Shown here one piece after another: positions 1-45,499 of a DNA stretch of 45,499 nt. Under the pieces are notes generated by a model. It worked only from the letters and a program-made list of their open reading frames with translations. It was not told the origin of the DNA and ran no database searches. The DNA comes from Candidatus Humicultor tengchongensis. Its GTDB lineage: Bacteria; Sysuimicrobiota; Sysuimicrobiia; Sysuimicrobiales; Humicultoraceae. The stretch lies in contig JAVKIA010000019.1 of NCBI GenBank assembly GCA_031459715.1, positions 1 through 45,499 of the forward strand, read 5' to 3'. A program made the position numbers and the translations under genes. Numbering within the stretch: position 1 is the stretch's first letter; the number at the start of each line of letters is the position of its first letter.

Positions 1-441
1 CCCCGCCTCGTCGCCGACCCCCGGGGGAAGGGCCAGCATGTCGGCGGCGGTGATCTCCGCAGGGACCAGCGCATACTCGCACAGGCCGCCGGGCGTAAGG
101 CGCGTGCGCTGCCAGGCGGGACAGTGCACGTACTGGCCCCGGCGGCAGGCGCGACAGCGCAGGCAGGGCGCGTGGTGGTGAACGAAAACCCGTGCACCCG
201 GCTCCAGGGCCACCCCCTCGCCAGCAGCCACCACCTCGCCCACCGGCTCGTGCCCCAGCACCAGCGGAGCCTTGCGCCTCATATACCAGGCCAGCGTTTC
301 GCTGCTGCACAGCCCGCAGGCACGGATGCGCACCAGTGCCTCCCCCGGGCCTGGGGCGCGCAGGGGGACGGTCTCCAGCCGGAGGTCGTCCGGGCCGTGG
401 AAGACGGCGGCGCGGGTCGCGGCGGGTAGCGTCAGCACCAC
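1..441 (-). CDS. Zn-dependent alcohol dehydrogenase (MDR family); only the N-terminal part is present, and the gene runs off the left edge
   Basis: The ORF track misses it because there is no stop codon inside the window. Reverse translation from GTG 441/438 gives VVLTLPAATRAAVFHGPDDLRLETVPLRAPGPGEALVRIRACGLCSSE...LGHEPVGEVVAAGEGV...CLRCRACRRGQYVHC. That is a GroES-like ADH domain with the catalytic GHE motif and the structural-Zn Cys cluster. Its start overlaps the stop of the upstream paralogue (GTGCTGA). Confidence 0.75.
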   Translation of the reverse strand, partial: MVLTLPAATRAAVFHGPDDLRLETVPLRAPGPGEALVRIRACGLCSSETLAWYMRRKAPLVLGHEPVGEVVAAGEGVALEPGARVFVHHHAPCLRCRACRRGQYVHCPAWQRTRLTPGGLCEYALVPAEITAADMLALPPGVGDEAG

Positions 442-1463
442 TCCGCCGCCTCGGGCATGATGGCCACCTTCACCGGACCACCGCGGTCCAGCTCCTGGAA
501 AACGCCGACGATCTCGTCCAGGGGGCGCACGGCGCTGATGATGGGCCGGACGTCGATGCGCCTCCCGGCGAGCCAGTGGTAGGCCTCGGTGACGTCGGCA
601 GGCGTGTAGTGAAACGCGCTCACCAGGTCCACCTCGCCGTAGTGCAACAGCGCGGCGTCGAAGGTGACCCGGCTGCCGCCGGCCAGCCCGCCGAAGAGCA
701 GGACCTTCCCGCCGGGGCGCACCCATTCCGGCGCCTGCTCCCAGATGTGGTCGGTCCCGGTGGACTCCACCACCACGTCAGGGCGCGCCCCCAGAGCGTC
801 CTCCACCTGCAGGGGAATCTCCCCCTGCTCGATCTCCACCGGTGCCCCGCCAAGCTCCGCCGCCAGCCGCAGCCGCTCCGGGCGCCGTCCCACCGCGGCG
901 ATGCGGTGCCCCAGGACCCGGCCGGTCAGCACCTGCAGCAGGCCGATGGCCCCCAGGCCCACCACCGCCACGGTGGATGGGACGGACAGCCCCAGCCGCC
1001 GCCACCCGTGGAGGACGCAGGCCAGAGGCTCCAGGAAGGCCGCCTCGATGTAAGAGAGGTCCGCCGGCTTGGGCAACAGGTGGCGCGCCACCACCGCAGG
1101 GGAAATCAGCAGGTAGTCGGCGTAGGCGCCCAGGACGATGTCCCGGAACAGGCGCTCACAGTGGTTCTCCGCCCCGGCACGGCAGGCGCGGCAGGTGCCG
1201 CAGGGCGCCGTGGGCACCAGCATGACCGCATCGCCGGGGGCGACCCCATCCACACCGGAGCCCACGGCCACCACATCGCCGGCGCACTCGTGCCCGAAGG
1301 GGCCCGCCGGCAGGCGGGGATGCCCGCGACGGTACGTCTTCAGGTCGGTGCCGCAGGTGAGCGCCGCGCGCACGCGCAGCAATACCTCGCCCGGACCAGG
1401 ACGCGGCACCGGCCGCTCCTCAATGGTGATCACGCGCGGGGATTTCAGGACCGCCTGGCGCAA
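432..1463 (-). CDS. Zn-dependent alcohol / threonine / sorbitol dehydrogenase-like oxidoreductase (MDR family)
   Basis: 343-aa ORF. It carries GHECAGDVVAVG, the structural-Zn motif CGTCRACRAGAENHC and a Rossmann VVGLGAIG. Composition is coding-like with high GC3. Confidence 0.85.
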   Translation of the reverse strand: MRQAVLKSPRVITIEERPVPRPGPGEVLLRVRAALTCGTDLKTYRRGHPRLPAGPFGHECAGDVVAVGSGVDGVAPGDAVMLVPTAPCGTCRACRAGAENHCERLFRDIVLGAYADYLLISPAVVARHLLPKPADLSYIEAAFLEPLACVLHGWRRLGLSVPSTVAVVGLGAIGLLQVLTGRVLGHRIAAVGRRPERLRLAAELGGAPVEIEQGEIPLQVEDALGARPDVVVESTGTDHIWEQAPEWVRPGGKVLLFGGLAGGSRVTFDAALLHYGEVDLVSAFHYTPADVTEAYHWLAGRRIDVRPIISAVRPLDEIVGVFQELDRGGPVKVAIMPEAAEWC

Positions 1464-1469
1464 ACGGGG

Positions 1470-2645
1470 TTACCCGTCCCCCGTCTCCACGGGAAGCTGC
1501 TGGTTCATCCACTCAATGATACCGCCGCGGAGGTTCAACGCCTCCCTGTACCCGGCGCCGCGCAGCAGCCGGACCACCTCCGCGCTGCGCGAGCCGACGG
1601 CGCAGTGGACCAGGACCGGACGCTGCGGGTCGATCTCCGTCAGCCGCTGCGACACCTCCCCCTTGGGGATGAGCACGGCGCCGGGAATGCGGGCCAGCAC
1701 CCACTCCCACGGTTCGCGCACATCGATCAACTGCGCTCCCTCCTGCAGCAGGCGGTAGGCTTCCTCGGGTTCGACCTCGGGGACCACCTCGCCGTCGCCG
1801 GCTGGGGCAGCGTGCCGCCCGGGCAGGCCGCAGAAGGCCTCGTAGTCGATCAGCGCGGTGATGGTGGGGTGGTCGCCGCAGACCGGGCAGTGGGGATTGC
1901 GGGCCCAGCGGACGACGCGAAACTCATTCTCCAGCGCGTCGAACAGGAGGAGGCGGTTGACCAGCGTCCGCCCGCAGCCCAGAAGCACCTTCACTGCCTC
2001 GGTGGCCTGCAGCGTGCCCATGAAGCCGGCCAGCGCTCCCAGGATGCCGCCCTCGGCGCAGGAGGGGACGACCCCCGGCGGCGGCGGCGTGGGGAAGAGG
2101 CACCGGTAGCACCCATACCCCGGCAGATACGTCGTGGCCTGCCCCTCCCACCTCAGGATGCTGGCATCGACCAGGGGCTTCTTGAGGAAGACGCAGGCAT
2201 CGTTGACCAGGTAGCGGGTGGGGAAGTTGTCGCTGCCGTTAATGACCAGGTCGAAGTCCCGGATGATCTCCAGCGCGTTCTCCGAGCTAAGCGTGGTCTG
2301 GAACGGGACGACCCGCACATCGGGGTTGAGGGCCTGCAGCGTGCGCGCGGCCGACTGAGTCTTGGGCCGGCCCAGGTCCCCCGTAACGTGCAGGATCTGG
2401 CGGTGCAGGTTGTTGAGCTCAACGCGGTCCCCATCCACGATGCCGATGGTGCCCACGCCGGCCGCCGCCAGGTAGAGTGCGGCCGGGCTGCCCAGGCCGC
2501 CGGCGCCCACCACCAGGACGCGGCTCTCCATCAGGCGCCGCTGCCCGGCCAGGCCCACCTCCTGCAGGATGATCTGGCGAGAGTAGCGGTCCATCTGCTC
2601 TCGAGAGAGCAGTGGGGCCTGTCGATTCTGCACCTGCGTGCTCAT
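1470..2645 (-). CDS. moeB: MoeB/ThiF-type adenylyltransferase fused to a C-terminal rhodanese domain (MoeZ/MoeBR-like)
   Basis: 391-aa ORF. It has the Rossmann motif GAGGLGSPAALYLAAAGVG, two CxxC pairs (CYRC, CPVC) and a C-terminal rhodanese domain with active-site loop HCAVGSRS. Confidence 0.85.
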   Translation of the reverse strand: MSTQVQNRQAPLLSREQMDRYSRQIILQEVGLAGQRRLMESRVLVVGAGGLGSPAALYLAAAGVGTIGIVDGDRVELNNLHRQILHVTGDLGRPKTQSAARTLQALNPDVRVVPFQTTLSSENALEIIRDFDLVINGSDNFPTRYLVNDACVFLKKPLVDASILRWEGQATTYLPGYGCYRCLFPTPPPPGVVPSCAEGGILGALAGFMGTLQATEAVKVLLGCGRTLVNRLLLFDALENEFRVVRWARNPHCPVCGDHPTITALIDYEAFCGLPGRHAAPAGDGEVVPEVEPEEAYRLLQEGAQLIDVREPWEWVLARIPGAVLIPKGEVSQRLTEIDPQRPVLVHCAVGSRSAEVVRLLRGAGYREALNLRGGIIEWMNQQLPVETGDG

Positions 2646-2685
2646 CTTTCGCAGAGACTACAATGACAGACGCCGGAAAGCGGTG

Positions 2686-3540
2686 TCAAGGAACGCCGGT
2701 CTCCCGCTGCACCAGTTCGCGGTAAGCCTGTCGCAGCCTGGCGGTCACCTCTCCGGGAGCGCGGCGCCATTCCTGGTCGATCTGCCCCACCGGGAGGACC
2801 TGGATTCCGGTGCTGGTTATGAAGGCCTCCGCGGCCGCCGGGAGGTCGCTCAGGCGCAGCGCTACCTCGCGACAGGGGATCTCCAGGGCGCGGCAGAGGT
2901 CCAGCACGGCGGCGCGGGTCACCCCCTGCAGAATCCAGGTGTCTGCGGGGTGGGTCCGCACCACCCCGTCGATCACCGCAAAGAAATTGGCCGCGGTGCA
3001 CTCGGTGATGGTTCCCTCCGGCCTGTACAGCAGCGCCTCCTCCGCTCCCGCCCGCGCCGCCTGCTCCCGCGCCAGCACGTTGGCCAGCAGCGCGGTGGTC
3101 TTGATGTCACAGCGCGCCCAGCGCAGGTCCGGGTGGGTGATGAGGCGTGCGCCCCGGGTGGCGAGTCCCTCATCCGGTGGCGGGGCCTCCCGCAGGGTCA
3201 TGATCAGCGTGGGCCGCGCCCCCCGGGGGAAGGCGTGCTGCCTCGCAGCGGTCCCCCGGGTGACCTGGATGTAGAGGACGCCCTGGGTCAGGCCGGAGGT
3301 GGCCAGCAGCCGCTGCGCCTCTTCGGCGATCTCGGCCAGGGGCAGCGGGGGGGCCAGGTCGATGGCCTGCAGGCTGCGGGCCAGCCGCTCCAGGTGGGGT
3401 CCGAGGCGGAAGTACCTGCCGCGCTCGAAGTGGACGACCTCGTAGACGCTGTCCCCGAACTGCAGCCCGCGGTCCTCCACCGAGACGCGGGCCTCCTCGA
3501 TGCTGCTGATGGCACCGTTGACGTAGGCGAGCCCTGACAC
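2686..3540 (-). CDS. Class IV (fold-type IV) PLP aminotransferase of the D-amino-acid / branched-chain aminotransferase family
   Basis: 284-aa ORF reading EDRGLQFGDSVYEVVHFERGRYFRLGPHLERLARS. GTG start with an AAGGAG site 8 nt upstream. The RGxQFGDxVYEV motif and the length look more Dat-like than IlvE-like, but I cannot settle specificity by eye. Confidence 0.8.
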   Translation of the reverse strand: MSGLAYVNGAISSIEEARVSVEDRGLQFGDSVYEVVHFERGRYFRLGPHLERLARSLQAIDLAPPLPLAEIAEEAQRLLATSGLTQGVLYIQVTRGTAARQHAFPRGARPTLIMTLREAPPPDEGLATRGARLITHPDLRWARCDIKTTALLANVLAREQAARAGAEEALLYRPEGTITECTAANFFAVIDGVVRTHPADTWILQGVTRAAVLDLCRALEIPCREVALRLSDLPAAAEAFITSTGIQVLPVGQIDQEWRRAPGEVTARLRQAYRELVQRETGVP

Positions 3541-3601
3541 GGTTCACGCTCCTTTCGCCACCAGATGCAGCCCGGTGGAGATTCCCGCGCACCGCCACGA
3601 C

Positions 3602-3631
3602 GCCCGGACGGTGCACGCGTGCCGTCCGGGC
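3602..3631 (-). terminator. Perfect 10-bp GC hairpin immediately after the livF stop; terminator-like or a processing/stability element, with no U-tract
   Basis: GCCCGGACGG-N10-CCGUCCGGGC. It sits 6 nt downstream of the livF stop and about 60 nt upstream of the aminotransferase start. Confidence 0.4.
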
Positions 3632-3637
3632 GAACCC

Positions 3638-4360
3638 TCAGCCACCCAGGTAGGCCCGGCGCACCCGCTCGTCGGCCACCAGCTGCGCCGGCGGCCCCTC
3701 CAGGGCAATGGTACCGGTCTCCAGCACGTAGGCGTAGTGCGCCACCCGCAGGGCCATGTGGGCGTTCTGCTCCACCAGCAGGATGGTGGTGCCTCCGGCG
3801 CTGATCTGGGCCAGGACGTCGAAGATGTTACGCACCAGCACCGGGGCCAGCCCCATGGACGGCTCGTCCAGGAGCATGAGCCGGGCGCGGCGCATCAGCG
3901 CCCGACCCAGGGCCAGCATCTGCTGCTCCCCACCCGAGAGCGTGGCCGCCAGCTGGTGGCGCCGCTCGGCCAGCCTGGGCAGGATGGTGAAGACCCGCTC
4001 CAGGTCGGCGGCCACTCCCGCCGCATCCCGTCGCCCCCAGGTGGCCAGGCGCAGGTTCTCCAGGACGGTGAGGTTGGCGAAGATCCCCCGGCCTTCGGGG
4101 ACGTGGGCGATGCCCCGCTCGACGATCTGGTGGGCCGGCACCCCCTTCAGGTCCGATCCGGCGTAAACGATGCGCCCCCGTTCCACGGGCACCAGCCCGG
4201 AGATAGCCCGCAGGGTGCTGGACTTGCCCGCACCGTTGGCGCCGATGAGGGTGACCACCTGCCCCTCCTCCACACGCAGGGAGATACCCTGGACGGCGCG
4301 GATGTTCCCGTAGGAGACCCACAGGTCCTCCACCCAAAGCAGCGGGAACGCGCCGCCCAT
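3638..4360 (-). CDS. livF: BCAA ABC transporter ATP-binding protein LivF
   Basis: This is the last 240 aa of track ORF 3638..6442. It has Walker A GANGAGKSS, signature LSGGEQQ and Walker B LMLLDEPS. ATG 4360 overlaps the stop of the upstream gene (ATGA). The upstream part of the track ORF is an out-of-frame shadow of livMG. Confidence 0.9.
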   Translation of the reverse strand: MGGAFPLLWVEDLWVSYGNIRAVQGISLRVEEGQVVTLIGANGAGKSSTLRAISGLVPVERGRIVYAGSDLKGVPAHQIVERGIAHVPEGRGIFANLTVLENLRLATWGRRDAAGVAADLERVFTILPRLAERRHQLAATLSGGEQQMLALGRALMRRARLMLLDEPSMGLAPVLVRNIFDVLAQISAGGTTILLVEQNAHMALRVAHYAYVLETGTIALEGPPAQLVADERVRRAYLGG

Positions 4361-6228
4361 CAGGCCACCGCCTCGCCCAGGTATGCCTCGATCACCCTGG
4401 GGTGGCGCTGGATCTCCGCCGGGGAGCCCTCGGCGATGGTGGCCCCGAAGTCCAGCACCGTTATGCGCTCGCAGATCCCCATGACCACGCGCATCTGGTG
4501 CTCGATCAGGACCACGGTCAGCCCGAACCGTTCCCGCACCCAGCGGATGTGGTGCAGCAGCGAGTCGATCTCGCTGGGGTTCATCCCTGCTGCCGGCTCG
4601 TCCAGCAGGAGCAGGACGGGCTCGCAGGCCAGGGCCCGGGCGACCTCCAGGCGCCGCTGTTCTCCATAGGGCAGGCCGCTGGCCGGGATGTCCGCGTAGC
4701 GGCCCAGGTGGAACACCTCCAGCAGTTCCAGCGCCCGGCGGCGGACCTCCTCCTCCGCACGCTGCACACCCCCGCTGCCCAGCGCGGCTGCCCACAGCGG
4801 ATAGCTCACCCGGGCATAGCGGGCGATGCGTACGTTGTCCAGCACGGAGAGATCCTTGAACAGCCGGATAGTCTGGAATGTCCGGGCAATCCCTCTGCGG
4901 ATGATCTCGTGAGCCGGCCGGCCCACCAGCTCGCGTCCCCGGAAGACGATACTGCCGGAGGTGGGTCGGTAGACTCCGGTGATCAGGTTGAACACCGTGG
5001 TCTTGCCAGCACCGTTGGGTCCGATGATGCCCACAATCTCTCCCGGAAAGACCTCCAGGTTGAAGTCCCAGACCGCGCGCAACCCGTCGAAGTAGTGGGT
5101 CAGTCCGCGCACGGCCAGCAGGGGCTGGCCGCCGGCGGCGGGGACCGGGACCGGAAGCCCGGCAGCCGCGGGCCGTTGCGGCTCGGCCGCTGCAGGGCTC
5201 ATCCCCGCAGGGACCACCGTCGCTTCTGGAGCCCGCGCGCCTGCCCCCCGCCCCGGGTCTGCGGCTGCCTGAGCCAGCGCCGCCTGGATCCCTTCCGGAC
5301 GCTCCTCGGGCGGTACGAGAACCTTCACTTCCCGCAGGCCCATCATGCCCCGCGGGCGGAAGATCATCAGCAGCACCAGCAGCAGCGGCCCGATCACCCA
5401 CCGCCAGACCTGCAGCGGCCGCAGCAGCTCCAGGACCACGGTGAAGGTCGCCGCCCCCAGCACAGACCCGGTGAGGCTGCCGATGCCCCCCAGGTACACC
5501 ATGACCAGCACGTCTGTGGACTTGAGGATACCGAAGGAGCGGGGGTTGATGAACTGGAGGACGTGGGCGAACAGCCCGCCGGCCACTCCGGCGAAGAACG
5601 AGGAGAGCATGAAGGTCATGACCTTGACCTGGCGGGTGTTCACGCTGACCAGCGCTGCGGCGGTCTCGTCCTCCCGGATAGCCTGCGTCCCCCGGCCGAA
5701 GTTGGAGTAGATGTAGTTGCGCAGGACGAACAGGGTGAGCACCACCCAGACGTACACCCAGGCGACGCTGGTCAGCCGGGGCATGCCCATCAGGCCCCGC
5801 GGCCCGCCCACGGCCTCGATGTTCTCCAGCACGCTCTTCACGATCATGTTGAAGGCCAGGGTGACGATGGCCAGGTAGTCGCCACGCGTCTTGAACGAGG
5901 GGACGGCCACCACCAGGCCGGCCAGGGAGGCGGCCAGGCCGCCCACCACCACGGCCAGGGGGAAGACCAGCGTCCCCCACTCCCGGGGGAAGACCCACAG
6001 GGTCATCAGGGAGGCCCCGTAGGCGCCCACGGCCATGAAGGCGGCGTGCCCCACCGAGAACTCCCCCATGTACCCGTTGACCAGGTTGAGGCTGGCGGTG
6101 AGGATGATGTTGATCCCCACGTACATCAGGACCTGTTGCTGGTAGAGGTTGAGCAGCCCCCACCGCGGCAGGAGCACCGCCAGGGGCAGAAAGGACAGGG
6201 CGATAAGGAATCCGCGCCAGCGCCGCAC
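4360..6228 (-). CDS. Fused LivM-type permease and LivG-type ATPase (BCAA ABC transporter)
   Basis: 622-aa ORF. The N-terminal ~300 aa are polytopic and LivM-like. An Ala/Pro-rich linker of about 60 aa follows. The last 254 aa form an ABC ATPase ([29 protein letters not shown]). There is no stop codon between the halves. Confidence 0.85.
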
Positions 6229-6234
6229 CGACGG

Positions 6235-7137
6235 TCACACCTTCATGGCCACCGGACGGCCCAGGATGCCCGTCGGCCGGAAGATCAGGAAGACCAGCAG
6301 CAGGGAGAAGGCGACGAAGTCCCGGTAGGTCGACGGCAGGAGGATGGGGGTGAAGATCTCCACAGCCCCCAGGATGTAGCCGCCGATCATCGCCCCGCGG
6401 ATGTTCCCGATGCCCCCCACCACCGCGGAGATGAAGGCCCACCAGCCGATACGGATGCCCATGTAGGGATCGATGGTGTAGGCCATTCCGTAGAGGACTC
6501 CGCCCACGGCGGCAATGGACGCCCCCAGGGCGAAGGTCAGGGTGATGATCCGGTCCACCGGGACGCCCATCAGCGGTGCGGTGAACTTGTCCCAGGAGAC
6601 CGCGCGCATGGCCATCCCCGTCATGGTCCGGCGCACGATGGCATCCAGCAGCAGCATCACCAGCGCCGAGAGGACGATGGTCTGGGCCTGGACGGTAGAG
6701 ATGACCACGCCGCCCAGGACGATACGCCCCACCGGCACCAGAGGTGGGAGGAACCGGGGCTCGGGCCCGATGGTGGCCAGGGTGAAGTTCTCCAGGAACA
6801 GCCCCACGCCCAGAGCGGTGATCACCGCAGAGACCCGCGGCGCCTGGCGCAGCGGCTTGTAGGCCACGCGCTCGATCACCGCCGCCAGCGTGGCCGTCCC
6901 CAGCACCGCCGCCAGCAGTGTGGCCAGGAACACCGGGACCGCCCCCAGGTGCAGTGTCGAGCCCAGCAGGGCCACCCCCACGAAGAACGCGATATAGGTG
7001 CTGACCATGAAGATGTCCCCGTGGGCGAAGTTGATCATGGTGAGGATGCCGTAGACCATGGTGTAGCCCAGGGCGATGAGCGCGTAGACGCTGCCCACCT
7101 GCAGAGCGTTGAGAAGGTACTGAACGGCCAGGCCCAC
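6235..7137 (-). CDS. livH: BCAA ABC transporter permease LivH
   Basis: 300-aa polytopic ORF (MGLAVQYLLNALQVGSVYALIALGYTMVYG...) with a GTG start. It lies between the binding-protein gene and livMG. Confidence 0.9.
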   Translation of the reverse strand: MGLAVQYLLNALQVGSVYALIALGYTMVYGILTMINFAHGDIFMVSTYIAFFVGVALLGSTLHLGAVPVFLATLLAAVLGTATLAAVIERVAYKPLRQAPRVSAVITALGVGLFLENFTLATIGPEPRFLPPLVPVGRIVLGGVVISTVQAQTIVLSALVMLLLDAIVRRTMTGMAMRAVSWDKFTAPLMGVPVDRIITLTFALGASIAAVGGVLYGMAYTIDPYMGIRIGWWAFISAVVGGIGNIRGAMIGGYILGAVEIFTPILLPSTYRDFVAFSLLLVFLIFRPTGILGRPVAMKV

Positions 7138-7168
7138 GGCCCCCGCCTATCTTCCCCCCCGCACGGCC

Positions 7169-7209
7169 GGGGGCTCCCCCGGCCGGCTGCGCCGGACGGG
7201 AGAGCCCCC
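7169..7209 (-). promoter_or_regulatory. Strong intercistronic hairpin (13-bp stem) between the binding-protein gene and livH
   Basis: Minus-strand RNA GGGGGCUCUCCCG-(loop CCGGC GCA GCCGG)-CGGGGGAGCCCCC, starting about 10 nt after the livK-like stop. This position is typical of elements that uncouple binding-protein and permease expression. Confidence 0.5.
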
Positions 7210-7219
7210 GCGTCTTCCC

Positions 7220-8395
7220 TTAAGGCTGCGCGGTGGAGTGATAGCGGAACTTACCCTCCCTGATCTGGATGATCACTGCGCTCTTCACCGGATCCCCGGT
7301 CCCCTTGAACTGCATCACGCCGGTCACCCCCTCGTACTGGGTGATGCCGGCCAGCGCGTCCCGCACCGCCTGGCGGTCCAGCCGCCCCGCGGCCCGGATG
7401 GCCTGGAAGGCCAGGCCGAAGGAGTCGTAGGTCAGCGCCGCCACGTCGTCGGGGGTCTTGCCGTACTTGCTCTCGTAGGCCTTGATGAAGGCCTGAGCCT
7501 TGGGCGTGGCGATGTCGGTGGCGTAGTGGGTGGTGAAGTACAGGCCCTCGCAGTCCTTGCCGCACAGGGTAATCAGCTCCAGGTTGCCCCAGGAGTCGCT
7601 GCCGAAGATGACGCCGGCAAAACCCAGGCGGCGCGCCTGCTGCACCTGCAGGGGTACCTCGCTGTAGTAGTTGGGCAGGAAGAGGGAGTCAGCGCCCGCC
7701 GCGCGGATCTTGGTGAGCTGAGAGGAGAAGTCCTTGTCGCCGGTGGTGTAGGTCTCGAAGGCGACCACGGAGACGCCGGCAGCCTCGATGGTCTTCTTGT
7801 ACACCTCGGCAATGCCTTTGTTGTACTCGGAGGCCACGTCGTAGAGCACCGCGGGCTTGGTGGTCTTCAGTTCCTGCAGGGCGAACTTGGCCGCCACCAC
7901 TCCCTGGAAGTCGTCTATGAAGGCGGCGCGGAAGACGAACTTCTTGGGCTGGCCGGTGGCGGCGTCGATGGTGGTCTTCACCGCGGTGGACCAGGGGCTG
8001 ATCATGGGCAGTTTGGCCGACTCGGCCACCTCCGCAGCCGGGATGGCGTTGCGGCTGGCGTTGGGCCCGATCATGAGCAGCACGCCGGCGGTATTCAGCT
8101 TGTGGGCTGCCGCGGCGGCGGACTCGGCCTTGTCCTCGTTGTCCTCCACCAGCAGCTCCACCCGGTACTTCCGGCCGCCCACGTCCAGTCCGCCGGCGGT
8201 GTTCACCTCCGCCACGGCCAGCTCGGCGCCGTTCTTGCAGGAGGCGCCCACCACCGGGATGCCTCCGGTGAGCTCGGCGTTCAGGCCGATGCGGATCACC
8301 GCGGGCGCCGGTGCCCGTGTGCGGGCAACCAGCACCACGACGACGGCTGCCACGACCACGATGACAGCCGCGACCAGCAGAGACCGCGTCCTCAT
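7220..8395 (-). CDS. BCAA (Leu/Ile/Val) ABC transporter substrate-binding protein with an N-terminal membrane anchor or signal
   Basis: LivK/LivJ-type periplasmic binding protein (IRIGLNAELTGGIPVVGAS..., ...FFLPNYYSE...). The N-terminal hydrophobic stretch is LLVAAVIVVVAAVVVVLVA. I prefer ATG 8395 (GGGGG Shine-Dalgarno 8 nt upstream) over the track start GTG 8404. Confidence 0.85.
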   Translation of the reverse strand: MRTRSLLVAAVIVVVAAVVVVLVARTRAPAPAVIRIGLNAELTGGIPVVGASCKNGAELAVAEVNTAGGLDVGGRKYRVELLVEDNEDKAESAAAAAHKLNTAGVLLMIGPNASRNAIPAAEVAESAKLPMISPWSTAVKTTIDAATGQPKKFVFRAAFIDDFQGVVAAKFALQELKTTKPAVLYDVASEYNKGIAEVYKKTIEAAGVSVVAFETYTTGDKDFSSQLTKIRAAGADSLFLPNYYSEVPLQVQQARRLGFAGVIFGSDSWGNLELITLCGKDCEGLYFTTHYATDIATPKAQAFIKAYESKYGKTPDDVAALTYDSFGLAFQAIRAAGRLDRQAVRDALAGITQYEGVTGVMQFKGTGDPVKSAVIIQIREGKFRYHSTAQP

Positions 8396-8611
8396 GAAGA
8401 TCACCCCCTGCTATCGTCTGCCGTGCTCGATCCACAGGTGGGAGGGAGTGCCTGGCGCTGCCGTGGGAGGGCCTGCCCCGCGCTGCGCCGGCACGGCTAC
8501 TGAACTCAATGCTCGCATGGCGCCCCTCGTCCCGTCAAAGGGAAGGAAAGGGAGTCTCCGGATTCGGGGCGGCCTCCCGGTGCCGGGGCAGGGTCCGGCC
8601 TGGCGCCGCCG

Positions 8612-9574
8612 TCAGCCCGGGATGCCTCCCCGCGATCCGCTCCGGTAGGCCAGCACCGCCCGGGCCTGCTCGTCGGCGTGGTAACTCGAGCGCACCAGCG
8701 GGCCGGACTCGACGTACTTGAAGCCGCGGCGCAGCCCTTCGTCACGGAGGCTGCGGAACTCCTCCGGCGTGTAGTAGCGGTCGATGGGATGGTACCCGGG
8801 CCCTGGCCGCAGGTACTGCCCCAGCGTCAGGATGTCAACGTCGACGGCCCGCAGGTCTTCCATGGTCTGCAGCAGTTCCTCCCAGGTCTCCCCCATCCCC
8901 AGGATGATCCCGCTCTTGGTGAAGCAGGTGTACCCCCACTCCTTCACCCGACGCAGCAGCTCCAGGGAGCGGTCGTAGCTGCCGCCGTGGCGCACCACCT
9001 TGAACACCCGGCGGACGCTCTCGATGTTGTGGCCGAGAATCTCCGGGTCGGCCTCCAGCACGGTGCGCAGCGCGGCGGCGTCTCCCTTGAAGTCGGGGAC
9101 CAGCACCTCCACGGTGCAGCCGGGGAAGATTTCCCGGATACTGCGGATGGTCCGGGCGTAGATGCCGGCGCCGCCGTCTCTCAGGTCGTCGCGGTTCACC
9201 GAGGTGATCACGGCGTGACGCAGCCCCATGGCCGCCACGGCGCGGGCGACCCGCTCCGGCTCCTGCACGTCCAGCTCGGTGGGCAGCCCGTGGGCGATGG
9301 CGCAGTAGGCGCAGTTGCGGGTGCACAGGTTGCCCAGGATGAGGAAGGTGGCGGTGCGGCGCCCCCAGCACTCGCCGATGTTGGGGCAGCGCGCCTCCTC
9401 GCAGACGGTGTGCAGGGTCTGCGTGCGCATGATGCCCACCAGGTCCTGGTAGGCGCCACCCCCAGGCAGCCGGACTTTGAGCCATGCAGGCCGGCGCGCC
9501 CCATCAAGCGGAGGGACGGAAGGCGAGACCTGGGGTGGCGGGAGGGAACGAGTTTCACCGGGAGCGAGGGCCAT
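8612..9574 (-). CDS. lipA: Lipoyl synthase
   Basis: 320-aa ORF with [12 protein letters not shown] and the radical-SAM motif CTRNCAYC. The start lies 2 nt after the E2 stop. Confidence 0.95.
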
Positions 9575-9576
9575 GG

Positions 9577-10905
9577 TTACAGGTCCGTGACCGCGGCCTG
9601 GCCGCCCCGGAAGCCTTCCAGCCGGGCCTTGATGTGGTTTAGGAACCGGTCGGCCACCGCGCCGTCAAAGACACGGTGGTCGAAGGAGAGCCCCAGGTGC
9701 ATGATGGAGCGGATGGCGATGGCCTCACCCCAGGGTGCCGCTTCGCCCCGCCCGTCGCCGCGACCCCCGACCACCACCGGCCGCCTGACAATGGCATCGG
9801 TGGCCAGGATGGCCGCCTGGCCGGGGAGGATGATGGGCATCGACCAGATCGAGCCGAAGATGCCGGGATTGGTGATGGTGAACGTCCCGCCCTCCACGTC
9901 CTCCAGGGTCAGCTTACCCTCGCGGGCCCTGCGGCTGAGGTCCTCCAGATCCCGGGCTATGCCCAGGAGCGACTTCTGATCGGCGTCCTTGATCACCGGA
10001 ACGATCAGGCCGTCCTCCAGGGCCACCCCGACGCCGATATTTACCCGGCCCCGCAGCAGGACGCCCTCCTCGGTCCAGGTGGAGTTGACCACGGGGAAGG
10101 CGCGCAGCGCCTCCGCCGCGGCCCGCACGAAGAAGGCGGTGTAGGTGAGGGCCACCCCGTGACGCTGCCGCCACTCGTCCTTGTACTTCTCCCGCCAGTC
10201 CACGACCCCGGTCATATCCACCTCGATCACGCCGTAGGCATGCGGGATCTCCCGCTTGGACTGGGCCATGCGCTGGGCAATGGTGCGTCGCAGCGGGGAG
10301 AGCTTGAGCAGCCGGTCGCCGGGAGCAGCCGCGGGGGTGGGGACGGCCGGCGCGGGGGCCACCGGCGGCCCTGCGGGTGAAGGGGCGGCAGCCGGCGGCG
10401 TGGCGGGGGAGACCACCGCCGGCGCAGTCTCCCGCTGGGCCACGTACCTGAGCAGGTCCTCCTTGGTGACCCGCCCGCCCGCCCCGCTGCCGCGGAGCTG
10501 CTCCACCTCGGCCAGGGGAATCCCGTGTTCTTCCGCCAGGCGGCGGACCAGCGGGGAGAGCCTGGCACCGGCCTGCCGCGGGGGCGGCGCACCCGCCGGG
10601 GGCGCAGAGGGGACGGGCCCCGCAGCCCCCGCCCCCACGGGTTCCCCCGCCGCCACGGGCTCGGCCGCTTCGACTTCCATCAGGGCGATGGGCGTTCCCA
10701 CCTCCCTGGTCTCACCCTCAGGCACCAGGATCTCTTTCAGGATGCCGCCATAGGGCGAGGGCATCTCCACGTTGACCTTGTCCGTGATGATCTCGACCAG
10801 AGGCTCAAACCGCTCCACCCGGTCGCCGGGCTGCTTCAGCCAGCGGCCGATGGTCCCCTCGAATGTGGACTCGCCTAGCTGGGGCAGCTTTATCTCAACG
10901 GGCAT
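9577..10905 (-). CDS. Dihydrolipoamide acyltransferase (E2) of a 2-oxoacid dehydrogenase complex, probably branched-chain
   Basis: 442 aa. It has a lipoyl domain ([14 protein letters not shown]), Ala/Pro linkers, a subunit-binding domain ([14 protein letters not shown]) and a catalytic domain with SFDHRVFDG. Confidence 0.9.
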
Positions 10906-10957
10906 GCCGGGCCCCCGGGGTCATGGTCCCATTCTACACAACTCGGTCCAGGAAGGC

Positions 10958-11941
10958 TCAGTAGGCCGCCAGATGGCGCATGGCTGCGGCGATGCGGGCC
11001 TGGTCGATGTAGAACCACTCCTCCAGCGGCTTGCTGTAGGGAATGCCGGGCACGTCGGGCCCGGCCAGGCGCATAACCGGAGCGTCCAGGCTGTCGAAAG
11101 CCTCCTCGGCGATCAGGGCGGCGATCTCCGCGCCGTAGCCGCAGAACCGGTTGTCCTCGTAAACGATCAGCGCGCGGCTGGTCTTGGCCACGGAGGCCAG
11201 GATGGTGTTCTTGTCCAGCGGCTTGAGCGAGCGCACGTCCACCACCTCGGCGCTGATGCCCTCTGCCGCCACCACCTCCGCCGCCCGCAGCGCCTCGTGC
11301 AGCATCCAGCCGAAGGCGAAGACGGACAGGACGCTGCCCTCACGGCGCACCGCCGCGGGGCCGAGGGGCACCGTGTAGTCCCCCTCGGGGACCTCCCCCC
11401 GGACAATCCGGTAGGCGCGCTTGTGCTCCAGGAAAAGTACGGGGTCGGGGTCACGCACCGCGCTCTTGAGCATGCCCTTGGCGTCGTAGGGGGTAGACGG
11501 CGCCACCACCTTCAGCCCCGGGACGTGGGCGTAGAAGGACTCGACGGACTGGGAGTGATAGAGGGCCGTGCCGTGGGAGCCACCGTAGGGAGCACGGAAG
11601 ACCACCGGGCAGCCGTAGCTGCCGTTGGAACGGTAGCGCATCCGCGCCGCTTCGCTGACGATCTGGTTGAAGGCCGGGTGGATGAAGTCGGCAAACTGGA
11701 ACTCGGCGATGGGCAGCAGGCCGTTGGCGGCCATGCCGATGGCCACCCCGGCGATGGAGGACTCGGCCAGGGGGCTGTCGATGACCCGATCTTCTCCGAA
11801 CTTCTCGTACAACCCCATGGTCACACCGAAGACGCCGCCTTTACGGCCTACATCCTCCCCCAGGACAACCACGCGCTCGTCTCGAGCCATCTCCTCGTGG
11901 TGGGCCTGGTTCAGGGCATCGACGTAGCGCAGCTCAGGCAT
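10958..11941 (-). CDS. 2-oxoacid dehydrogenase E1 beta subunit
   Basis: 327 aa from ATG 11941 (MPELRYVDALNQAHHEEMARDERVVVLGEDVG...). The 143-codon upstream extension in the track ORF overlaps E1alpha out of frame and is rejected. Confidence 0.9.
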   Translation of the reverse strand: MPELRYVDALNQAHHEEMARDERVVVLGEDVGRKGGVFGVTMGLYEKFGEDRVIDSPLAESSIAGVAIGMAANGLLPIAEFQFADFIHPAFNQIVSEAARMRYRSNGSYGCPVVFRAPYGGSHGTALYHSQSVESFYAHVPGLKVVAPSTPYDAKGMLKSAVRDPDPVLFLEHKRAYRIVRGEVPEGDYTVPLGPAAVRREGSVLSVFAFGWMLHEALRAAEVVAAEGISAEVVDVRSLKPLDKNTILASVAKTSRALIVYEDNRFCGYGAEIAALIAEEAFDSLDAPVMRLAGPDVPGIPYSKPLEEWFYIDQARIAAAMRHLAAY

Positions 11942-11946
11942 CGCCC

Positions 11947-13050
11947 TCACCCCCCCCACTTGCCGGCGGGAGACAGCCAGGGATGCGGCGGGTGTGGCCC
12001 GGGGATCTGGCCGTCGGGATCGTAGAACGCGGGGTCCCGCTGCGTGGCGAACAGGTGCTGCTCGGCAGTGGCGGGATCGGGGAGCGGCTCGGCCTCGGCG
12101 GCGTCGGTGGCCTCGTCGATCTCCCGCTTGATCCGGGCCATCAGAGCCTGATAGCGCTCTTCGGTGAGCAGGCCGACGCTCTCCAGATAGGCCCGGAAGG
12201 TCAACAGGGGATCGCGCTGGCGAGCAGCCTCGATCTCCTCCCTGGGGCGGTAGCGTTCCTGCTGGTCGTCGCTGGAGTGCGACCCCAGCCGCTGAACGCG
12301 GTACTCGATGAGCGTGGGGCCGTCCCCGCGCCTGGCCCGCTCGTGGGCCTCCTTGGCCACGCGGTAGCACTCCAGCACATCACTGCCGTCGGCCACCACA
12401 CCCGGCATTCCGTACCCGGCAGCACGGGCGGCGATGTTCTCCCCGGCTACCTGCTTGCGTAGCGGGACGGAGATCGCATAGAAGTTGTTCTCCACCACGA
12501 AGATCACCGGCAGCCTGTAGATCCCCGCCCAGTTCAACGATTCGTGCCAGTCGCCCTGGCTGGTACCGCCGTCACCGATGGCCACCATGGTGATCTCGCC
12601 GGTCCTGCGCAGCTTCGCCGCGTAGGCGATGCCCACAGCATGAGGGTACTGGGTGCCCACGGGGCTGCTGGTGGAGAGGATCTTCAGGCGGGGGTGGCTG
12701 TAGTGGCCGGGCATCTGGCGGCCGCCGCTGCTGGGGTCGGTGGCGCGGGCAAACAGCCCCAGCAGCATCTCCCTGGGCGTCATCCCCTTGACCAGGCAGG
12801 CGGCCACCGACCGGTAGAAGGGCACGAACCAGTCACGCTGCCGGTCCATTGCCCACATGGCTCCCACCTGGCAGCCCTCGTGCCCGGGCCCGGAGATGAC
12901 GAACATGGCCTTGCCTGCCCGCTGCAGGACCCACATGCGGTCGTCCAGCGCCCGGGCCAGAGCGATGTAGTAGTACATGTCCAGCACGTCCTGGTCGCTC
13001 AGACCCAGGGCTGCGTGGCGGGCTGCAGTCCTGGTCTCGTGCAACACCAT
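11947..13050 (-). CDS. 2-oxoacid (2-oxoisovalerate-type) dehydrogenase E1 alpha subunit
   Basis: 367 aa with the TPP-binding motif GDGGTSQGDWHESLNWAGIYRLPVIFVVENN. Its size and sequence resemble heterotetrameric BCKDH-type E1alpha. Confidence 0.88.
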   Translation of the reverse strand: MVLHETRTAARHAALGLSDQDVLDMYYYIALARALDDRMWVLQRAGKAMFVISGPGHEGCQVGAMWAMDRQRDWFVPFYRSVAACLVKGMTPREMLLGLFARATDPSSGGRQMPGHYSHPRLKILSTSSPVGTQYPHAVGIAYAAKLRRTGEITMVAIGDGGTSQGDWHESLNWAGIYRLPVIFVVENNFYAISVPLRKQVAGENIAARAAGYGMPGVVADGSDVLECYRVAKEAHERARRGDGPTLIEYRVQRLGSHSSDDQQERYRPREEIEAARQRDPLLTFRAYLESVGLLTEERYQALMARIKREIDEATDAAEAEPLPDPATAEQHLFATQRDPAFYDPDGQIPGPHPPHPWLSPAGKWGG

Positions 13051-13063
13051 ACGGCTCCCCCCG

Positions 13064-14461
13064 TCAGATGTGAATGGCCCGGCCCAGCGCGTCCAGGGCC
13101 GCTTCCTTCAGCGCCTCGGCCAGGGTGGGGTGCGAGTGCACGGCGCGCCCCAGCTCATAGACGGTCCCCTCCAGGGATCTGACCGCGACGCCCTCCGCCA
13201 GCAGCTCCGTGACGCCGAACCCGACCATGTGTATGCCCAGAATCTCCCCCACCCGGGCGTCGGCCACCACCTTCACCAGCCCCTCGGTGGCGTCCTCGAT
13301 GGTAGCCTTGGAGTTGGCCTGGAAGGGGAAGCGCCCCACCCTCACCTCGCGGCCGCTCTCCCTGGCCTGCTGCTCGCTCAGCCCCATGGTGGCCACCTGG
13401 GGGATGGAGAACGTCGGCCGGGGGATGGCCTGGTAGTCGATGGACGGAGGCGAGGCTCCGGCGATGGACTCGGCCACAAACACCGCCTCCTCGGAGGCCA
13501 CGTGCGCCAGGCGGAAGGGTCGCCCCAGGACGTCCCCGATGCCGAAGATGGTCGGGGTGGCCGTGCGCAGGTTCGCGTCCACCTGCACCGCCCCCTGCTC
13601 GATCACCACCCCCGCCTCCTCCACAGCCAGCTCCCGATAGACCGGAGCCCGCCCCACCGCCACCAGCAGGTAGTCCGCGGCGATGGTGGTGGTCTGGTCG
13701 CCTTTGCGCAGGGTGATGGCCAACCCGTCGCCGCGGTACTCGACGCGCTCCGCCGTCGACTCCGTGTGCACCTGGATCCCGCGCCGCTCGAAAGACCGCT
13801 GCAGCTGCCGGCCGATCTCCTCGTCCTCCAAAGGCAGCAGCGTCGGCAGCAGCTCCACCAGCGTCACCTCGGCTCCGAAGGCGCGGAAGACGCTGGCCAT
13901 CTCCACCCCTACCGGCCCGGCACCCAGGATGGCGATGGCCCGCGGCACCTCCTTCAGGTCCAGCGCCGCGGTGCTGTCGATGATGCGCCGGTTGTCAATG
14001 GCAATCCCCGGGACGCTTCGTGGCGCGGAACCGGTGGCGATCATGAAGTGCTTCCCCCGCAGCGCGGTCTCCGACCCGTCCGCCAGGGCCACCGCCACCT
14101 CGGTCCTGCTCAGGAAGCGGGCCTCCCCGTGGAAGACGTCGACCCGGTTCTTGCGCAGCAGGTACTGGGTGCCCTTGTAGAGTTTCTCCACCACGCGCCG
14201 CTTCCTGGCGTGCACCGCGGCCAGGTCCACAGCCAGGTCACCGGTGGCGATCCCCAGGTCCCGGCCCCGGCGCAGCTCGTCCAGGACCCCGGCCACGTAG
14301 AGCAGCGCCTTGGTGGGGATGCAGCCGTAGTGCAGGCAGGTGCCGCCCACCTTGTCCCGCTCCACCACCGCCGTGCGCAGTCCAAGCTGCGCGGCGCGGA
14401 TGGCCCCCACGTAGCCGCCCGGTCCTGCGCCGATGACCACCAGGTCATAGGGTTCGGGCAT
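13064..14461 (-). CDS. lpd: Dihydrolipoyl dehydrogenase (E3)
   Basis: 465 aa with FAD motif GAGPGGY, the redox disulfide GGTCLHYGCIPTK, an NAD Rossmann GAGPVGVE and C-terminal HSHPTLAE. Confidence 0.95.
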   Translation of the reverse strand: MPEPYDLVVIGAGPGGYVGAIRAAQLGLRTAVVERDKVGGTCLHYGCIPTKALLYVAGVLDELRRGRDLGIATGDLAVDLAAVHARKRRVVEKLYKGTQYLLRKNRVDVFHGEARFLSRTEVAVALADGSETALRGKHFMIATGSAPRSVPGIAIDNRRIIDSTAALDLKEVPRAIAILGAGPVGVEMASVFRAFGAEVTLVELLPTLLPLEDEEIGRQLQRSFERRGIQVHTESTAERVEYRGDGLAITLRKGDQTTTIAADYLLVAVGRAPVYRELAVEEAGVVIEQGAVQVDANLRTATPTIFGIGDVLGRPFRLAHVASEEAVFVAESIAGASPPSIDYQAIPRPTFSIPQVATMGLSEQQARESGREVRVGRFPFQANSKATIEDATEGLVKVVADARVGEILGIHMVGFGVTELLAEGVAVRSLEGTVYELGRAVHSHPTLAEALKEAALDALGRAIHI

Positions 14462-14563
14462 GTGCTCTCCTCTCTATCCTCCCACTCCTGTCCGCCGTCA
14501 TACCCTCAATGCACCTCTCGTCCCGGCAGTTGGGAGAGCAGCTTGAGGTAGCGCGGCACGAGG

Positions 14564-16252
14564 CTACTTCCCCACACGGATGCGGATGATATGGTGACCG
14601 GTCGCCCCCTCCGGCAGCGGGGGCGAGGGCTGCGCCGTCTGCAGGGCCCCGGTGCCGTCGCGCGCCCGCACCCGCACCCGGTACTCCCCCGGTGCCGCCG
14701 GCGTCCACACCACCGCCCACAGCACCCAGGTATACGGCCCCAGCGGCGCCTTGACCTGCGCTGCCAGCCAGGCCCTGCCGTCGTCCGGGGAGACCTCCAC
14801 CGCCCGGATCCTCCGGGCGCCGGCGTAGGCCACCCCGCCCAGGCCCACCTCCTCCCCGGCCTTCGCCCGCAGCGGGGAAGGGATGGTGAACTTGGACATG
14901 GTCTGCACCACCGCCTGGTCGCTCCACCCCGAGCGCTCCCAGAACCCCTGGAAGTCGAAATCGGCCGCCTCGATCCGGGTGATCCACTTGGGATTCTTCA
15001 TCCCAAACAACCCCGGCACCAGCAGCCGCAGCGGGAAGCCGTGCCTGGGCGGCAGGGGCTCGCCGTTCATCTCGTAGACGAGCAGGGTGTCGGGATGCAG
15101 CGCTTCGGCCACCGGCAGCGATTCCGTGTAGCCGTCGGCGCAACGGAAGACCAGCTTGATGGCAGTGGGCGGCAGGCCTCCGGCCCTGGCCACCACGTCA
15201 CGCAGCCGGACTCCGCGCCAGTAGGCGTTGCCGATCAGGTCGCCGCCGACCTCGTTGCTGATGCACTCCAGGGTGTGCGGCCGGCGCACCGCAGGCATGG
15301 CCTTGAGCTCGTCCAGGCCCATCACCAGCGGGCGGTCCGGCCGCACTGCGACCTCCAGCCGCCAGCGATCGGCCCGCAGCACAGGGTCGAGTCCCGGCGG
15401 GTTCTTGCTCACCACATAGAACTGGTCGGTGGGTGTGACCTCCGGTGGCAACCCGCGCACGCGGGTAAAGGGACTCTGAGCGGTGACGGCGGGCCCTCCG
15501 GCCGCGGCGGCCCGCTCCTGCGCGGTGGGGGATATTGCGCCCAAACGTCCGGGCGCGCCGGGAGGTGCTGCGGCGGATGGTCTGAGCGCGGCCAGCCACT
15601 GCCACAGGCTCGCTCCCGTCAGCGTCCCCAGAGCCAGAGCCAGCCAGCGGCCCAGCAGCTCCCGGCGGGTACGGCTGTCCCCGCCGGCGGGGCCAAAACG
15701 GCGGGCGGGGGGCCACAGGACCGCCCCGGTCACCAACAGGGCGAACAGGCCCGCGTAAACGGCCAGCGCGCCCAGAATCCGGGCAGCAACGGAGGTGGGG
15801 TCGGGCTCGAGCACCCCCATGCCCTGCAGCCGGCCGCGCATGTACTCGGCGCCCGGGGTGAAGGTCAACCCCACGAGCGGCACAAATGCGGCGAGAAATG
15901 CGACCAGAAACCTGGTCGCAGCGACCCGGGCCGCGCTGCCGCCGCCTTCCGGTGCGCCGCCGTGGCCTGCAGACGGCTGCCCCCACGGCGCCCGTCCCAG
16001 AACGTATCCCAAAAGCGCCCAGGCGGCCACCATCCCCGCGAGCATCCCCCAGAAGGCCAGCGGCTTGGCCAGGAACTTGAGGCGGACGATGAGGAAGCCG
16101 AAGACCTCCACTGGCAGCAGGCGCAGGGTCCGCTCCCACAGGGCCAGAGCGACCACCGGGAACCCTGCAGTAAAAGTCCCCCGCAGCATCAGCGACACCG
16201 CCAGCACTCCAGCGGTGGCGCCGCCCAGCGCGCCGCGCGCGCCCCTGCTCAT
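14564..16252 (-). CDS. Membrane-anchored sulfite-oxidase-family (SUOX/YedY-like) molybdopterin oxidoreductase
   Basis: 562 aa. The N-terminal ~220 aa contain several hydrophobic helices. The SUOX Moco domain follows (FYVVSKN..., HTLECISNEVGG with the Mo-ligand Cys, GFPLRLLVPGLFGMKNPKWI), then an Ig-like C-terminal domain. The start lies 10 nt after the nuoC stop. Confidence 0.85.
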   Translation of the reverse strand: MSRGARGALGGATAGVLAVSLMLRGTFTAGFPVVALALWERTLRLLPVEVFGFLIVRLKFLAKPLAFWGMLAGMVAAWALLGYVLGRAPWGQPSAGHGGAPEGGGSAARVAATRFLVAFLAAFVPLVGLTFTPGAEYMRGRLQGMGVLEPDPTSVAARILGALAVYAGLFALLVTGAVLWPPARRFGPAGGDSRTRRELLGRWLALALGTLTGASLWQWLAALRPSAAAPPGAPGRLGAISPTAQERAAAAGGPAVTAQSPFTRVRGLPPEVTPTDQFYVVSKNPPGLDPVLRADRWRLEVAVRPDRPLVMGLDELKAMPAVRRPHTLECISNEVGGDLIGNAYWRGVRLRDVVARAGGLPPTAIKLVFRCADGYTESLPVAEALHPDTLLVYEMNGEPLPPRHGFPLRLLVPGLFGMKNPKWITRIEAADFDFQGFWERSGWSDQAVVQTMSKFTIPSPLRAKAGEEVGLGGVAYAGARRIRAVEVSPDDGRAWLAAQVKAPLGPYTWVLWAVVWTPAAPGEYRVRVRARDGTGALQTAQPSPPLPEGATGHHIIRIRVGK

Positions 16253-16262
16253 GTGCTGATCC

Positions 16263-16802
16263 CTACGCGCGTTCTCCCAGCCCGAGCCCCTCGATCTCCC
16301 GCTGCCGCTGCGCTGCCAGCGCCCGGAGCCATTCCGGGTCCTCGAAGACGTAATCCTTGCGCAGAGGGTGCCCCACCCAGTCCTCGGTCATCATGATGCG
16401 CCGGAGGTTGGGGTGCCCCTCGAAGGTGATGCCCAGGAGGTCGTAGGCTTCTCGCTCATGCCAGTCTGCGCCCTGCCAGATGCCGGTGACGCTGGGCACC
16501 CGGGGATCGTCGCGCGGCGTACGCACCTTGAGCACTAGCTCGTGCTGGTGGCGGAAGGAGAAGAGGTGGTAGACGACATCGATGCGTTGCTCTTCCGGGT
16601 AGTCCACCCCTGTGACAAACGACAGGTAGTCCATGGCGAATTCCGGATCGGCGGCCACGAAGCGGCAGATCTCCAGTAGCTGGTCCGCAGGCACCCAGGC
16701 CCCGGGGGTGAGGTAGACCGGGGCCTTCGCCTCCTCCCGCCGGGGAAACGGCTCCACCTGGGGGAACCGCCGGCGCAGGCGCTCCACCAGCTCCCAGCTC
16801 AC
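16263..16802 (-). CDS. nuoC: NADH-quinone oxidoreductase subunit C-like (30-kDa subunit family)
   Basis: 179 aa from GTG 16802, which overlaps the nuoI stop (GTGA). Sequence includes ...VVYHLFSFRHQHELVLKV...WHEREAYDLLGITFEGHPNLRRI... The upstream part of track ORF 16263..17252 is an out-of-frame shadow of nuoI. Confidence 0.88.
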   Translation of the reverse strand: MSWELVERLRRRFPQVEPFPRREEAKAPVYLTPGAWVPADQLLEICRFVAADPEFAMDYLSFVTGVDYPEEQRIDVVYHLFSFRHQHELVLKVRTPRDDPRVPSVTGIWQGADWHEREAYDLLGITFEGHPNLRRIMMTEDWVGHPLRKDYVFEDPEWLRALAAQRQREIEGLGLGERA

Positions 16803-17275
16803 AGCACCCTCCCCCGGATCACGCCGCGGGCGATGGGCTCCTTGGGCGCGGCCCGGTGCAGGTCCTCCAGACTGTAGAGGAGGTTGGCCCGGTTGTAGGT
16901 GCTGGCCTCGTAGTGTGGCACGAAGACGATGGCCTCCGTAGGGCAGACCTCCACGCACAGCCCGCAGTACTGGCACTTGTCCATCTCGATGTCGAAGCGG
17001 GTGAGCACTCGCTCCTTGCCCCGTCCGGTGGCCTCGATGTGGATGCAGCGGCTGGGGCAGACCCGCTCGCACTGGAAGCAGATGATGCACTGGTCGTTGC
17101 CGGTCTCCGGGTCCACCGGCAGGGCCAGCAGCCCGTGCCAGCGCGGAGAGATGTCGTTCTTCTCCAGCGGGTACTTGACGGTGTTCTTGGGGCGGACCAG
17201 GGCAATGAAGGTGAGCCGCAGCCCCTCCGCCAGCGCCTGCGCCCCCTGCCACACCCGTCCCAGGCTTACGGCCAC
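16799..17275 (-). CDS. nuoI: NADH-quinone oxidoreductase subunit I-like (2x[4Fe-4S] ferredoxin)
   Basis: 158 aa with two cluster motifs, CIICFQCERVCP and CQYCGLCVEVCP. Confidence 0.9.
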   Translation of the reverse strand: MAVSLGRVWQGAQALAEGLRLTFIALVRPKNTVKYPLEKNDISPRWHGLLALPVDPETGNDQCIICFQCERVCPSRCIHIEATGRGKERVLTRFDIEMDKCQYCGLCVEVCPTEAIVFVPHYEASTYNRANLLYSLEDLHRAAPKEPIARGVIRGRVL

Positions 17276-17340
17276 CAGCTCACCTCCGCCCCGTGGCCCT
17301 GCCCTACCGGCCGCGCCCGCGCCATGGTCCCACCCCGGAA

Positions 17341-18447
17341 TTACCGGTCCACATCCGAAAGCACAATGTCCACGCTGCCCAGGATGGCGATCACGTCGGC
17401 GATCTTCCAGCCGCGCATCATCTCTGACAGCGCATAGAGGTTGTTGAAGGCCGGGGCACGGATCTTCACCCGGTAGGGGTGCTCCTCCCCGTCGCTGACC
17501 AGATAGATACCCAGGTCCCCCCGCGGGGATTCCGTGCGCGTGTAGACCTCGCCCCTGGGCAGGCGCAGGGTGACGGGGATCTTCGGCGCGCGGATCTCGC
17601 CGGGTGGCAGCTTGGCCACCGCCTGCCGGATGATGCGGGTGGACTGCCGCATCTCCTCCACGCGCACCTGGTAGCGGGCGAAACAGTCCCCCTCCTGGCG
17701 CACCGGGATGTCGAAGTCCACCTCCGCGTACTTCTCGTAGGGGAAGGCTTTGCGTACGTCAAAGGCGATCCCGGAGGCCCGGGCTACCGGCCCCGACGCC
17801 CCCAGGTTGACGGCCAGCTCTCGCGGCAGTACCCCCACCCCCCTGGTGCGCACCTCAAAGATGGGATTGGCGGTGAACAGCCCCTCGTACTCTGCAATAC
17901 GCCCGGGGAACTCGTCGCAGAAGGCCAGCGCCTGCTCCACCCAGCCGTCGGGAATGTCGTCGCAGACGCCGCCGGGGCGGAAGTAGACGTGGTGCAGCCG
18001 TCCGCCCGTGACCCGTTCGAAGAGGTCCAGGACCTTCTCCCGCTCCCGGAAGCACCAGAGGAACATGGTGGTGGCCCCCAGGTCAGCCCCCCAGGTGCCC
18101 AGCCAGACCAGGTGGCTGGAGATGCGCTGCAGCTCCAGGAGGATGACCCGCAGCCACTGCGCCCGCTCCGGCACGCTGATCCCACCCAGGGTCTCCACCG
18201 CCCGCAGCAGCGCTTCCTCGTTGGCCAGCGCCGCCAGGTAATCCATCCCCCGGTCGGCCAGGGAGACGGACTGCAGGTAGGTGCGGTACTCCATCATCTT
18301 CTCGACGGAGGAGTGGAGGTAGCCGATGTCCGGGGCCACCTCCACAATGTTCTCGCCTTCCAGGGTGACGATCATCCGCAGCACCCCGTGCGTGCTGGGG
18401 TGCTGGGGCCCCAGGTTGAGGATGAGCTCTTCGGTGCGCAGCGCCAT
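17341..18447 (-). CDS. nuoD: NADH-quinone oxidoreductase subunit D-like (49-kDa family, short form, no NiFe cysteines)
   Basis: 368 aa. The N-terminus is LNLGPQHPSTHGVLRM and the C-terminus ILGSVDIVLSDVDR. Both are NuoD-type rather than hydrogenase CxxC motifs. Confidence 0.9.
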   Translation of the reverse strand: MALRTEELILNLGPQHPSTHGVLRMIVTLEGENIVEVAPDIGYLHSSVEKMMEYRTYLQSVSLADRGMDYLAALANEEALLRAVETLGGISVPERAQWLRVILLELQRISSHLVWLGTWGADLGATTMFLWCFREREKVLDLFERVTGGRLHHVYFRPGGVCDDIPDGWVEQALAFCDEFPGRIAEYEGLFTANPIFEVRTRGVGVLPRELAVNLGASGPVARASGIAFDVRKAFPYEKYAEVDFDIPVRQEGDCFARYQVRVEEMRQSTRIIRQAVAKLPPGEIRAPKIPVTLRLPRGEVYTRTESPRGDLGIYLVSDGEEHPYRVKIRAPAFNNLYALSEMMRGWKIADVIAILGSVDIVLSDVDR

Positions 18448-18451
18448 GAGC

Positions 18452-19042
18452 TCAGGAGGCCGCCACGCCGGCGCGGCGCCGCAGGAAGGGCTCCTTCTTG
18501 ATCTTCTCCTGGAGCTTCAGGATGCCCTCGTAGAGGGCCTCTGGCCGCGGCGGGCATCCCGGCACGTAGACATCCACCGGGATGATGGTGTCGATGCCCT
18601 TGAGGATGGAATAGTTGTCATAGAAGAAGGGTCCGCCGCAGGTGGCGCACGACCCCATGGAGATCACGTACTTGGGCTCAGGAATCTGCTCGTAGAGGCG
18701 GCGGACGATGGGAGCCATCTTGATGGTGCAGCGGCCGGAGACGATGATCAGGTCCGCCTGGCGCGGGGTGCCGCGGAAGAAGGTGCCGATGCGATCCATG
18801 TCGAACCGGCCGGCGGCCGCCGCCATCATCTCGATGGCGCAGCAGGCCAGGCCGAACCCCAGGGCCCAGAGGCTGCTGGCCCGCCCCCAGTTCAGGACCT
18901 GTTCCACTGAGGAGAGGATGACGCTGCCCCCGGGGAGGACGTCGATCATCTCGACCAGCCTGTCGATGGGCGTGGCGGTGCTGACGCGCAATTGACCGTT
19001 CCCCTGCCCGCCGGGCAGGGACCTCTCTGGCAGGTCGGGCAT
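18452..19042 (-). CDS. nuoB: NADH-quinone oxidoreductase subunit B-like (N2 cluster subunit)
   Basis: Carries [17 protein letters not shown] and [10 protein letters not shown] prefer ATG 19042 (GGGGAGG 7 nt upstream) over the track start 19075. Confidence 0.88.
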
Positions 19043-19076
19043 CCCTGGACCTCCCCGGCTCCCGCGGCCGGTCAAA

Positions 19077-19106
19077 TCCTAGCATGAGCATTTCAGAGGG
19101 GTCAAA
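19077..19106 (-). promoter_or_regulatory. Putative sigma-A-type promoter for nuoB-D-I-C and the SUOX gene
   Basis: Minus strand reads TTGACC-N18-TAGGAT, about 35 nt upstream of the nuoB ATG. Confidence 0.4.
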
Positions 19107-19350
19107 CTGACCCGATGGGGACCGCCAGGAGGGCGCGTCTGCCTGCGCGCTTCACCCCGTGGCGGGTCCCACCGCGGGGCTTCTTTCGAAGGAAACGCCG
19201 ATCGCCGACCTACCGCAGCATGAGAAAGGTCCGGCGCAGCCTGGCCAGCCCGTCCCGCCCCTGCGGTCGTCCCGCCGCCTCTAAAGGCGCACGCACTGCT
19301 CCAGGCCCGCCGCGATAAGCATCAGCACCCCCGGCCACGAGTATCGCCTC

Positions 19351-19701
19351 CTATGGGCGGACGGGCTCCTGCGTCGGATCCATCCCGGCCGCCTGCAGCA
19401 CTGCGGCCAGGAACGCCGCCTCAGGCAGCGCTCCCTCAAACTGCGTGGTTTCGTTGATGACCACCTTGGGCACGCCGTAGACGCTGTACCGCTGCGCCAG
19501 GTCCGGGTACTCGGAAGCGTCGATAACATCGGCCCGCACCCGCGGCGACTCCAGCGCCATGGCGTGGGCCAGCCGCGCGGCCCGCGGGCAGTAGGGGCAG
19601 GTCGGGGTGACGAAGACCTGGATGTGCACGTCCCGGGCGAGACCGGCCAGCGCCTGCCGGGTCTGCGGGCTCAGGCCGCTATCCCTCCGGGAGACCGCCA
19701 C
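19351..19701 (-). CDS. Thioredoxin-fold protein with a CPYC active site (C-terminal unit of a PDO/glutaredoxin-like protein disulfide oxidoreductase)
   Basis: 116 aa from GTG 19701: ...[25 protein letters not shown]...[10 protein letters not shown].. This closely resembles the second unit of archaeal and thermophile PDO proteins. Confidence 0.8.
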
Positions 19702-20015
19702 CAGGTCTTCCAGGAAAGCCGCAAACTCGAAGCCGGCCGGGATGCCGTAGTACCGGATGCGGCCTGCGCCGTCACGGGCGTCGCTGGCATAGGAGCCACT
19801 CTCCCGGGTCCTGATGTGAGGGGCCCGACCGTCTGGTCCGCACCTGTGGAGATGATAATGGTCGGGATGCGGGCGACGGGCGGCGCGCCGGGATCCCCAA
19901 AGACCCCGTGGATGCGCAGCCGGATACGCGGGTCGAGTGCGGCGACCTCCCGCAGGAGCTGCGCCTCGCCGTCAACCCTTCCCGCCCGGGTGACCGAAGG
20001 TCCGGTGATCCCCAT
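19702..20015 (-). pseudogene. Degenerate, frameshifted N-terminal thioredoxin-fold unit of the same PDO-like gene
   Basis: In frame with the CDS, the upstream sequence encodes ...[38 protein letters not shown], the conserved inter-unit PDO motif. The preceding homologous segment ([26 protein letters not shown]...ARIPTIIIS) lies in a different frame, that of track ORF 19671..20015. That ORF begins directly after a TAG and has no CxxC. Confidence 0.55.
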
Positions 20016-20070
20016 CGGCTCCGGGGCGGGGTGCTACGCTCTGGACGAAGACGGGCACGGGGAGGAACGG

Positions 20071-20490
<420 letters not shown>

Positions 20491-20503
20491 CCCCGGCCGA
20501 CCC

Positions 20504-20547
20504 GGGCGGGCGCCCCGGACTGGCGCGCAAGAACGAGATGCCCGCCC
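20504..20547. terminator. Weak candidate terminator hairpin between the convergent yjbQ and ilvD genes
   Basis: GGGCGGGC-N28-GCCCGCCC, followed on the plus strand by CCUUUACC. The loop is large and the U-tract is poor. Confidence 0.3.
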
Positions 20548-20550
20548 CCT

Positions 20551-22248
20551 TTACCTGCCCCCTGTGGTCACCGCTCCCTCAGAAGCCGAAGAGACCAGGC
20601 GGGCGTACTTCGCCAGCGCCGGGCCCGGGGCAGGGCGCACGGGCGGACGCCGCTCCCGCAGCCGCTGTGCCAGCACCTCCTCCGGGAGCTCCACCGCCAG
20701 GCGGCGGGCAGGCACGTCGATCGTGATCAGGTCGCCGTCCTGCACCGCGGCGATCGGACCGCCCACGGCGGCCTCCGGGGTGACGTGGCCCACCATCAGC
20801 CCGTGCGTGGCCCCGGAGAAGCGGCCGTCGGTCACCAGGGCCACCGCATCCCCCAGCCCCGCTCCCACCAGCGCGCCCGTCACCGCCAGCATCTCCCGCA
20901 TCCCGGGGCCCCCCACCGGGCCCTCGTAGCGGATCACCACCACATCCCCGGGCCGGATGGTCCCTGCGCCCACCGCGACGAAGGCTTCCTCCTCGCTGTC
21001 GAAGACGCGCGCCGGCCCGCGGTGGCTGGTACGCTCGTGCCCCACCAGCTTGACCACGCACCCCTGGGGCGCCAGGTTTCCCCGCAGGATGGCGAACCCT
21101 CCGCTGGCCCGGAGCGGTGCCGCCAGGGGGCGCACTACCTCCTGCCCCGGCGTCTCGGGAGCGTCGGAGACCTCTTCGGCCAGGGTACGCATGGTCACGG
21201 TGAGGGTCCGGGGGTGGAGCAGGCCCCCCTCCAGCAGCCGCCGCGCCAGCAGGCGCACGCCCCCGGCCCGGTGCAGGTCCGTGGCCACGAAGCGGCCGCC
21301 GGGCTTCAGGTCCGCCAGAACCGGGGTGCGCGCGCTGATGGTGTCGAAGTCTTGTAGTTCGAGCGGCACGTCCGCTTCCCGCGCCACGGCCAGAAGGTGC
21401 AGCACCGCGTTGGTGGAGCCGCCGCTTGCGGCCACCGAGGCTATGGCGTTCTCCAGGGCCGCCCGGGTGACTATCTGCCGCGGACGGACTCCGTTACGCA
21501 CCAGGGCCACGGCCAGGCGCCCCGCCGCCCGGGCCAGCTCGTCCCTGGCCGGATCCAGCGCGGGGACGGTGCAGCTTCCCATGGGAGAGATCCCCAGCAC
21601 CTCGAAGGCGATGGCCATAGTGTTGGCGGTGAACTGCCCGCCGCAGGCCCCCGCCCCGGGGCAGGCCTGCGCCTCCAGCTCGGCCAGGTCGGCGGCGCCG
21701 ATGGCACCCCGCTGGTAGGCGCCCACCGCCTCGAAGACGTCCTGGATGGTCACCGCCCTGCCGCGGAACTGGCCGGGGGCGATGGAGCCTCCGTAGAGCA
21801 TCAACCCCGGCAGGTCGAGCCGCGCCAGGGCCATCACTGCCGCGGGGATGGTCTTGTCGCATCCCGTGATCGCCACCAGTCCGTCCAGCAGGTGGCCGCG
21901 GGCCACCAGCTCAATAGAGTCGGCGATGACCTCGCGGCTGACCAGGGAGGCGCGCATCCCTGCTGTCCCCATAGAGACCCCGTCGGAGATGGCTATGGTG
22001 TTGAACTCCACCGGAGTCCCTCCGGCCTCGCGGATGCCCGCCTTCACCTGTGCGGCCAGGTGACGGTGGTGGTAGTTGCAGGGCATGACCTCGATCCAGG
22101 AGTGGGCCACCCCGATCAGCGGACGGCGGAAGTCCTCGTCCCGGTAGCCCACCGCCCGCAGCATGGCCCGGGCCGGAGCCCGCTCCGGCCCGTCCAGCAG
22201 CGTCCGGCTGTTAGTGCGCGGATCCACTACGCTCTCGTCCCCGCTCAC
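20551..22248 (-). CDS. ilvD: Dihydroxy-acid dehydratase
   Basis: 565 aa from GTG 22248, overlapping the leuB stop (GTGA): ...[25 protein letters not shown]...[15 protein letters not shown]... The 293-codon upstream extension of the track ORF is a shadow over leuB. Confidence 0.93.
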
Positions 22249-23378
22249 TGCCCTCCACCTCCTTCCCGCACCATGGCGGCGATGCGCTCGCCCACCTGCA
22301 TGGTGGTCGCCTCCCCACCGAGGTCGGGGGTGCGCACCCCTGCGGCCAGTACGCGGGATGTCGCCTCCTCCACCAGAGCCGCCTCCTCCTCCAGGCCGCA
22401 GGAATAGCGCAGCAGCAGCGCCGCGCTCAGGATCGCCCCCACCGGGTTGGCCACCTGCCGTCCGGCGATGTCGGGGGCGGAGCCGTGCACCGGCTCGTAG
22501 AGCGCCGGCGGGCGCGCTCCCAGGCTGGCCGACGGCAGCAGGCCCACCGACCCCACCACTCCCGCGGCCTCGTCGCTCAGGATGTCGCCGAACATGTTCT
22601 CCGTGAGCAGCACGTCGAACTGCTGCGGGGCGCGCACCAGCTCCATGGCCGCGGTGTCTACCAGCATGTGCCGCAACGCCACGTCGGGAAAGGCGCGGGC
22701 TTCCTCCTGCACTACCGCCCGCCACAGCTGGGAGCTGGCCAGCACGTTGGCCTTGTCCACCGACGTCACCTGCCCCCGCCGCGTCCGCGCCTGCTGGAAG
22801 GCCACACGGGCCACGCGGGCAACTTCCTCGCGCCCGTAGCGCAGGGTGTCCACCGCCTGGTCCCCCGTCCGGCCGCGTGGCTCCCCAAAGTAGAGTCCCC
22901 CGGTGAGCTCGCGCACGATCACCAGGTCCATCCCGGCGGCGCGCTCGGGGCGCAGCGGCGAGACCTCCGCTGCTCCGGGAAAGACCCGCGCCGGACGGAG
23001 GTTGGCGAACACCCCCAGGGCCCGGCGCAGCGCCAGCAGGCCGCGCTCGGGACGCCGCTCGGAGGGCAGGTCGTCCCACTGCGGCCCACCCACAGCGCCC
23101 AGGAAGACGGCCTCCGCCGCCGCGCACGCCTGCAGGGTCTGCCGGGGCAGGGGCTCACCAGTGGCCTCCAGGGCGGCGCCGCCTATCAGCCCCTCGCTGA
23201 AGTGAAACCGCAGGCCGCGCCGCGCCTCCACCGCACGCAGGACGCGCACGGCCTCCGCGGTGACCTCGGGCCCGATCCCGTCCCCGGGCAGGAGCAGGAT
23301 CCGGTACCAGGCATTCCGGTTGCCGGATGCAGAGGGCCGAGCGCTGCCGGGGCGGCCTAGAAGATCTCCTGGATGCAC
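22245..23378 (-). CDS. leuB: 3-isopropylmalate dehydrogenase
   Basis: Reads ...[14 protein letters not shown]... with typical IMDH features. The only in-frame start candidate upstream of the conserved N-terminus is GTG 23378. That gives a ~24-aa extension and a 22-nt overlap with leuD. The start is uncertain. Confidence 0.88.
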
Positions 23379-24001
23379 TCCGCCAGCCAGCGGACCTCCT
23401 CCCCGCCCCCCGGCCGCACCGCACCGCCCGCCCCCAGGCTCTCCACAGCGCCGCCGCCCGGGCCGCCGCGCTGCAGCACCGCCCGCACGTAGCCCACCAG
23501 GCCCCCGCTGGCCAGCAGCCGCTGCATGAATTCGGGCACGGGCGTGGCGGGGTAGGTCTCGTCTCTGGTCAGGTTGACGATGCGCCCCCGCTGCAGGTCG
23601 CAGAGCAGCTCGTCCCCGTCCCGCACCCGGTCGCGGGCCTTGGGCGACTCCAGCAGGGGCAACCCGATGTTGAAGGCGTTGCGGTAGAAGATGCGGGCAA
23701 AGGAGCGGGCCACGATTGCGCCCACCCCCAGCGCCCGGATGGCTATGGGGGCGTGCTCGCGGCTACTGCCCTGGCCGAAGTTCTCGCCGGCCACCAGGAT
23801 GTCGCCGGGACGGATGCGCTCCCGTAGCGTGGGATCCAGGTCCTCGAAGACGTACCGCGCCAGCTCCCGGGGATCGCTGGTCACCAGGTAGCGGGCCGGT
23901 ATGAGCACGTCGGTGTCGATGTGGTCGCCCAGGGTGTGGGCCCGTCCGCGCACCTGCAGGGAGCCGCCGGCACCGGCGTCGTCTCTCCCGGCCCCGCTCA
24001 T
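23357..24001 (-). CDS. leuD: 3-isopropylmalate dehydratase small subunit
   Basis: 214 aa from ATG 24001, overlapping the leuC stop (ATGA). It has the GENFGQGSSREHA swivel-domain motif and a Gly-rich C-terminal extension of about 40 aa. Confidence 0.9.
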   Translation of the reverse strand: MSGAGRDDAGAGGSLQVRGRAHTLGDHIDTDVLIPARYLVTSDPRELARYVFEDLDPTLRERIRPGDILVAGENFGQGSSREHAPIAIRALGVGAIVARSFARIFYRNAFNIGLPLLESPKARDRVRDGDELLCDLQRGRIVNLTRDETYPATPVPEFMQRLLASGGLVGYVRAVLQRGGPGGGAVESLGAGGAVRPGGGEEVRWLAECIQEIF

Positions 24002-25278
24002 ACCGGCACCGCCTCCCGCACAACTTCGTCGGGGTGGGCCAGACAACCCCGCACCGCGGAGGCCGCGGCCACCGCCGCGTTGGCCAGGTAGACCCGGCTG
24101 CCCCGGTGCCCCATCCGCCCGATGAAGTTGCGGCTGCTGGTGGAGACGCACACCTCGCCTTCCGCCAGCACCCCCATGTGCCCGCCGATGCAGGGCCCAC
24201 AGGTGGAAGTGCTGACTGCGGCGCCCGCTTCCAGGAAGACCTGGATCAGCCCTTCCTCCAGCGCCTGGCGGTAGATGCCGGGGGTGGCGGGGATGACCAG
24301 CAGCCGCGTCTGTGGGTGCACCCGCCGCCCGGCCAGGACGCGGGCGGCCAGCCGCAGGTCCTCCATCCGCCCGTTGGTGCAGGTGCCGATGAAGCACTGG
24401 TCGACGCGGATCCCGGCCGCCTCGCGCACGGGGACCACGTTGCCGGGCGAGGAGGGCGCGGCCACCAGCGGCTCCAGACGGGAGACGTCGTAGCGGCGCA
24501 CCTCCGCGTAGGTGGCGGCCGGGTCCCGGTGGTGCACGGTGAAAGGACGGCGGGCGCGGGGTCGGATCCAGGCCAGCACCGTCTCGTCGGCCTCCATGAT
24601 GCCGTTCTTCGCACCGGCCTCCACCGCCATGTTGGTGATGGAGAAGCGCTCGTCCATGGTCAACTGCCCCAGGGCCTCGCCGGCGAACTCCATGGCGGCG
24701 TAACGGGCGCCGTCCACCCCGATGTCGCCTATGACCCGCAGGATCAGGTCCTTGCCGGTGACCCAGGGCTGCAGCCGCCCGGCGAAGAGGTAGAGCACCG
24801 TCTCCGGGACGCGCAGCCACAGGCGGCCCAGGGCCATGGCCGCGGCCAGGTCCGAGGAGCCCACCCCGGTGGCGAAGGCACCCAGCGCCCCGTGATTGCA
24901 GGTGTGGGAGTCGGCCCCCAGAAAGACGTCGCCTGGGCCGACGAACCCCTCCTCGGCCAGAAGGACGTGGGCCACCCCGGTGCGCCCTATGTCGTAAAAG
25001 TGGGGCAAGCGGTGGCGGCGCACGAAGGCCCGCGTCACCGCGCACTGCTGGGCGGAGGCGATGTCCCTGGCCGGGACGTAGTGGTCGAAGACGAAGGCCA
25101 CCCGGTCCGGGTCAAAGACCCGCTCCGCGCCCATGCGCTCGAACTCCTGGATGGCCAGCGGGGCGGTGATGTCGTTGGCGAAGACGAAGTCCACGCGCGC
25201 CTCGATCAGGTCCCCCGGGCGCACGGTGGCCGCCCCCGCATGGGCGGCCAGGATCTGCTCGGTCAGGGTCAGCCCCAC
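23998..25278 (-). CDS. leuC: 3-isopropylmalate dehydratase large subunit
   Basis: 426 aa, aconitase family, with Fe-S ligand regions GTCTNGR and STCGPCIGGHMG. Confidence 0.93.
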   Translation of the reverse strand: MGLTLTEQILAAHAGAATVRPGDLIEARVDFVFANDITAPLAIQEFERMGAERVFDPDRVAFVFDHYVPARDIASAQQCAVTRAFVRRHRLPHFYDIGRTGVAHVLLAEEGFVGPGDVFLGADSHTCNHGALGAFATGVGSSDLAAAMALGRLWLRVPETVLYLFAGRLQPWVTGKDLILRVIGDIGVDGARYAAMEFAGEALGQLTMDERFSITNMAVEAGAKNGIMEADETVLAWIRPRARRPFTVHHRDPAATYAEVRRYDVSRLEPLVAAPSSPGNVVPVREAAGIRVDQCFIGTCTNGRMEDLRLAARVLAGRRVHPQTRLLVIPATPGIYRQALEEGLIQVFLEAGAAVSTSTCGPCIGGHMGVLAEGEVCVSTSSRNFIGRMGHRGSRVYLANAAVAAASAVRGCLAHPDEVVREAVPV

Positions 25279-25287
25279 CGCCGGACC

Positions 25288-26463
25288 TCAGGAGCGCACG
25301 CCGCCAGCGGCGCTGTGCACCTCCCTGGCCAGCGCCACCAACTCCTCCACGGTCACCCGCTTGCGCCGGTCGGCCAGTGCCTTGAAGGCGGCGAAGGCCC
25401 GCTCCAGCGCCTCCTCCGGCAGGTGCACCCCCTGCTGGGCCAGGACGTGAGCGAAGGCGTGCCGGCCGGAGTGCTTGCCCATCACCAGCCTGGTGGCCGG
25501 CACCCCCACGTCCTCGGGCCGCATGATCTCGTAGGTCAGAGGGTTGACGATCACCCCGTGCTGGTGGATGCCGGCCTCGTGGGCGAAGGCATTGGCACCC
25601 ACGATGGCCTTGTTGGGCGGTACGGCGACCCCGGTGATCGCCTCCAGCGTGCGGCTGGCTCCGTAGATTCCCTGCGTCCGGACGCCGACCTCCACCCCGA
25701 AGACGTCGCGGCGCACCACCAGCGCCATGACCACCTCCTCCAGGGCGGCGTTGCCGGCGCGTTCCCCGATTCCGTTGACGGTGCACTCCACCTGCCGGGC
25801 GCCGGCCTGCACCGCCGCCAGGGAGTTGGCCACGGCCAGCCCCAGGTCGTCGTGGCAGTGGACGCTTACCGTCACCCCATCGATCCCGGGAACCTCCGCC
25901 CGCACCCGGCGCACCAGGGCGGCGAACTGGTCGGGCGTGGCATACCCCACGGTGTCGGGGATGTTGATGGTCGTGGCCCCTGCAGCCACGGCGGCGGCGA
26001 AGACCCGGATGAGGAAGTCCGGATCGGACCGGCTGGCGTCTTCCGCGGAGAACTCCACCTCGGGAGCATAGCGGCGGGCGCGGCGGACCGCCGCTGCCGC
26101 ATCGGCCACCACCTCGTGGGGGGTCTTGCGCAGCTTGCTGCGCATGTGCACCTCAGAGGTGGCGATGAAGGTGTGGATGCGTGGCCGCTTAGCCCCCCGC
26201 AGCGCCTCCGCCGCGGCATCGATGTCCTCGGGGGCGGCGCGGGCCAGGGCGGCGATCACCGGGCCGCGCACCGCCCGGGCCACGGCGGCGACGGCCGCGC
26301 CGTCGCCCGGGGAGCTGGCGGGGAAGCCGGCCTCGATGACGTCCACCTGCAGCTCCGCCAGCGCCCGGGCCATGGCCACCTTCTCCTCAAGGGTCATGGA
26401 GAAGCCGGGCGACTGCTCTCCATCGCGCAGCGTGGTATCGAAGATGGCGACGCGGTCGGCCAC
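25288..26463 (-). CDS. leuA: 2-isopropylmalate synthase-family enzyme, short form lacking the C-terminal LeuA regulatory domain
   Basis: 391 aa with DRE-TIM motifs [13 protein letters not shown] and [13 protein letters not shown]. It ends shortly after ...[20 protein letters not shown], where full-length LeuA continues into a ~130-aa regulatory domain. leuC starts 10 nt downstream. Confidence 0.8.
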
Positions 26464-26468
26464 GGTGG

Positions 26469-27596
26469 CTACCTCCCCGCGGGGGCGCGCGCAGATGCCG
26501 CCGCACCCGGGGAAGGGGCGGCGGCAGGCTCGCCCGATGCTGAAGCCACAGCGGCGGCGGCCCGTTCGCCGGGACCCGGAGACGGTGCAGCGCCGGGGAC
26601 CTCTACCCGGCGCAGCCAGGGCATCATGGCCCGCAGGCGGCGGCCCACCTCCTCAATGGGGTGGCGTGCCTCCTCCGCCCGGCGGGCCTCCAGGACCGGG
26701 CGCCCGGCCTGGTTCTCCAGGATCCACTCCCGGGCGAAGGTGCCGTCCTGCACCTCGCGCAGCAGACGGCGCATCTCCTGCCGCGTGGCCTCCGTGATGA
26801 TCCGCCGCCCGCGGGTCAGGTCCCCGTACTCGGCGGTGTTACTCACCGAGTAGCGCATCCAGGCCAGCCCCCCCTCGTAGAGCAGGTCCACGATCAGCTT
26901 CAGTTCGTTGAGGCACTCGAAGTAGGCGATCTCCGGCTGGTAGCCCGCCTCCACCAGGGTGTCGAAGCCCGCCTTGATCAGCTCGGTCACCCCGCCGCAG
27001 AGGACAGCCTGTTCGCCGAAGAGGTCGCTCTCCACCTCCTCGCGGAAGGTGGTCTCGATGACACCGGCCCTGGTGCAGCCGATGCCGCGGGCGTAGGCCA
27101 GGGCCAGCGCCTGCGCGCTCCCGGTGGCGTCCTGGTGCACGGCCAGCAGCGCGGGGACGCTTCCCCCTTCCGCAAACATCCGCCGCAGGAGGTGACCGGG
27201 TGCCTTGGGGGCCACCATGAAAACGTCCACGTCGGGCGGGGGGACTACCTGGTGAAAGTGGACGGCAAACCCGTGGGAGAACCCCAGGGCCTGACCGCCG
27301 CGCAGGCGGGGAGCAATCTCCTCGCGGAACACCTGCCCCTGGCGCTCGTCGGGGATGAGGACCTGCACCAGGTCCGCCTCCGCCACTGCCTCGGACACCG
27401 TGCGCACGCGGAACCCGTCGGCCTCCGCCCGGGCCCAGGAGCGGCTGCCGCGGAAGAGGGCCACCGTCACCTGCACGCCGTTGTCGCGCAGGTTCTGCGC
27501 CTGGGCGTGCCCCTGGCTGCCGTACCCCACCACCGCCACCCGCCGCCCCTCCAGGGGTGCCAGGCTGGCGGCGTCGTCGTAGTAGATCCTGGCCAT
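26469..27596 (-). CDS. ilvC: Ketol-acid reductoisomerase (class I)
   Basis: 375 aa with [19 protein letters not shown] and a strong AAGGAGG Shine-Dalgarno. It has an Ala/Pro-rich C-terminal extension of about 45 aa. Confidence 0.93.
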
Positions 27597-27654
27597 AGGC
27601 CTCTCCTCCTTAAACCGGGTTAACGTGATCTGCGCCTCCCGGGCGGCCCGGCTC

Positions 27655-28185
27655 CTACGTGGTCTGCGACCCCCGGGCCAGGGCCACCCGCCCCGTGCGC
27701 ACCATCTCCCGGATGCCGTGCCTGCGCAGCAGCGCCTGCAGGGCGTCGATCTTGTCCGGCTTGCCGCTGACTTCCACCACCACAGTGTGTTCGCCCACGT
27801 CCACCACCCGGGCGCGGAAGATCTGGGCCACGTGCAGTACCTCTTGGCGCGTGCCCGGGGTGACGCTGACCTTGATCAGGGCCAGCTCCCGCTCCACCGT
27901 GTCGCAGCCGGTGAGGTCGTGGACGCGGCGCACCTCCAGGATCTTGTTCAGGTTCTTCACCACCTGCTCCGCCTGCTCGTCTCCCTCCAGGACCACCAGC
28001 ATGCGGGAGATCCGCCGGTCGTCGGTCACCCCTACGGAGAGGCTGTGGATGTTGTAGCCGCGGCGGCGGATCAGCCCGGCAATCTTGGCCAGCACGCCGG
28101 GGCTGTTCTCCACCAGCAGCGAAATGCTGCGGACCGTAGTCGGAGGCTGGCCGTTGGGCTGCCGCCGGATGCGGGCGCCATCCAT
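27655..28185 (-). CDS. ilvN: Acetolactate synthase small (regulatory) subunit
   Basis: 176 aa from ATG 28185, which overlaps the last base of the ilvB stop. It has an ACT domain ([31 protein letters not shown]). The 211-codon upstream extension of the track ORF is rejected. Confidence 0.9.
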
Positions 28186-29978
28186 CACTCCAGAATCATC
28201 TCCTTCACCGACTGCCCGGAGGGGATCATCGGGAAGCAGTTCTCCTGGGGGTCCACCAGGACGTCCAGCACCACAGGCACATCCGACACCTGCAGCGCCC
28301 AGGCCACCGCGTCCTCCACCTCCTCGGGGCGGCGCACGGTGCGCCCCGCGGCGCCGAAGACCTGGGCCAGCCGGGCGAAGTCGGGGTTCTGCAGCATGAC
28401 GTGGGAGTAGCGCTGGCGGTAGAAGAGCTGCTGCCACTGCCGCACCATGCCCAGGGAGCCGTTGTTGATGATGACCACCTTCACCGGGAGGCGCCACTCC
28501 ACCGCCGTGATCAGGTCCTGCAGCGTCATCTGGAACCCACCGTCGCCCACCAGCGCCACCACCGTGCGCTGCGGGCAGGCCAGCTGCGCCCCTATGGCTG
28601 CAGGGAAGCCGAACCCCATGGCCCCCAGGCCGCCGGAGCTGATGAAGGTGCGGGGCTCGCGGCAGCGGTAGAACTGCGCCGCCCACATCTGGTGCTGGCC
28701 CACATCCGTGACCACGATGGCCCTTTCCTGGGTGAGGCGGGCTACGGTCTCGCAGACGAACTGGGGCTTGATCACCTGGTCGCCCTGGCGGTAGCGCAGC
28801 GGGTAGCGCTCTCGCCACTCCTGGATCTGGCGCAGCCAGGGCTCGATCTGCGGCGGAGCCGTGATGCGCTCCACCAGGGCCGCCAGCACCAGCTTCGCGT
28901 CGCCCACGATGGGGATGTGCGCCGGCTTGTTCTTACCGATCTCCGCCGGGTCGATGTCGATGTGGATGAAGCGGGCGCGGGGGGCGAAGTCCGCCAGGCG
29001 CCCGGTCACGCGGTCGTCGAAGCGCACCCCCACCGCCAGGATCAGGTCGGCCTCGTTAATGGCGTAGTTGGCATACGCGGTGCCGTGCATCCCCAGCATG
29101 CCCAGACAACGGGGATGGTGCTCGTCGATGGCACCTTTGCCCATCAGGGTCACGGTGACGGGGATCCCCGTGCGCTCCACCAGGCGGGTCAGCTCCGCGG
29201 AGGCCCCCGCGGAGATCACCCCGCCGCCGGCATAGATAATGGGCCGCTCTGCTCCCTGCAGGGCCTCGGCCGCGGCGGCGATCTGGGCGGCGTTGCCCTC
29301 GCGGTGAGGGCGGTAGCGAGCGGTCACGTCTTCCACGGGGCGGGGGACGACCCGGGCCTGGGCCACATCGCGCGGCACGTCCACCAGCACCGGCCCCGGC
29401 CGGCCCGCGGCGGCCACGTAGAAGGCTTCGGCGATGGCCCGGGGCAGGTCGGCGGCATCCCAGACCTGGTAGGCGTGCTTGGTCACCGGCATGGTGATGC
29501 CGATGACGTCGGCCTCCTGGAAGGCGTCCCTCCCGATGACCGCGGTGGGCACCTGGCCGGTGATGGCCACCACCGGCACCGAATCCATGTGGGCGTCGGT
29601 CAGGCCGGTGACCAGGTTGGTGGCTCCCGGCCCGGAGGTGGCCATGCACACCCCCACCCGCCCCGAGGCCCGGGCGTAACCCACTGCTGCGTGGGCGGCC
29701 ACCTGCTCATGGCGAACCAGGACGTGCCGCAGGTCGGCGGCGTCGTAGAGGGCATCATAGATGGGTAACGAGGCGCCGCCGGGTATGCCAAAGATCACCG
29801 CAGCACCGGCCTGACGCAGGGCCTCGACCAGGAGCTCGGCCCCGGACCGGGTGACCTCCCGCCCGGTTGGGGCCAGCTCGCCTCGGGAGCGGCCCAATCG
29901 CGAACGGATTGCTGCCCGCGAGCCAGCCCCGTCTCCTGAGGGTGTGCGCCTGCCTGTGCGGGATGCGGTTACCGTCAT
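28185..29978 (-). CDS. ilvB: Acetolactate synthase large subunit
   Basis: 597 aa from ATG 29978 with GGAGGG 6 nt upstream. It is a TPP enzyme (...GIPGGASLPIYDAL..., ...LVGDGGFQMTLQDL...). The track start 30089 lies inside the T-box terminator region and is rejected. Confidence 0.92.
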   Translation of the reverse strand: MTVTASRTGRRTPSGDGAGSRAAIRSRLGRSRGELAPTGREVTRSGAELLVEALRQAGAAVIFGIPGGASLPIYDALYDAADLRHVLVRHEQVAAHAAVGYARASGRVGVCMATSGPGATNLVTGLTDAHMDSVPVVAITGQVPTAVIGRDAFQEADVIGITMPVTKHAYQVWDAADLPRAIAEAFYVAAAGRPGPVLVDVPRDVAQARVVPRPVEDVTARYRPHREGNAAQIAAAAEALQGAERPIIYAGGGVISAGASAELTRLVERTGIPVTVTLMGKGAIDEHHPRCLGMLGMHGTAYANYAINEADLILAVGVRFDDRVTGRLADFAPRARFIHIDIDPAEIGKNKPAHIPIVGDAKLVLAALVERITAPPQIEPWLRQIQEWRERYPLRYRQGDQVIKPQFVCETVARLTQERAIVVTDVGQHQMWAAQFYRCREPRTFISSGGLGAMGFGFPAAIGAQLACPQRTVVALVGDGGFQMTLQDLITAVEWRLPVKVVIINNGSLGMVRQWQQLFYRQRYSHVMLQNPDFARLAQVFGAAGRTVRRPEEVEDAVAWALQVSDVPVVLDVLVDPQENCFPMIPSGQSVKEMILE

Positions 29979-29994
29979 GCTCTGCCCTCCGGTG

Positions 29995-30290
29995 AAAACA
30001 AAATGAGCCACCCGTAAGGACGGGCAGCTCCCGTGGTACCACCTTACTTCCGGGGCCCAGAGGGGCGGGGCGGAGATCGCACCGCACATCGCGTGCGGGC
30101 CCGGCCCTGCCCGGAGACCCGGAACTCTTTGCCCGCTATCGGGGGCGAGGACGGCGGAACCTAGTCCCGGGGGACGTCGGTCCCGCGGCTCGGGGACGAG
30201 TTCGTGCGGTCACCGCGGCGGCCAGCTCCCACCTGCCCTGGCTCTCTCCACGCCGCGCGCCGCCTACTGCTTCCCCTCATCGCCGATAAA
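29995..30290 (-). promoter_or_regulatory. T-box riboswitch with Leu specifier CUC and an intrinsic terminator
   Basis: Minus-strand RNA features, in order:
- GA/K-turn GCGAUGAGGGG...CCCCGAGCC.
- AGUA on the 5' side of the specifier loop.
- AG bulge GGAGAGAGCC.
- Distal loop GGUGGGAG.
- Specifier loop ACGAA-CUC-G (CUC at 30200..30198).
- T-box core AAGGUGGUACCACGG (30045..30031).
- Competing segments ACGGG / CCCGU / ACGGG, giving terminator GCCCGUCCUUACGGGU followed by GGCUCAUUUUGUUUU. Confidence 0.8.
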
Positions 30291-30319
30291 GCCATAAAGC
30301 CGGCCGGGCCGTCAAGCAC

Positions 30320-30460
30320 GAAAGCCTGAGGCGACAGATTTCACGAGGAACCTCCCCCTCAGGCTTCTGTCCTGACGGCGTAGCGGCGACCGGTGCACCG
30401 CCTGCGCCGCTTGGTCCAGACCGGTCCCGGATGGGGACCGCGGAACCCTAGGCGCACTTC
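30320..30460 (-). promoter_or_regulatory. ykkC-family (subtype-2-like; ppGpp class suspected from gene context) riboswitch aptamer plus terminator-like expression platform
   Basis: The minus-strand RNA reads GCGCCUAGGGUUCCGCGGUCCCCAUCCGGGACCGGUCUGGACCAAGCGGCGCAGG...ACGCCGUCAGGACAGAAGCCUGAGGGGGAG. AAGCCUGAGG (30366..30357) can re-pair with CCUCAGGCUU (30331..30322), which is followed by UCGUGCUU. The architecture matches the CUAGGGUUCCG...ACG-hairpin-GAG ykkC fold. Confidence 0.7.
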
Positions 30461-30498
30461 CTCGATCGACCAGCCAAACTCCTATGGACTTGCCGCAA

Positions 30499-30528
30499 AC
30501 GCTAGCAGAGCGCGGAGCTGTTTGTCAA
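30499..30528 (-). promoter_or_regulatory. Putative promoter of the ilv-leu operon leader
   Basis: Minus strand reads TTGACA-N18-TAGCGT. The -35 hexamer overlaps the gltB stop codon (30525..30527). Confidence 0.45.
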
Positions 30529-33500
30529 GCCCTGAATCCCGAAAGTTCGGAATCTGGCGAACCGGCCGCCTCCGCAGCATCCTGTCCGAGGAGGCCGCGG
30601 GGGAGGACCTTTCGGAGGCGACCGGCTGAAAAAGGCCAGGCCTGCAGCAGCTCTGCCGCCCGCCGGCTCCCGGTGTGCGCCAGATGCTCGGCGAGGAGGT
30701 CGCGCAGCTCGTGCAGATCTTTCGCTTCGACCTGCACCACCGACACCGTCTCCTGGTTGCACCGGCCGGCGAACAGGCCGTCCTCGTCCAGGACGTAGGC
30801 CCGGCCCCCGGTCATCCCCGCACCGAAGTTGTAGCCGGCGCGGCCCAGCACCACCACTACCCCTCCGGTCATGTACTCGCACCCGTGGTCGCCCACCCCT
30901 TCCACTACGGCCACCGCGCCGCTGTTGCGCACGGCGAAGCGCTCGCCGGCGCGCCCCGCGGCGAAGAACCGGCCGCCGGTGGCGCCGTAGAGGACCGTGT
31001 TGCCCGCGATCACGTTCTCGTGGGAGGCGCCGGTGAAACCACGCGGCGGGCGGATGGCGATCGTTCCCCCGCTCATCCCCTTCCCCGCATAGTCGTTGAC
31101 CTCGCCCTCCAGCTCCAGGACCATCCCCGGGACGCAGAACGCGCCGAAGCTCTGACCCGCGCTCCCGGTAAACCGGAGCACGACGCGTCCCTCCCCCAGT
31201 CCTCCCTCCCCGTACCGCCTGGCGATGGCTCCGGCCAGGCGTCCGCCCACCGTCCGGTCCATGTTGCTGATGGAGTAGGTCAGGTGCACTGGGATGCCGC
31301 GCTCCAGGGCGGGCCAGGCGTCCATCCAGACGCGGTCGTCCAGGGTGGGGCCCTCGGGCCGCTTGTTGCGCGCCTGCATGCAGCGCCGCGCCGCCTCCGG
31401 CACCCCGGCGGACCCGGCCAGGAGCGCGGAAAGGCCGATACGGCGTCCCAGGACGGACTCGTCCACCGGGGATAGCAGCTCGCTGCGCCCGATGACCTCC
31501 TCCAGGGTGCGGGCGCCCAGCGCCGCCAGGTGACGCCGCACCTCCTCGGCCACCGCAAGCAGGTATGCCTCCACCCGCTCGGGCCGTCCGCTGAACCGGC
31601 CTCGCAGGTCCTCCCGCTGCGTGGCGATGCCGGTGGGGCAGGTGTTGAGGTGGCAGGCGCGGGCCATCACGCAGCCCAGGGCGACCAGCGCCGCGGTGCC
31701 GAAGCCGAACTCGTCTGCGCCCAGCAGGGCAGCCACGACCACGTCCCGCCCCGTTTTCAGCCCCCCGTCCACGCGCAGGCGGACCCGCCCGCGCAGCCCG
31801 CTGGCCACCAGCACCTGCTGGGTCTCCGCCAACCCCAGCTCCCAGGGCAGGCCCACGTGCTTGATGGACTCCAGGGGCGAGGCCCCCGTGCCGCCGTCGT
31901 GTCCGCTGATCTGGATGGTGTCGGCAAAGGCCTTGGCCACCCCCGCGGCGATGGTGCCCACACCGGCTTCCGCCACCAGCTTCACAGCCACGCGGGCCAG
32001 AGGATGGACTCGCTTGAGGTCGTAGATGAGCTGGGCCAGGTCCTCGATGCTGTAGATGTCGTGGTGGGGCGGCGGGGAGATCAGCGTGATCCCCGGCTGC
32101 GCGCGGCGGATGGCGGCGATCTCGGCGCTGACCTTGTGGCCGGGGAGCTGGCCTCCCTCGCCCGGCTTGCTCCCCTGCGCCATCTTGATCTCCAGCTCGT
32201 CGGCCGATACCAGGTAGGCCGCAGTCACCCCGAATCGTGCCGAGGCCACCTGCTTGATCCGGCTGTTGGCGTTGGTGCCGTCGGGCCGGGGGAGGTAGCG
32301 GGAGGGATCCTCGCCCCCCTCGCCGCTGTTGGAGCGGGCCCCCAGGCGGTTGGCGGCGATGGCCAGGGCCTCATGTGCCTCCCGGGAGAGCGCCCCGTGG
32401 GACATCGCTGAGAGGACGAAGCGGCGCACGATGGCGTCGGCAGGCTCCACCTCCTCCAGAGGGACGGGCTCCCGCCGGACAAAGGCCAGCAGGTCGCGCA
32501 GGGCGGTGGGGGGGCGGGAGGCGACCAGGTCGGCGAAGGCGGTGTAGGCCTGGCCGCTGCCCGACTGGGCGGCCTGGTGCAGCCGCTTCACTACATAAGG
32601 GTTGAAGGCGTGGTATTCACCGTCGCGGCGGAAGCGGACCAGCCCCGGGTCCGCCAGCTCTCCATCTCCGGCGAAGGCGCGTGCGTGGCGGGCGGCCGCC
32701 TGGGCGGCCAATTCGTCCAGGGAGACGCCGCCCAGGTGGGCGGGCGTGCCGGGGAAGTAGCGCTCCACCACCTGAGGGTCCAGCCCCACGACCTCGAAGA
32801 CCTGCCCGCCCTGGTACCCGGCGAGGGTGCTGATTCCCATCTTGCTGGCCACCTTGAGCAACCCCTGCTCCAGAGCGCTGAGGTACTGCCGGACCGAGGG
32901 TCGGCGGCCGTTGGCGGAGGGCAGCGCGGCCACGGTCTCCAGGGCCAGGTAGGGGCAGACCGCCTCAACTCCGTAGCCCAGCAGGCAGGCTACCTGGTGG
33001 ACGGTACGCGCTTCACCGCTCTCGACCAGCAGACCCACCCGCATGCGCAGCCCCACCCGGATGAGGTGATGGTGAACGGCGCTGGCGGCCAGGAGCATGG
33101 GGATGGGGATGCGTTTTGGGTCGGCGGCGCGGTCGCTGAGGATGAGCAGACCTGCCCCTTCTGAAACTGCGGATTCCGCCTCGCCGGCCAGACGGACAAG
33201 CGCAGCCTCCAGCGAGTCGCGGTCCGCAGGCCACGTGGCGTCCAGAACCACCGCCGGCCAGGGAGCGTGGGCGCGCACCCAGCCAAGCTGGTCGGGGGTG
33301 AGCACGGGCGAGGGGAAGGCCAGCAGCGCGGCGTGTTCGGGGCCATCCTCCAGCCAGTTGCGCCGCGGGCCCACCCGGACGGCAAGCGACATCACCAGCC
33401 GCTCCCGCAGGGGGTCGATCGGCGGATTGGTCACCTGGGCGAACCGCTGGCGGAAGTAATCGTAGAGGAGCCGGGGCCGTTGAGACAGGGCAGCGGGCGG

Positions 33501-35000
33501 GGTGTCGTCACCCATGGAGAAGACGACCTCCTTGCCCTCGGTGGCCATCGGCAGGAGGAGGTAGGTCACCTCTTCAGCCGTATACCCGAACACCTGCTGG
33601 CGGCGGCGCAGCCTGGCCCCGGCTGCGCTGTCTTGGGGTGGCGCTCCTGCATCAGGAGCGAGCGCCGCCTGCTCCGGCCCCTTCGCCGGCACCGGGGGTT
33701 CCCAGTTCCCGCCCGGGACGCGGATGATCCGGCGCGTCCACTCCCGGTAGGACCTGGCCGCGGCCACCTGTGCCTTTATCTCCGCGTCCGCCAGCATCTG
33801 GCCGGTGACAGTGTCCACCGCCAGGACCTGGCCCGGCCCCAACCGCCCCTTGCGCACCACCTGATCTGCGGGAAACGGTAGGACCCCAGCCTCTGACGCC
33901 AGCACTACCAGCCCCTCTGCCGTCACGGCGTAGCGGGCGGGTCGCAGGCCGTTACGGTCGAGGGCCGCGGCCACGATGCGCCCGTCGGAGCAGGCCAGCG
34001 CCGCGGGTCCGTCCCACGGCTCGGTCAGGCAGGCGTGGTACTCGTAGAAGGCGCGCACCGCATCGGGCAGGTCCGGGAGCTCCTCCCACGCCTGCGGGAC
34101 CAGCATCAGGAGGGCATGGAGCAGAGAGCGGCCCGAGGCCACCAGCAGCTCCAGGACGCTGTCCAGGTGGGCGCTGTCGCTTCCGCCCTCCTGCAGCAGC
34201 GGGACCAGGTCCCTCCACCGGTCGGCCCAGAGGGACTCCCGCAGCATCGCTTCCCGCGCGCGGGTCCAGAGGAGGTTGCCCTGCAGGGTGTTGATCTCCC
34301 CGTTGTGCGCCAGGTAGCGAAAGGGCTGGGCCAGCCACCAGCTGGGGGAGGTGTTGGTGCTGTACCGCTGGTGGAAGACCGCCAGCCGGGTGACGTAGGC
34401 GGGGTCGGTCAGGTCGCCATAGAAGCGCCCGAGTTGGGGGGAGACGAAGAGGCCTTTGTAGACCACGGTCCGGTGCGAGAAAGAAGCGATGTAGGCTCCA
34501 AGACCGGATTCCCGCAGGCGTCGCTCTGCCGTCCTCCGGGCGAGGTAGAGGCTGCGGGTGAAGGCAGGGTCATCATCCCCCGCCCGCCGCACGACCACGA
34601 GCTGTCGGATCACCGGCTGCGTCACGCGGGCGAAGGCTCCAAGTGCGTCCGGGTCTACGGGAACGGGCCGCCAGCCCAGGACGCGCAACCCCTGAGAACA
34701 CGCGGCCTGCTCAATCAGCGCCGCAGCCTCGTCTGCGGCAGCAGATGGCAGGAACACCATGGCCAGGGCCAGGTCCTCATCGCCCACGTCCCCCAGCGGG
34801 AGGTCGCGGCGCAGCAGGTCATAGGGAAGCTGGGTGAGCACCCCCGCTCCGTCCCCCGACTTCCCGTCGGCGGAGACGGCCCCACGGTGGCTCATCCGGG
34901 AGACGGCGGAGAGCGCCGCGGCCAGCACAGCGTGGCTGGGGAAGCGGTGGGCAACGAACCCTACGCCGCAGGCGTCGTGTTCCGCGATCGGGCTGACCAC
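30525..35000 (-). CDS. gltB: Glutamate synthase large subunit (GltB / Fd-GOGAT-like single large chain)
   Basis: 1491 aa from GTG 35000 with a perfect AAGGGAGG 4 nt upstream. The N-terminus MVSPIAEHDA-CGVGFVA gives the Ntn-amidotransferase Cys1 after a short propeptide. FMN and C-terminal GXGXG domains are present. Track start 35108 lies inside the riboswitch platform and is rejected. Confidence 0.93.
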   Translation of the reverse strand: MVSPIAEHDACGVGFVAHRFPSHAVLAAALSAVSRMSHRGAVSADGKSGDGAGVLTQLPYDLLRRDLPLGDVGDEDLALAMVFLPSAAADEAAALIEQAACSQGLRVLGWRPVPVDPDALGAFARVTQPVIRQLVVVRRAGDDDPAFTRSLYLARRTAERRLRESGLGAYIASFSHRTVVYKGLFVSPQLGRFYGDLTDPAYVTRLAVFHQRYSTNTSPSWWLAQPFRYLAHNGEINTLQGNLLWTRAREAMLRESLWADRWRDLVPLLQEGGSDSAHLDSVLELLVASGRSLLHALLMLVPQAWEELPDLPDAVRAFYEYHACLTEPWDGPAALACSDGRIVAAALDRNGLRPARYAVTAEGLVVLASEAGVLPFPADQVVRKGRLGPGQVLAVDTVTGQMLADAEIKAQVAAARSYREWTRRIIRVPGGNWEPPVPAKGPEQAALAPDAGAPPQDSAAGARLRRRQQVFGYTAEEVTYLLLPMATEGKEVVFSMGDDTPPAALSQRPRLLYDYFRQRFAQVTNPPIDPLRERLVMSLAVRVGPRRNWLEDGPEHAALLAFPSPVLTPDQLGWVRAHAPWPAVVLDATWPADRDSLEAALVRLAGEAESAVSEGAGLLILSDRAADPKRIPIPMLLAASAVHHHLIRVGLRMRVGLLVESGEARTVHQVACLLGYGVEAVCPYLALETVAALPSANGRRPSVRQYLSALEQGLLKVASKMGISTLAGYQGGQVFEVVGLDPQVVERYFPGTPAHLGGVSLDELAAQAAARHARAFAGDGELADPGLVRFRRDGEYHAFNPYVVKRLHQAAQSGSGQAYTAFADLVASRPPTALRDLLAFVRREPVPLEEVEPADAIVRRFVLSAMSHGALSREAHEALAIAANRLGARSNSGEGGEDPSRYLPRPDGTNANSRIKQVASARFGVTAAYLVSADELEIKMAQGSKPGEGGQLPGHKVSAEIAAIRRAQPGITLISPPPHHDIYSIEDLAQLIYDLKRVHPLARVAVKLVAEAGVGTIAAGVAKAFADTIQISGHDGGTGASPLESIKHVGLPWELGLAETQQVLVASGLRGRVRLRVDGGLKTGRDVVVAALLGADEFGFGTAALVALGCVMARACHLNTCPTGIATQREDLRGRFSGRPERVEAYLLAVAEEVRRHLAALGARTLEEVIGRSELLSPVDESVLGRRIGLSALLAGSAGVPEAARRCMQARNKRPEGPTLDDRVWMDAWPALERGIPVHLTYSISNMDRTVGGRLAGAIARRYGEGGLGEGRVVLRFTGSAGQSFGAFCVPGMVLELEGEVNDYAGKGMSGGTIAIRPPRGFTGASHENVIAGNTVLYGATGGRFFAAGRAGERFAVRNSGAVAVVEGVGDHGCEYMTGGVVVVLGRAGYNFGAGMTGGRAYVLDEDGLFAGRCNQETVSVVQVEAKDLHELRDLLAEHLAHTGSRRAAELLQAWPFSAGRLRKVLPRGLLGQDAAEAAGSPDSELSGFRA

Positions 35001-35088
35001 TGGACCTCCCTTAGACTTCCTCAGGGCAAGCCGTCCGTCACAGGCGACTTTCAGGACAGCGCCCGCTCCAGGATCCCCTGCTATGCAC

Positions 35089-35300
35089 GAAGCCCGAGGG
35101 CGAGGCACCCACCGGACTGTGCACTCCGGCGAGTGCGAACCTCTCCCTCGGGCTTCTCTCCCGATGGTAGACCGGCCGACCCCACCCGATCCGCTCAGGA
35201 ACCAGACCGGGGAACTGTCGGTATTTCGCTGCCGGCCTGCGCCGCTTGAACCAGGCCTTCCCCTGGTGGAGGAAGCGGAACCCTAGGCGCCTCTCGCGCC
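35089..35300 (-). promoter_or_regulatory. Second ykkC-family (subtype-2-like) riboswitch with expression platform, upstream of gltB
   Basis: The minus-strand RNA reads GCGCCUAGGGUUCCGCUUCCUCCACCAGGGGAAGGCCUGGUUCAAGCGGCGCAGG...(insert of about 65 nt)...ACCAUCGGGAGAGAAGCCCGAGGGAGAG. GAAGCCCGAGGG (35156..35145) is perfectly complementary to CCCUCGGGCUUC (35100..35089). A TTGACA lies at 35350..35345, about 58 nt upstream of the aptamer. Confidence 0.7.
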
Positions 35301-35564
35301 AAGCGCGAGGAACTTGGCGCCATGGTTGCAGCCGGTCGGGATCCTGTCAAGCGGTTCGTTCGCGTAACTCGAACATTCTGGCAAGAACCCGGGGAGCGCA
35401 TGTGGCTCCCCTGACGGCTTCCGCTCCCTGCAGTGCCTGAGATCCGAGCCTGGGCCTGCGAGCGATCCCCGGGCCGGGCCGTGGACTCCCACGCTCGGTG
35501 AGGCCCTGAAAGCTCTCACTTCCGGCCGATCCTCATTCCTGGTAAGGTCAAAAGATGATCGCCC

Positions 35565-35867
35565 ATGGGGACCGAGACCACCGGCGTCAGGCTTGCCCGG
35601 CTGGAAGGCGCCTACGAGCAGATTGACAGGCGCCTGGGCACCATCGAGGGGCGCCTGGCCGTGCTGGAAGGCAAGGTGGACGCCGGGTTCGCCCGACTCG
35701 ACGCCAAGATCGGCGGGAAGATCGACGCGCTCGCCTCCGAGCTGCGGGAGGCGATCGTGCGTACCAACGCCCGGATGGATGCCCTGGGCGCCCGTCTGAA
35801 CACCGCGATGTTTGGCATCGTGGCCGCCGTCCTGGTTCCCATCCTCCTGCGCCTTTTCTGGCCCTGA
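35565..35867 (+). CDS. Small coiled-coil protein with a C-terminal transmembrane helix (hypothetical; DUF1640/XhlA-like appearance)
   Basis: 100-aa ORF with strong GC3 bias and sensible composition. It shows heptad-like repeats (RLARLEGAYEQIDRRLGTIEGRLAVLEGKVD...) and the C-terminal segment MFGIVAAVLVPILLRLFW. The ORF ends 9 nt before the stop of the convergent hom gene. Confidence 0.55.
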   Translation: MGTETTGVRLARLEGAYEQIDRRLGTIEGRLAVLEGKVDAGFARLDAKIGGKIDALASELREAIVRTNARMDALGARLNTAMFGIVAAVLVPILLRLFWP

Positions 35868-35876
35868 CAGCCGCTG

Positions 35877-37169
35877 CTACTCCACAACCCGGATGACGCT
35901 GCCCACCACCTGCACCACGTCCATAGCCCGCAGCCTCACCACCACGCGGCGCATGGCCGCCTCTTCCGCCTCGTGGGTCAGCAGGACGACGTCGGCCACC
36001 TCGCCGCGGCTCTTTTGCACGATGGAGGCGATGCTCACCTGCTCCTCGCCGAAGACTGTGGCGATCCGGGCGAAGACGCCGGGGCGATCGGTCACCTGGA
36101 GGCGCAGGTAGAAGGGGATGACCAGACGCTCCATGGGGTGCACTTCGCGGCGCACCGAAGGGGCGGAGAGGGTGCGCCCGCCGGCACCGCGGAGGCGGTT
36201 GCGCGCTGCGTCGATGATATCGCCCACCACTGCCGCCGCGGTAGGCGCACCCCCGGCACCGGGCCCACTGAAGAGCACCCGACCGCAGGCTTCCCCTTCC
36301 ACCAGCACGGCGTTGCGCTCTTCAGAAATCCCGGCCAGGAGGTGGCCGGCCGGGACGAGGGCGGGGTGGACGCGCAACTCCAGGGCGCCGTCCCGGTCGC
36401 GGGCCACGGCCAGGAGTTTGATGACGTAGCCCAGCTCCGCGGCGTGCCGGATGTCTGCGGGGGTGACCCCGCCGATCCCCTCGCGGTAGACCTGCTCCGC
36501 GGCCAGGGAGGTATTGAAAGCTACCGTAGCTAGGATGGCCAGCTTGGCCGCCGCATCATGTCCGTCCACGTCGTCGGCGGGATCCGCCTCCGCAAACCCA
36601 CGGGCCTGCGCCTCGGCCAGCGCATCGTCGAAGGTCCGCCCCTCCCGGCTCATCAGGGTGAGGATGTAGTTGGTCGTCCCGTTGAGGATGCCCTCGATCA
36701 GGCGGATCCGGTCGGCGGCCAGGGATTCGCGCAGCGGTTTGATCAGCGGGATCCCCGCACCCACACTGGCCTCGAAACAGAGGTCGACGCCTGCCGCCGC
36801 CGCAGCAGCCAGCAGCTCCGCCCCGTGCGCGGCCAGCAGTTGCTTGTTGGCAGTGACCACGGCCTTGCCCCCAGCCAGGGCGCGCAGCAGGAGCGATCGG
36901 ACCGGCTCCACCCCGCCCACCACCTCCACCACGATATCCACGGCGGGATCCTCCACCACCGTGGCCCCGTCGGTGGTCAGCAAGGATGAAGGGATGCGCA
37001 CGCGCCGCGGCCGGCCGGGACGGGCCACGGCCACGCGCCGCACCACGCAGGGCCGGCCCACCAGGCCCGCGATGTGCTCCGCCCGCTCCGCCAGGAGGCG
37101 GTAGACCTCCGCCCCCACCGTCCCCAGCCCGAGCAGGCCGACGCCGATCTCCGGAAGCCGGGATGCCAT
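35877..37169 (-). CDS. hom: Homoserine dehydrogenase with a C-terminal ACT domain
   Basis: 430 aa from ATG 37169 with GGAGGAGG upstream: GVGLLGLGTVGAEVYRLL...VVTANKQLLA...; the ACT domain reads YLRLQVTDRPGVFARIATVFGEEQVSI. The 123-codon upstream extension of the track ORF is rejected. Confidence 0.92.
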   Translation of the reverse strand: MASRLPEIGVGLLGLGTVGAEVYRLLAERAEHIAGLVGRPCVVRRVAVARPGRPRRVRIPSSLLTTDGATVVEDPAVDIVVEVVGGVEPVRSLLLRALAGGKAVVTANKQLLAAHGAELLAAAAAAGVDLCFEASVGAGIPLIKPLRESLAADRIRLIEGILNGTTNYILTLMSREGRTFDDALAEAQARGFAEADPADDVDGHDAAAKLAILATVAFNTSLAAEQVYREGIGGVTPADIRHAAELGYVIKLLAVARDRDGALELRVHPALVPAGHLLAGISEERNAVLVEGEACGRVLFSGPGAGGAPTAAAVVGDIIDAARNRLRGAGGRTLSAPSVRREVHPMERLVIPFYLRLQVTDRPGVFARIATVFGEEQVSIASIVQKSRGEVADVVLLTHEAEEAAMRRVVVRLRAMDVVQVVGSVIRVVE

Positions 37170-37245
37170 CAGGACCTCCTCCACCGCTCTGTCTCCACTC
37201 TCCGTACGTTGCCCGCCCGGACGGCAGAAGTCAACCGGATCCCTC

Positions 37246-37273
37246 TTGACAACCGCCGCGGAGGTGCTACTTT
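37246..37273 (+). promoter_or_regulatory. Putative promoter of the amt leader
   Basis: TTGACA-N16-TACTTT, followed by an unusually AT-rich stretch (TTTTTTGGGATAAATAGAG). Confidence 0.35.
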
Positions 37274-37302
37274 TTTGGGATAAATAGAGTGCAGTTGGCC
37301 TG

Positions 37303-37349
37303 AGGCCGCGACGCCTCTCAAGCGAAGGGGTCGCGGCCTTTCGCTTTTC
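37303..37349 (+). terminator. Intrinsic-terminator-like hairpin inside the amt 5' leader (candidate attenuator)
   Basis: AGGCCGCGAC-N17-GUCGCGGCCU (10-bp stem) followed by UUCGCUUUUCGG. It lies about 100 nt upstream of the amt ATG and downstream of the putative promoter. No plus-strand gene lies upstream for it to terminate. Confidence 0.5.
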
Positions 37350-37450
37350 GGTGTACCGGCGGATCAGCCACGTCCCGGCGGGCTCGGGGCAGAGAGAGGC
37401 AGCGTCCGCGGGGGCACGGGGAGCGGAGAGAGGCACAGGAGGGACGACAG

Positions 37451-38893
37451 ATGGCCTTGCCGGGAAAGCCAGAGCGCGCGGGACGTATGTGGCTGGCCGC
37501 AGCCCTCGGCCTGCTGGTCGCAGGCTCCGCCGCAGCACCCGCCCTGGCCGCCGATCCGTCCGGGAGCGCCACCCTGGCCCGTCAGCCCGAGGCCGCCGTC
37601 AACTTCACCTGGACGCTGGTGGCCGCCTTCCTGGTCTTCTTCATGCAGGCGGGGTTCGCCCTGCTGGGTGCAGGGCTGATCCGCTCCAAGAACACGGTCA
37701 ACTACCTGACCAAGAGCTTCATGGACTTCTGCATGGCCTCGCTCTCCTTCTGGGCCTTCGGCTTCGCCCTGATGTTCGGCGGCTCCAGGCTGGCCCCAGG
37801 CCTGGAGGCCGGAGGCACCCTGGCGGGCTTCTCCGGATTCTTCCTGGCCCGCGGGAGCTACGACGTCTCCGCTGCGATGCTGTGGCTGTTCCAGATGGTC
37901 TTCGCCGCCACGGCGGCGACCATCGTCGCCGGCGCGGTGGCCGAGCGCATGAAGATCACTGCTTACCTGGCCTACAGCTTCCTCATCGGCGCGCTTATCT
38001 ACCCCATCTACGGGCACTGGGTCTGGGGCGGGGGCTGGCTGGCAACCCTGCCCTGGGGCGCGGGGGCGCGGGACTTCGCTGGCTCCGGCGTCGTGCACGC
38101 CGTGGGCGGGCTGCTGGCCCTGGTCGGTGCGGCCATGACCGGTCCGCGCCTGGGGAAATTCAACCGTGACGGCACGGCCAATGCCATCCCCGGCCACAAC
38201 ATGGTCTACGCCGTGACCGGGACGTTTGTCCTTTTCTTCGGCTGGTTCGGCTTCAACGCCGGCAGCACCCTGGCGGCCACCGACCTGCGCACCGCGGTGA
38301 TTGCCACAAACACCTTCCTCGCCGGAACCGCCGGAGCCGTAACCGCCCTCTACTACGCCCTGGTCCGCAGCGGTCGGGCGGATGTGGTCATGGCCTGCAA
38401 CGGCGCGCTGGCCGGCCTGGTGGGGATCACCGCTCCCTGCGCCTACGTGGCGCCGTGGGCGGCGGTGGTGATCGGCGCCGTCGGCGCCCTGATCATGGTG
38501 GGTGTGAGCGCCTTCGTCGAGCGGGTCCTCAAGGTGGACGACCCGGTGGGTGCCATCGCCGTGCACGCGGGCGGGGGGCTGTGGGGCCTGCTCGCGGTGG
38601 GAATTTTTGCCGACGGCACCTACGGAGGCGTCCGCGGGCTGATTACCGGAGCCGGAGGTCAGATGTTGGCGCAACTGGTGAGCATCGGCGCGGTCCTGGC
38701 CTGGAGCCTGGGGACCGGGTTCCTGATGTTCTGGTTCCTCAAGGCGACCATGGGCCTTCGGGCCTCGCCGGAGGAGGAGCTGTCGGGGCTGGACGTCCCC
38801 GAGCACGGGATCGAGTGCTACCCGGAACTGCAACTGGTCCCGGTTATGGGCGCCAGTGAGCCCCCGGCGATGCGACGGGAGGTGGGAGCATGA
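37451..38893 (+). CDS. amt: Ammonium transporter (Amt/MEP family) with an N-terminal signal peptide
   Basis: 480 aa with AGGAGGG 7 nt upstream: ...FLVFFMQAGFALLGAGLIRSKN..., ...AVHAGGGLWGLLAVGIFADG... A signal-like segment MWLAAALGLLVAGSAAAPALAA is present. Confidence 0.93.
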   Translation: MALPGKPERAGRMWLAAALGLLVAGSAAAPALAADPSGSATLARQPEAAVNFTWTLVAAFLVFFMQAGFALLGAGLIRSKNTVNYLTKSFMDFCMASLSFWAFGFALMFGGSRLAPGLEAGGTLAGFSGFFLARGSYDVSAAMLWLFQMVFAATAATIVAGAVAERMKITAYLAYSFLIGALIYPIYGHWVWGGGWLATLPWGAGARDFAGSGVVHAVGGLLALVGAAMTGPRLGKFNRDGTANAIPGHNMVYAVTGTFVLFFGWFGFNAGSTLAATDLRTAVIATNTFLAGTAGAVTALYYALVRSGRADVVMACNGALAGLVGITAPCAYVAPWAAVVIGAVGALIMVGVSAFVERVLKVDDPVGAIAVHAGGGLWGLLAVGIFADGTYGGVRGLITGAGGQMLAQLVSIGAVLAWSLGTGFLMFWFLKATMGLRASPEEELSGLDVPEHGIECYPELQLVPVMGASEPPAMRREVGA

Positions 38894-40092
38894 TCTCCGA
38901 GGTGACAGCCGCTGTCCTCTTCTTCCTCCTGCTGGCCGCGGCCTGGCTGGTCCTGCCCACGCTCTTCGTACACCGGGAGCGGGTGGAGGGAGCGGCACGG
39001 CGGGAGCGACAGAGGCAGGTGGCGGCCGAACGCGTGCACCTGGCCGGCCCCCTGCCGGGAGGTCCGCCCAGGATGCGCTCCCGGGGGGCGCTTGCCGGCA
39101 GGCTGGTGCGCAACTCCCAGGACGGGACCTCTCCAAACGGTACGACTCCCCGCTACTTCTTCGTCGCCGACGGGGGAGCCCACGGCCCGGGTGAACTGCG
39201 CGTCCCCATCTACCACCAGGTCAACCCCCGACCGGACCTGCTGCGCAAGGAGATCTACGTGGCAGAGGTGGCGGGGATGCGGCTGGAGGCCGGCAACCTG
39301 CCGCTTCTGGCAGAGATGCTATCGGTGGAGCTCGCCCGGCTGCGCCGCGGCGGCGCGCTGCCGCGCTACTGGTTCACGCTGCCCGACGGCGGCAGCGTGC
39401 CGGTATTCGCCCGGGGGGAGGGGTTTGAGGCCCGCATACCCGGGGGCCCGCACCTGGTGGAGCAGACGGTGGGCCGGCTGCGTCGCCGCCTGGCGGAGTA
39501 CCTGGCGCCGTTCGGAGAGGCCGCCCGGGGCGGTGGGCCCGAGGTCCTGGTGCTTGGAGCCGACCTGCGCTGCGCCCGGCCGGTTGCGGCCTTCGCCGCT
39601 GGGGAACTCTGGCTGCCGGTCCTGCGTATGGACGGGGCGCTGGTGGTGGAGGAGGCGGTGTATGAGCGCCAGCCCGCGGAGGAGGACGCCGCCGCGCTGC
39701 TCCCCCTGCGCCGCCGCGTCGCCGACCGCCTGGTGGCCCGGGGTCGTGTGCGCTCCCCCGCCGAAGTTCGGATCGAAGAGGTGGAACGGCACGCAGCACA
39801 GCGGCTGCGCCTGCTCCTGGGCCCGCCGGTGGGCCACCTGCCCTGCTTCGGCGCCGAGGGCGGGACGCTGGAGCAGGTTCTGCTCCCGGTCTTCCGCTTC
39901 CAGGGCGAGGTGCTCTGCCCCGGCCGGGCGGACTTCTCCGTCCTCTACGTCGGTCGGGACGAGGAGGAGTTACGCGCTCAGGTGGACGGCTCCTCATGGC
40001 GGGACGGCCTGGGCGCGGCCGCAGACCTTCTCCCGCCCGCCGCAGCAGGGCAGGCCAGGGACAAGACCAGCGCGCTGGGGAGGGTGATCTGA
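38890..40092 (+). CDS. Hypothetical membrane-anchored protein with an internally repeated Arg-rich soluble region (no family recognised)
   Basis: 400-aa ORF with coding-like composition and GC3 bias. Its ATG overlaps the amt stop (ATGA). It has an N-terminal TM helix (AAVLFFLLLAAAWLVLPTLFV) and repeated segments PRYFFVADGG... and PRYWFTLPDGG... The alternative-frame ORF 39092..40087 is Cys/Trp/Arg-rich and rejected. Confidence 0.75.
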   Translation: MISEVTAAVLFFLLLAAAWLVLPTLFVHRERVEGAARRERQRQVAAERVHLAGPLPGGPPRMRSRGALAGRLVRNSQDGTSPNGTTPRYFFVADGGAHGPGELRVPIYHQVNPRPDLLRKEIYVAEVAGMRLEAGNLPLLAEMLSVELARLRRGGALPRYWFTLPDGGSVPVFARGEGFEARIPGGPHLVEQTVGRLRRRLAEYLAPFGEAARGGGPEVLVLGADLRCARPVAAFAAGELWLPVLRMDGALVVEEAVYERQPAEEDAAALLPLRRRVADRLVARGRVRSPAEVRIEEVERHAAQRLRLLLGPPVGHLPCFGAEGGTLEQVLLPVFRFQGEVLCPGRADFSVLYVGRDEEELRAQVDGSSWRDGLGAAADLLPPAAAGQARDKTSALGRVI

Positions 40093-40095
40093 GCC

Positions 40096-41496
40096 ATGGC
40101 AGTGGGATGGATCGTGGCTGCGGGCGTGGTGCTGCTGGGCGCCGCCTTCGCCGTCTGGGCGCTGCGGTACACGAAGGTCGGCCCCAACGAGGTGCTGATC
40201 ATCTCCGGCCGGCGGCGCACGGTGGCGGACCCCAGGGGAGGGAAGCGCACTGTGGGCTACCGCCTGGTGCACGGCGGGGGCACCTTCGTCTGGCCAATCA
40301 AAGAGAAGGTGCAGCGCATGTCCCTGGAGCTGATGACCCTGGAGGTGCGCACCCCCGAGGTATACACGGCCATGGCCGTCCCCGTCACCGTGGACGGGGT
40401 GGCGCAGATCAAGGTGAAGGGCGACGACGCCTCCATCGCCCTGGCCGCGGAACAGTTCCTCTCCCGGTCGCGGGAGGAGGTGATGCGCACCCTGCTGCAG
40501 ACCCTGGAAGGGCACATGCGCGCCATCCTGGGGACCATGGTGGTAGAGGAGATCTACCGCGGGCGGCAGGAGCTGGCCCGCCGCGTGCGCGAGGCCGCCG
40601 CGGAAGACCTGGGGAAGATGGGGATGGAGATCATCTCCCTGACCATCCGCAACGTCACCGACAGTCAGGGCTACCTGGAGGCGCTGGCCCGCCCCCGCAT
40701 CGCCCAGGTGAAGCGCGACGCGGTGAAGGGCGAGGCGGAGGCGGAGTGGGAGGCGCAGCAGGCCCGCTTTGCCGCCGACACCCGCATCGAGGCGGCGCGG
40801 CGGGACATGGAGATCAGCAAGGCAGGCTTCGAGGCGGAGGTGAAGCAGAAGCGGGCCGAGGCCGACCTGAGCTACGACCTGCAGCGGTTCAAGATGGCCC
40901 AGCGGGTGAAGGCGGAGGAAGTGCAGGTGGGCATTGTGGAGAAGCAGAAGGCCGTGGAGCTGCAGGCGCAGGAGATCCTCCGCCGGGAGAAAGAGCTGGT
41001 GGCCACCGTGCTCAAGCCCGCCGAGGTCGAGCGGCAGAAGGTGGAACTTCTGGCGGAGGCCGAGCACTACCGCCTCAAGGCGGAGGGGCAGGGGCGGGCC
41101 GAGGAGATCCGCGCCCGGGGGACGGCCGAGGCCGCGGTGATCAAGGAGAAGGGCCTGGCGGAGGCCGAGGCCATGCTGCGTAAGGCCGACTCCTGGGGGC
41201 GGTACAACGAGGCGGCCATCAGCGAGCTATTCATCAACGTCCTGCCCCAGCTGGCCCGCGCGGTGAGCGAGCCGCTGGCCAGGACCGAGAAGATCGTGGT
41301 GGTGGGCAGCGACGGGAAGGGCACCGGTGCCTCCCGGATCACCGGCGACGTGGCCCAGGTGGTGGCGCAGCTACCGGCCGTGATCGAGGCGCTGACCGGG
41401 ATCAAGCTGCACAAGCTCCTGGAGCGGCTCCCCGCCCTGGCGGCGGCCGGCCGCAGCGAGCCCGGGGACCGCGAGGCGCCTGCCGGGGAGGTGTAG
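40096..41496 (+). CDS. Flotillin / SPFH (band-7) domain protein, FloT/YuaG-like
   Basis: 466 aa. It has an N-terminal membrane hairpin (WIVAAGVVLLGAAFAVWAL), a PHB domain, then EA-rich coiled-coil flotillin repeats (KGEAEAEWEAQQARF..., EKGLAEAEAMLRKA). The start lies 3 nt after the previous stop, with GGGGAGGG upstream. Confidence 0.9.
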   Translation: MAVGWIVAAGVVLLGAAFAVWALRYTKVGPNEVLIISGRRRTVADPRGGKRTVGYRLVHGGGTFVWPIKEKVQRMSLELMTLEVRTPEVYTAMAVPVTVDGVAQIKVKGDDASIALAAEQFLSRSREEVMRTLLQTLEGHMRAILGTMVVEEIYRGRQELARRVREAAAEDLGKMGMEIISLTIRNVTDSQGYLEALARPRIAQVKRDAVKGEAEAEWEAQQARFAADTRIEAARRDMEISKAGFEAEVKQKRAEADLSYDLQRFKMAQRVKAEEVQVGIVEKQKAVELQAQEILRREKELVATVLKPAEVERQKVELLAEAEHYRLKAEGQGRAEEIRARGTAEAAVIKEKGLAEAEAMLRKADSWGRYNEAAISELFINVLPQLARAVSEPLARTEKIVVVGSDGKGTGASRITGDVAQVVAQLPAVIEALTGIKLHKLLERLPALAAAGRSEPGDREAPAGEV

Positions 41497-41499
41497 GGA

Positions 41500-42975
41500 A
41501 TGGCCAAGGCCAGTTTGCGTCCTGCGACGCTCAAACCGACCACAGCCGCGGAGGTGCTGGAGCTGTGCCAGGGGACCGTGGAGGTGCGGGAGCGGCAGCG
41601 GGTGGAGGTGGTCGACCTGCGCTTCGTGGACCTGCTGGGCGCCTGGCAGCACTTCTCCATCCCGGCGGGTGAGCTGAGCGAGGAGCTGTTTGCGGAAGGC
41701 ATCGGGTTCGACGGGTCCAGCATCCGCGGCTTCCAGCACATCCACGAGAGCGACATGCTCCTCCTCCCCGACCCGACCACCGCGCGCATCGACCCCCTGG
41801 GCGATCCTCCCACCCTGGCCATCATCTGCAACGTGGTCGACCCCATCACCCGAGAACCCTACACCCGGGACGCCCGGTTCGTGGCCCAGAAGGCGGAGCG
41901 CTACCTGCGGGCCTCAGGTATCGCCGAAGTCAGCTACTGGGGGCCGGAGGTGGAGTTCTTCGTCTTCGACGACGTGCGCTTCGACCAGAACCAGCACTCC
42001 GGCTACTACTACCTGGATTCCATGGAGGGCGCCTGGAACACCGGGCGGGAGGAGAAGCCCAACCTGGGCTACAAGCCGCGGTACAAGGAGGGCTACTTTC
42101 CCGTCCCGCCCACCGACTCCCTGCAGCCCCTGCGCTCGCGCATGGTCCGCCGCCTGCTGGAGGCCGGCCTGGAGGTGGAGGCGCACCACCACGAGGTGGG
42201 CAGCGGCGGGCAGTGCGAGATCGACCTGCGCTTTACCTCCCTCACCGAGATGGGCGACCGCGTCCTCTGGTACAAGTACGTCGTGCGCAACGTGGCCCGG
42301 GCCGCGGGCAAGGTCGTCACCTTCATGCCCAAGCCGCTGTTTGGAGACAACGGCTCGGGGATGCACACCCACCAGAGCCTGTGGGCGGCGGGCGCCAACC
42401 TGTTCTTCGACCCCCGCGGCTACGCCCAGCTCAGCGAGCTGGCCATGTACTACATCGGGGGGCTGATCAGGCATACCCCGGCCCTGCTGGCCTTCTGCGC
42501 CCCCACCACCAACTCGTACCGCCGCCTGGTACCCGGCTACGAGGCGCCGGTGAACCTGGCCTACGCCCAGCGCAACCGCAGCGCCTGCATCCGCATCCCC
42601 GTCTACTCCGCCAGCCCGGGGGCCAAGCGCATCGAGTACCGCTGCCCCGACCCCACCTGCAACCCCTACCTGGCCTTTGCCGCCATGCTCATGGCCGGCC
42701 TGGACGGCATCGAGCAGCGGATAGACCCCGGGGCGCCCATGGACGTGGACCTGTACGAACTGGCCAGCGGCAACGGCGGCGCGGTCCCGCAGGTGCCTGC
42801 CTCACTCCCCGAGGTGCTGGATGCCCTGGAGGCCGACCACGACTTCCTCCTGCGCGGCGAGGTCTTCACCGAAGACCTCATCCACGCCTGGATCGCCTAC
42901 AAGCGCCACAAGGAGGTGGACGCGGTGCGGCTGCGGCCCCACCCGTGGGAGTTCGCCCTGTACTTTGACGCCTGA
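41500..42975 (+). CDS. glnA: Glutamine synthetase type I
   Basis: 491 aa: ...VDLRFVDLLGAWQHFSIP...FDGSSIRGF...; ...MPKPLFGDNGSGMHTHQSLW...; ...NSYRRLVPGYEAP... The start lies 3 nt after the flotillin stop, with GGGGAGG upstream. Confidence 0.95.
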   Translation: MAKASLRPATLKPTTAAEVLELCQGTVEVRERQRVEVVDLRFVDLLGAWQHFSIPAGELSEELFAEGIGFDGSSIRGFQHIHESDMLLLPDPTTARIDPLGDPPTLAIICNVVDPITREPYTRDARFVAQKAERYLRASGIAEVSYWGPEVEFFVFDDVRFDQNQHSGYYYLDSMEGAWNTGREEKPNLGYKPRYKEGYFPVPPTDSLQPLRSRMVRRLLEAGLEVEAHHHEVGSGGQCEIDLRFTSLTEMGDRVLWYKYVVRNVARAAGKVVTFMPKPLFGDNGSGMHTHQSLWAAGANLFFDPRGYAQLSELAMYYIGGLIRHTPALLAFCAPTTNSYRRLVPGYEAPVNLAYAQRNRSACIRIPVYSASPGAKRIEYRCPDPTCNPYLAFAAMLMAGLDGIEQRIDPGAPMDVDLYELASGNGGAVPQVPASLPEVLDALEADHDFLLRGEVFTEDLIHAWIAYKRHKEVDAVRLRPHPWEFALYFDA

Positions 42976-43085
42976 CGAACCATCCGGACGGGTTCCCGGC
43001 GGACCCGCATCGACACCTTTTCTCAGCCGGAGCCTCTCCGGTACAGGCTACGGAAGGTTATACCATCAAGCCGTTACGTTCGGCG

Positions 43086-43727
43086 GTGAGAATGGCCGGG
43101 TTGCGCAATTTGAAGAAATTACCGGCCACCCTCTTTGGCGTGATGCTGGATGCTCCGGGCATGGATCTGGATCGCCGCATCACAGTCGTCCCGGCGGGCT
43201 GTTCTGCGCCGGCCCTAACTCCTGACGACCTCGCGGCCTACCAGCGCACAGTGGGGGAGATCCTGGACGCCCACCGCCCTGGCCTGCTGGTGGTTGAGAA
43301 CGAGGAAAACTCGGCTCTGTTCTATCGGGGCACACCTCGGGAGTACGGGGCTGAGCTTCAGGCGGCCCACTCAGGTGCAGGAGCAACTGGCACGGGGAAG
43401 GGCGCTGCTGGCGCAGTACCGGGCCGCCGGTGCCGACTTTCTCAGTATCCACCGGTACATTCCCGACCCACAGGCTCTGCGCCAGGCGGTCATCCTCCTG
43501 CGGCAGCGGTTGGGGCTCCGCTGGTAACCAATGAGATCGCCCAGCACGACCACAACCCGCAGACGACCACGGCCCTGCTGACGGCGGTGGCGGACCTGCG
43601 TTTGCCTTACGCGGTGTGGTTCAGCATCGACGCTGCACGGGCCCGGGCGCTGATGAACCCAGACGGGACGCTGCGCCCAACCGGCGAGGCCTTCCGGGCA
43701 TTCATGGCCGGCCGGACACACCGGTAA
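43086..43727 (+). pseudogene. N-terminally truncated, doubly frameshifted remnant of a clan GH-A-like hydrolase gene
   Basis: Frame 0 gives ...GEILDAHRPGLLVVENEENSALFYRGTPREYGAELQAA, and later ...LVTNEIAQHD...LPYAVWFSID... The middle third is protein-like only in the +1 frame, that of track ORF 43294..43527: QVQEQLARGRALLAQYRAAGADFLSIHRYIPDPQALRQAVILLRQRLG. The motif order NE / HxY / NE / W appears only after frame correction. Confidence 0.5.
43242..43316 (+). repeat. Copy A of a duplicated gene segment (encodes QRTVGEILDAHRPGLLVVENEENSA)
   Basis: About 85% nucleotide identity over 75 nt with 45365..45439. Weaker similarity extends about 35 nt further upstream. Confidence 0.8.
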
Positions 43728-43769
43728 GCAGCCGGGTAGGCTGGGCATGGGTCGGGAGGACCAGAAGCA

Positions 43770-44488
43770 GTGCGCCGGTTCCTGATCGACACCGACACCG
43801 CCTCCGACGACGCCGTGGCACTACTCATGGCCCACCGCTGGCCGGACGTGCAGGTGGACGCGGTCACCATCGTCGCCGGCAACGTGCCTGTGGAGATGGG
43901 CGCGCGCAACGCCGGCTACACCATCGAGCTGTGCGGCCAGGAGACACCGGTGTATGTGGGATGCGACCGGCCGCTGCTACGCGAGCCCCGCTGGGCCTTC
44001 TTCTTCCACGGCCCCGACGGCATGGGTGGGATGAACTACCCGCCGCCGAGTTCAACATCTGGGTGGACCCCGAGGCCGCCCGCATTGTGCTTCACTCGGG
44101 GATGCCCATCCTCATGGTGGGCTGGGAGCACTGCCGGGGCCCGGCGGCGTTCGACGAAGCCGGGATGGAAGAGGTCCGCCGCATCGGCACGCCCTACGCC
44201 CGGTTCGTTCTGGACTGCAACCGCACGGCCATCCGGGTGGCTATGGAGTGGCTGGGGGAGCCGGGACTGACGCTGCCGGATCCGGTAACCATGAGCATCG
44301 CCCTGGACCCGGCGGTATGCACTTCACGCGGCCGGCACTTCGTGGAGGTGGAGACCGCCAGCGACCTCACCCGCGGCATGACCGTGGTGGATCGCCACGG
44401 GGTGCTGAACCGGGAGCCCAACGTCGAGGTGTGCTGGGCCATCGACGTACCCCGCTGGAAGGAGACGCTGCTCCGCACGCTGCGCTGA
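43770..44488 (+). pseudogene. Inosine-uridine-preferring nucleoside hydrolase (IUNH/Rih family) with an internal deletion and frameshift
   Basis: The N-terminal part (frame of 43770) reads [19 protein letters not shown]...[17 protein letters not shown]. It then jumps, out of frame at about 44039..44048, directly to [27 protein letters not shown]..., in the frame of track ORF 43616..44488. The ~70 aa that normally lie between these motifs are absent. Confidence 0.65.
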
Positions 44489-44600
44489 GCGGTGGCGGGA
44501 CGGTCAAGTGGCGGGGGCGGTAGGGACGATCACGCGGCGCGAGCGGCGGGAGGAACGATCACCCCGCGCCCGGCGGCAAGGGGACGGTCACGCAGCCCCG
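44489..44600. repeat. Four-copy tandem direct repeat (period 26-29 bp) with core GGRACGRTCA
   Basis: The cores are at 44497 (GGGACGGTCA), 44523 (GGGACGATCA), 44552 (GGAACGATCA) and 44581 (GGGACGGTCA). Each is preceded by a GGCGG-containing flank. The last copy contains the nitroreductase stop codon. Confidence 0.7.
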
Positions 44601-45112
44601 TAGCGCTCCCAGGAGACGATCTGCTCCAGGGGCTTCCGCCCCCTGTGCAGCAACACCCGGTAGACGATACGTTCCACCGGGCTGCGCTTCTTCGCGGGAA
44701 GGCCGAAGGCCACCACCACGGCGAGCTTCATGGAGGGAGGTAGCCCCAGGAGTTCCTTGGCCCTGGCCTCATCGTGCATCACGGTGGGACAGGAGCCCAC
44801 TCCCAGCGCCCAGGCGGCCAGCATCATGTTCTGCGCGCAGCGGCCCGCGTCGAAGCTATCCCGCTCCGCTTCTACGGCCACAGCCACCGCAAACGCCGCG
44901 TCGGCCAGGTGGGCCGCGAACCGACCGCAGCGTGCCAGTTGCTTGAGGCCCTGCCTCTCCGTGACCACCACGAAGTGCCACGGTTGCCGGTTGCGGCTGC
45001 TCCCGCTCCACCGCCCGGCCTCCAGAATCTGCACGATGGTCTCCCTGGGGACCTTCGCGGCGAGGAAGGACCGTACCTCACGCTTGCTCCGGATGCAGCG
45101 GTATGCCTCCAC
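44588..45112 (-). CDS. Nitroreductase family protein
   Basis: 174 aa from GTG 45112 with AGAGG 7 nt upstream: (M)EAYRCIRSKREVRSFLAAKVPRETIVQILEAGRWSGSSRNRQPWHFVVV...CAQNMMLAAWALGVGS... The upstream 95 codons of the track ORF are rejected. Confidence 0.85.
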   Translation of the reverse strand: MEAYRCIRSKREVRSFLAAKVPRETIVQILEAGRWSGSSRNRQPWHFVVVTERQGLKQLARCGRFAAHLADAAFAVAVAVEAERDSFDAGRCAQNMMLAAWALGVGSCPTVMHDEARAKELLGLPPSMKLAVVVAFGLPAKKRSPVERIVYRVLLHRGRKPLEQIVSWERYGAA

Positions 45113-45364
45113 GGCCAGGCCTCTTGAGCCACGCTTCAGGTCCAGTGTACCGTGGTCTGCCGCACCCCGTGCACCCGGGCAACCGCCCCTGAGCGCAGCG
45201 GGAGCCCGGCCGCCCTCGGTCGAATCACAGGCGGGGGAGCGGTCCGGTGGCAGAGGCAGACCAGGAACCCGCAGGAGCACAGCGAGAAGTGGCAGAGGGT
45301 CGCTATGTCCGCCCCAACGACGTCCGCATCTGCGGCCGCACCGCCGGAGGATCCCGCCGCCTTC

Positions 45365-45439
45365 CGGCGCACGGGCGGAGAGATCCTGGACGCGCACCGC
45401 CCCGCGCTCCTGGTGGTCGAGAACGAGGAGAACTCCGCT
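45365..45439 (+). repeat. Copy B of the duplicated segment (encodes RRTGGEILDAHRPALLVVENEENSA); a paralogue fragment that ends abruptly
   Basis: It lies in an ORF opening at ATG 45305 (MSAPTTSASAAAPPEDPAAFRRTGGEILDAHRPALLVVENEENSA). Similarity to copy A stops exactly at 45439/45440. Confidence 0.8.
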
Positions 45440-45499
45440 ATGGAGACTAAAGCTGCGGCCCTCGCATTGGTGGTAGCAGCGGTGTTCCCGGGCTTCGGC
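45440..45499 (+). CDS. Possible start of a new gene with a hydrophobic N-terminus, running off the right edge
   Basis: ATG 45440 is preceded by GAGGAG 9 nt upstream and encodes METKAAALALVVAAVFPGFG, which looks like a signal peptide or TM helix. It is in frame with the fragment ORF from 45305, so the true start is ambiguous. Confidence 0.3.
   Translation, partial: METKAAALALVVAAVFPGFG

Follow-up and report, generated by a model that had tools for sequence, protein, structure and literature searches.

Gene content of the locus

The window analysed here, a 45,499-nt stretch of DNA, comes from a MAG of the phylum CSP1-3 (Sysuimicrobiota) and carries on its minus strand the four nuo genes of a complex I Q-module, followed by a gene for a SUOX-family molybdoenzyme. 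Genes were assigned using Pfam and NCBIfam profiles, and the features of the block are as follows:

19076..19105, minus strand: sigma-70-like promoter sequence TTGACC-N18-TAGGAT, TG-extended, upstream of nuoB
18452..19042, minus strand: nuoB, 196 aa from ATG 19042; PF01058 (Oxidored_q6), NF005012 at 234 bits against a cut-off of 116
17341..18447, minus strand: nuoD, short type, 368 aa; Complex1_49kDa/NuoD, NF004739 at 495 bits
16799..17275, minus strand: nuoI, 158 aa, 2x[4Fe-4S] subunit; TIGR01971 at 116.8 bits against a cut-off of 113
16263..16802, minus strand: nuoC, 179 aa, GTG start; PF00329 (Complex1_30kDa), TIGR01961 at 148.7 bits against a cut-off of 122
14564..16252, minus strand: SUOX-family molybdoenzyme gene, 562 aa, polytopic, Sco3746-like; PF00174 (Oxidored_molyb) and PF03404 (Mo-co_dimer)

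The gene order B-D-I-C and the junctions described in the initial annotation all matched the coordinates on the minus strand, with gaps of 4 nt between nuoB and nuoD, 65 nt between nuoD and nuoI and 10 nt between nuoC and the SUOX gene, and with the start of nuoC overlapping the stop of nuoI as GTGA. The start of nuoB is ambiguous, as the protein would have 207 aa if read from a TTG at 19075 and has 165 aa in the NCBI annotation, which begins it at 18949. NuoI scored only narrowly above the TIGR01971 cut-off. The TTGACC-N18-TAGGAT sequence noted before nuoB was found at 19105-19076 and was the single such site in a scan of positions 13900-19800 (0.2 expected); 10 of 26 related genomes have a similar TTGAC[CG]-N17-18-TAnnAT sequence ahead of nuoB. 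As had also been noted, nuoB, nuoD, nuoI and nuoC have no other nuo gene near them: none was found in the 45-kb window, nor within 10 kb on either side in 28 related loci, NuoH and NuoA included.

Conserved residues of NuoB, NuoD and NuoI

The cluster N2 cysteines of NuoB (C67, C68, C132 and C163), which the initial annotation had reported as kept, are present and invariant in 25 orthologues. NuoI carries both CxxCxxCxxxCP motifs (C63/66/69/73 and C101/104/107/111), invariant in 28 orthologues, and the N6a/b ligands are invariant across 25-28 orthologues. The 368-aa NuoD has the termini expected of a NuoD (LNLGPQHPSTHG at the N-terminus and DIVLSDVDR at the C-terminus), in agreement with the earlier description, and neither terminus contains the CxxC or NiFe-binding cysteine pairs of group 4 hydrogenases. 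The quinone-headgroup tyrosine, in contrast, had been thought absent, and this proved to be wrong: the Y of RGMDY, Y70, aligns with Tyr87 of Thermus thermophilus Nqo4. Likewise H20 corresponds to Nqo4 His38, within a GPQHPSTHGV segment identical to the Thermus sequence, and D122 to Nqo4 Asp139; all three residues are invariant in 28 orthologues. That the alignment to Nqo4 leaves every canonical quinone-site residue intact argues against the novel pairing of Q-module and molybdoenzyme which the initial annotation had proposed as one alternative.

Compared with Nqo4, Nqo6, Nqo9 and Nqo5 of T. thermophilus (PDB 4HEA and related), all catalytic and cluster-binding residues align (E 2.5e-119 for Nqo4). 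The Thermus enzyme differs in being a 14-subunit complex (plus accessory subunits) encoded in a single nqo operon, and its Nqo4 has an extra helix segment of approximately 22 residues without counterpart in the present NuoD. Judged by these residues the Q-module is canonical, with its quinone site and all Fe-S ligands intact and under strong purifying selection.

A short NuoD of the 11-subunit type

The residues missing from NuoD correspond to Nqo4 315-336, which include the MEAVIYHFK helix. The initial annotation had correctly noticed the loss of a MEALIHHFK-like helix but had misread its significance, since the gap marks the short NuoD of 11-subunit operons. The NF008974 model (Bacillus-type NuoD, 366 aa) and the FpoD model each matched NuoD end to end in a single stretch, and in a PDB search the Pyrococcus MBS and MBH subunits and HycE also aligned in a single stretch; because of these uninterrupted alignments, they too appear to lack the helix segment. 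Among loci outside the phylum, a short NuoD was accompanied by the gene order (A-B-C-)D-H-I-J-K-L in four of four cases, and a NuoD 21-39 aa longer by the order D-E-F-G-H in about 45. Absence of the helix segment therefore tracks 11-subunit operons, and the short NuoD is a character of a clade rather than a sign of decay. Here the gene after nuoD is nuoI, and the D-then-H operon criterion of the 11-subunit clade is thus inapplicable. NuoD itself is of the 11-subunit (NuoEFG-less) complex I type.

Further features are shared with the 11-subunit enzymes of Armatimonadota, Dehalococcoidales and the Bacillus type. Besides the short NuoD without the MEAVIYHFK-helix segment, these comprise intact equivalents of His38, Tyr87 and Asp139, the N2 and N6a/b ligands, the lack of adjacent N-module genes and, probably, the distribution of genes over more than one transcription unit. 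The best 11-subunit example is an Armatimonadota locus, L095 (GCA_054642155.1), to which identity is 63% for NuoB, 56% for NuoD, 42% for NuoI and 42% for NuoC, and in which nuoABCD is divergent from tyrS-nuoHIJKLMN. The break point differs in the window, where nuoI lies among the genes for hydrophilic subunits, nuoA is gone and the order is B-D-I-C; the membrane genes, also unlike those of L095, would lie more than 10 kb from nuoBDIC.

A probable membrane arm encoded elsewhere

Part 29 of supplement 2 of PMC11604079, a KO table covering 45 CSP1-3 MAGs, lists one nuoD plus one ndhH, one nuoC plus one ndhJ, two nuoB and two nuoI, together with two copies each of A, H, J, K, L, M and N (nuo and ndh KOs combined) and one copy each of nuoE, nuoF and nuoG. 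In this table two copies of every membrane subunit occur in nearly all 45 MAGs. The counts amount to two complete cores and one N-module, and a matching membrane arm would therefore be encoded elsewhere in the genome; they depend on thresholds, carry no gene order, do not pair a membrane set with this Q-module and are blind to whether an orphan membrane cluster has its own nuoI. A protein search and locus look-ups for the membrane-arm locus of CSP1-3 returned other phyla only. Three loci (L089, L092 and L100) contained nuoH-led clusters without nuoABCD nearby, the nearest outside relatives (Armatimonadota) also encode their 11-subunit enzyme in separate units, and split nuo clusters are reported to be common (PMC12361115). 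We favour a split operon because of the intact, strongly constrained quinone site and Fe-S ligands, the 11-subunit type of NuoD, the KO counts and the split arrangement in outside relatives.

The SUOX-family molybdoenzyme

The 562-aa product of the gene downstream of nuoC is divided as follows:

15584..16252, minus strand: membrane domain, aa 1-223, with five long helices and a conserved two-helix loop at aa 25-60
15644..15673, minus strand: twin-arginine motif SRTRRELLGR, aa 194-203, directly before the last transmembrane helix
14567..15460, minus strand: Moco-binding and Ig-like dimerisation domains, aa ~265-562, with Mo-ligand Cys330

This bears out the initial description of a SUOX-family protein with a membrane domain of about 220 aa and a Mo-ligand cysteine in HTLECISN, which is Cys330 and is invariant among homologues; the Moco domain matches PF00174 at E 6e-46. 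Helices in the AF2 model span residues 3-24, 33-45, 48-58, 62-87, 105-144, 152-179 and 194-223. Across 33 homologues R196 and R197 are present in at least 90% and R202 is invariant; the RR pair occurs in 32 of the 33 and is retained in all six distant representatives. Strong conservation within the membrane domain is confined to aa 25-70 and extends to homologues without nuo neighbours, and the loops on the cytoplasmic side are short and variable, with many indels. Residues 1-230 contain no Cys, and their only His (His97) falls in a variable loop; the homologue alignment showed no invariant His in the transmembrane part, and neither a quinone site nor a cofactor is visible in the membrane domain.

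At E<=1e-30 the family comprises 1180 cluster representatives, mostly of 500-580 aa, and homology to a Ktedonobacterales group extends over the full length; a Ktedonobacter protein is listed among the homologues of Sco3746. Sco3746 of Streptomyces coelicolor is a polytopic Moco protein whose targeting involves both the Sec and the Tat pathway (Tooke et al. 2017, PMC5449189). Experiments established that it has five TMDs, an extracellular TMD1-2 loop and, in reporter fusions, Tat-dependent export; its twin-arginine motif is what renders TMD5 and the Moco domain dependent on Tat. The likeness, drawn through the Ktedonobacterales members and the published description rather than by direct alignment to Sco3746, takes in the N-terminal domain of approximately 220 aa with five transmembrane helices, the C-terminal SUOX-fold Moco domain, the twin-arginine motif just before the last helix and the long conserved TM1-TM2 loop. 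The histidines of Sco3746 TMD2-4, proposed as ligands of two b hemes, are absent here. The product is a Sco3746-like polytopic SUOX-fold molybdoenzyme of a known family, in which its membership is incomplete. By homology to the mapped Sco3746 topology the conserved loop at aa 25-60 is predicted to be extracytoplasmic. The twin-arginine motif, conserved and just ahead of the last helix, further predicts Tat export of the Moco domain, which would then lie outside the cell.

Among relatives with solved structures the best is SorA (2ca3, E 3e-24); compared with it, a deletion just after the Mo-ligand Cys removes the segment SRGFVEPR, which carries the substrate arginine of SorA. The substrate is probably other than sulfite. 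The enzyme shares the SUOX fold and Mo-ligand Cys with SorA, SoxC and MsrP (YedY), and has a C-terminal Ig-like dimerisation domain as in SorA 2ca3; it differs from all three in having its own polytopic anchor rather than a cytochrome or MsrQ partner.

Two specific identities were considered and set aside. As a sulfite dehydrogenase the protein fell far short of the cut-offs (SorA 122 against 600, SoxC 114 against 420, SorT 100 against 570) and has the SRGFVEPR deletion; as MsrP it reached 45 bits of the 207 required by NF003767, in a match covering just 67 residues, and no MsrQ-like gene is adjacent.

Linkage of nuoC and the SUOX gene

The block nuoBDIC-SUOX(-DUF2203)-lpd-BCKDH is kept phylum-wide, even where the upstream flank is different, and all CSP1-3 loci of sufficient length had the synteny, which was absent outside the phylum. 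The spacing is less constant. The 10-nt gap between nuoC and the SUOX gene was seen only in the window and in L003, in both of which no terminator was found between the two genes, and nuoBDIC and the SUOX gene are probably co-transcribed in this genome and its closest relative. In 14 genomes the gap is 67-297 nt, and about six more have gaps above 1 kb, with inserted genes in at least five; the SUOX start is unreliably placed in one or two of the cases above 1 kb. The inserts in L019-L023 include a response regulator and a kinase, L083 has a 12-bp terminator-like hairpin 3′ of nuoC, and at least 14 genomes share an invariant element, ATCTTTAC, ahead of the SUOX gene. Relatives thus show independent regulation of the two genes, again at odds with the proposed pairing. 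SUOX homologues elsewhere, those of Ktedonobacterales among them, lack nuo neighbours, and a SUOX paralogue in CSP1-3 adjoins heme-biosynthesis genes. The nuo-free homologues, the paralogue, the variable gaps and the separate upstream element therefore indicate that SUOX and nuo genes are not obligately linked. Some functional link between nuoBDIC and the SUOX gene is possible.

Interpretation of the locus

The explanation we consider likely is that nuoBDIC supplies an 11-subunit complex I with its quinone-reducing arm, the membrane subunits being encoded elsewhere in the genome, and that the exported SUOX enzyme is only a neighbour. NuoB, NuoD, NuoI and NuoC would assemble in the cytoplasm and dock on NuoH, NuoA and antiporter-like subunits made from another locus, and electrons from a donor would pass through N6a/N6b and N2 to menaquinone at the normal NuoD/NuoB/NuoH site. 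The molybdoenzyme would have four helices inserted by Sec, after which the twin-arginine motif would bring in Tat for the last helix and the folded Moco domain, so that the catalytic domain would work outside the cytoplasm.

The initial annotation had offered a split operon or a redox partnership with the Moco enzyme; the former is favoured, and the idea of a stand-in for NuoH is unsupported. In that scheme NuoB, NuoD, NuoI and NuoC would sit on the SUOX membrane domain in place of NuoH, in a new complex with electrons moving between N2 and Mo, an arrangement we find hardly credible. The terminator-free 10-nt gap in the window and L003, the synteny in all sufficiently long CSP1-3 loci, the lack of both NuoH and NuoA within 10 kb and the very conserved aa 25-70 would all fit it, but the counterpart of that segment in Sco3746 is the extracellular TMD1-2 loop, the segment's conservation extends to nuo-free homologues, and the twin-arginine motif would put the Moco domain outside the cell, so that the scheme is largely refuted on topology. 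Nor does it agree with the short, variable, indel-rich cytoplasmic loops, with a membrane domain devoid of redox ligands, with the invariance of the quinone-site residues that cooperate with NuoH or with the second matching set of membrane subunits in the PMC11604079 table. The occurrence of the SUOX family without nuo genes elsewhere weighs further against it, as do the SUOX gene's own upstream element and the terminator-like hairpin or inserted regulators, one or another of which is found in most relatives. A new complex of the nuoBDIC products with the molybdoenzyme can almost certainly be dismissed.

Coupling without contact is a less demanding idea, which we rate as unlikely: the exported molybdoenzyme would oxidise an external substrate and reduce menaquinone, the 11-subunit complex I would use the quinol, perhaps running backwards so as to supply reduced ferredoxin for autotrophy, and selection would keep the genes together. 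It would suit the retention of the block across the phylum despite differing upstream flanks, the likely co-transcription in the window and the description of CSP1-3 in PMC11604079 as facultative chemoautotrophs on H2 or sulfide. However, the synteny takes in lpd and the 2-oxoacid dehydrogenase operon, so the linkage may be inherited order, and in most genomes a conserved element of its own stands ahead of the SUOX gene, with separate regulators present in some; the membrane domain shows no quinone site or cofactor, and the sulfite-binding segment of SorA is deleted. We give still less credence, and very little, to nuoBDIC as a second peripheral arm that swaps onto the membrane arm of a 14-subunit enzyme. 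There is room for it in that the membrane-arm locus is known from KO counts rather than gene order, the counts are threshold-dependent and NuoI barely passes TIGR01971, but the table in PMC11604079 has two copies of each membrane subunit in nearly all 45 MAGs, and in other lineages the short-type NuoD always comes with its own H-I-J-K-L genes. What lies in this CSP1-3 genome is thus likely to be a split complex I operon beside a member of a known enzyme family, and not a new Q-module/molybdoenzyme complex.

Organisation of the nuoBDIC block

The genes for the four hydrophilic Q-module subunits NuoB, NuoD, NuoI and NuoC lie on the minus strand of the window in that order, and are followed by a gene for a SUOX-family molybdoenzyme:

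18452-19042, minus strand: nuoB (Pfam and NCBIfam NuoB)
17341-18447, minus strand: nuoD, 368 aa (Pfam and NCBIfam NuoD)
16799-17275, minus strand: nuoI (Pfam and NCBIfam NuoI)
16263-16802, minus strand: nuoC, GTG start (Pfam and NCBIfam NuoC)
14564-16252, minus strand: molybdoenzyme gene, 562 aa (Pfam/NCBIfam Oxidored_molyb and Mo-co_dimer)

The junctions described in the initial annotation, namely gaps of 4 nt and 65 nt, a 4-nt overlap (GTGA, shared by the nuoI stop and the nuoC start) and a gap of 10 nt, were all exact, and its TTGACC-N18-TAGGAT promoter was located at 19105-19076 as the sole sigma-70-like match in the region (0.2 expected). The start of nuoB is ambiguous between TTG 19075, ATG 19042 and the NCBI-called ATG 18949 (18949-19075, minus strand); the initial ~35 residues are poorly conserved across orthologues, and the -10 of the promoter-like sequence ends at 19076.

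As also proposed, no other nuo gene is nearby, none being present in the remainder of the 45.5-kb window, where the genes include those for ilv/leu biosynthesis, glutamate synthase, amtB, glnA and a Trx-like protein. The block sits within branched-chain amino-acid genes (2686-30089), with ilvD, leuB, leuC, leuA-like, ilvC and ilvB upstream and a branched-chain 2-oxoacid dehydrogenase operon (lpd-E1alpha-E1beta-E2-lipA), a liv ABC transporter and a class IV aminotransferase downstream. Some 12 kb away from the molybdoenzyme gene is a ThiF/MoeB-rhodanese fusion gene (1470-2645, minus strand), which may act in sulfur transfer during Moco or thiamin synthesis. A 400-aa ORF (38890-40092, plus strand) with good coding statistics (GC3 0.86) and no Pfam match is flanked by genes for an ammonium transporter and a flotillin/SPFH protein. 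Rfam and tRNA scans of the window gave no match, and one tRNA was the sole Rfam match in seven relatives; neither scan revealed a Moco riboswitch.

NuoD belongs to the short, NuoEFG-less type

The window NuoD was aligned with Thermus thermophilus Nqo4 (E 2.5e-119) and the canonical quinone-site residues were found to be intact. The quinone-headgroup tyrosine, tentatively described before as absent, is present: Tyr87 of Nqo4 is the Y of R-MDY, and aligns to RGMDY (Y70) in the window. His38 corresponds to H20 because GPQHPSTHGV is identical in both proteins, and Asp139 aligns to D122. The equivalents of His38, Tyr87, Asp139 and Thr135 are invariant in 28 orthologues, as are, among orthologues, the eight cluster cysteines of NuoI and all four N2 cysteines of NuoB, whose retention had been recognised from the start.

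The helix reported as missing from NuoD is indeed lacking, with ~22 residues (Nqo4 315-336) absent. A 366-aa Bacillus-type NuoD model and the FpoD model match the window protein end to end, unbroken at this point, and Pyrococcus MBS and MBH subunits and HycE likewise give single-stretch alignments with it. Among 50 outside loci compared, the four with a NuoD of window length all have the order (A-B-C-)D-H-I-J-K-L, and a NuoD 21-39 residues longer accompanies the order D-E-F-G-H. Since NuoD length tracks gene order, the short form can be taken as a mark of the 11-subunit complex I that lacks NuoEFG; judged from sequence, it does not point to degeneration of the site. With 172 of the 368 NuoD positions invariant across the phylum, decay or pseudogenisation of the Q-module was ruled out. 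Assignment of NuoD to the group 4 [NiFe] hydrogenases or Mbx was also rejected, as the protein lacks NiFe cysteines and exceeds the cut-offs of NuoD models.

A probable membrane arm encoded elsewhere

KO copy numbers for 45 MAGs of CSP1-3 (phylum Sysuimicrobiota) are tabulated in part 29 of supplement 2 of PMC11604079. Within that part of the supplement, the D subunit is represented by one nuoD and one ndhH, and the C subunit by one nuoC and one ndhJ. There are two copies each of nuoB, nuoI, nuoK and nuoM, and two each of the A (nuoA + ndhC), H (nuoH, with ndhA), J (nuoJ + ndhG), L (nuoL, with ndhF) and N (nuoN + ndhB) subunits; nuoE, nuoF and nuoG occur once each. These counts are what a 14-subunit enzyme together with an 11-subunit one would give; on that reading, the published table suggests that a membrane set matching the window Q-module would be encoded elsewhere in the genome. 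Split nuo clusters are common according to a recent survey (PMC12361115).

No NuoA/H/J/K/L/E/F/G homologue was found within +/-10 kb of any CSP1-3 nuoBDIC locus examined. A search seeded with NuoH of L040, a related 11-subunit operon, with candidates picked by name, K/R and FYMINK composition and clustering, and with six neighbourhood look-ups, recovered no CSP1-3 membrane-arm locus, only other lineages (GC 50-66%; arrangements A-B-C-D-H-I or H-I-J-K-L-M-N); amino-acid composition proved a poor proxy for GC in these membrane proteins.

The nearest outside relative of the window Q-module, at locus L095 (identities of 63% for NuoB, 56% for NuoD, 42% for NuoI and 42% for NuoC), has nuoABCD divergent from a neighbouring tyrS-nuoHIJKLMN-ubiE unit. 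Division of an 11-subunit complex I into nuoABCD and nuoHIJKLMN was observed in Armatimonadota-type genomes at the following loci:

L095:6260-17896 (also L096)
L089:10001-19570
L092:128-4861
L100:10001-19279

The L089, L092 and L100 clusters start at nuoH with no A-D upstream, and nuoABCD is absent within 10 kb of the nuoHIJKLMN unit in L089 and L100. This unit follows or overlaps tyrS in L095, L096 and L092, not in L089 or L100; ubiE and polyprenyl synthase genes (menaquinone synthesis) follow it in L089, L095 and L100.

A heme-less Sco3746-like molybdoenzyme

The Sco3746-like family was described by Tooke et al. 2017, with a Ktedonobacter protein among its members (PMC5449189); profile comparison of the window molybdoenzyme with a Ktedonobacterales set gave 100% probability over 515 columns, membrane domain included. 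The architecture is widely distributed, with 1180 cluster representatives at E<=1e-30, mostly of 500-580 aa. In an AF2 model (pLDDT 74.7) the membrane part consists of five long helices plus a short pair at 33-58, and is followed by a disordered linker and the SUOX and Ig-like domains. Among 33 homologues Cys330, the molybdenum ligand already noted as conserved, is invariant, and [ST]RRE[LV]LxR, immediately before the final hydrophobic helix, is almost so; the RR motif is retained in distant family members. The same 33 sequences are strikingly conserved at aa 25-70, are variable and indel-rich in loops 88-104 and 180-193, and have neither His nor Cys conserved within the membrane portion.

Sco3746 was shown by experiment to have five TMDs, an extracellular TMD1-2 loop and Tat-dependent translocation of the part after TMD5 (PMC5449189). 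Homology to Sco3746 predicts an outward orientation for both the Moco domain and the conserved 25-70 loop in the window protein, which would leave the cytoplasmic side with short, variable loops only. The 25-70 stretch, PVVALALWER..LP.EVFGFLIVRLKFxAKPxAFWG, is the most conserved of the membrane domain (15584-16252, minus strand), and forms a charged, predicted extracytoplasmic two-helix loop, common to distant homologues, that might serve in Moco-domain docking or as a quinone or substrate site.

Unlike Sco3746, the window protein lacks the proposed heme-binding histidines; it also has a deletion that removes the segment following the Mo-Cys in SorA. Identification as a sulfite dehydrogenase or an MsrPQ-like protein was rejected, all such models scoring far below cut-offs; given these scores and the deletion, the substrate is probably not sulfite. 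Three homologues examined outside CSP1-3 have no nuo neighbours, TatA and MoeA being among the genes beside them. A CSP1-3 paralogue adjoins a short SUOX gene and hemE/hemH/hemY.

Conservation of the block and control of the nuoC-SUOX junction

MAGs GCA_031459065.1 and GCA_031458875.1 carry the exact molybdoenzyme sequence. When one genome per species was scanned, NuoD was found at 72-89% identity in 28 loci, each of them from CSP1-3 (Candidatus Sysuimicrobiota or Fervidifonticultor), beyond which identity falls to <=54%. The order B-D-I-C holds in every CSP1-3 locus and, on all contigs of sufficient length, is followed by one to three SUOX-family genes, with lpd and E1alpha after them, so that the synteny of the window extends to relatives within the phylum. 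At L083, a CSP1-3 locus with a different upstream flank (NifU, transketolase), the nuoB-to-lipA block is nevertheless kept. A small DUF2203 gene, missing from the window (where the SUOX gene and lpd are only 102 nt apart), separates these two genes in several relatives:

L083:11531-11944
L003:13739-14269
L010:8210-8725
L021:10582-11013

Only the window and L003 have a nuoC-to-SUOX distance of 10 nt; it is 67-297 nt in 14 genomes, and >1 kb in ~6 further genomes, the SUOX start being unreliably placed in one or two of the last. At least five of the >1 kb junctions hold inserted genes, including an OmpR-type regulator and kinase (L019-L023). In this subgroup the inserts between nuoC and lpd encode a histidine kinase and an OmpR-type response regulator, together with a short SUOX-fold protein of ~200 aa and a second polytopic SUOX paralogue, to which a third is sometimes added; in L084, too, the paralogue is preceded by a short SUOX gene (9376-9939).

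L020:12333-19808, inserted genes between nuoC and lpd
L021:5263-11013, inserted genes between nuoC and lpd (also in L019, L022 and L023)

The nuoC/SUOX gap of at least 14 CSP1-3 genomes contains a conserved non-coding element of the form TTGACG-NN-ATCTTTAC(G)-N~10-TGGTAnGAT, which is absent from the window; the octamer ATCTTTAC is invariant and the neighbouring sequence does not align.

L007:12200-12245, ATCTTTAC element
L013:12255-12300, ATCTTTAC element
L017:12419-12465, ATCTTTAC element
L024:7333-7375, ATCTTTAC element (ten more in the alignment of CSP1-3 gaps)

With ~20 nt from TTGACG to TAnGAT, the spacing is rather long for an ordinary sigma-70 promoter, and the element may therefore combine promoter and operator. 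Metagenomes scanned for TTGACGNNATCTTTACG, an intergenic motif, gave at least 120 loci, one of which was relevant among the matches listed. A terminator-like hairpin, with a perfect GC-rich stem of 12 bp and a T-rich tail, is located 22 nt beyond the nuoC stop of L083 (9808-9834).

The junction distances, the ATCTTTAC element and this hairpin suggest that, in most of the phylum, the molybdoenzyme gene is under its own control. A terminator or independent regulation at this junction, named beforehand as a sign against the proposed pairing, is thus indicated in most relatives by the element, the L083 hairpin and the inserts, but not in the window, where no terminator-like site was found 3' of nuoC or of the molybdoenzyme gene. 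The tight junction of the window is a local derivative.

Relationship between the Q-module and the molybdoenzyme

The best-supported account is that nuoBDIC encodes the hydrophilic arm of an 11-subunit complex I from a split operon, and that the adjacent gene encodes a heme-less member of the known Sco3746-like molybdoenzymes, with export predicted. The physical complex of Q-module and molybdoenzyme put forward in the initial annotation is contradicted by the predicted topology, by the want of a conserved cytoplasmic face and by the family's occurrence independently of nuo genes. A looser tie, functional and by way of the quinone pool, has a low but real probability, because the nuoBDIC/molybdoenzyme block is conserved across the phylum; however, conservation extends equally to the 2-oxoacid dehydrogenase operon, and may therefore reflect mere inherited gene order. 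We consider it very improbable that selection keeps the whole block together, 2-oxoacid dehydrogenase genes included, because the heme-less exported molybdoenzyme serves the 11-subunit complex I as its dedicated, quinone-linked partner. In that case these chemoautotrophs could, for example, use quinol from the molybdoenzyme to reduce ferredoxin by reverse electron flow; taken furthest, the proposal would have the membrane domain in contact with complex I.

Under the best-supported, split-operon account, a cluster of nuoBDIC only is no evidence for a new enzyme if the quinone site is intact and matching membrane genes are in the genome, which corrects an over-reading. CSP1-3 would possess a second, NuoEFG-less complex I with its four hydrophilic subunits all in one unit, a clean Q-module/P-module division that fits the modular assembly and modular origin of complex I, and a heme-less branch is added to the little-studied Sco3746-like exported molybdoenzymes. 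A residual functional link, if true, would indicate where the 11-subunit complex I obtains or disposes of electrons.

Follow-up and report, generated by a model that had tools for sequence, protein, structure and literature searches.

A predicted ppGpp-class riboswitch and leucine T-box in tandem upstream of the ilv-leu operon of a hot-spring CSP1-3 genome

The leader and the operon downstream

The DNA analyzed here, referred to as the window, is a stretch of 45,499 nucleotides from a hot-spring MAG of the candidate phylum CSP1-3 (Sysuimicrobiota). On the minus strand, the region between the gltB stop codon and the ilvB start contains a promoter-like site, a ykkC subtype-2a aptamer followed by a terminator, a T-box followed by its own terminator, and then the operon. 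A first-pass annotation, made from the nucleotide sequence without database searches, had placed a ykkC aptamer and a T-box on this strand; both were found there, and the sequence details that it quoted are all present. A second, divergent aptamer is located in the gltB leader. The features are as follows, with the basis of the main calls in parentheses.

35132..35299, minus strand: divergent ykkC subtype-2 aptamer in the gltB leader (Rfam, model R1)
30499..30528, minus strand: promoter-like site, TTGACA at 30528..30523, 18 nt, TAGCGT at 30504..30499 (conservation only)
30342..30465, minus strand: ykkC subtype-2a (ppGpp-class) aptamer (Rfam RF00442, models R1 and R2, minimum-free-energy fold, covariation)
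30463..30458 with 30350..30345, minus strand: P0, GAGGAA with UUCCUC (sequence, fold)
30456..30451 with 30408..30403, minus strand: P1
30451..30441, minus strand: core CUAGGGUUCCG
30410 and 30409, minus strand: subtype marker G30410-C30409 (AAGC)
30402..30382, minus strand: P2
30381..30378, minus strand: J2/3, ACGC
30379, minus strand: second A of J2/3 changed to G (alignment, sister lineages, second assembly)
30378..30355, minus strand: P3, with bulge A30359
30354..30351, minus strand: 4-nt linker GAGG between P3 and P0
30312..30366, minus strand: riboswitch expression platform, terminator arms AAGCCUGAGG (30366..30357) and CCUCAGGCUU (30331..30322), tail UCGUGCUUGA (30321..30312) (direct reading, ViennaRNA folds)
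30013..30289, minus strand: T-box leader, RF00230 (Rfam, orthologues, RNAalifold)
30284..30186, minus strand: Stem I with GA/K-turn, AGUA...GAA specifier loop, AGAGA bulge and GGUGGGA distal loop
30200..30198, minus strand: specifier CUC, then G
30185..30132, minus strand: Stem II and F-box-like CCGAUA
30124..30118 and 30054..30048, minus strand: Stem III arms, separated by an insert of about 65 nt
30049..30014, minus strand: T-box sequence and antiterminator, UGGU at 30041..30038
29995..30030, minus strand: T-box terminator, 11-bp stem GAGCUGCCCGU/ACGGGUGGCUC with loop CCUU (30030..30005), then AUUUUGUUUU (30004..29995) (terminator scan)
20551..29990, minus strand: putatively regulated operon ilvB-ilvN-ilvC-leuA-leuC-leuD-leuB-ilvD (NCBIfam, synteny)

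The operon consists of the eight BCAA genes that had been read from the sequence. A Shine-Dalgarno sequence, GGAGG (29990..29986), precedes the ilvB ATG at 29978; ilvB occupies 29978..28185 and ilvD ends at 20551. Seven of the eight genes were matched by NCBIfam. The remaining one, leuC, was assigned by synteny and by the Pfam Aconitase match of its 426-aa orthologue in relatives L121 and L122. The leuA product (391 aa) has no C-terminal regulatory domain. The gene order of the operon is alike in relatives, and the order promoter, aptamer, terminator, T-box and ilvB is kept in nine of them, with IlvB identities of 69-91%.

The -35 hexamer of the promoter-like site abuts the gltB stop codon. 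The arrangement TTGACA-N17/18-TAGNNT is also found upstream of the aptamer in L121, L123, L125 and L132. A consensus promoter scan did not call the site in the leader because its -10 hexamer matches at just three of six positions. Two other candidates were discarded. A possible internal promoter between aptamer and T-box (TTGACG, near 30316) lacks an acceptable -10 hexamer and is not retained in L121, and the sole AUG-initiated frame of the leader, considered as a leucine-rich leader peptide, contains no run of Leu codons and lacks its AUG in L121.

The aptamer, the T-box and their terminators

An Rfam search of the whole window at gathering thresholds returned no matches. At E-value thresholds, the Guanidine-I/ykkC family (RF00442) matched 30462..30353 with 58.8 bits against a gathering score of 63 (E 8e-10 when calculated for the region and 5e-8 for the whole window; model positions 1-107 aligned). 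Since the Rfam search gave no match to a separate ppGpp or PRPP family, assigning a subtype required home-made models. R1, a covariance model trained on 23 subtype-2a aptamers of verified context, scored 30465..30342 at 108.1 bits (E 2e-28). Sequences of subtype 2b reach 70-100 bits on R1, which by itself cannot separate the two subtypes; therefore, a 2b model, R2, whose set was verified upstream of purL, purE and purC, was used together with the score difference. R2 gave the aptamer 79.1 bits, 29 below R1. The difference R1 minus R2 was +18 to +22 bits for held-out 2a controls and -14 to -28 bits for 2b sequences, values that are somewhat inflated as each model includes relatives of its own class.

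The minimum-free-energy fold of the aptamer reproduces the four-way junction, with P1, P1a, P1b, P2 and P3 around the core CUAGGGUUCCG and GGNCC. Across 23 relatives, 91.5% of cells are paired, compared to at most 47% with slid partners, and 19 pairs have changed on both sides; the P0 pair at columns 7/126 varies between AU and GC. The aptamer had been marked at 30455..30352. Its location was right, and its extent is larger (30465..30342) because P0 joins the segments on either side. P0 is closed by A30458 and the unpaired G30457 precedes P1, as expected of subtype 2a. When the published numbering is mapped by motif, not by alignment to the crystallized RNAs, C30409 replaces the guanidine-I adenine (A46/C49 position) beside the pocket G, a mark of subtype 2. 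The P3 bulge, CCUG-A-GGGG, has A30359 and not G, again as in 2a. Linkers of ppGpp aptamers are purine-rich and 4-5 nt long, (A)NARG, or NAGG in the ppGpp-preferring ones; the linker found here is of the NAGG type. Genes associated with this class are those for BCAA, glutamate synthase or natA, and here a BCAA operon is located downstream and a second aptamer at gltB. Taken together, these characters support an assignment to ykkC subtype 2a, grouping the putative riboswitch with the BCAA/glutamate synthase aptamers and not with the purine (PRPP) ones. The subtype-2 fold proposed in the first-pass annotation is borne out by C30409 and P0, and subtype 2a by the P3 bulge, the model scores and the sister aptamer. 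Inspection of the subtype-discriminating positions, which it had recommended, showed that C30409, A30359, P0 and the linker fit 2a and that J2/3, which it had overlooked, reads ACGC.

The 5′ arm of the first terminator is made of the end of the P3 loop, the 3′ strand of P3 and the bulge, so the terminator and ligand-bound P3 are mutually exclusive. This competition agrees with the ON-switch logic suggested earlier. ViennaRNA folded the same hairpin in the window and in eight of nine relatives; per-sequence folds were used, and pair counts on a MAFFT alignment abandoned, because indels shift the register between lineages. The pairing of AAGCCUGAGG with CCUCAGGCUU was as predicted, but the helix is followed by a poor U tract, UUUCGUGCUU, as compared to UUUUGUGUUU in L132 and UUUCGUUUUU in L121 (five U in nine positions versus seven in nine in L121). 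Just UUUCGUGCU comes after the stem, and a simple terminator scan left this terminator uncalled.

The T-box was matched by RF00230 over the full model (1-219) with 45.4 bits (bias 26.8, E 1e-8), short of the gathering score of 93 that is exceeded by the orthologous leaders of L005, L126, L125 and L017 (98-106 bits). The low score is explained by the Stem III insert of about 65 nt; L121 and L132 have the same long insert and also score low. The covariance-model check proposed for the two elements therefore produced significant E-values, with scores below the Rfam gathering scores in both cases. Stem I includes GAUGA/CGA, AGCAGUA...GAA-CUC-G, GGAGAGAGCC and AGGUGGGAGC, and RNAalifold recovered 26 Stem I pairs, six of them with both sides changed. 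The specifier CUC is invariant in 14 leaders, in which its flanks vary. The frames AAC and ACU were rejected, as in distant leaders solely CUC and the helix-adjoining purine are constant. The T-box sequence, AAGUAAGGUGGUACCACGG, is part of an antiterminator with a 7-nt UGGN bulge that is the RNAalifold consensus fold of nine leaders and includes a C-G/G-C swap. UGGU would pair with the A73 discriminator of tRNA-Leu. A tRNA scan of the window found no tRNA gene, tRNA-Leu included. The antiterminator and the intrinsic terminator are mutually exclusive, and when ten relatives were folded, nine gave the equivalent terminator hairpin as their minimum-free-energy structure; in L005 it is interrupted. 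The Leu(CUC) T-box is thus present as annotated, with its UGGU bulge and a clean terminator, whose 11-bp stem was also found independently by the terminator scan.

These features suggest how the leader may work. Transcription would start a few bases past the TAGCGT hexamer. With (p)ppGpp bound, P0 and P3 would be held, the arm AAGCCUGAGG would be unavailable, and the polymerase would continue; without the ligand, AAGCCUGAGG would pair with CCUCAGGCUU and transcription would tend to stop. In the second unit, the specifier CUC would read the anticodon of tRNA-Leu(GAG). If this tRNA is uncharged, its NCCA end would pair with UGGU and stabilize the antiterminator; otherwise the 11-bp terminator would form directly before the ribosome-binding site of ilvB. 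As the polymerase would meet the two terminators one after the other, ilvBNC-leuACDB-ilvD would be fully expressed only when the general alarmone of starvation coincides with a lack of charged tRNA-Leu in particular, a behavior that approximates an AND gate. The analysis shows the folds and their homology, the subtype markers, the covariation, the competing helices, the genes of the operon and the conservation of the arrangement in the CSP1-3 phylum; we infer the transcription start, the binding of the ligand, the efficiency of termination and this AND logic. We consider it probable that the leader is a two-input transcription attenuator with its units in tandem, as in the published ppGpp riboswitch/T box(Leu) leaders.

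Changes in the ligand pocket and alternative readings

In the conserved J2/3 sequence ACAC, the first C pairs with the ligand guanine, and the 3′-phosphate site is lined by the A and the C that follow it; in crystal structures, this second A contacts the G that binds the 3′ diphosphate. In the ACGC of the ilvB aptamer, the guanine-pairing C is kept and the second A is G. Of 135 aligned subtype-2 aptamers, 134 have A at the position of 30379 and the window's ilvB aptamer has the sole G; all sister lineages (L121, L129, L130, L131 and L132) have A. A sequencing error was discarded as the source of ACGC because an independent MAG assembly (L135, GCA_031458955.1) has the identical base. Binding of ppGpp by this copy may consequently be weakened and is less certain than the architecture suggests. 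Confidence in the ancestry of the aptamer is not lowered, since the near-identical aptamers of the sister lineages have ACAC. With ACGC and the weak first U tract, the alarmone input may be blunted, and the T-box may do most of the work.

The gltB aptamer, which belongs to the same regulon logic as the ilv leader, was detected by RF00442 (42.8 bits, E 2e-4) and by R1 (54.3 bits, E 2e-13). Its J2/3 reads CUAC, with U in place of the C that pairs with the ligand guanine, and a U is also found at this position in the gltB aptamer of a sister lineage, L132; the gltB copies of L129 and L133 have CAC where these two have UAC. In vitro, a C-to-U change at the guanine-pairing position re-targets the aptamer to adenine nucleotides. 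This background, and the G of the ilvB copy at an otherwise invariant A adjoining the 3′-diphosphate site, raise the idea that the ykkC-2a aptamers of the CSP1-3 lineage changed ligand rather than decayed, which we regard as very improbable. If these RNAs are functional, the gltB copy would become the first candidate in nature for a riboswitch that senses (p)ppApp or a pAp-like adenine alarmone, and the ilv leader would combine a modified alarmone input with tRNA-Leu.

Other explanations were considered. The architecture could be as described with the A-to-G change abolishing or greatly weakening (p)ppGpp binding, so that essentially the T-box alone regulates; two U-to-C changes would then have weakened the first terminator, and the operon would not be permanently off. 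Several observations agree with this reading. G30379 is the sole exception among the aligned aptamers, and sister lineages with IlvB about 90% identical keep the A. In published work, changing one conserved pocket base lowered the affinity at least 1000-fold, and an aptamer missing part of ACAC failed to bind. The U tract is UUUCGUGCUU where L132 and L121 have UUUUGUGUUU and UUUCGUUUUU, and the second aptamer of the genome likewise has a damaged J2/3. However, besides G30379, the aptamer differs from that of L132 in a loop, a bulge and a pair-preserving site, so few differences that general decay is not indicated; the terminator stem is intact, and poor U tracts occur in L017 and Desulfitobacterium hafniense as well. 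We judge the loss of the alarmone input unlikely, while giving it some weight.

The J2/3 change might instead retune specificity, for example to pGpp, pppGpp or another phosphorylated nucleotide, in which case the first signal would differ. Published ykkC aptamers switch ligand by a single substitution (G96A is a 40,000-fold switch, and C-to-U turns G ligands into A ligands), the altered adenine adjoins the 3′-phosphate site, and at least two assemblies have the variant fixed. Nonetheless, it is confined to one species-level lineage, the rest of the pocket, including the guanine-pairing C, is unaltered, as is the gene context, and the two aptamers of the genome have changed differently, unlike in a coordinated switch. 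Retuning therefore appears very improbable. We find it scarcely credible that the aptamer is of a different ykkC class (guanidine-I, PRPP, ADP/CDP or subtype 2d) or resembles ykkC by chance, even though Guanidine-I is its sole Rfam family match and the 2a and 2b models cross-score strongly, with 2b sequences at the bit scores given above. Guanidine-I is contradicted by C30409, which replaces the defining adenine, by A30359, where that class has a G in the P3 S-turn that pairs with the J2/3 C, and by a score under that family's gathering score. PRPP aptamers have a G conserved in more than 97% of cases (published) where the P3 bulge has A30359, and the 2a model is ahead of the 2b model. The operon downstream makes BCAAs and contains neither purine biosynthesis genes nor the guanidine carboxylase or efflux genes typical of guanidine-I. 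Chance is excluded by E-values of 1e-8 to 1e-28 and by the conserved synteny. The tandem of a ppGpp-class aptamer and a leucine T-box remains our preferred reading.

Comparison with known systems

As judged from sequence, the leader is a new example of a published design. About 40% of BCAA-associated ppGpp riboswitches are in tandem with a leucine T box, an arrangement for which AND logic was proposed (Sherlock, Sudarsan & Breaker 2018, PMC6003355); the first-pass annotation had mentioned such tandems, and this is the report that describes them. The same study describes the co-occurrence with an aptamer on glutamate synthase genes that is seen here at gltB (Sherlock 2018, PMC6003355). A later catalogue lists 31 tandems, 15 with the ppGpp riboswitch before the T box and 16 with the T box first (Sherlock et al. 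2022, PMC9481103). The published tandem matches the window in its two elements and their order, in the separate intrinsic terminator of each, in the BCAA biosynthesis genes downstream and in the presence of another ppGpp-class aptamer, on glutamate synthase, in the genome. The class was described as predominantly one of Firmicutes, whereas the window comes from a CSP1-3/Sysuimicrobiota MAG, and the window differs in having ACGC for ACAC, a weak first U tract and the Stem III insert.

The ilvE riboswitch of D. hafniense, in which P3 is the antiterminator, responds to ppGpp in in vitro transcription termination. It resembles the first unit of the window in the competition between P3 and a downstream terminator, in being an ON switch and in its interrupted U run. 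Unlike the window, it was studied as a single riboswitch, and it has the canonical ACAC and a Firmicute-type P3 (CCGUGGGU...ACCCGAGCGG). [quoted passage not shown] Its leader, in contrast to that of the window, has no ppGpp riboswitch. In B. subtilis, the GTP/alarmone state is sensed via CodY and the identity of the initiating nucleotide. The PRPP riboswitch (ykkC 2b, also known in guanine/PRPP tandems) is nearly identical in fold and shares P0, ACAC and the linker, which is of the UAGG type in Armatimonadota/CSP1-3 aptamers too. It has a P3 bulge of 2-3 nt with a conserved G and is located upstream of purL, purE and purC, whereas the window's aptamer has a single A, and R2 scores it 29 bits below R1.

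The tandem architecture as such adds nothing new, as the ppGpp/T box(Leu) AND gate has been known since 2018. The whole arrangement, including the gltB partner riboswitch, is conserved across an uncultivated, non-Firmicute phylum, CSP1-3/Sysuimicrobiota, a GC-rich lineage in which Rfam gathering thresholds miss both elements, so that routine annotation is silent on them. The two positions of the ligand pocket that are most invariant in ykkC subtype 2 also each have a natural single-base variant in this lineage, and these variants would be cheap and informative substrates for binding assays against the sister-lineage sequence. Compared to the known systems, the newness is modest and consists of the host phylum and the ACGC J2/3.

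Organization of the leader and its operon

The intergenic region from the gltB stop codon (30527..30525) to the ilvB ATG (29978) spans 550 nt on the minus strand and holds all elements of the leader:

30528..30499, minus: promoter-like TTGACA-N18-TAGCGT
30465..30342, minus: ykkC-type aptamer
30366..30357 and 30331..30322, minus: riboswitch hairpin, AAGCCUGAGG pairing with CCUCAGGCUU, then UCGUGCUUGA
30289..30013, minus: T-box leader
30030..30005, minus: 11-bp terminator with AUUUUGUUUU
29990..29986, minus: GGAGG upstream of the ilvB ATG (29978)

The genes gltB and hom precede the leader, and the operon that follows consists of ilvB, ilvN, ilvC, a short leuA, leuC, leuD, leuB and ilvD, ending at 20551. 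NCBIfam matches were obtained for seven of the eight genes; leuC was identified by synteny and by a Pfam Aconitase match on the 426-aa orthologue in relatives. The coordinates and matches show that the first-pass annotation had described the leader elements and downstream genes accurately. The leuA product (25288..26463, minus; 391 aa) aligns to positions 4-384 of a 516-position profile and therefore lacks the C-terminal LeuA_dimer domain, the mediator of leucine feedback. The short form is shared by the related loci L121 (392 aa) and L123 (406 aa), and L127 and L128 carry the full 515-aa form with PF08502. The surroundings (7220..8404, 9577..14461, 41500..42975) are rich in nitrogen and branched-chain amino acid (BCAA) metabolism genes, and nearby genes include a BCAA ABC-transporter substrate-binding protein, a 2-oxoacid dehydrogenase complex (E1 beta, E2, E3), glnA, gltB and hom. 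Upstream of these genes, nothing more of the ykkC or T-box type was found.

In the first terminator, the 5′ arm takes in the P3 3′ strand together with the bulge and the last part of the P3 loop; therefore, the terminator and a ligand-stabilised P3/P0 would be mutually exclusive. These competing helices, read from the sequence, agree with the ON-switch logic proposed initially, and the same terminator-versus-P3 design was shown to work in D. hafniense ilvE. The riboswitch hairpin is the minimum-free-energy structure in the window and in eight of nine relatives. Its terminator tail is weak in the window (UUUCGUGCU, 5 U in 9; the equivalents are UUUCGUUUU in L121 and UUUUGUGUU in L132), and a simple terminator scan of the window did not call this terminator. 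The same scan called the second one, an 11-bp stem, as strong, in keeping with its earlier description as clean. All canonical T-box parts are present. Among the specifier loops of 14 leaders spanning several phyla, no triplet except CUC, followed by a purine, is constant, and UGGU would match the A73 discriminator of tRNA-Leu; the reading as a Leu(CUC) T-box is upheld. Two independent terminators in series would yield the product of two read-through probabilities, approximating an AND gate for the alarmone and uncharged tRNA-Leu. This two-input interpretation, in which ligand binding, termination and transcription start are predicted, is supported by a matching published tandem architecture.

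Rfam scores and aptamer subtype

At the curated gathering scores, Rfam gave no matches in the whole 45.5-kb window, so default thresholds report neither RNA element of the leader. A rerun with E-value reporting returned three matches: Guanidine-I/ykkC at 30462..30353 (58.8 bits against a gathering score of 63; regional E 8e-10, window-wide E 5e-8), the T-box at its full model length (45.4 bits, gathering score 93; E 1e-8) and a second ykkC match upstream of gltB. Both leader elements are thus significant by E-value but fall below their gathering scores. The shortfall is due to lineage and not to weak elements, because orthologous leaders of relatives score 98-106 bits with the T-box model and the window's closest relatives, which share its long Stem III insert, score as low (41-45 bits). 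The insert, found in the sub-clade of the window, L121 and L132, puts the Stem III arms of the window about 65 nt apart. The ykkC subtype-2 RNAs of relatives score 56-68 bits, on both sides of the Guanidine-I threshold.

An alignment of 23 context-verified subtype-2a (ppGpp-class) aptamers was used for a home-made covariance model, R1, and 34 purine-associated aptamers for a 2b (PRPP-class) counterpart, R2. In the 23 aptamers, the P0-P1-P1a-P1b-P2-P3 structure has 91.5% of its cells paired, against at most 47% with the partners slid, and 19 of 34 pairs changed on both sides, e.g. G-C exchanged with A-U in P1b, and A-U with G-C in P0. The published subtype discriminators were read off the alignment.

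Subtype discriminators in the ilvB-leader aptamer
Guanidine-I-defining adenine: C (G30410-C30409)
P0 helix: present; a conserved A closes P0, then an unpaired G
P3 bulge: A30359, not the PRPP-defining G
P3-P0 linker: GAGG, fits NAGG

Covariance model scores (bits)
Window ilvB leader: R1 108.1; R2 79.1
Three BCAA-associated aptamers outside the R1 set: R1 86.7, 93.2, 94.3; R2 66.7, 70.8, 75.8

Purine-associated aptamers have the opposite preference, by 14-28 bits in favour of R2. The marker positions, the scores, the BCAA operon context and the partner aptamer on gltB firmly place the sequence in subtype 2a, refining the original ykkC subtype-2 reading.

Variants of the ligand pocket

In J2/3, the junction between P2 and P3 that lines the ligand pocket, the ilvB aptamer has ACGC instead of the ACAC of the other 2a and 2b aptamers examined (the gltB-leader copies of the window and its sister lineages deviate); this is its sole departure from the defining 2a features. 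Of 138 aligned subtype-2 RNAs, 135 have a residue at the third position; it is A in 134 of them and G only in the window (30379). All sister lineages (L121/L129, L130/L131/L132) have A. An assembly artefact was ruled out as the source, since G also stands in L135, a locus from an independent MAG with 2 mismatches to the window over 3794 positions. The rest of the aptamer is nearly identical to that of L132, differing at one loop base, one bulge base and a U-G/U-A site where pairing is kept; G30379 is therefore a single recent substitution and not general decay. In crystal structures, this J2/3 adenine contacts, in an A-minor-like manner, the G that binds the 3′ diphosphate through its Watson-Crick edge, and the 2′-OH of the adenine touches phosphates; mutations of conserved pocket bases lower the affinity by at least three orders of magnitude. 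Compared with L132, the terminator tail (30312..30321) reads C for U at two sites (UUUCGUGCUU vs UUUUGUGUUU). These and the A-to-G pocket change belong to the same lineage; each of the three is a transition that raises G+C, and the genome has 70% G+C.

The second aptamer is located in the gltB leader:

35299..35132, minus: second ykkC subtype-2 aptamer (Rfam 42.8 bits, R1 54.3 bits)

It keeps the fold, with a weak P0 and a P2 insert of ~52-75 nt (depending on the choice of P2 end), and has its own terminator (GCCCGAGGG/CCCUCGGGC, tail UUCGUGCAU). Its J2/3 is CUAC, with U in place of the C that pairs with the ppGpp guanine. Sherlock et al. found that C-to-U at this site confers adenine-ligand specificity in vitro, no natural example being known then. 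The sister gltB aptamers (L132 1199..1366, L129 576..745, L133 1093..1262) have UAC in L132, as in the window, and CAC in L129 and L133; the first A of ACAC is absent from all four, and the P3 bulge of the sister copies holds G in L133 and A otherwise. Since several pocket positions vary among close lineages, the pattern looks more like relaxed constraint than new specificity. The binding behaviour of gltB aptamers with a natural U at the guanine-pairing site is nevertheless of interest. No aptamer was found upstream of gltB in L134 (GltB 68% identical), and the gltB aptamer of Ca. Thermofontivivens (L023) is canonical.

Relatives and published tandem leaders

A subtype-2 core pattern scan of species-representative genomes yielded 120 loci, and tblastn with proteins of the window singled out the loci adjoining BCAA or glutamate synthase genes, several of which have a T-box up- or downstream. 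The PRPP class accounts for a large group that bears the tail CCCAGNCGGGUAGGUUUC and lies upstream of purL, purE and purC. Several genomes carry two subtype-2 aptamers a few kilobases apart (L033, at 659..772 and 3797..3911; L019, L051, L101, L109, L119, L026, L064, L067): a Sporomusa MAG has two 2a copies, and the Tissierellia have paired 2b copies. Multi-copy regulons of the gltB/ilvB kind are therefore common. The nearest IlvB homologues (91% identity, then 77-78%) come, where named, from MAGs labelled Armatimonadota. The exact protein also occurs in MAG GCA_031458955.1 (JZ-2_202007_bins_63), a hot-spring genome classified as p__CSP1-3, now Sysuimicrobiota, the phylum of Candidatus Thermofontivivens (L005/L023). 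Leaders were fetched from L121/L122, L123, L125, L126, L127 and L128, with further ones from the genome scan (L005, L017) and from a metagenome scan and GltB search (L129-L132); in all of them, a putative promoter is followed in the same order by the aptamer, a terminator, the Leu T-box and ilvB.

The tandem and the B. subtilis CUC specifier, both mentioned in the first-pass annotation, are published. Sherlock, Sudarsan and Breaker (2018; PMC6003355) reported a leucine T box directly up- or downstream of ~40% of BCAA-associated ppGpp riboswitches, each element with its own expression platform and together an AND gate, and pointed out the co-occurrence of a BCAA aptamer with a partner on gltB. 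A 2022 survey of tandem riboswitches (PMC9481103) lists 31, 15 as ppGpp-then-T box(Leu) and 16 in reverse order, and the CUC of the B. subtilis ilv-leu leader was described by Marta et al. (1996). A full-text search of a limited literature collection returned no paper that connects Armatimonadetes to riboswitches and T-boxes. The architecture of the leader is already published; it differs from the known ppGpp/T box(Leu) tandems in its host phylum (Sysuimicrobiota, whereas the published hosts are predominantly Firmicutes), its ACGC junction and its Stem III insert. Beyond the known architecture, the main point of interest is the natural variants of the ligand pocket.

Follow-up and report, generated by a model that had tools for sequence, protein, structure and literature searches.

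The ppGpp riboswitch, i.e. subtype 2a of the ykkC fold, was described by Sherlock, Sudarsan and Breaker (2018, PMC6003355), and its model was later refined (PMC9881157). Its gene contexts are branched-chain amino acid (BCAA) genes, glutamate synthase and natA; 15 of the 105 published examples precede glutamate synthase genes, as a rule together with BCAA copies in the same genome; of the BCAA copies, about 40% stand in tandem with a leucine T-box (PMC6003355). Subtypes are told apart by the position equivalent to A46, where an A (GAGAG) marks guanidine-I and a pyrimidine marks subtype 2 (PMC6031431). In the highly conserved P2-ACAC motif the first A pairs with G-6 and the first C with the ligand guanine, contacts to G-43 and the 3' phosphates come from the second A and the second C, and a predicted subtype 2a aptamer without the first A did not bind (p)ppGpp when tested (PMC9881157). 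Further features of the class are an unpaired G-6 that follows A-5 between P0 and P1, a P0 helix that joins the 5' and 3' ends, and 4-5 unpaired purines between P3 and P0. When the C that pairs with the ligand guanine is changed to U, as in the C71U mutant (M8) of the T. oceani ilvE aptamer, the RNA prefers an adenine ligand (PMC6003355).

It is useful to compare these features with a leader found upstream of gltB in a contig of 45,499 nucleotides, hereafter the window, in which all the elements described here are on the minus strand. Two orthologous gltB leaders from other species (L124 and L126) share every oddity of the window's copy. Three tools are referred to throughout: A1, an alignment of 11 related aptamers including the three gltB variants; A2, an alignment of the three orthologous gltB leaders; and R1, a custom subtype-2 covariance model. 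The features are as follows.

35345-35350, minus strand: -35-like hexamer TTGACA of the presumed gltB promoter (read directly; identical in L124 and L126)
35322-35327, minus strand: -10-like hexamer AACCAT, 17 nt past the -35 (read directly; kept in the three orthologues)
35293-35309, minus strand: 5' hairpin CUCGCGC-UUG-GCGCGAG, whose 3' strand doubles as the P0 5' strand (stem conservation)
35130-35301, minus strand: ykkC-type aptamer with P0, P1, P1a, P1b, P2 carrying an insertion, P3 and a 3' tail (RF00442, R1, pair counts)
35291-35292, minus strand: A35292 and G35291 of the P0-P1 junction, G35291 facing A35238 (pair counts in A1 and A2)
35244-35245, minus strand: G35245-C35244 of CAAGCG, the subtype-2 marker (Rfam alignment, GAGAG versus AAGCG)
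35177-35230, minus strand: P2 insertion of 54 nt, made up of a distal hairpin P2b and, proximal to it, a weak element (three orthologues)
35164-35170, minus strand: P2-P3 junction C-U-A-C-C-A-U versus canonical A-C-A-C-C-G-U (MAFFT and covariance-model alignments)
35145-35167, minus strand: P3, CC-A-UCGGG / loop AGAGAAG / CCCGA-G-GG, a continuous helix with one A/G mismatch (A1, A2)
35089-35156, minus strand: anti-P3 helix GAAGCCCGAGGGAGAGG / CCUCGCCCUCGGGCUUC, enclosing a hairpin 35135-35125 / 35116-35106 (conservation, folding)
35079-35088, minus strand: U-poor tail GUGCAUAGCA, conserved with the preceding CUUC as CUUC-RUG-CAU-A
35013-35078, minus strand: poorly conserved spacer from the helix tail to the ribosome-binding site (30-64% identity among orthologues)
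34998-35012, minus strand: Shine-Dalgarno AAGGGAGG (35012-35005) and gltB GTG (35000-34998), translation VVSPIAEHDACGVGF
30525-35000, minus strand: gltB, glutamate synthase large subunit, 1491 aa (Pfam)
30342-30465, minus strand: canonical ppGpp-type aptamer of the ilvB leader, P0 CGAGGAA/UUCCUCG (RF00442 58.8 bits, R1 86.8 bits)
30013-30289, minus strand: T-box leader with specifier CUC (Leu) and a U-tract terminator (RF00230 45.4 bits, E 6.4e-7)

The gltB leader at 35301-35130 is confirmed as a ykkC-type aptamer and is not a chance resemblance. At gathering thresholds an Rfam search of the window gave no matches; with E-value thresholds RF00442 (ykkC/Guanidine-I) matched both leaders originally proposed to be ykkC-like, i.e. 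35297-35143 before gltB (42.8 bits; E 3.3e-6 in an 801-nt search and 1.8e-4 in the whole window) and 30462-30353 before ilvB (E 4.8e-8 in the whole window). Both scores are under the gathering score of 63, the ilvB copy because the model represents subtype 1. On R1 the gltB aptamer reaches 50.3 bits (E 9.5e-13), about 37 bits lower than the ilvB aptamer, and the three gltB variants together score 40-50 bits versus 87-93 for held-out canonical relatives (about 37-47 lower). The string CTAGGGTTCCG occurs at only two sites in the window, namely in these two aptamers. The P1, P1a, P1b, P2 and P3 helices around the CUAGGGUUCCG / GGNCC core are all present in the gltB copy, and the canonical structure is 92.1% paired on A1 and 92.8% paired on A2. 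On A1, 16 pairs have both sides changed, a number that was reached in 0 out of 500 shuffles. The covariation with the ilvB copy in the original prediction is supported.

The details in which the two copies had been said to agree or to differ were also recovered. Their 5' halves are near-identical (GCGCCUAGGGUUCCGC...CAAGCGGCGCAGG is common to both), three double-sided changes separate the P1b of one copy, GGUCCC/GGGACC, from that of the other, CUUCC/GGAAG, P3 is CAGG/CCUG in one and CGGG/CCCG in the other, and the anti-P3 strands covary with P3 (CCUCAGGCUU versus CCCUCGGGCUUC). The register of P3 is supported by pair 135-155 of A1, where 9 sequences have CG and 2 have UA. The extra segment of the gltB copy, put at about 50 nt, comes to 52 nt in the Rfam alignment and to 54 nt when counted between the strands of the 7-bp P2, and it is present in all three orthologues with a sequence identity of 67-74%. 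P2b consists of an outer stem (35212-35209 / 35183-35180) with two compensatory CG-to-UA double changes, and of an inner stem (35205-35199 / 35192-35186) with wobble-compatible changes and, in L124, a length-compensated indel. Judged by these pairing patterns, the predicted P2 arm is a structured, three-way one. We also considered that the insertion might be a duplicate of the aptamer 3' half, as ACACC-like and GGGUGAGGUUC-like strings occur in L126; its local alignment tested against shuffles gave p >0.1 for the window and L124 and about 0.02 for L126, and the idea was rejected.

P0 is a candidate in the gltB copy, where GCGCGAG (35299-35293) and UUCGCAC (35139-35133) can form 6 out of 7 pairs with no double changes; it covaries in the canonical relatives of A1. 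Its 5' strand also forms the invariant 7-bp 5' hairpin with 35309-35303, and the two structures compete. The stem of this hairpin is the same in the three species while the loops differ (UUG, GUC and CUAGU). Another upstream hairpin, GCGCCAAG/CUUGGCGC, was the first pairing seen here and was discarded; it is not conserved in L124 and L126, whereas CUCGCGC/GCGCGAG is. An anti-P1 pairing GGCGCC/GGCGCC in the free-energy fold was likewise set aside, since it probably lies 5' of the transcript start.

The nucleotides of the pocket support the view that the gltB RNA has a ykkC fold of subtype 2. Firstly, G35245-C35244 is invariant in the three orthologues and supplies the pyrimidine of the marker position, C35244, beside the G that is conserved in the bulge between P1a and P1b; the subtype-1 adenine at the A46 equivalent is missing. 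Secondly, position 96 is A35148 (CCCG-A-G), the middle of the three nucleotides past the upper P3 3' strand, and in our genome sample G96-bearing RNAs precede pur genes whereas A-bearing ones precede ilv and glt genes. Thirdly, the five purines A-G-A-G-G (35144-35140) between P3 and P0 are identical to those of L054, a canonical aptamer that precedes gltB in the related Ca. Thermofontivivens primus.

The same region carries the most conspicuous departures from the canonical class. The P2-ACAC motif, found in 86 out of 95 recognisable subtype-2 RNAs of the genome sample, is absent: the window and L124 have CUAC and L126 has CCAC, with a junction that is one nucleotide shorter. The ilvB copy of the window has ACGC at this site. 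The shortened junction can be aligned in three ways, and homology of the P3 register favours the one that MAFFT and the covariance model produce. The 3' strands and P3 register of L054 are identical, which would fix A35168, C35167 and C35166 as the second A, the second C and the next C, and leave one nucleotide where canonical RNAs have A-C. In the MAFFT and covariance-model alignments a U (U35169 in the window) falls opposite the guanine-pairing C in two of the three species. In addition, the canonical U-A that closes P1 is a G/A mismatch in the gltB variants: pair 10-63 of A1 is UA in 8 out of 11 sequences and unpaired in the three variants, and the corresponding pair 31-84 of A2 is never paired. 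A35292-G35291 is invariant in the three orthologues, and G35291 fills the column of the canonical A-pairing U. The original idea of a shared fold with a coherent regulon is sustained by the subtype-2 assignment and the published gene contexts (PMC6003355), while the part that saw the gltB copy as the same sensor with an insertion is not, given the missing ACAC and the lower R1 score.

One may ask if the scaffold has acquired a different ligand. In this case the pocket would be retuned by the rewired junction, in which ACAC is reduced to YAC, two species have a U where the ligand base is recognised, and G/A replaces the U-A of P1. The RNA would then represent an undescribed ykkC subtype, and its ligand might be (p)ppApp or another adenine alarmone, a nucleoside diphosphate or triphosphate, or a different phosphorylated metabolite. 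The position of U35169 and the single nucleotide that L054 homology leaves for the canonical A-C agree with this, as does the conservation of the variant under selection. There are precedents as well: the engineered C-to-U change switches the RNA to an adenine ligand, its authors knowing of no natural example (PMC6003355), and the ykkC scaffold changed ligand repeatedly through one or a few substitutions (PMC6031431, PMC7266159). However, L126 has a C at this position, and one would expect sister species in which the same gene is regulated to keep a ligand-recognition base constant; it is the only variable nucleotide of the junction, which suggests weaker constraint, the one-nucleotide-shorter junction has no unique alignment, and the gene context is that of the classical ppGpp regulon. 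We regard a change of ligand as unlikely. If the covariance-model alignment of the junction is right, M8 and the gltB copy both have U as the nucleotide that pairs with the ligand base, but M8 is man-made and otherwise canonical, whereas the gltB copy also lacks the first A and has a sister, L126, with a C. The discoverers of the ppGpp class sought a natural adenine-alarmone aptamer and found none (PMC6003355). We speculate, although we consider it quite improbable, that the gltB element might be the first member of a ykkC subtype not yet described, a natural variant of the ppGpp pocket whose short junction, three-way P2 and 5' hairpin would go with another ligand preference; (p)ppApp may be one candidate given the U in two species, and the output may perhaps not involve a terminator.

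A further possibility is that the sensor has decayed, i.e. that the leader binds no small molecule and is a ligand-independent 5' UTR (a constitutive attenuator, an mRNA stabiliser acting through the 5' hairpin, or a protein site), nitrogen control being exerted at the promoter. The loss of ACAC and the failure of predicted subtype 2a aptamers with such defects to bind (PMC9881157) would fit this, the competing helix described below exceeds the aptamer state in stability by a wide margin, and the conserved inverted repeat upstream of the promoter could carry the regulation. Against it stands the pattern of conservation. The aptamer core is 92-99% identical across the window, L124 and L126 while the four-fold sites of gltB are 64-76% identical, which indicates that the core is under selection; the competing-strand and tail region (columns 217-241 of A2) is 92% identical and the spacer 30-64%. 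The unpaired pocket and junction residues CUAGGGUUCCG, CAAGCG, ACC and GAGAGG are invariant in the three species although neutral sites have diverged by 24-36%, which is difficult to account for unless the RNA has a tertiary fold. Moreover, compensatory changes keep P1b, P2b and P3 paired. A decayed sensor thus seems to us very unlikely. As regards sampling, the genome scan covered at least 120 loci; metagenome-assembled genomes with identical GltB (L121-L123, L131) match the window at 99.9-100% identity and so contribute no information, and the protein search for further GltB relatives gave, among the matches listed, only fragments of less than 900 aa and no relative above 68% identity. The metagenome scan demanded an exact core and a P2 of 60-90 nt, and therefore finds close relatives only.

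The gltB gene itself is unambiguous, with Pfam domains GATase_2, Glu_syn_central, Glu_synthase and GXGXG (E down to 1.6e-154), and its GTG start is the one used by the NCBI gene calls on identical contigs. The 3' end of the aptamer is 130 nt upstream of this start. Since a strict promoter scan of the window did not list TTGACA/AACCAT, the promoter assignment is inferred, and the predicted transcript start would lie near 35315-35313 as judged from the -10. A conserved inverted repeat (35374-35358) is located just 5' of the -35.

The downstream part of the leader is dominated by the anti-P3 helix. Its perfect 12 bp (35156-35145 / 35100-35089) agree with the original prediction, and the helix extends to 17 positions, 16 of them paired, with one A/G mismatch (35156-35140 / 35105-35089). 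It is nearly invariant in the three species, makes up a rod of about 30 bp together with its inner hairpin, and belongs to the minimum free energy fold, which lies 16-23 kcal/mol below the aptamer-enforced state. The helix is followed by CGUGCAUAGC, and the U-tract terminator, the canonical ppGpp expression platform, was not found past it, as had been noted. The suspicion that regulation here is not by classical intrinsic termination is supported by a comparison of 65 leaders, among which the three orthologous ones have the fewest U past the anti-P3 strand (in the window, 2 T in 10 nt versus a median of 6 for the 65). The distance from the helix to the Shine-Dalgarno, given earlier as roughly 90 nt, has to be corrected to 76 nt; it is the GTG that is 88 nt away. 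Sequestration of the Shine-Dalgarno was rejected as a mechanism, given that constrained folding of the three orthologues made it no more accessible in the aptamer state. Conserved anti-Shine-Dalgarno pairing was found in none of the three orthologues, and the pairing of the freed strand with the Shine-Dalgarno region is specific to the window. A search of the spacer 35013-35078 with Rfam gave no matches. At gltB the U-poor helix probably lowers the elongation or the stability of the transcript, and neither classical intrinsic termination nor Shine-Dalgarno sequestration is the favoured output; this is the least certain step of our model.

The conserved tail also raises the question of a post-transcriptional output, in which the RUG at 35088 is unmasked and a short upstream frame is coupled to gltB, or the long helix serves as an RNase target that sets mRNA stability. 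It is true that the tail is the U-poorest of the 65 leaders and yet keeps the pattern CUUC-RUG-CAU-A (the codon beginning with G/G/A), and that the helix and its inner hairpin form such a long rod. However, there is no Shine-Dalgarno 5' of the RUG, and the frames that start there disagree: two are 16 and 19 codons long, the third continues into gltB, and the encoded peptides are not conserved. The upstream reading frame was rejected on these grounds and is kept as a weak rival, and a post-transcriptional output as a whole appears doubtful to us. Nor does the spacer look like a Rho utilisation site, since it is rich in G (38-41% G, 22-27% C).

The companion leader offers a reference within the same window. 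Its canonical aptamer and Leu T-box precede ilvBNC, 4.8 kb from the gltB aptamer; the T-box terminator (30030-30005, then ATTTTGTTTT) sits 5' of ilvB (ATG 29978), which carries Pfam TPP_enzyme domains. Ca. Thermofontivivens primus also has canonical aptamers before both gltB (L054) and ilvB (L013). The gltB element thus fits the published context of the ppGpp class, with gltB on its 3' side and an ilvBNC copy with a T-box in the same window. As the link to gltB, the co-occurrence with BCAA genes and the tandem with a T-box are all published traits of ppGpp riboswitches, the finding is already known in kind: a ppGpp-type riboswitch at gltB with a ppGpp/T-box leader at ilvBNC is textbook, already in the literature. 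That one signal serves both the gltB and the ilvB operons is plausible, and we go no further than this because the gltB copy lacks ACAC and scores about 37 bits lower on R1, and published aptamers without the first A did not bind (p)ppGpp (PMC9881157).

In comparison with the known systems, the gltB copy shares with the ppGpp riboswitch the ykkC fold, the marker pyrimidine, the non-G at 96, the G-C of CAAGCG, the five-purine linker past P3, the link to gltB, the BCAA copy with a Leu T-box, and the competition between P3 and a downstream strand that is typical of an ON switch. It differs in CUAC/CCAC, the shorter junction, G/A at the base of P1, the 54-nt three-way P2, a P0 5' strand engaged in a conserved hairpin, the lack of a U-tract, a score about 37-47 bits lower, and its hosts, which are Armatimonadota-like and not Firmicutes. 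The window's ilvB aptamer and L054 have the same group A flavour, tail (GCCYGAGRG..AGGUU) and continuous P3 with one mismatch, and L054 moreover precedes gltB and has an identical P3 3' strand and tail; both differ in their full ACAC (ACGC in the ilvB copy), short P2 and covarying P0, and L054 also in its U5 terminator tail. The PRPP riboswitch (subtype 2b; PMC5912903, PMC6031431) has a near-identical scaffold, including P0 and ACAC in its canonical members, but it has a conserved G96 (CCCAGNCGG) and, in our sample, purL, purE, purC or permeases on its 3' side, whereas the gltB copy has A35148 and gltB. Guanidine-I (RF00442, subtype 1) is the only matching Rfam family and has the P1, P1a, P1b, P2, P3 and CUAGGGUUCCG core in common with it; it differs in its marker A, a conserved G in the P3 S-turn, the lack of P0 and its guanidine detoxification genes. 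Subtypes 2c (NUDIX/HAD hydrolase) and 2d (EamA/TauE transporter; PMC7266159) are set apart by gene context alone, which here is gltB.

Taken as a whole, the leader is predicted to be an RNA switch of the known ykkC/ppGpp family whose pocket, P2 arm and output stage are unlike those of every canonical member. With a probability of roughly 0.6, we favour a cis-acting riboswitch from the ppGpp class (subtype 2a), a lineage-specific variant present in at least three related hot-spring Armatimonadota-like species, working by the following mechanism and with the ligand and output proposed here. Transcription would start a few nucleotides 5' of the 5' hairpin, as the promoter hexamers suggest, and the aptamer folds into P1, P1a, P1b, the long three-way P2 and P3, as the pairing data show. 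In the absence of ligand, the P3 3' strand and the purine tail would be caught by the downstream strand in the 17-bp helix that folding favours. Ligand bound at the four-way junction would steady P3, and possibly P0, and so block this helix, so that glutamate synthase would go up; the ON-switch step is borrowed from the canonical class, in which P3 is the antiterminator. The ligand is most probably still the guanosine alarmone (p)ppGpp, since the ppGpp class agrees with the regulated gene, with the ilvB copy that accompanies it and with the majority of the pocket residues; as the pocket is rewired, affinity or specificity may differ.

The locus extends the host range of the class, known mainly from Firmicutes, to Armatimonadota-like and Ca. 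Sysuimicrobiota hot-spring bacteria. Its pocket is a variant kept in three species under clear purifying selection, and yet it lacks the ACAC motif that published binding data present as essential; it would thus be a natural test of the limits to which the ykkC pocket can be rewired, or of a further ligand specificity. With no U-tract and no evident sequestration of the Shine-Dalgarno, its output could shed light on the way in which switches of this type work in GC-rich lineages.

With E-value reporting, RF00442 (ykkC/Guanidine-I) is the sole Rfam family found for the gltB leader (35297-35143, 42.8 bits, E 3.3e-6), which falls below the gathering score of 63; at curated thresholds Rfam gave no match anywhere in the window. 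The RF00442 alignment places 52 nt as an insertion in the P2 loop. The same reporting gives a second RF00442 match at 30462-30353 (58.8 bits), and 3' of it lie a T-box match (30289-30013) and the genes ilvB (ATG 29978), ilvN and ilvC.

Features of the gltB and ilvB leaders in the window
35350-35345 and 35327-35322, minus: promoter-like pair TTGACA, 17 nt, AACCAT, read from the sequence; promoter and transcript start putative
35309-35293, minus: GC-rich 5' hairpin CUCGCGC-UUG-GCGCGAG, read from the sequence
Within 35301-35130, minus: aptamer core GCGCC-UA-GGGUUCCG, then P1b, then CUGGUUCAAGCG-GCGC, then the long P2, read from the sequence
3' of the long P2, minus: junction and P3, UACCAUC-GGG-AGAGAAG-CCC-GAGGGAGAGGUU, read from the sequence
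35105-35089, minus: anti-P3 strand CCUCGCCCUCGGGCUUC, complementary to the P3 3' strand and tail (35156-35140)
Between the anti-P3 strand and the Shine-Dalgarno, minus: poorly conserved spacer, 76 nt
35012-35005, minus: Shine-Dalgarno AAGGGAGG, upstream of the GTG start
35000 (GTG start), minus: gltB, 1491 aa, so named because it has the domains GATase_2, Glu_syn_central, Glu_synthase and GXGXG
30366-30357 and 30331-30322, minus: anti-P3 helix of the ilvB copy, tail UCGUGCUU
30030-30005, minus: T-box U-tract terminator upstream of ilvB

Directly upstream of the gltB promoter -35 there is an inverted repeat (GTTCGA-N5-GCGAAC, 35374-35358), kept as GTTCGC-N5-GCGAAC between diverged flanks in the orthologous leaders L124 and L126; it could be a transcription-factor site, e.g. 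for a nitrogen regulator. A 100-aa reading frame (35565-35867, plus), divergent to gltB and lying between hom and the gltB promoter, is annotated as a gene in the NCBI records of the MAGs and is without a Pfam match.

Each of the details first listed for the two copies is present: their 5' halves are shared, P1b and P3 differ by compensatory changes, and the anti-P3 strands covary with P3. The proposed 12-bp competing helix (35156-35145 with 35100-35089) is perfect, and it extends further, to 17 positions with one A/G mismatch. As to class, both copies are placed in subtype 2a, defined as the ppGpp riboswitch (PMC6003355), because they have a pyrimidine in place of A46, which separates subtype 2 from guanidine-I (PMC6031431), and lack the G at position 96 that separates PRPP from ppGpp RNAs; the gltB copy has C35244 and A35148, respectively. 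As a check on these markers, a genome-wide pattern scan gave at least 120 loci, and among the matches listed the RNAs bearing CCCAGNCGGGUAGG sit before purL, purE, purC and purine permeases, and those with A in the middle position before ilvB, ilvD, ilvE, ilvN, gltS-like and livJ-like genes. Published ppGpp riboswitches (n=105) precede BCAA genes (78), glutamate synthase genes (15) and natA operons (12); genomes with a glutamate-synthase copy usually have BCAA copies too, and a Leu T-box stands in tandem with ~40% of the latter (PMC6003355). This picture is reproduced exactly in the window, down to the T-box specifier CUC (ACGAA-CUC-G), and a ppGpp-class riboswitch on gltB is thus already known as a kind. 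The ilvB leader (30465-30013, minus), a ppGpp-type aptamer followed by a T-box with a Leu specifier, is the published two-input AND-gate arrangement. Its terminator tail reads UUUCGUGCUU in the window (30561-29932) vs UUUCGUUUUU in L126 (5301-5930), and the leader U-tracts are apparently eroding to differing degrees in sister species.

Both copies belong to a small group of aptamers with the tail GCCYGAGRG..AGGUU, which also includes Armatimonadota MAGs (L007 and L036, before TPP-enzyme/ilvB genes), Ca. Thermofontivivens primus of the phylum Ca. Sysuimicrobiota (L013 before ilvB, L054 before gltB) and Atribacterota (L084, L096). The NCBI label on the source MAGs of the window is 'Armatimonadota bacterium'. 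Over 11 aligned aptamers of the group, pairing in the canonical structure, P0 included, reaches 92.1%, against 31-53% in slid controls; 16 pairs are doubly changed, a number reached by 0 of 500 shuffles. In this group the P3 helix is continuous over 8 bp with one mismatch, and its register is supported by pair 135-155, which is CG in nine and UA in two. The two Atribacterota aptamers (L084:2488-2607, L096:3220-3339) precede genes for GAF-ANTAR proteins, RNA-binding antiterminator regulators (L084:1675-2376, L096:3556-4251), a gene class not among the published associations consulted.

The gltB copy is not, as had been proposed, simply the ilvB copy with an insertion. Its departures from the canonical RNAs are concentrated in the four-way junction, where the ligand pocket is formed. 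On a covariance model of 84 canonical subtype-2 aptamers, with the group relatives held out, the canonical L013, L126 ilvB copy and L054 score 92.8, 88.0 and 86.9 bits and the window ilvB copy 86.8 bits, vs 50.3 bits for the window gltB copy and 47.2 and 40.2 bits for its orthologues in L126 and L124. In the P2-ACAC motif the first A pairs with G-6, the first C with the guanine of ppGpp, and the second A and C contact G-43 and the 3' phosphates (PMC9881157, PMC6031431). At this position the gltB leaders have C-U-A-C (window, L124) or C-C-A-C (L126), in an alignment that is not unique. Because P2 pairing takes up the first of these nucleotides, the junction is shorter by one, and a single pyrimidine (U, U, C) is left at the canonical A-C. 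A35168, C35167 and C35166 correspond to the second A, second C and next C, because the P3 3' strand and register are identical to those of canonical L054. In addition, the U-A pair at the P1 base is replaced by G35291/A35238, and lower P3 has A, not G, at its first unpaired position. ACAC occurs in 86 of the 95 recognisable RNAs among the matches listed from the genome sample; the others are mostly of different subtypes and stand before transporter genes. Published binding screens saw no binding by a candidate without the first A (PMC9881157). A C-to-U change of the first C moved the preference to an adenine ligand (PMC6003355).

Other departures at this motif were also seen. The ilvB copy has ACGC (30381-30378, minus; G at 30379), fixed in 4/4 MAGs of the species, and therefore both riboswitch copies of the organism depart from the pocket motif; the ilvB copy of the sister species L126 has the canonical ACAC. 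Junctions with GCACC or GCAUC, not ACACC, occur in other ykkC subtype-2-like RNAs, on metagenome contigs L125 (49.6 bits on the subtype-2 model), L127 and L128 and in L016, L028, L044, L095, L104, L115 and L117; several stand before genes for EamA-like transporters, in keeping with orphan subtype 2d.

All oddities of the gltB leader are common to the window, L124 and L126. The latter two, both from other species, were obtained by scanning metagenomes for aptamers whose P2 measures 60-90 nt; the L126 leader is identical to that of L130, and the comparison rests on three independent sequences. The GltB proteins are 86-90% identical to that of the window, and four-fold degenerate sites of gltB are 64-76% identical between orthologues. 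Identity between the leaders is 92-99% in the aptamer core, 92% in the competing strand and tail, 83-92% in the 5' hairpin region, 67-74% in the P2 insertion and 30-64% in the spacer. By these sequences the pattern is that of a folded, selected RNA and not a decaying one, and we take the variant to be functional because it is conserved.

The P2 base is 7 bp (35237-35231/35176-35170). The 54-nt insertion consists of a weak element on its proximal side and, distally, the hairpin P2b. Across the orthologues its outer stem has two compensatory CG-to-UA changes and its inner stem C-to-U and G-C-to-G-U changes, and a two-nucleotide deletion in L124 turns an internal loop into a continuous 13-bp helix. 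The three sequences give no evidence of a specific tertiary contact of the P2b loop, as this is not conserved (CUGAGC vs CGGGC). Some other RNAs have long P2 arms too; at 80, the distance between CAAGYG and P3 in this leader is greater than in any of 95 RNAs among the matches listed (median 32, maximum 65). In canonical relatives P0 covaries (CGAGGAA/UUCCUCG, GGAGGAA/UUCCUCC, CAGAA/UUCUG); in the variant GCGCGAG (35299-35293) can form 6/7 pairs with UUCGCAC (35139-35133), and L126 has two changes that fit this pairing or strengthen it. The 5' strand is shared with a hairpin: its 7 bp with 35309-35303 are invariant in the three orthologues, and the loop varies between them. This hairpin is a candidate anti-P0 element, P0 substitute or plain 5'-end stabiliser.

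The competing helix, which is conserved, includes nucleotides of the P3 3' strand and purine tail; it is the minimum-free-energy fold, 16-23 kcal/mol below the fold with P1 and P3 enforced. The ppGpp riboswitch is of the ON type, with P3 as antiterminator (PMC6003355). By analogy with the class, ligand binding would stabilise P3 (and P0) and block the competing helix, and a rise in alarmone would turn gltB on. A U-tract is indeed absent, as first noticed: 2 T occur in the 10 nt after the anti-P3 strand, against a median of 6 in 65 subtype-2 leaders (3-6 in GC-rich examples), and the T-box terminator of the same window has a proper one. Constrained folding of the three orthologues gave no increase in Shine-Dalgarno accessibility in the aptamer state, nor was conserved anti-Shine-Dalgarno pairing found in them. 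The spacer does not resemble a Rho loading site, being rich in G. We favour, with low confidence, an action of the competing helix through attenuation, weak or assisted by a factor, or through an effect on stability. The conserved tail CUUC-RUG-CAU-A contains a potential start codon. RUG-CAU-A (35088-35038, minus), which adjoins the competing helix, begins with GUG, GUG and AUG in the three species. It opens a frame of 16 codons in the window and one of 19 in L126; in L124 the frame continues in register into gltB. These frames are inconsistent, and neither a Shine-Dalgarno nor a conserved peptide was found for them in the three species.

The gltB element appears from its sequence to be a new structural variant of the ppGpp class, kept in at least three species outside Firmicutes. 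We file it as working like, and descending from, the ppGpp riboswitch, and as a putative member of the ligand-defined class, because ACAC is replaced and the platform has no U-tract. The probable ligand is (p)ppGpp, to judge from the genes it accompanies, from its ilvB partner and from most residues of the pocket (G-C of CAAGCG, A-G before P1, A at position 96, the five-purine linker). The lack of the A, together with the U/C in the base-recognition column, points to recognition that has at the least changed. As this column is not the same in the sister species, the rewired junction either does not recognise the ligand through this base or accepts G-U as well as G-C. A species-specific ligand switch seems the least likely reading of these sequences; it is also the most interesting one, and cheap to test.

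Follow-up and report, generated by a model that had tools for sequence, protein, structure and literature searches.

Does the placement of an open reading frame of no known family, here called X, between genes for an ammonium transporter (amt), a flotillin and a glutamine synthetase (GS; glnA) belong to one genome only, or does it point to a membrane system that couples ammonium uptake to its assimilation? The question is raised by a window of 45,499 nucleotides, which is the whole stretch of DNA that was analysed and represents a single MAG contig. The features that bear on it are as follows.

37246..37273, + strand: sigma-70-type promoter, with a -35 box TTGACA (37246-37251), a 16-nt spacer and an extended -10 box TGcTACTTT (37265-37273)
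37303..37348, + strand: leader stem-loop and T-rich tract, with the stem at 37303-37339 (GGCCGCGAC...GTCGCGGCC) and the tract TTTCGCTTTT
37451-38893, + strand: amt (PF00909, TIGR00836)
38890-40092, + strand: X, 400 aa, an open reading frame without a Pfam or NCBIfam match
40096-41496, + strand: flotillin gene (Band_7 and Flot)
41500-42975, + strand: glnA (Gln-synt_N and Gln-synt_C, TIGR00653)

Gene junctions and products of the operon

An earlier note on this DNA had described four co-directional genes with near-zero spacing, each downstream start being served by a GGAGG-type Shine-Dalgarno sequence within the preceding gene. Both descriptions were borne out; the open reading frames lie at exactly the coordinates listed above with one ATGA overlap and two 3-nt gaps, and the Shine-Dalgarno sequences were found by direct reading. 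The amt/X junction reads GGGAGGTGGGAGC-ATGA, the ATG of X at 38890 overlapping the TGA of amt (38891-38893), while the X/flotillin junction (GGGGAGGGTGATC-TGA-GCC-ATG) and the flotillin/glnA junction (GGGGAGGTG-TAG-GGA-ATG) each leave 3 nt between the genes. There is no room for a promoter or terminator at any of the three junctions, and the only terminator-like matches of a consensus scan were weak and all within coding sequence. We infer that amt, X, the flotillin gene and glnA form one operon, co-transcription being deduced from their spacing only. Near-zero spacing by itself is commonplace in operons, and the weight of the operon evidence hence lies on the conservation of gene order elsewhere rather than on spacing alone. 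The ATGA overlap is counted as support for translational coupling of amt and X, and the same 4-nt overlap is present in the called-gene coordinates of the related loci L001, L002, L003 and L007.

The three genes flanking X encode recognisable proteins. The amt product carries a full-length Ammonium_transp domain (PF00909, E value 1.5e-121) and scores 421 bits against TIGR00836 (cutoff 343), placing it in the Amt/MEP/Rh family; its N-terminus is signal-peptide-like and its cytoplasmic C-terminal region is of the standard kind. The flotillin has a Band_7 (SPFH) domain (PF01145, E value 1.2e-28), the flotillin coiled-coil domain (Flot, PF15975, 27.7 bits with a cutoff of 27) and an N-terminal hydrophobic membrane segment read from the sequence, and thus belongs to the flotillins of the SPFH superfamily. 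With 376.7 bits against the FloT model NF058507 it stays under the equivalog cutoff of 700 and is a FloT homolog, not an equivalog. It also matches human flotillin-2 and flotillin-1 over its full length (9l3g, 9bq2; E values 1e-82 to 1e-88). By this homology it may assemble into oligomers at the cytoplasmic face of the membrane, where it could keep client proteins in place.

The glnA product is a type I (GSI-beta-like) GS with Gln-synt_N and Gln-synt_C domains, a TIGR00653 score of 640 bits (cutoff 429) and an adenylylation-loop tyrosine. Of the PDB entries, M. tuberculosis GlnA1 matches it most closely (4xyc, E value 2.4e-184, aligned from query residue 30); the two are 60-plus percent similar throughout, and their alignment is unbroken across the catalytic domain. 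The DLYEL motifs of the two enzymes align with the tyrosine kept, and adenylylation is thus putative. The enzyme is extended at its N-terminus by about 17 aa, and a comparison of N-termini showed that the cluster-linked GSs have a short Arg-rich extension in common. CSP1-3 MAGs carry one to four glnA copies, and bulk assimilation may thus rest mainly on a GS other than that of the operon.

Conservation of the cluster and the X family

The arrangement recurs well beyond one genome. As membrane-helix patterns of X used as query in GTDB genomes found no relative, the flotillin was used as bait, and the resulting neighbourhoods place X-flotillin-glnA, often with amt, in about 20 lineages. It was found in CSP1-3/"Armatimonadota" MAGs, in one MAG of the Chloroflexota and on a contig that bears archaeal markers. 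In every locus with downstream sequence, the gene after a free-standing X is a flotillin gene (the window, L001-L003, L006, L007, L009-L022, L030, L100-L112, L125, L128 and L129), and glnA comes next in those loci, in L107 as PII-glnA. Two tandem glnA genes lie behind X-flotillin in L030. The locus L022 is labelled Thermoplasmata, and the genes flanking L109 encode a geranylgeranyl reductase and Csl4, a subunit of the exosome (193 bits against a cutoff of 90). The neighbourhoods thus show a module that, by gene content, spans bacteria and at least one archaeal lineage. None of the papers searched describes an amt-X-flotillin-glnA cluster.

The position of amt is less strict. It usually lies directly upstream of X-flotillin-glnA, and amt genes from related clusters share 71-92% identity with the one in the window; however, L009 and L010 are without amt, and in L105 and L108-L111 the module adjoins Amt subtypes just 34-37% identical to the window Amt. 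Because it is paired with divergent Amt subtypes and is also present without amt, the module behaves as a unit, the invariant core of which, judged by gene order, is X-flotillin-glnA, amt being usual but optional and of varying subtype. Flotillins outside the clade of the cluster have neither X nor glnA adjoining; of 80 loci from genomes and 80 from metagenomes, 75 and 64 respectively carry flotillins of 50-56% identity, and X is found in none of these roughly 140.

The earlier note had also pointed to the missing partners glnK, nfeD and glnR. Their absence holds for the window, where a Pfam scan of all credible open reading frames found no PF00543, PF01957 or GlnR-type regulator and tblastn with E. 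coli GlnB gave no match; this covers a single MAG contig. The conclusions drawn from it fared less well. A glnK gene adjoining amt, as in the canonical amtB-glnK operon, is lacking in the window and present in L108-L111, and the glnK-bearing relatives are ordered amt-PII-PII-X-flot-glnA, amt-PII-X-flot-glnA or amt-X-flot-PII-glnA. A PII-independent control of Amt is hence not a property of the system, and X would be a layer added to P-II rather than its replacement. Flotillin, not a MerR-type glnR as in glnRA operons, lies directly upstream of glnA. The comparison with Firmicutes does not apply, as the NCBI label is "Armatimonadota bacterium" and the closest named relative falls in CSP1-3/Sysuimicrobiota, making a missing glnR irrelevant in an organism that is not a Firmicute (Bacillota).

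The proposal that X is of unknown family, and not a diverged NfeD or a member of another known one, withstood Pfam, NCBIfam and fold searches. No match was found in Pfam or NCBIfam, and the structural model (pLDDT 85 with a 49-sequence alignment; with only 4 close homologs the pLDDT was 46.6 and the model unusable) matched no fold in the PDB. The model has an N-terminal membrane helix (about residues 5-27), prolonged into one long helix that reaches roughly residue 52, and behind it four tandem repeats, each a beta-meander plus a helix, at about residues 66-372; the soluble part is probably cytoplasmic. Clustering at 50% leaves about 92 representatives of the family, annotated just as hypothetical, and X is 22-36% identical across clusters where the neighbouring genes are 57-80% identical. 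X is thus shown to be a new, fast-evolving and previously unrecognised family with four tandem repeats; the fast evolution could also reflect weak constraint. Its near-invariant residues are only Pro, Gly, Tyr and Leu, among which there is no ligand-binding or catalytic-type motif.

Three assignments of X were rejected. An enzyme is not supported by its conserved residues, none of which is of catalytic type. P-II proteins are trimeric, measure about 112 aa and have a ferredoxin-like fold and a T-loop; X has no PF00543 match and co-occurs with genuine P-II in L022 and L107-L111. Lastly, X shares with NfeD a membrane anchor and a gene directly upstream of an SPFH gene, but this is an analogy of position and not of membership, since X has neither a PF01957 domain nor an OB-fold.

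X occurs with its own N-terminal helix (as in the window), as a soluble protein, and fused to the cytoplasmic C-terminus of Amt. In the 748-aa protein P0037, Amt residues 14-416 are followed by a Pro/Ala linker and the X domain with no membrane helix between them, and in-frame Amt-X fusions are also encoded in other assemblies (P0029, P0121 and P0122). The fusions argue independently that X and Amt are physically associated, with X at the cytoplasmic side. In L180, flotillin-glnA was not found downstream of the fusion gene, where IS elements lie instead; as this fusion lineage is without flotillin and glnA downstream, the Amt-X and the X-flotillin-GS links are never seen in one polypeptide or jointly demonstrated. 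The contig of L099, which also carries a fusion, ends too early to show the genes downstream.

Candidate roles of X, flotillin and the co-encoded GS

The gene linkages and fusions suggest, short of proof, that ammonium uptake and assimilation are coupled by a scaffold in the membrane. X could form a bridge between Amt and a scaffold of flotillin, by which the co-encoded GS paralog is kept at the membrane, a reading for which we find the chances evenly balanced. X would then be an adaptor that docks on the Amt trimer at its cytoplasmic face; flotillin would form an oligomeric scaffold at this same face of the membrane, and X and the scaffold would jointly recruit or organise the GS paralog beside the channel. 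Incoming NH3/NH4+ could in this way be fixed into glutamine at its entry point, which would limit NH3 back-diffusion and futile cycling, a cost presumably greatest at high temperature; where the cluster has glnK, GlnK would gate Amt as usual. Many bacteria assimilate ammonium well with a cytosolic GS, and the selective advantage of a GS at the membrane is therefore conjecture.

Several known systems resemble parts of this proposal. In amtB-glnK operons, as here, amt is directly followed by a translationally coupled gene for a cytoplasmic partner, and a real glnK is present in several relatives. However, X is not related to P-II, either in sequence or in predicted fold, is three to four times larger, has four repeats and is often membrane-anchored; moreover, the free-standing X is followed by flotillin and glnA, and the window cluster is without glnK. 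The nfeD-SPFH operons, for example B. subtilis yuaF-floT or stomatin with NfeD, likewise have a gene for a membrane-anchored partner directly upstream of an SPFH/flotillin gene, and the window flotillin is FloT-like. In contrast to NfeD, X lacks PF01957 and an OB-fold and can be fused to Amt, and its operon is set between amt and glnA. Cage architectures on the membrane are formed by HflK/C-FtsH and by eukaryotic flotillin-1/2 (9bq2, 9l3g). The full-length alignment of the window flotillin to the latter makes a comparable assembly possible by homology, whereas the clients proposed here, Amt and GS, are new.

Two rhodopsin systems offer further parallels. In the flotillin-associated rhodopsin cluster, a true flotillin is consistently paired and co-transcribed with one membrane protein, implying a dedicated client (PMC10308929). 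The flotillin gene of the present cluster also keeps to particular neighbours, but here the candidate client consists of an ammonium channel and a soluble enzyme, X is present as an additional candidate adaptor, and the taxa are others. Heliorhodopsin, a membrane protein encoded beside glnA, binds and regulates GS and provides a precedent for a GS at the membrane (PMC9529153). Unlike that operon, the present one has no rhodopsin, its candidate membrane parts being Amt, X and flotillin. The specific clients and role of prokaryotic flotillins are a long-standing question, for which the cluster offers Amt and GS as candidate clients and X as candidate adaptor. X is at the same time a conserved and previously unrecognised addition to the Amt/GlnK/GS axis, and the cluster makes it conceivable that cells capture ammonium at the membrane in a spatially organised manner.

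Of the other explanations, the one that survives best, although we consider it unlikely, is that X is a regulatory gate and not a structural tether, which aided by flotillin plugs or opens Amt, or switches GS, on a signal. GlnK docks at the C-terminal region of Amt, the very place to which the fusions attach the X domain, and the window cluster is without glnK. Moreover, regulators binding Amt or GS are known, namely sP36 (PMC10714827), sP26 and heliorhodopsin acting on GS (PMC9529153). On the other hand, one or two glnK genes accompany X in several lineages, so that X is not a simple GlnK substitute; X has no conserved ligand-binding or catalytic motif, its four-repeat architecture is more typical of scaffolds, and a gate leaves the strict flotillin linkage unexplained.

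A further possibility, which we regard as distinctly unlikely, is that X and flotillin act on their own, X being a functional counterpart of NfeD that controls flotillin assembly in general membrane organisation or stress and lies between amt and glnA through shared nitrogen-dependent expression or accident, without specific contact with Amt or GS. The position of X is that of nfeD in classical nfeD-SPFH operons, the window X is membrane-anchored like NfeD, and bacterial flotillins are generally held to have many clients. Against this stand the Amt-X fusions, the lack of an NfeD domain or OB-fold in X, the occurrence of glnA after flotillin in every lineage, bacterial and archaeal alike, and the flotillins outside the clade, which have no X or glnA adjoining.

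The bridging reading can also be taken further, to a cage-like flotillin oligomer, like that of flotillin-1/2, which would lie at the cytoplasmic side and enclose a membrane patch in which X anchors Amt trimers and holds a GS dodecamer in or at the cage. Such a protein-bounded, ammonia-trapping nanocompartment in bacteria and archaea, with X founding a new class of Amt-binding adaptors, seems to us very unlikely. Finally, we consider it highly improbable that X and flotillin serve a specialised GS paralog acting on, or regulated for, something besides bulk ammonium assimilation, such as membrane sensing or moonlighting, since the multiple glnA copies of CSP1-3 MAGs, the tandem pair in L030 and the common Arg-rich extension are set against a score well over the type I equivalog cutoff, the unbroken catalytic-domain alignment to GlnA1 at 60-plus percent similarity, and a linkage to amt that points to ammonium.

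Promoter and leader hairpin

The putative promoter at 37246..37273 was not called by a strict consensus scanner, and the pattern TTGACA-16/17-TAnnnT recurs upstream of the first operon gene in L001, L003, L006, L009, L016, L019 and L021. Between the promoter and the ribosome-binding site of amt lies the leader element, a GC-rich stem-loop followed by a U-tract, which on these features looks like an intrinsic terminator or putative attenuator. The hairpin belongs to the leader's minimum-free-energy fold (z -2.96) and is kept in 8 lineages, among them L009, whose cluster starts with X instead of amt; RNAalifold predicted 12 pairs, with compensatory changes in 4 of the 12. The comparison shows that a predicted promoter and a terminator-like hairpin precede whichever gene is first in every lineage checked.

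A glutamine riboswitch or other known leader RNA was rejected, as Rfam gave no family at the gathering score for the whole window and none at E<=10 for the leader. A sigma-54 promoter inside the hairpin was discarded on visual inspection, since the GG/GC elements are wrongly spaced. An ANTAR target would consist of two short tandem hairpins with hexaloops (A at position 1 and G at position 4), of which the second overlaps the terminator; by eye, no such pair was seen in the leader, and in L009, L016 and L019 there is no room for such a pair, since the hairpin begins about 10 nt or less from the -10 box. The one hint of an ANTAR target is a response regulator of this type encoded two genes upstream of amt in L006.

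The amt-X-flotillin-glnA operon in the window

The layout of four ORFs described in the earlier note was confirmed, and the coordinates of amt, X, flotillin and glnA all agreed:

37451-38893, plus strand, amt (PF00909, TIGR00836)
38890-40092, plus strand, X, no Pfam or NCBIfam match
40096-41496, plus strand, flotillin (Band_7 plus Flot)
41500-42975, plus strand, glnA, type I glutamine synthetase (GS; TIGR00653, 640 bits)

The genes are joined by one ATGA overlap (amt-X) and two 3-nt gaps (X-flotillin and flotillin-glnA), with a GGAGG-type ribosome-binding site within the preceding gene at each of the three junctions, as previously claimed. Pfam scans of all credible ORFs also bore out the absence of P-II, NfeD and GlnR from the window, where E. 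coli GlnB as tblastn query gave zero matches. Of the named organisms, Candidatus Tepidifontimicrobium thermophilum (locus L019) carries the nearest relative of the locus; it belongs to the phylum CSP1-3/Sysuimicrobiota, a hot-spring lineage adjoining Armatimonadota, and the window organism is therefore not a Firmicute. Hence, the comparison with Firmicutes, by which the missing glnR had appeared anomalous, is not applicable to this phylum. The window X is identical to the MAG protein QN152_08540 (labelled "Armatimonadota bacterium").

Full-length alignment with human flotillin-1 and flotillin-2 (E 1e-82 to 1e-88) marks the operon flotillin as genuine; its score of 377 bits against the NCBIfam model of B. 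subtilis FloT (cutoff 700) makes it only a distant homolog of that protein. The GS is GSI-beta-like, with M. tuberculosis GlnA1 as the closest solved structure (E 2.4e-184), and retains the adenylylation-loop tyrosine. A short Arg-rich extension, MAVxRxRxRE...TP, precedes the canonical GS N-terminus in the window (41500-41590) and in the related loci L006, L009, L016, L019, L102 and L105, and could be a docking peptide. Since CSP1-3 MAGs carry 1-4 glnA copies, the operon GS is probably one of several paralogs.

Conservation of the gene order

Neighbourhood searches using X and flotillin as queries showed that the cluster order recurs in distant genome and metagenome loci. A word-index search with X reached only three further 90%-identity clusters, all in amt-X-flotillin contexts, and scanning 1.84 billion representatives with a profile gave a family of 92 members at E<=1e-3, of which 58 passed E<=1e-10.

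Gene order and X identity to the window X in related loci
L006, 31%, ANTAR regulator-nadE-amt-X-flotillin-glnA
L015, 30%, amt-X-flotillin-glnA
L016-L018, 33%, amt-X-flotillin-glnA
L009/L010, 33%, X-flotillin-glnA, without amt
L004, 22%, amt-X, at a contig end

With flotillin as bait against 185,579 species genomes, the cluster was present in five of the best 80 loci (L019-L022 and L030). The other 75, for the most part Verrucomicrobiota loci, held flotillins of 50-56% identity, and X was absent from all of these even when searched with ten diverse X queries. In metagenomes, the same bait recovered the cluster in 16 of the best 80 loci. Besides the many loci with amt-X-flotillin-glnA, we observed X-flotillin-glnA (L009, L103, L106, L112 and L030), amt-X-flotillin-PII-glnA (L107), amt-PII-X-flotillin-glnA (L110 and L111) and amt-PII-PII-X-flotillin-glnA (L108 and L109, and L022 from the first P-II gene onward), with Pfam confirming P-II identity for this last order. 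In some loci the adjacent Amt is of another subtype, only 34-37% identical to the window Amt, while flotillin (57-76%) and GS (62-74%) stay similar to those of the window. By these comparisons, the invariant unit is X-flotillin-glnA, which sits behind the resident amt or amt-glnK, whatever its type.

L109 is flanked by genes for archaeal exosome Csl4 (193 bits, cutoff 90) and geranylgeranyl reductase, and L022 carries the label Thermoplasmata; the module is therefore present in Archaea too. In L109, nadE is upstream of amt and divergent from it (2704-4479); this gene is known to be linked to P-II (PMC7196632). The Chloroflexota MAG locus L030 carries two tandem glnA genes after X-flotillin (2540-6271), 70% and 62% identical to the window GS. 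L004, the most distant amt-X locus, has two Band_7/SPFH genes on the opposite strand ~1.7 kb upstream of amt (5001-6880), and the SPFH link of the X module may thus reach beyond true flotillins.

Protein X and its putative role

The AlphaFold model of X, built on a 49-sequence alignment, was confident (pLDDT 85.4, pTM 0.75) and shows four beta-meander-plus-helix modules after an N-terminal hydrophobic helix that runs to ~residue 52. Compared with each other by hhalign, the modules matched at 92-97% probability (E down to 6.5e-10) and are, on this measure, true tandem repeats. Only Pro, Gly, Tyr and Leu are near-invariant across the family, which argues against an enzyme, and X changes at a much higher rate than the genes beside it (30-36% versus 64-80% identity in the same loci).

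The C-terminus of Amt is cytoplasmic. Another lineage carries the X domain as an in-frame fusion to this end, via a Pro/Ala-rich linker (full-length in P0037; fragments P0029, P0121 and P0122 from other assemblies). In X proteins of the CSP1-3 type, a membrane helix leads into an Arg-rich stretch; X of L015 and L107, X of L004 and the archaeal proteins lack such a helix. The fusion, the existence of forms lacking the helix and the positive charge that follows the helix elsewhere all place the repeats in the cytoplasm, on the same side of the membrane as GS, the body of flotillin and the site where GlnK docks on Amt. Downstream of the fusion gene in L180 (2067-6062) are IS-type transposases (DDE_Tnp_1, IS110 family) and not flotillin-glnA, and the original context of this lineage may have been disrupted.

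We infer that X is best explained as an adaptor that would join the cytoplasmic face of Amt to a dedicated GS and a scaffold of flotillin, forming a module for ammonium assimilation close to the membrane, because of the strict X-flotillin-glnA synteny across bacteria and an archaeal lineage, the amt-X adjacency, translational coupling and in-frame fusions, and the non-enzymatic repeat architecture. Alternatively, X could regulate Amt or GS, or X and flotillin could form an NfeD-like pair without a specific client. The PII-independent control of Amt proposed in the earlier note is weakened, since glnK belongs to the cluster in several lineages.

A full-text literature search found no paper joining flotillin or SPFH proteins to amt, glnK or glnA, nor is the cluster mentioned in the CSP1-3 paper. 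Among known systems, it comes closest to amtB-glnK operons, nfeD-SPFH operons, the flotillin-associated rhodopsin cluster (PMC10308929) and the heliorhodopsin-GS operon (PMC9529153). The cluster varies on two known kinds, an SPFH scaffold with partner and clients and the amt-glnK-glnA nitrogen operon, and contains a new protein family, X.

Leader and flanking genes

Upstream of amt and of the operon lie the following features:

30525-35108, minus strand, gltB, glutamate synthase large subunit, divergent
35565-35867, plus strand, 100-aa coiled-coil ORF, between the gltB and homoserine dehydrogenase coordinates
35877-37166, minus strand, ACT-domain homoserine dehydrogenase (hom), divergent
37246-37273, plus strand, promoter TTGACA-16 nt-TGcTACTTT
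37303-37348, plus strand, GC-rich stem-loop with T-tract

A promoter-hairpin-U-tract leader stands ahead of the operon's first gene in the window (37246-37348), L001 (~4470-4580), L003 (~30-165), L006 (~8410-8540), L016 (~8220-8305), L019 (~5265-5350), L021 (~5310-5410) and L009 (~9790-9880), where amt is absent and X comes first. Sharing of the leader whichever gene is first is further evidence for one regulated unit. Sequence is conserved in the lower stem (GCGACGCC/GGCGTCGC), and the upper stem shows covariation; RNAalifold gave 12 pairs, four with compensatory changes, and the fold was better than that of shuffled sequence (z -2.96), with no match to an Rfam family. In L016 and L019 the U-tract leads directly into the Shine-Dalgarno sequence, and transcription must therefore read through the hairpin, which may act as a regulated attenuator or 5' stabiliser, or else may bind a protein. 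In L006, the second gene upstream of amt encodes an ANTAR response regulator; this is no more than a hint, as no typical ANTAR dual hairpin was evident. The regulator and the glutamine-dependent NAD synthase gene (nadE) stand directly upstream of amt (6044-8406).

The window has a G+C content of ~70% over 45.5 kb, and its remaining genes concern branched-chain amino-acid biosynthesis, 2-oxoacid dehydrogenase, an ABC transporter and complex I. No gltD was found adjoining gltB. The 100-aa ORF is coding-like (GC3 0.88), with a coiled-coil N-terminal part, a hydrophobic C-terminal tail and no above-threshold family match; it is kept in L001 (2795-3097), whose upstream region shares hom, the small ORF and a long upstream gene with the window. 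Directly 3' of glnA, a 213-aa ORF (43086-43727; GC3 0.70, below its neighbours) may or may not be coding and gave no match in a Pfam scan. An inosine-uridine nucleoside hydrolase (43770-44488) is broken over two reading frames, with the N-terminal part (DTDxxxDD) in ORF 43770-44270 and the C-terminal half (Pfam model positions 158-296) in ORF 43616-44488, probably through a frameshift, which would mark either a pseudogene or an assembly error.
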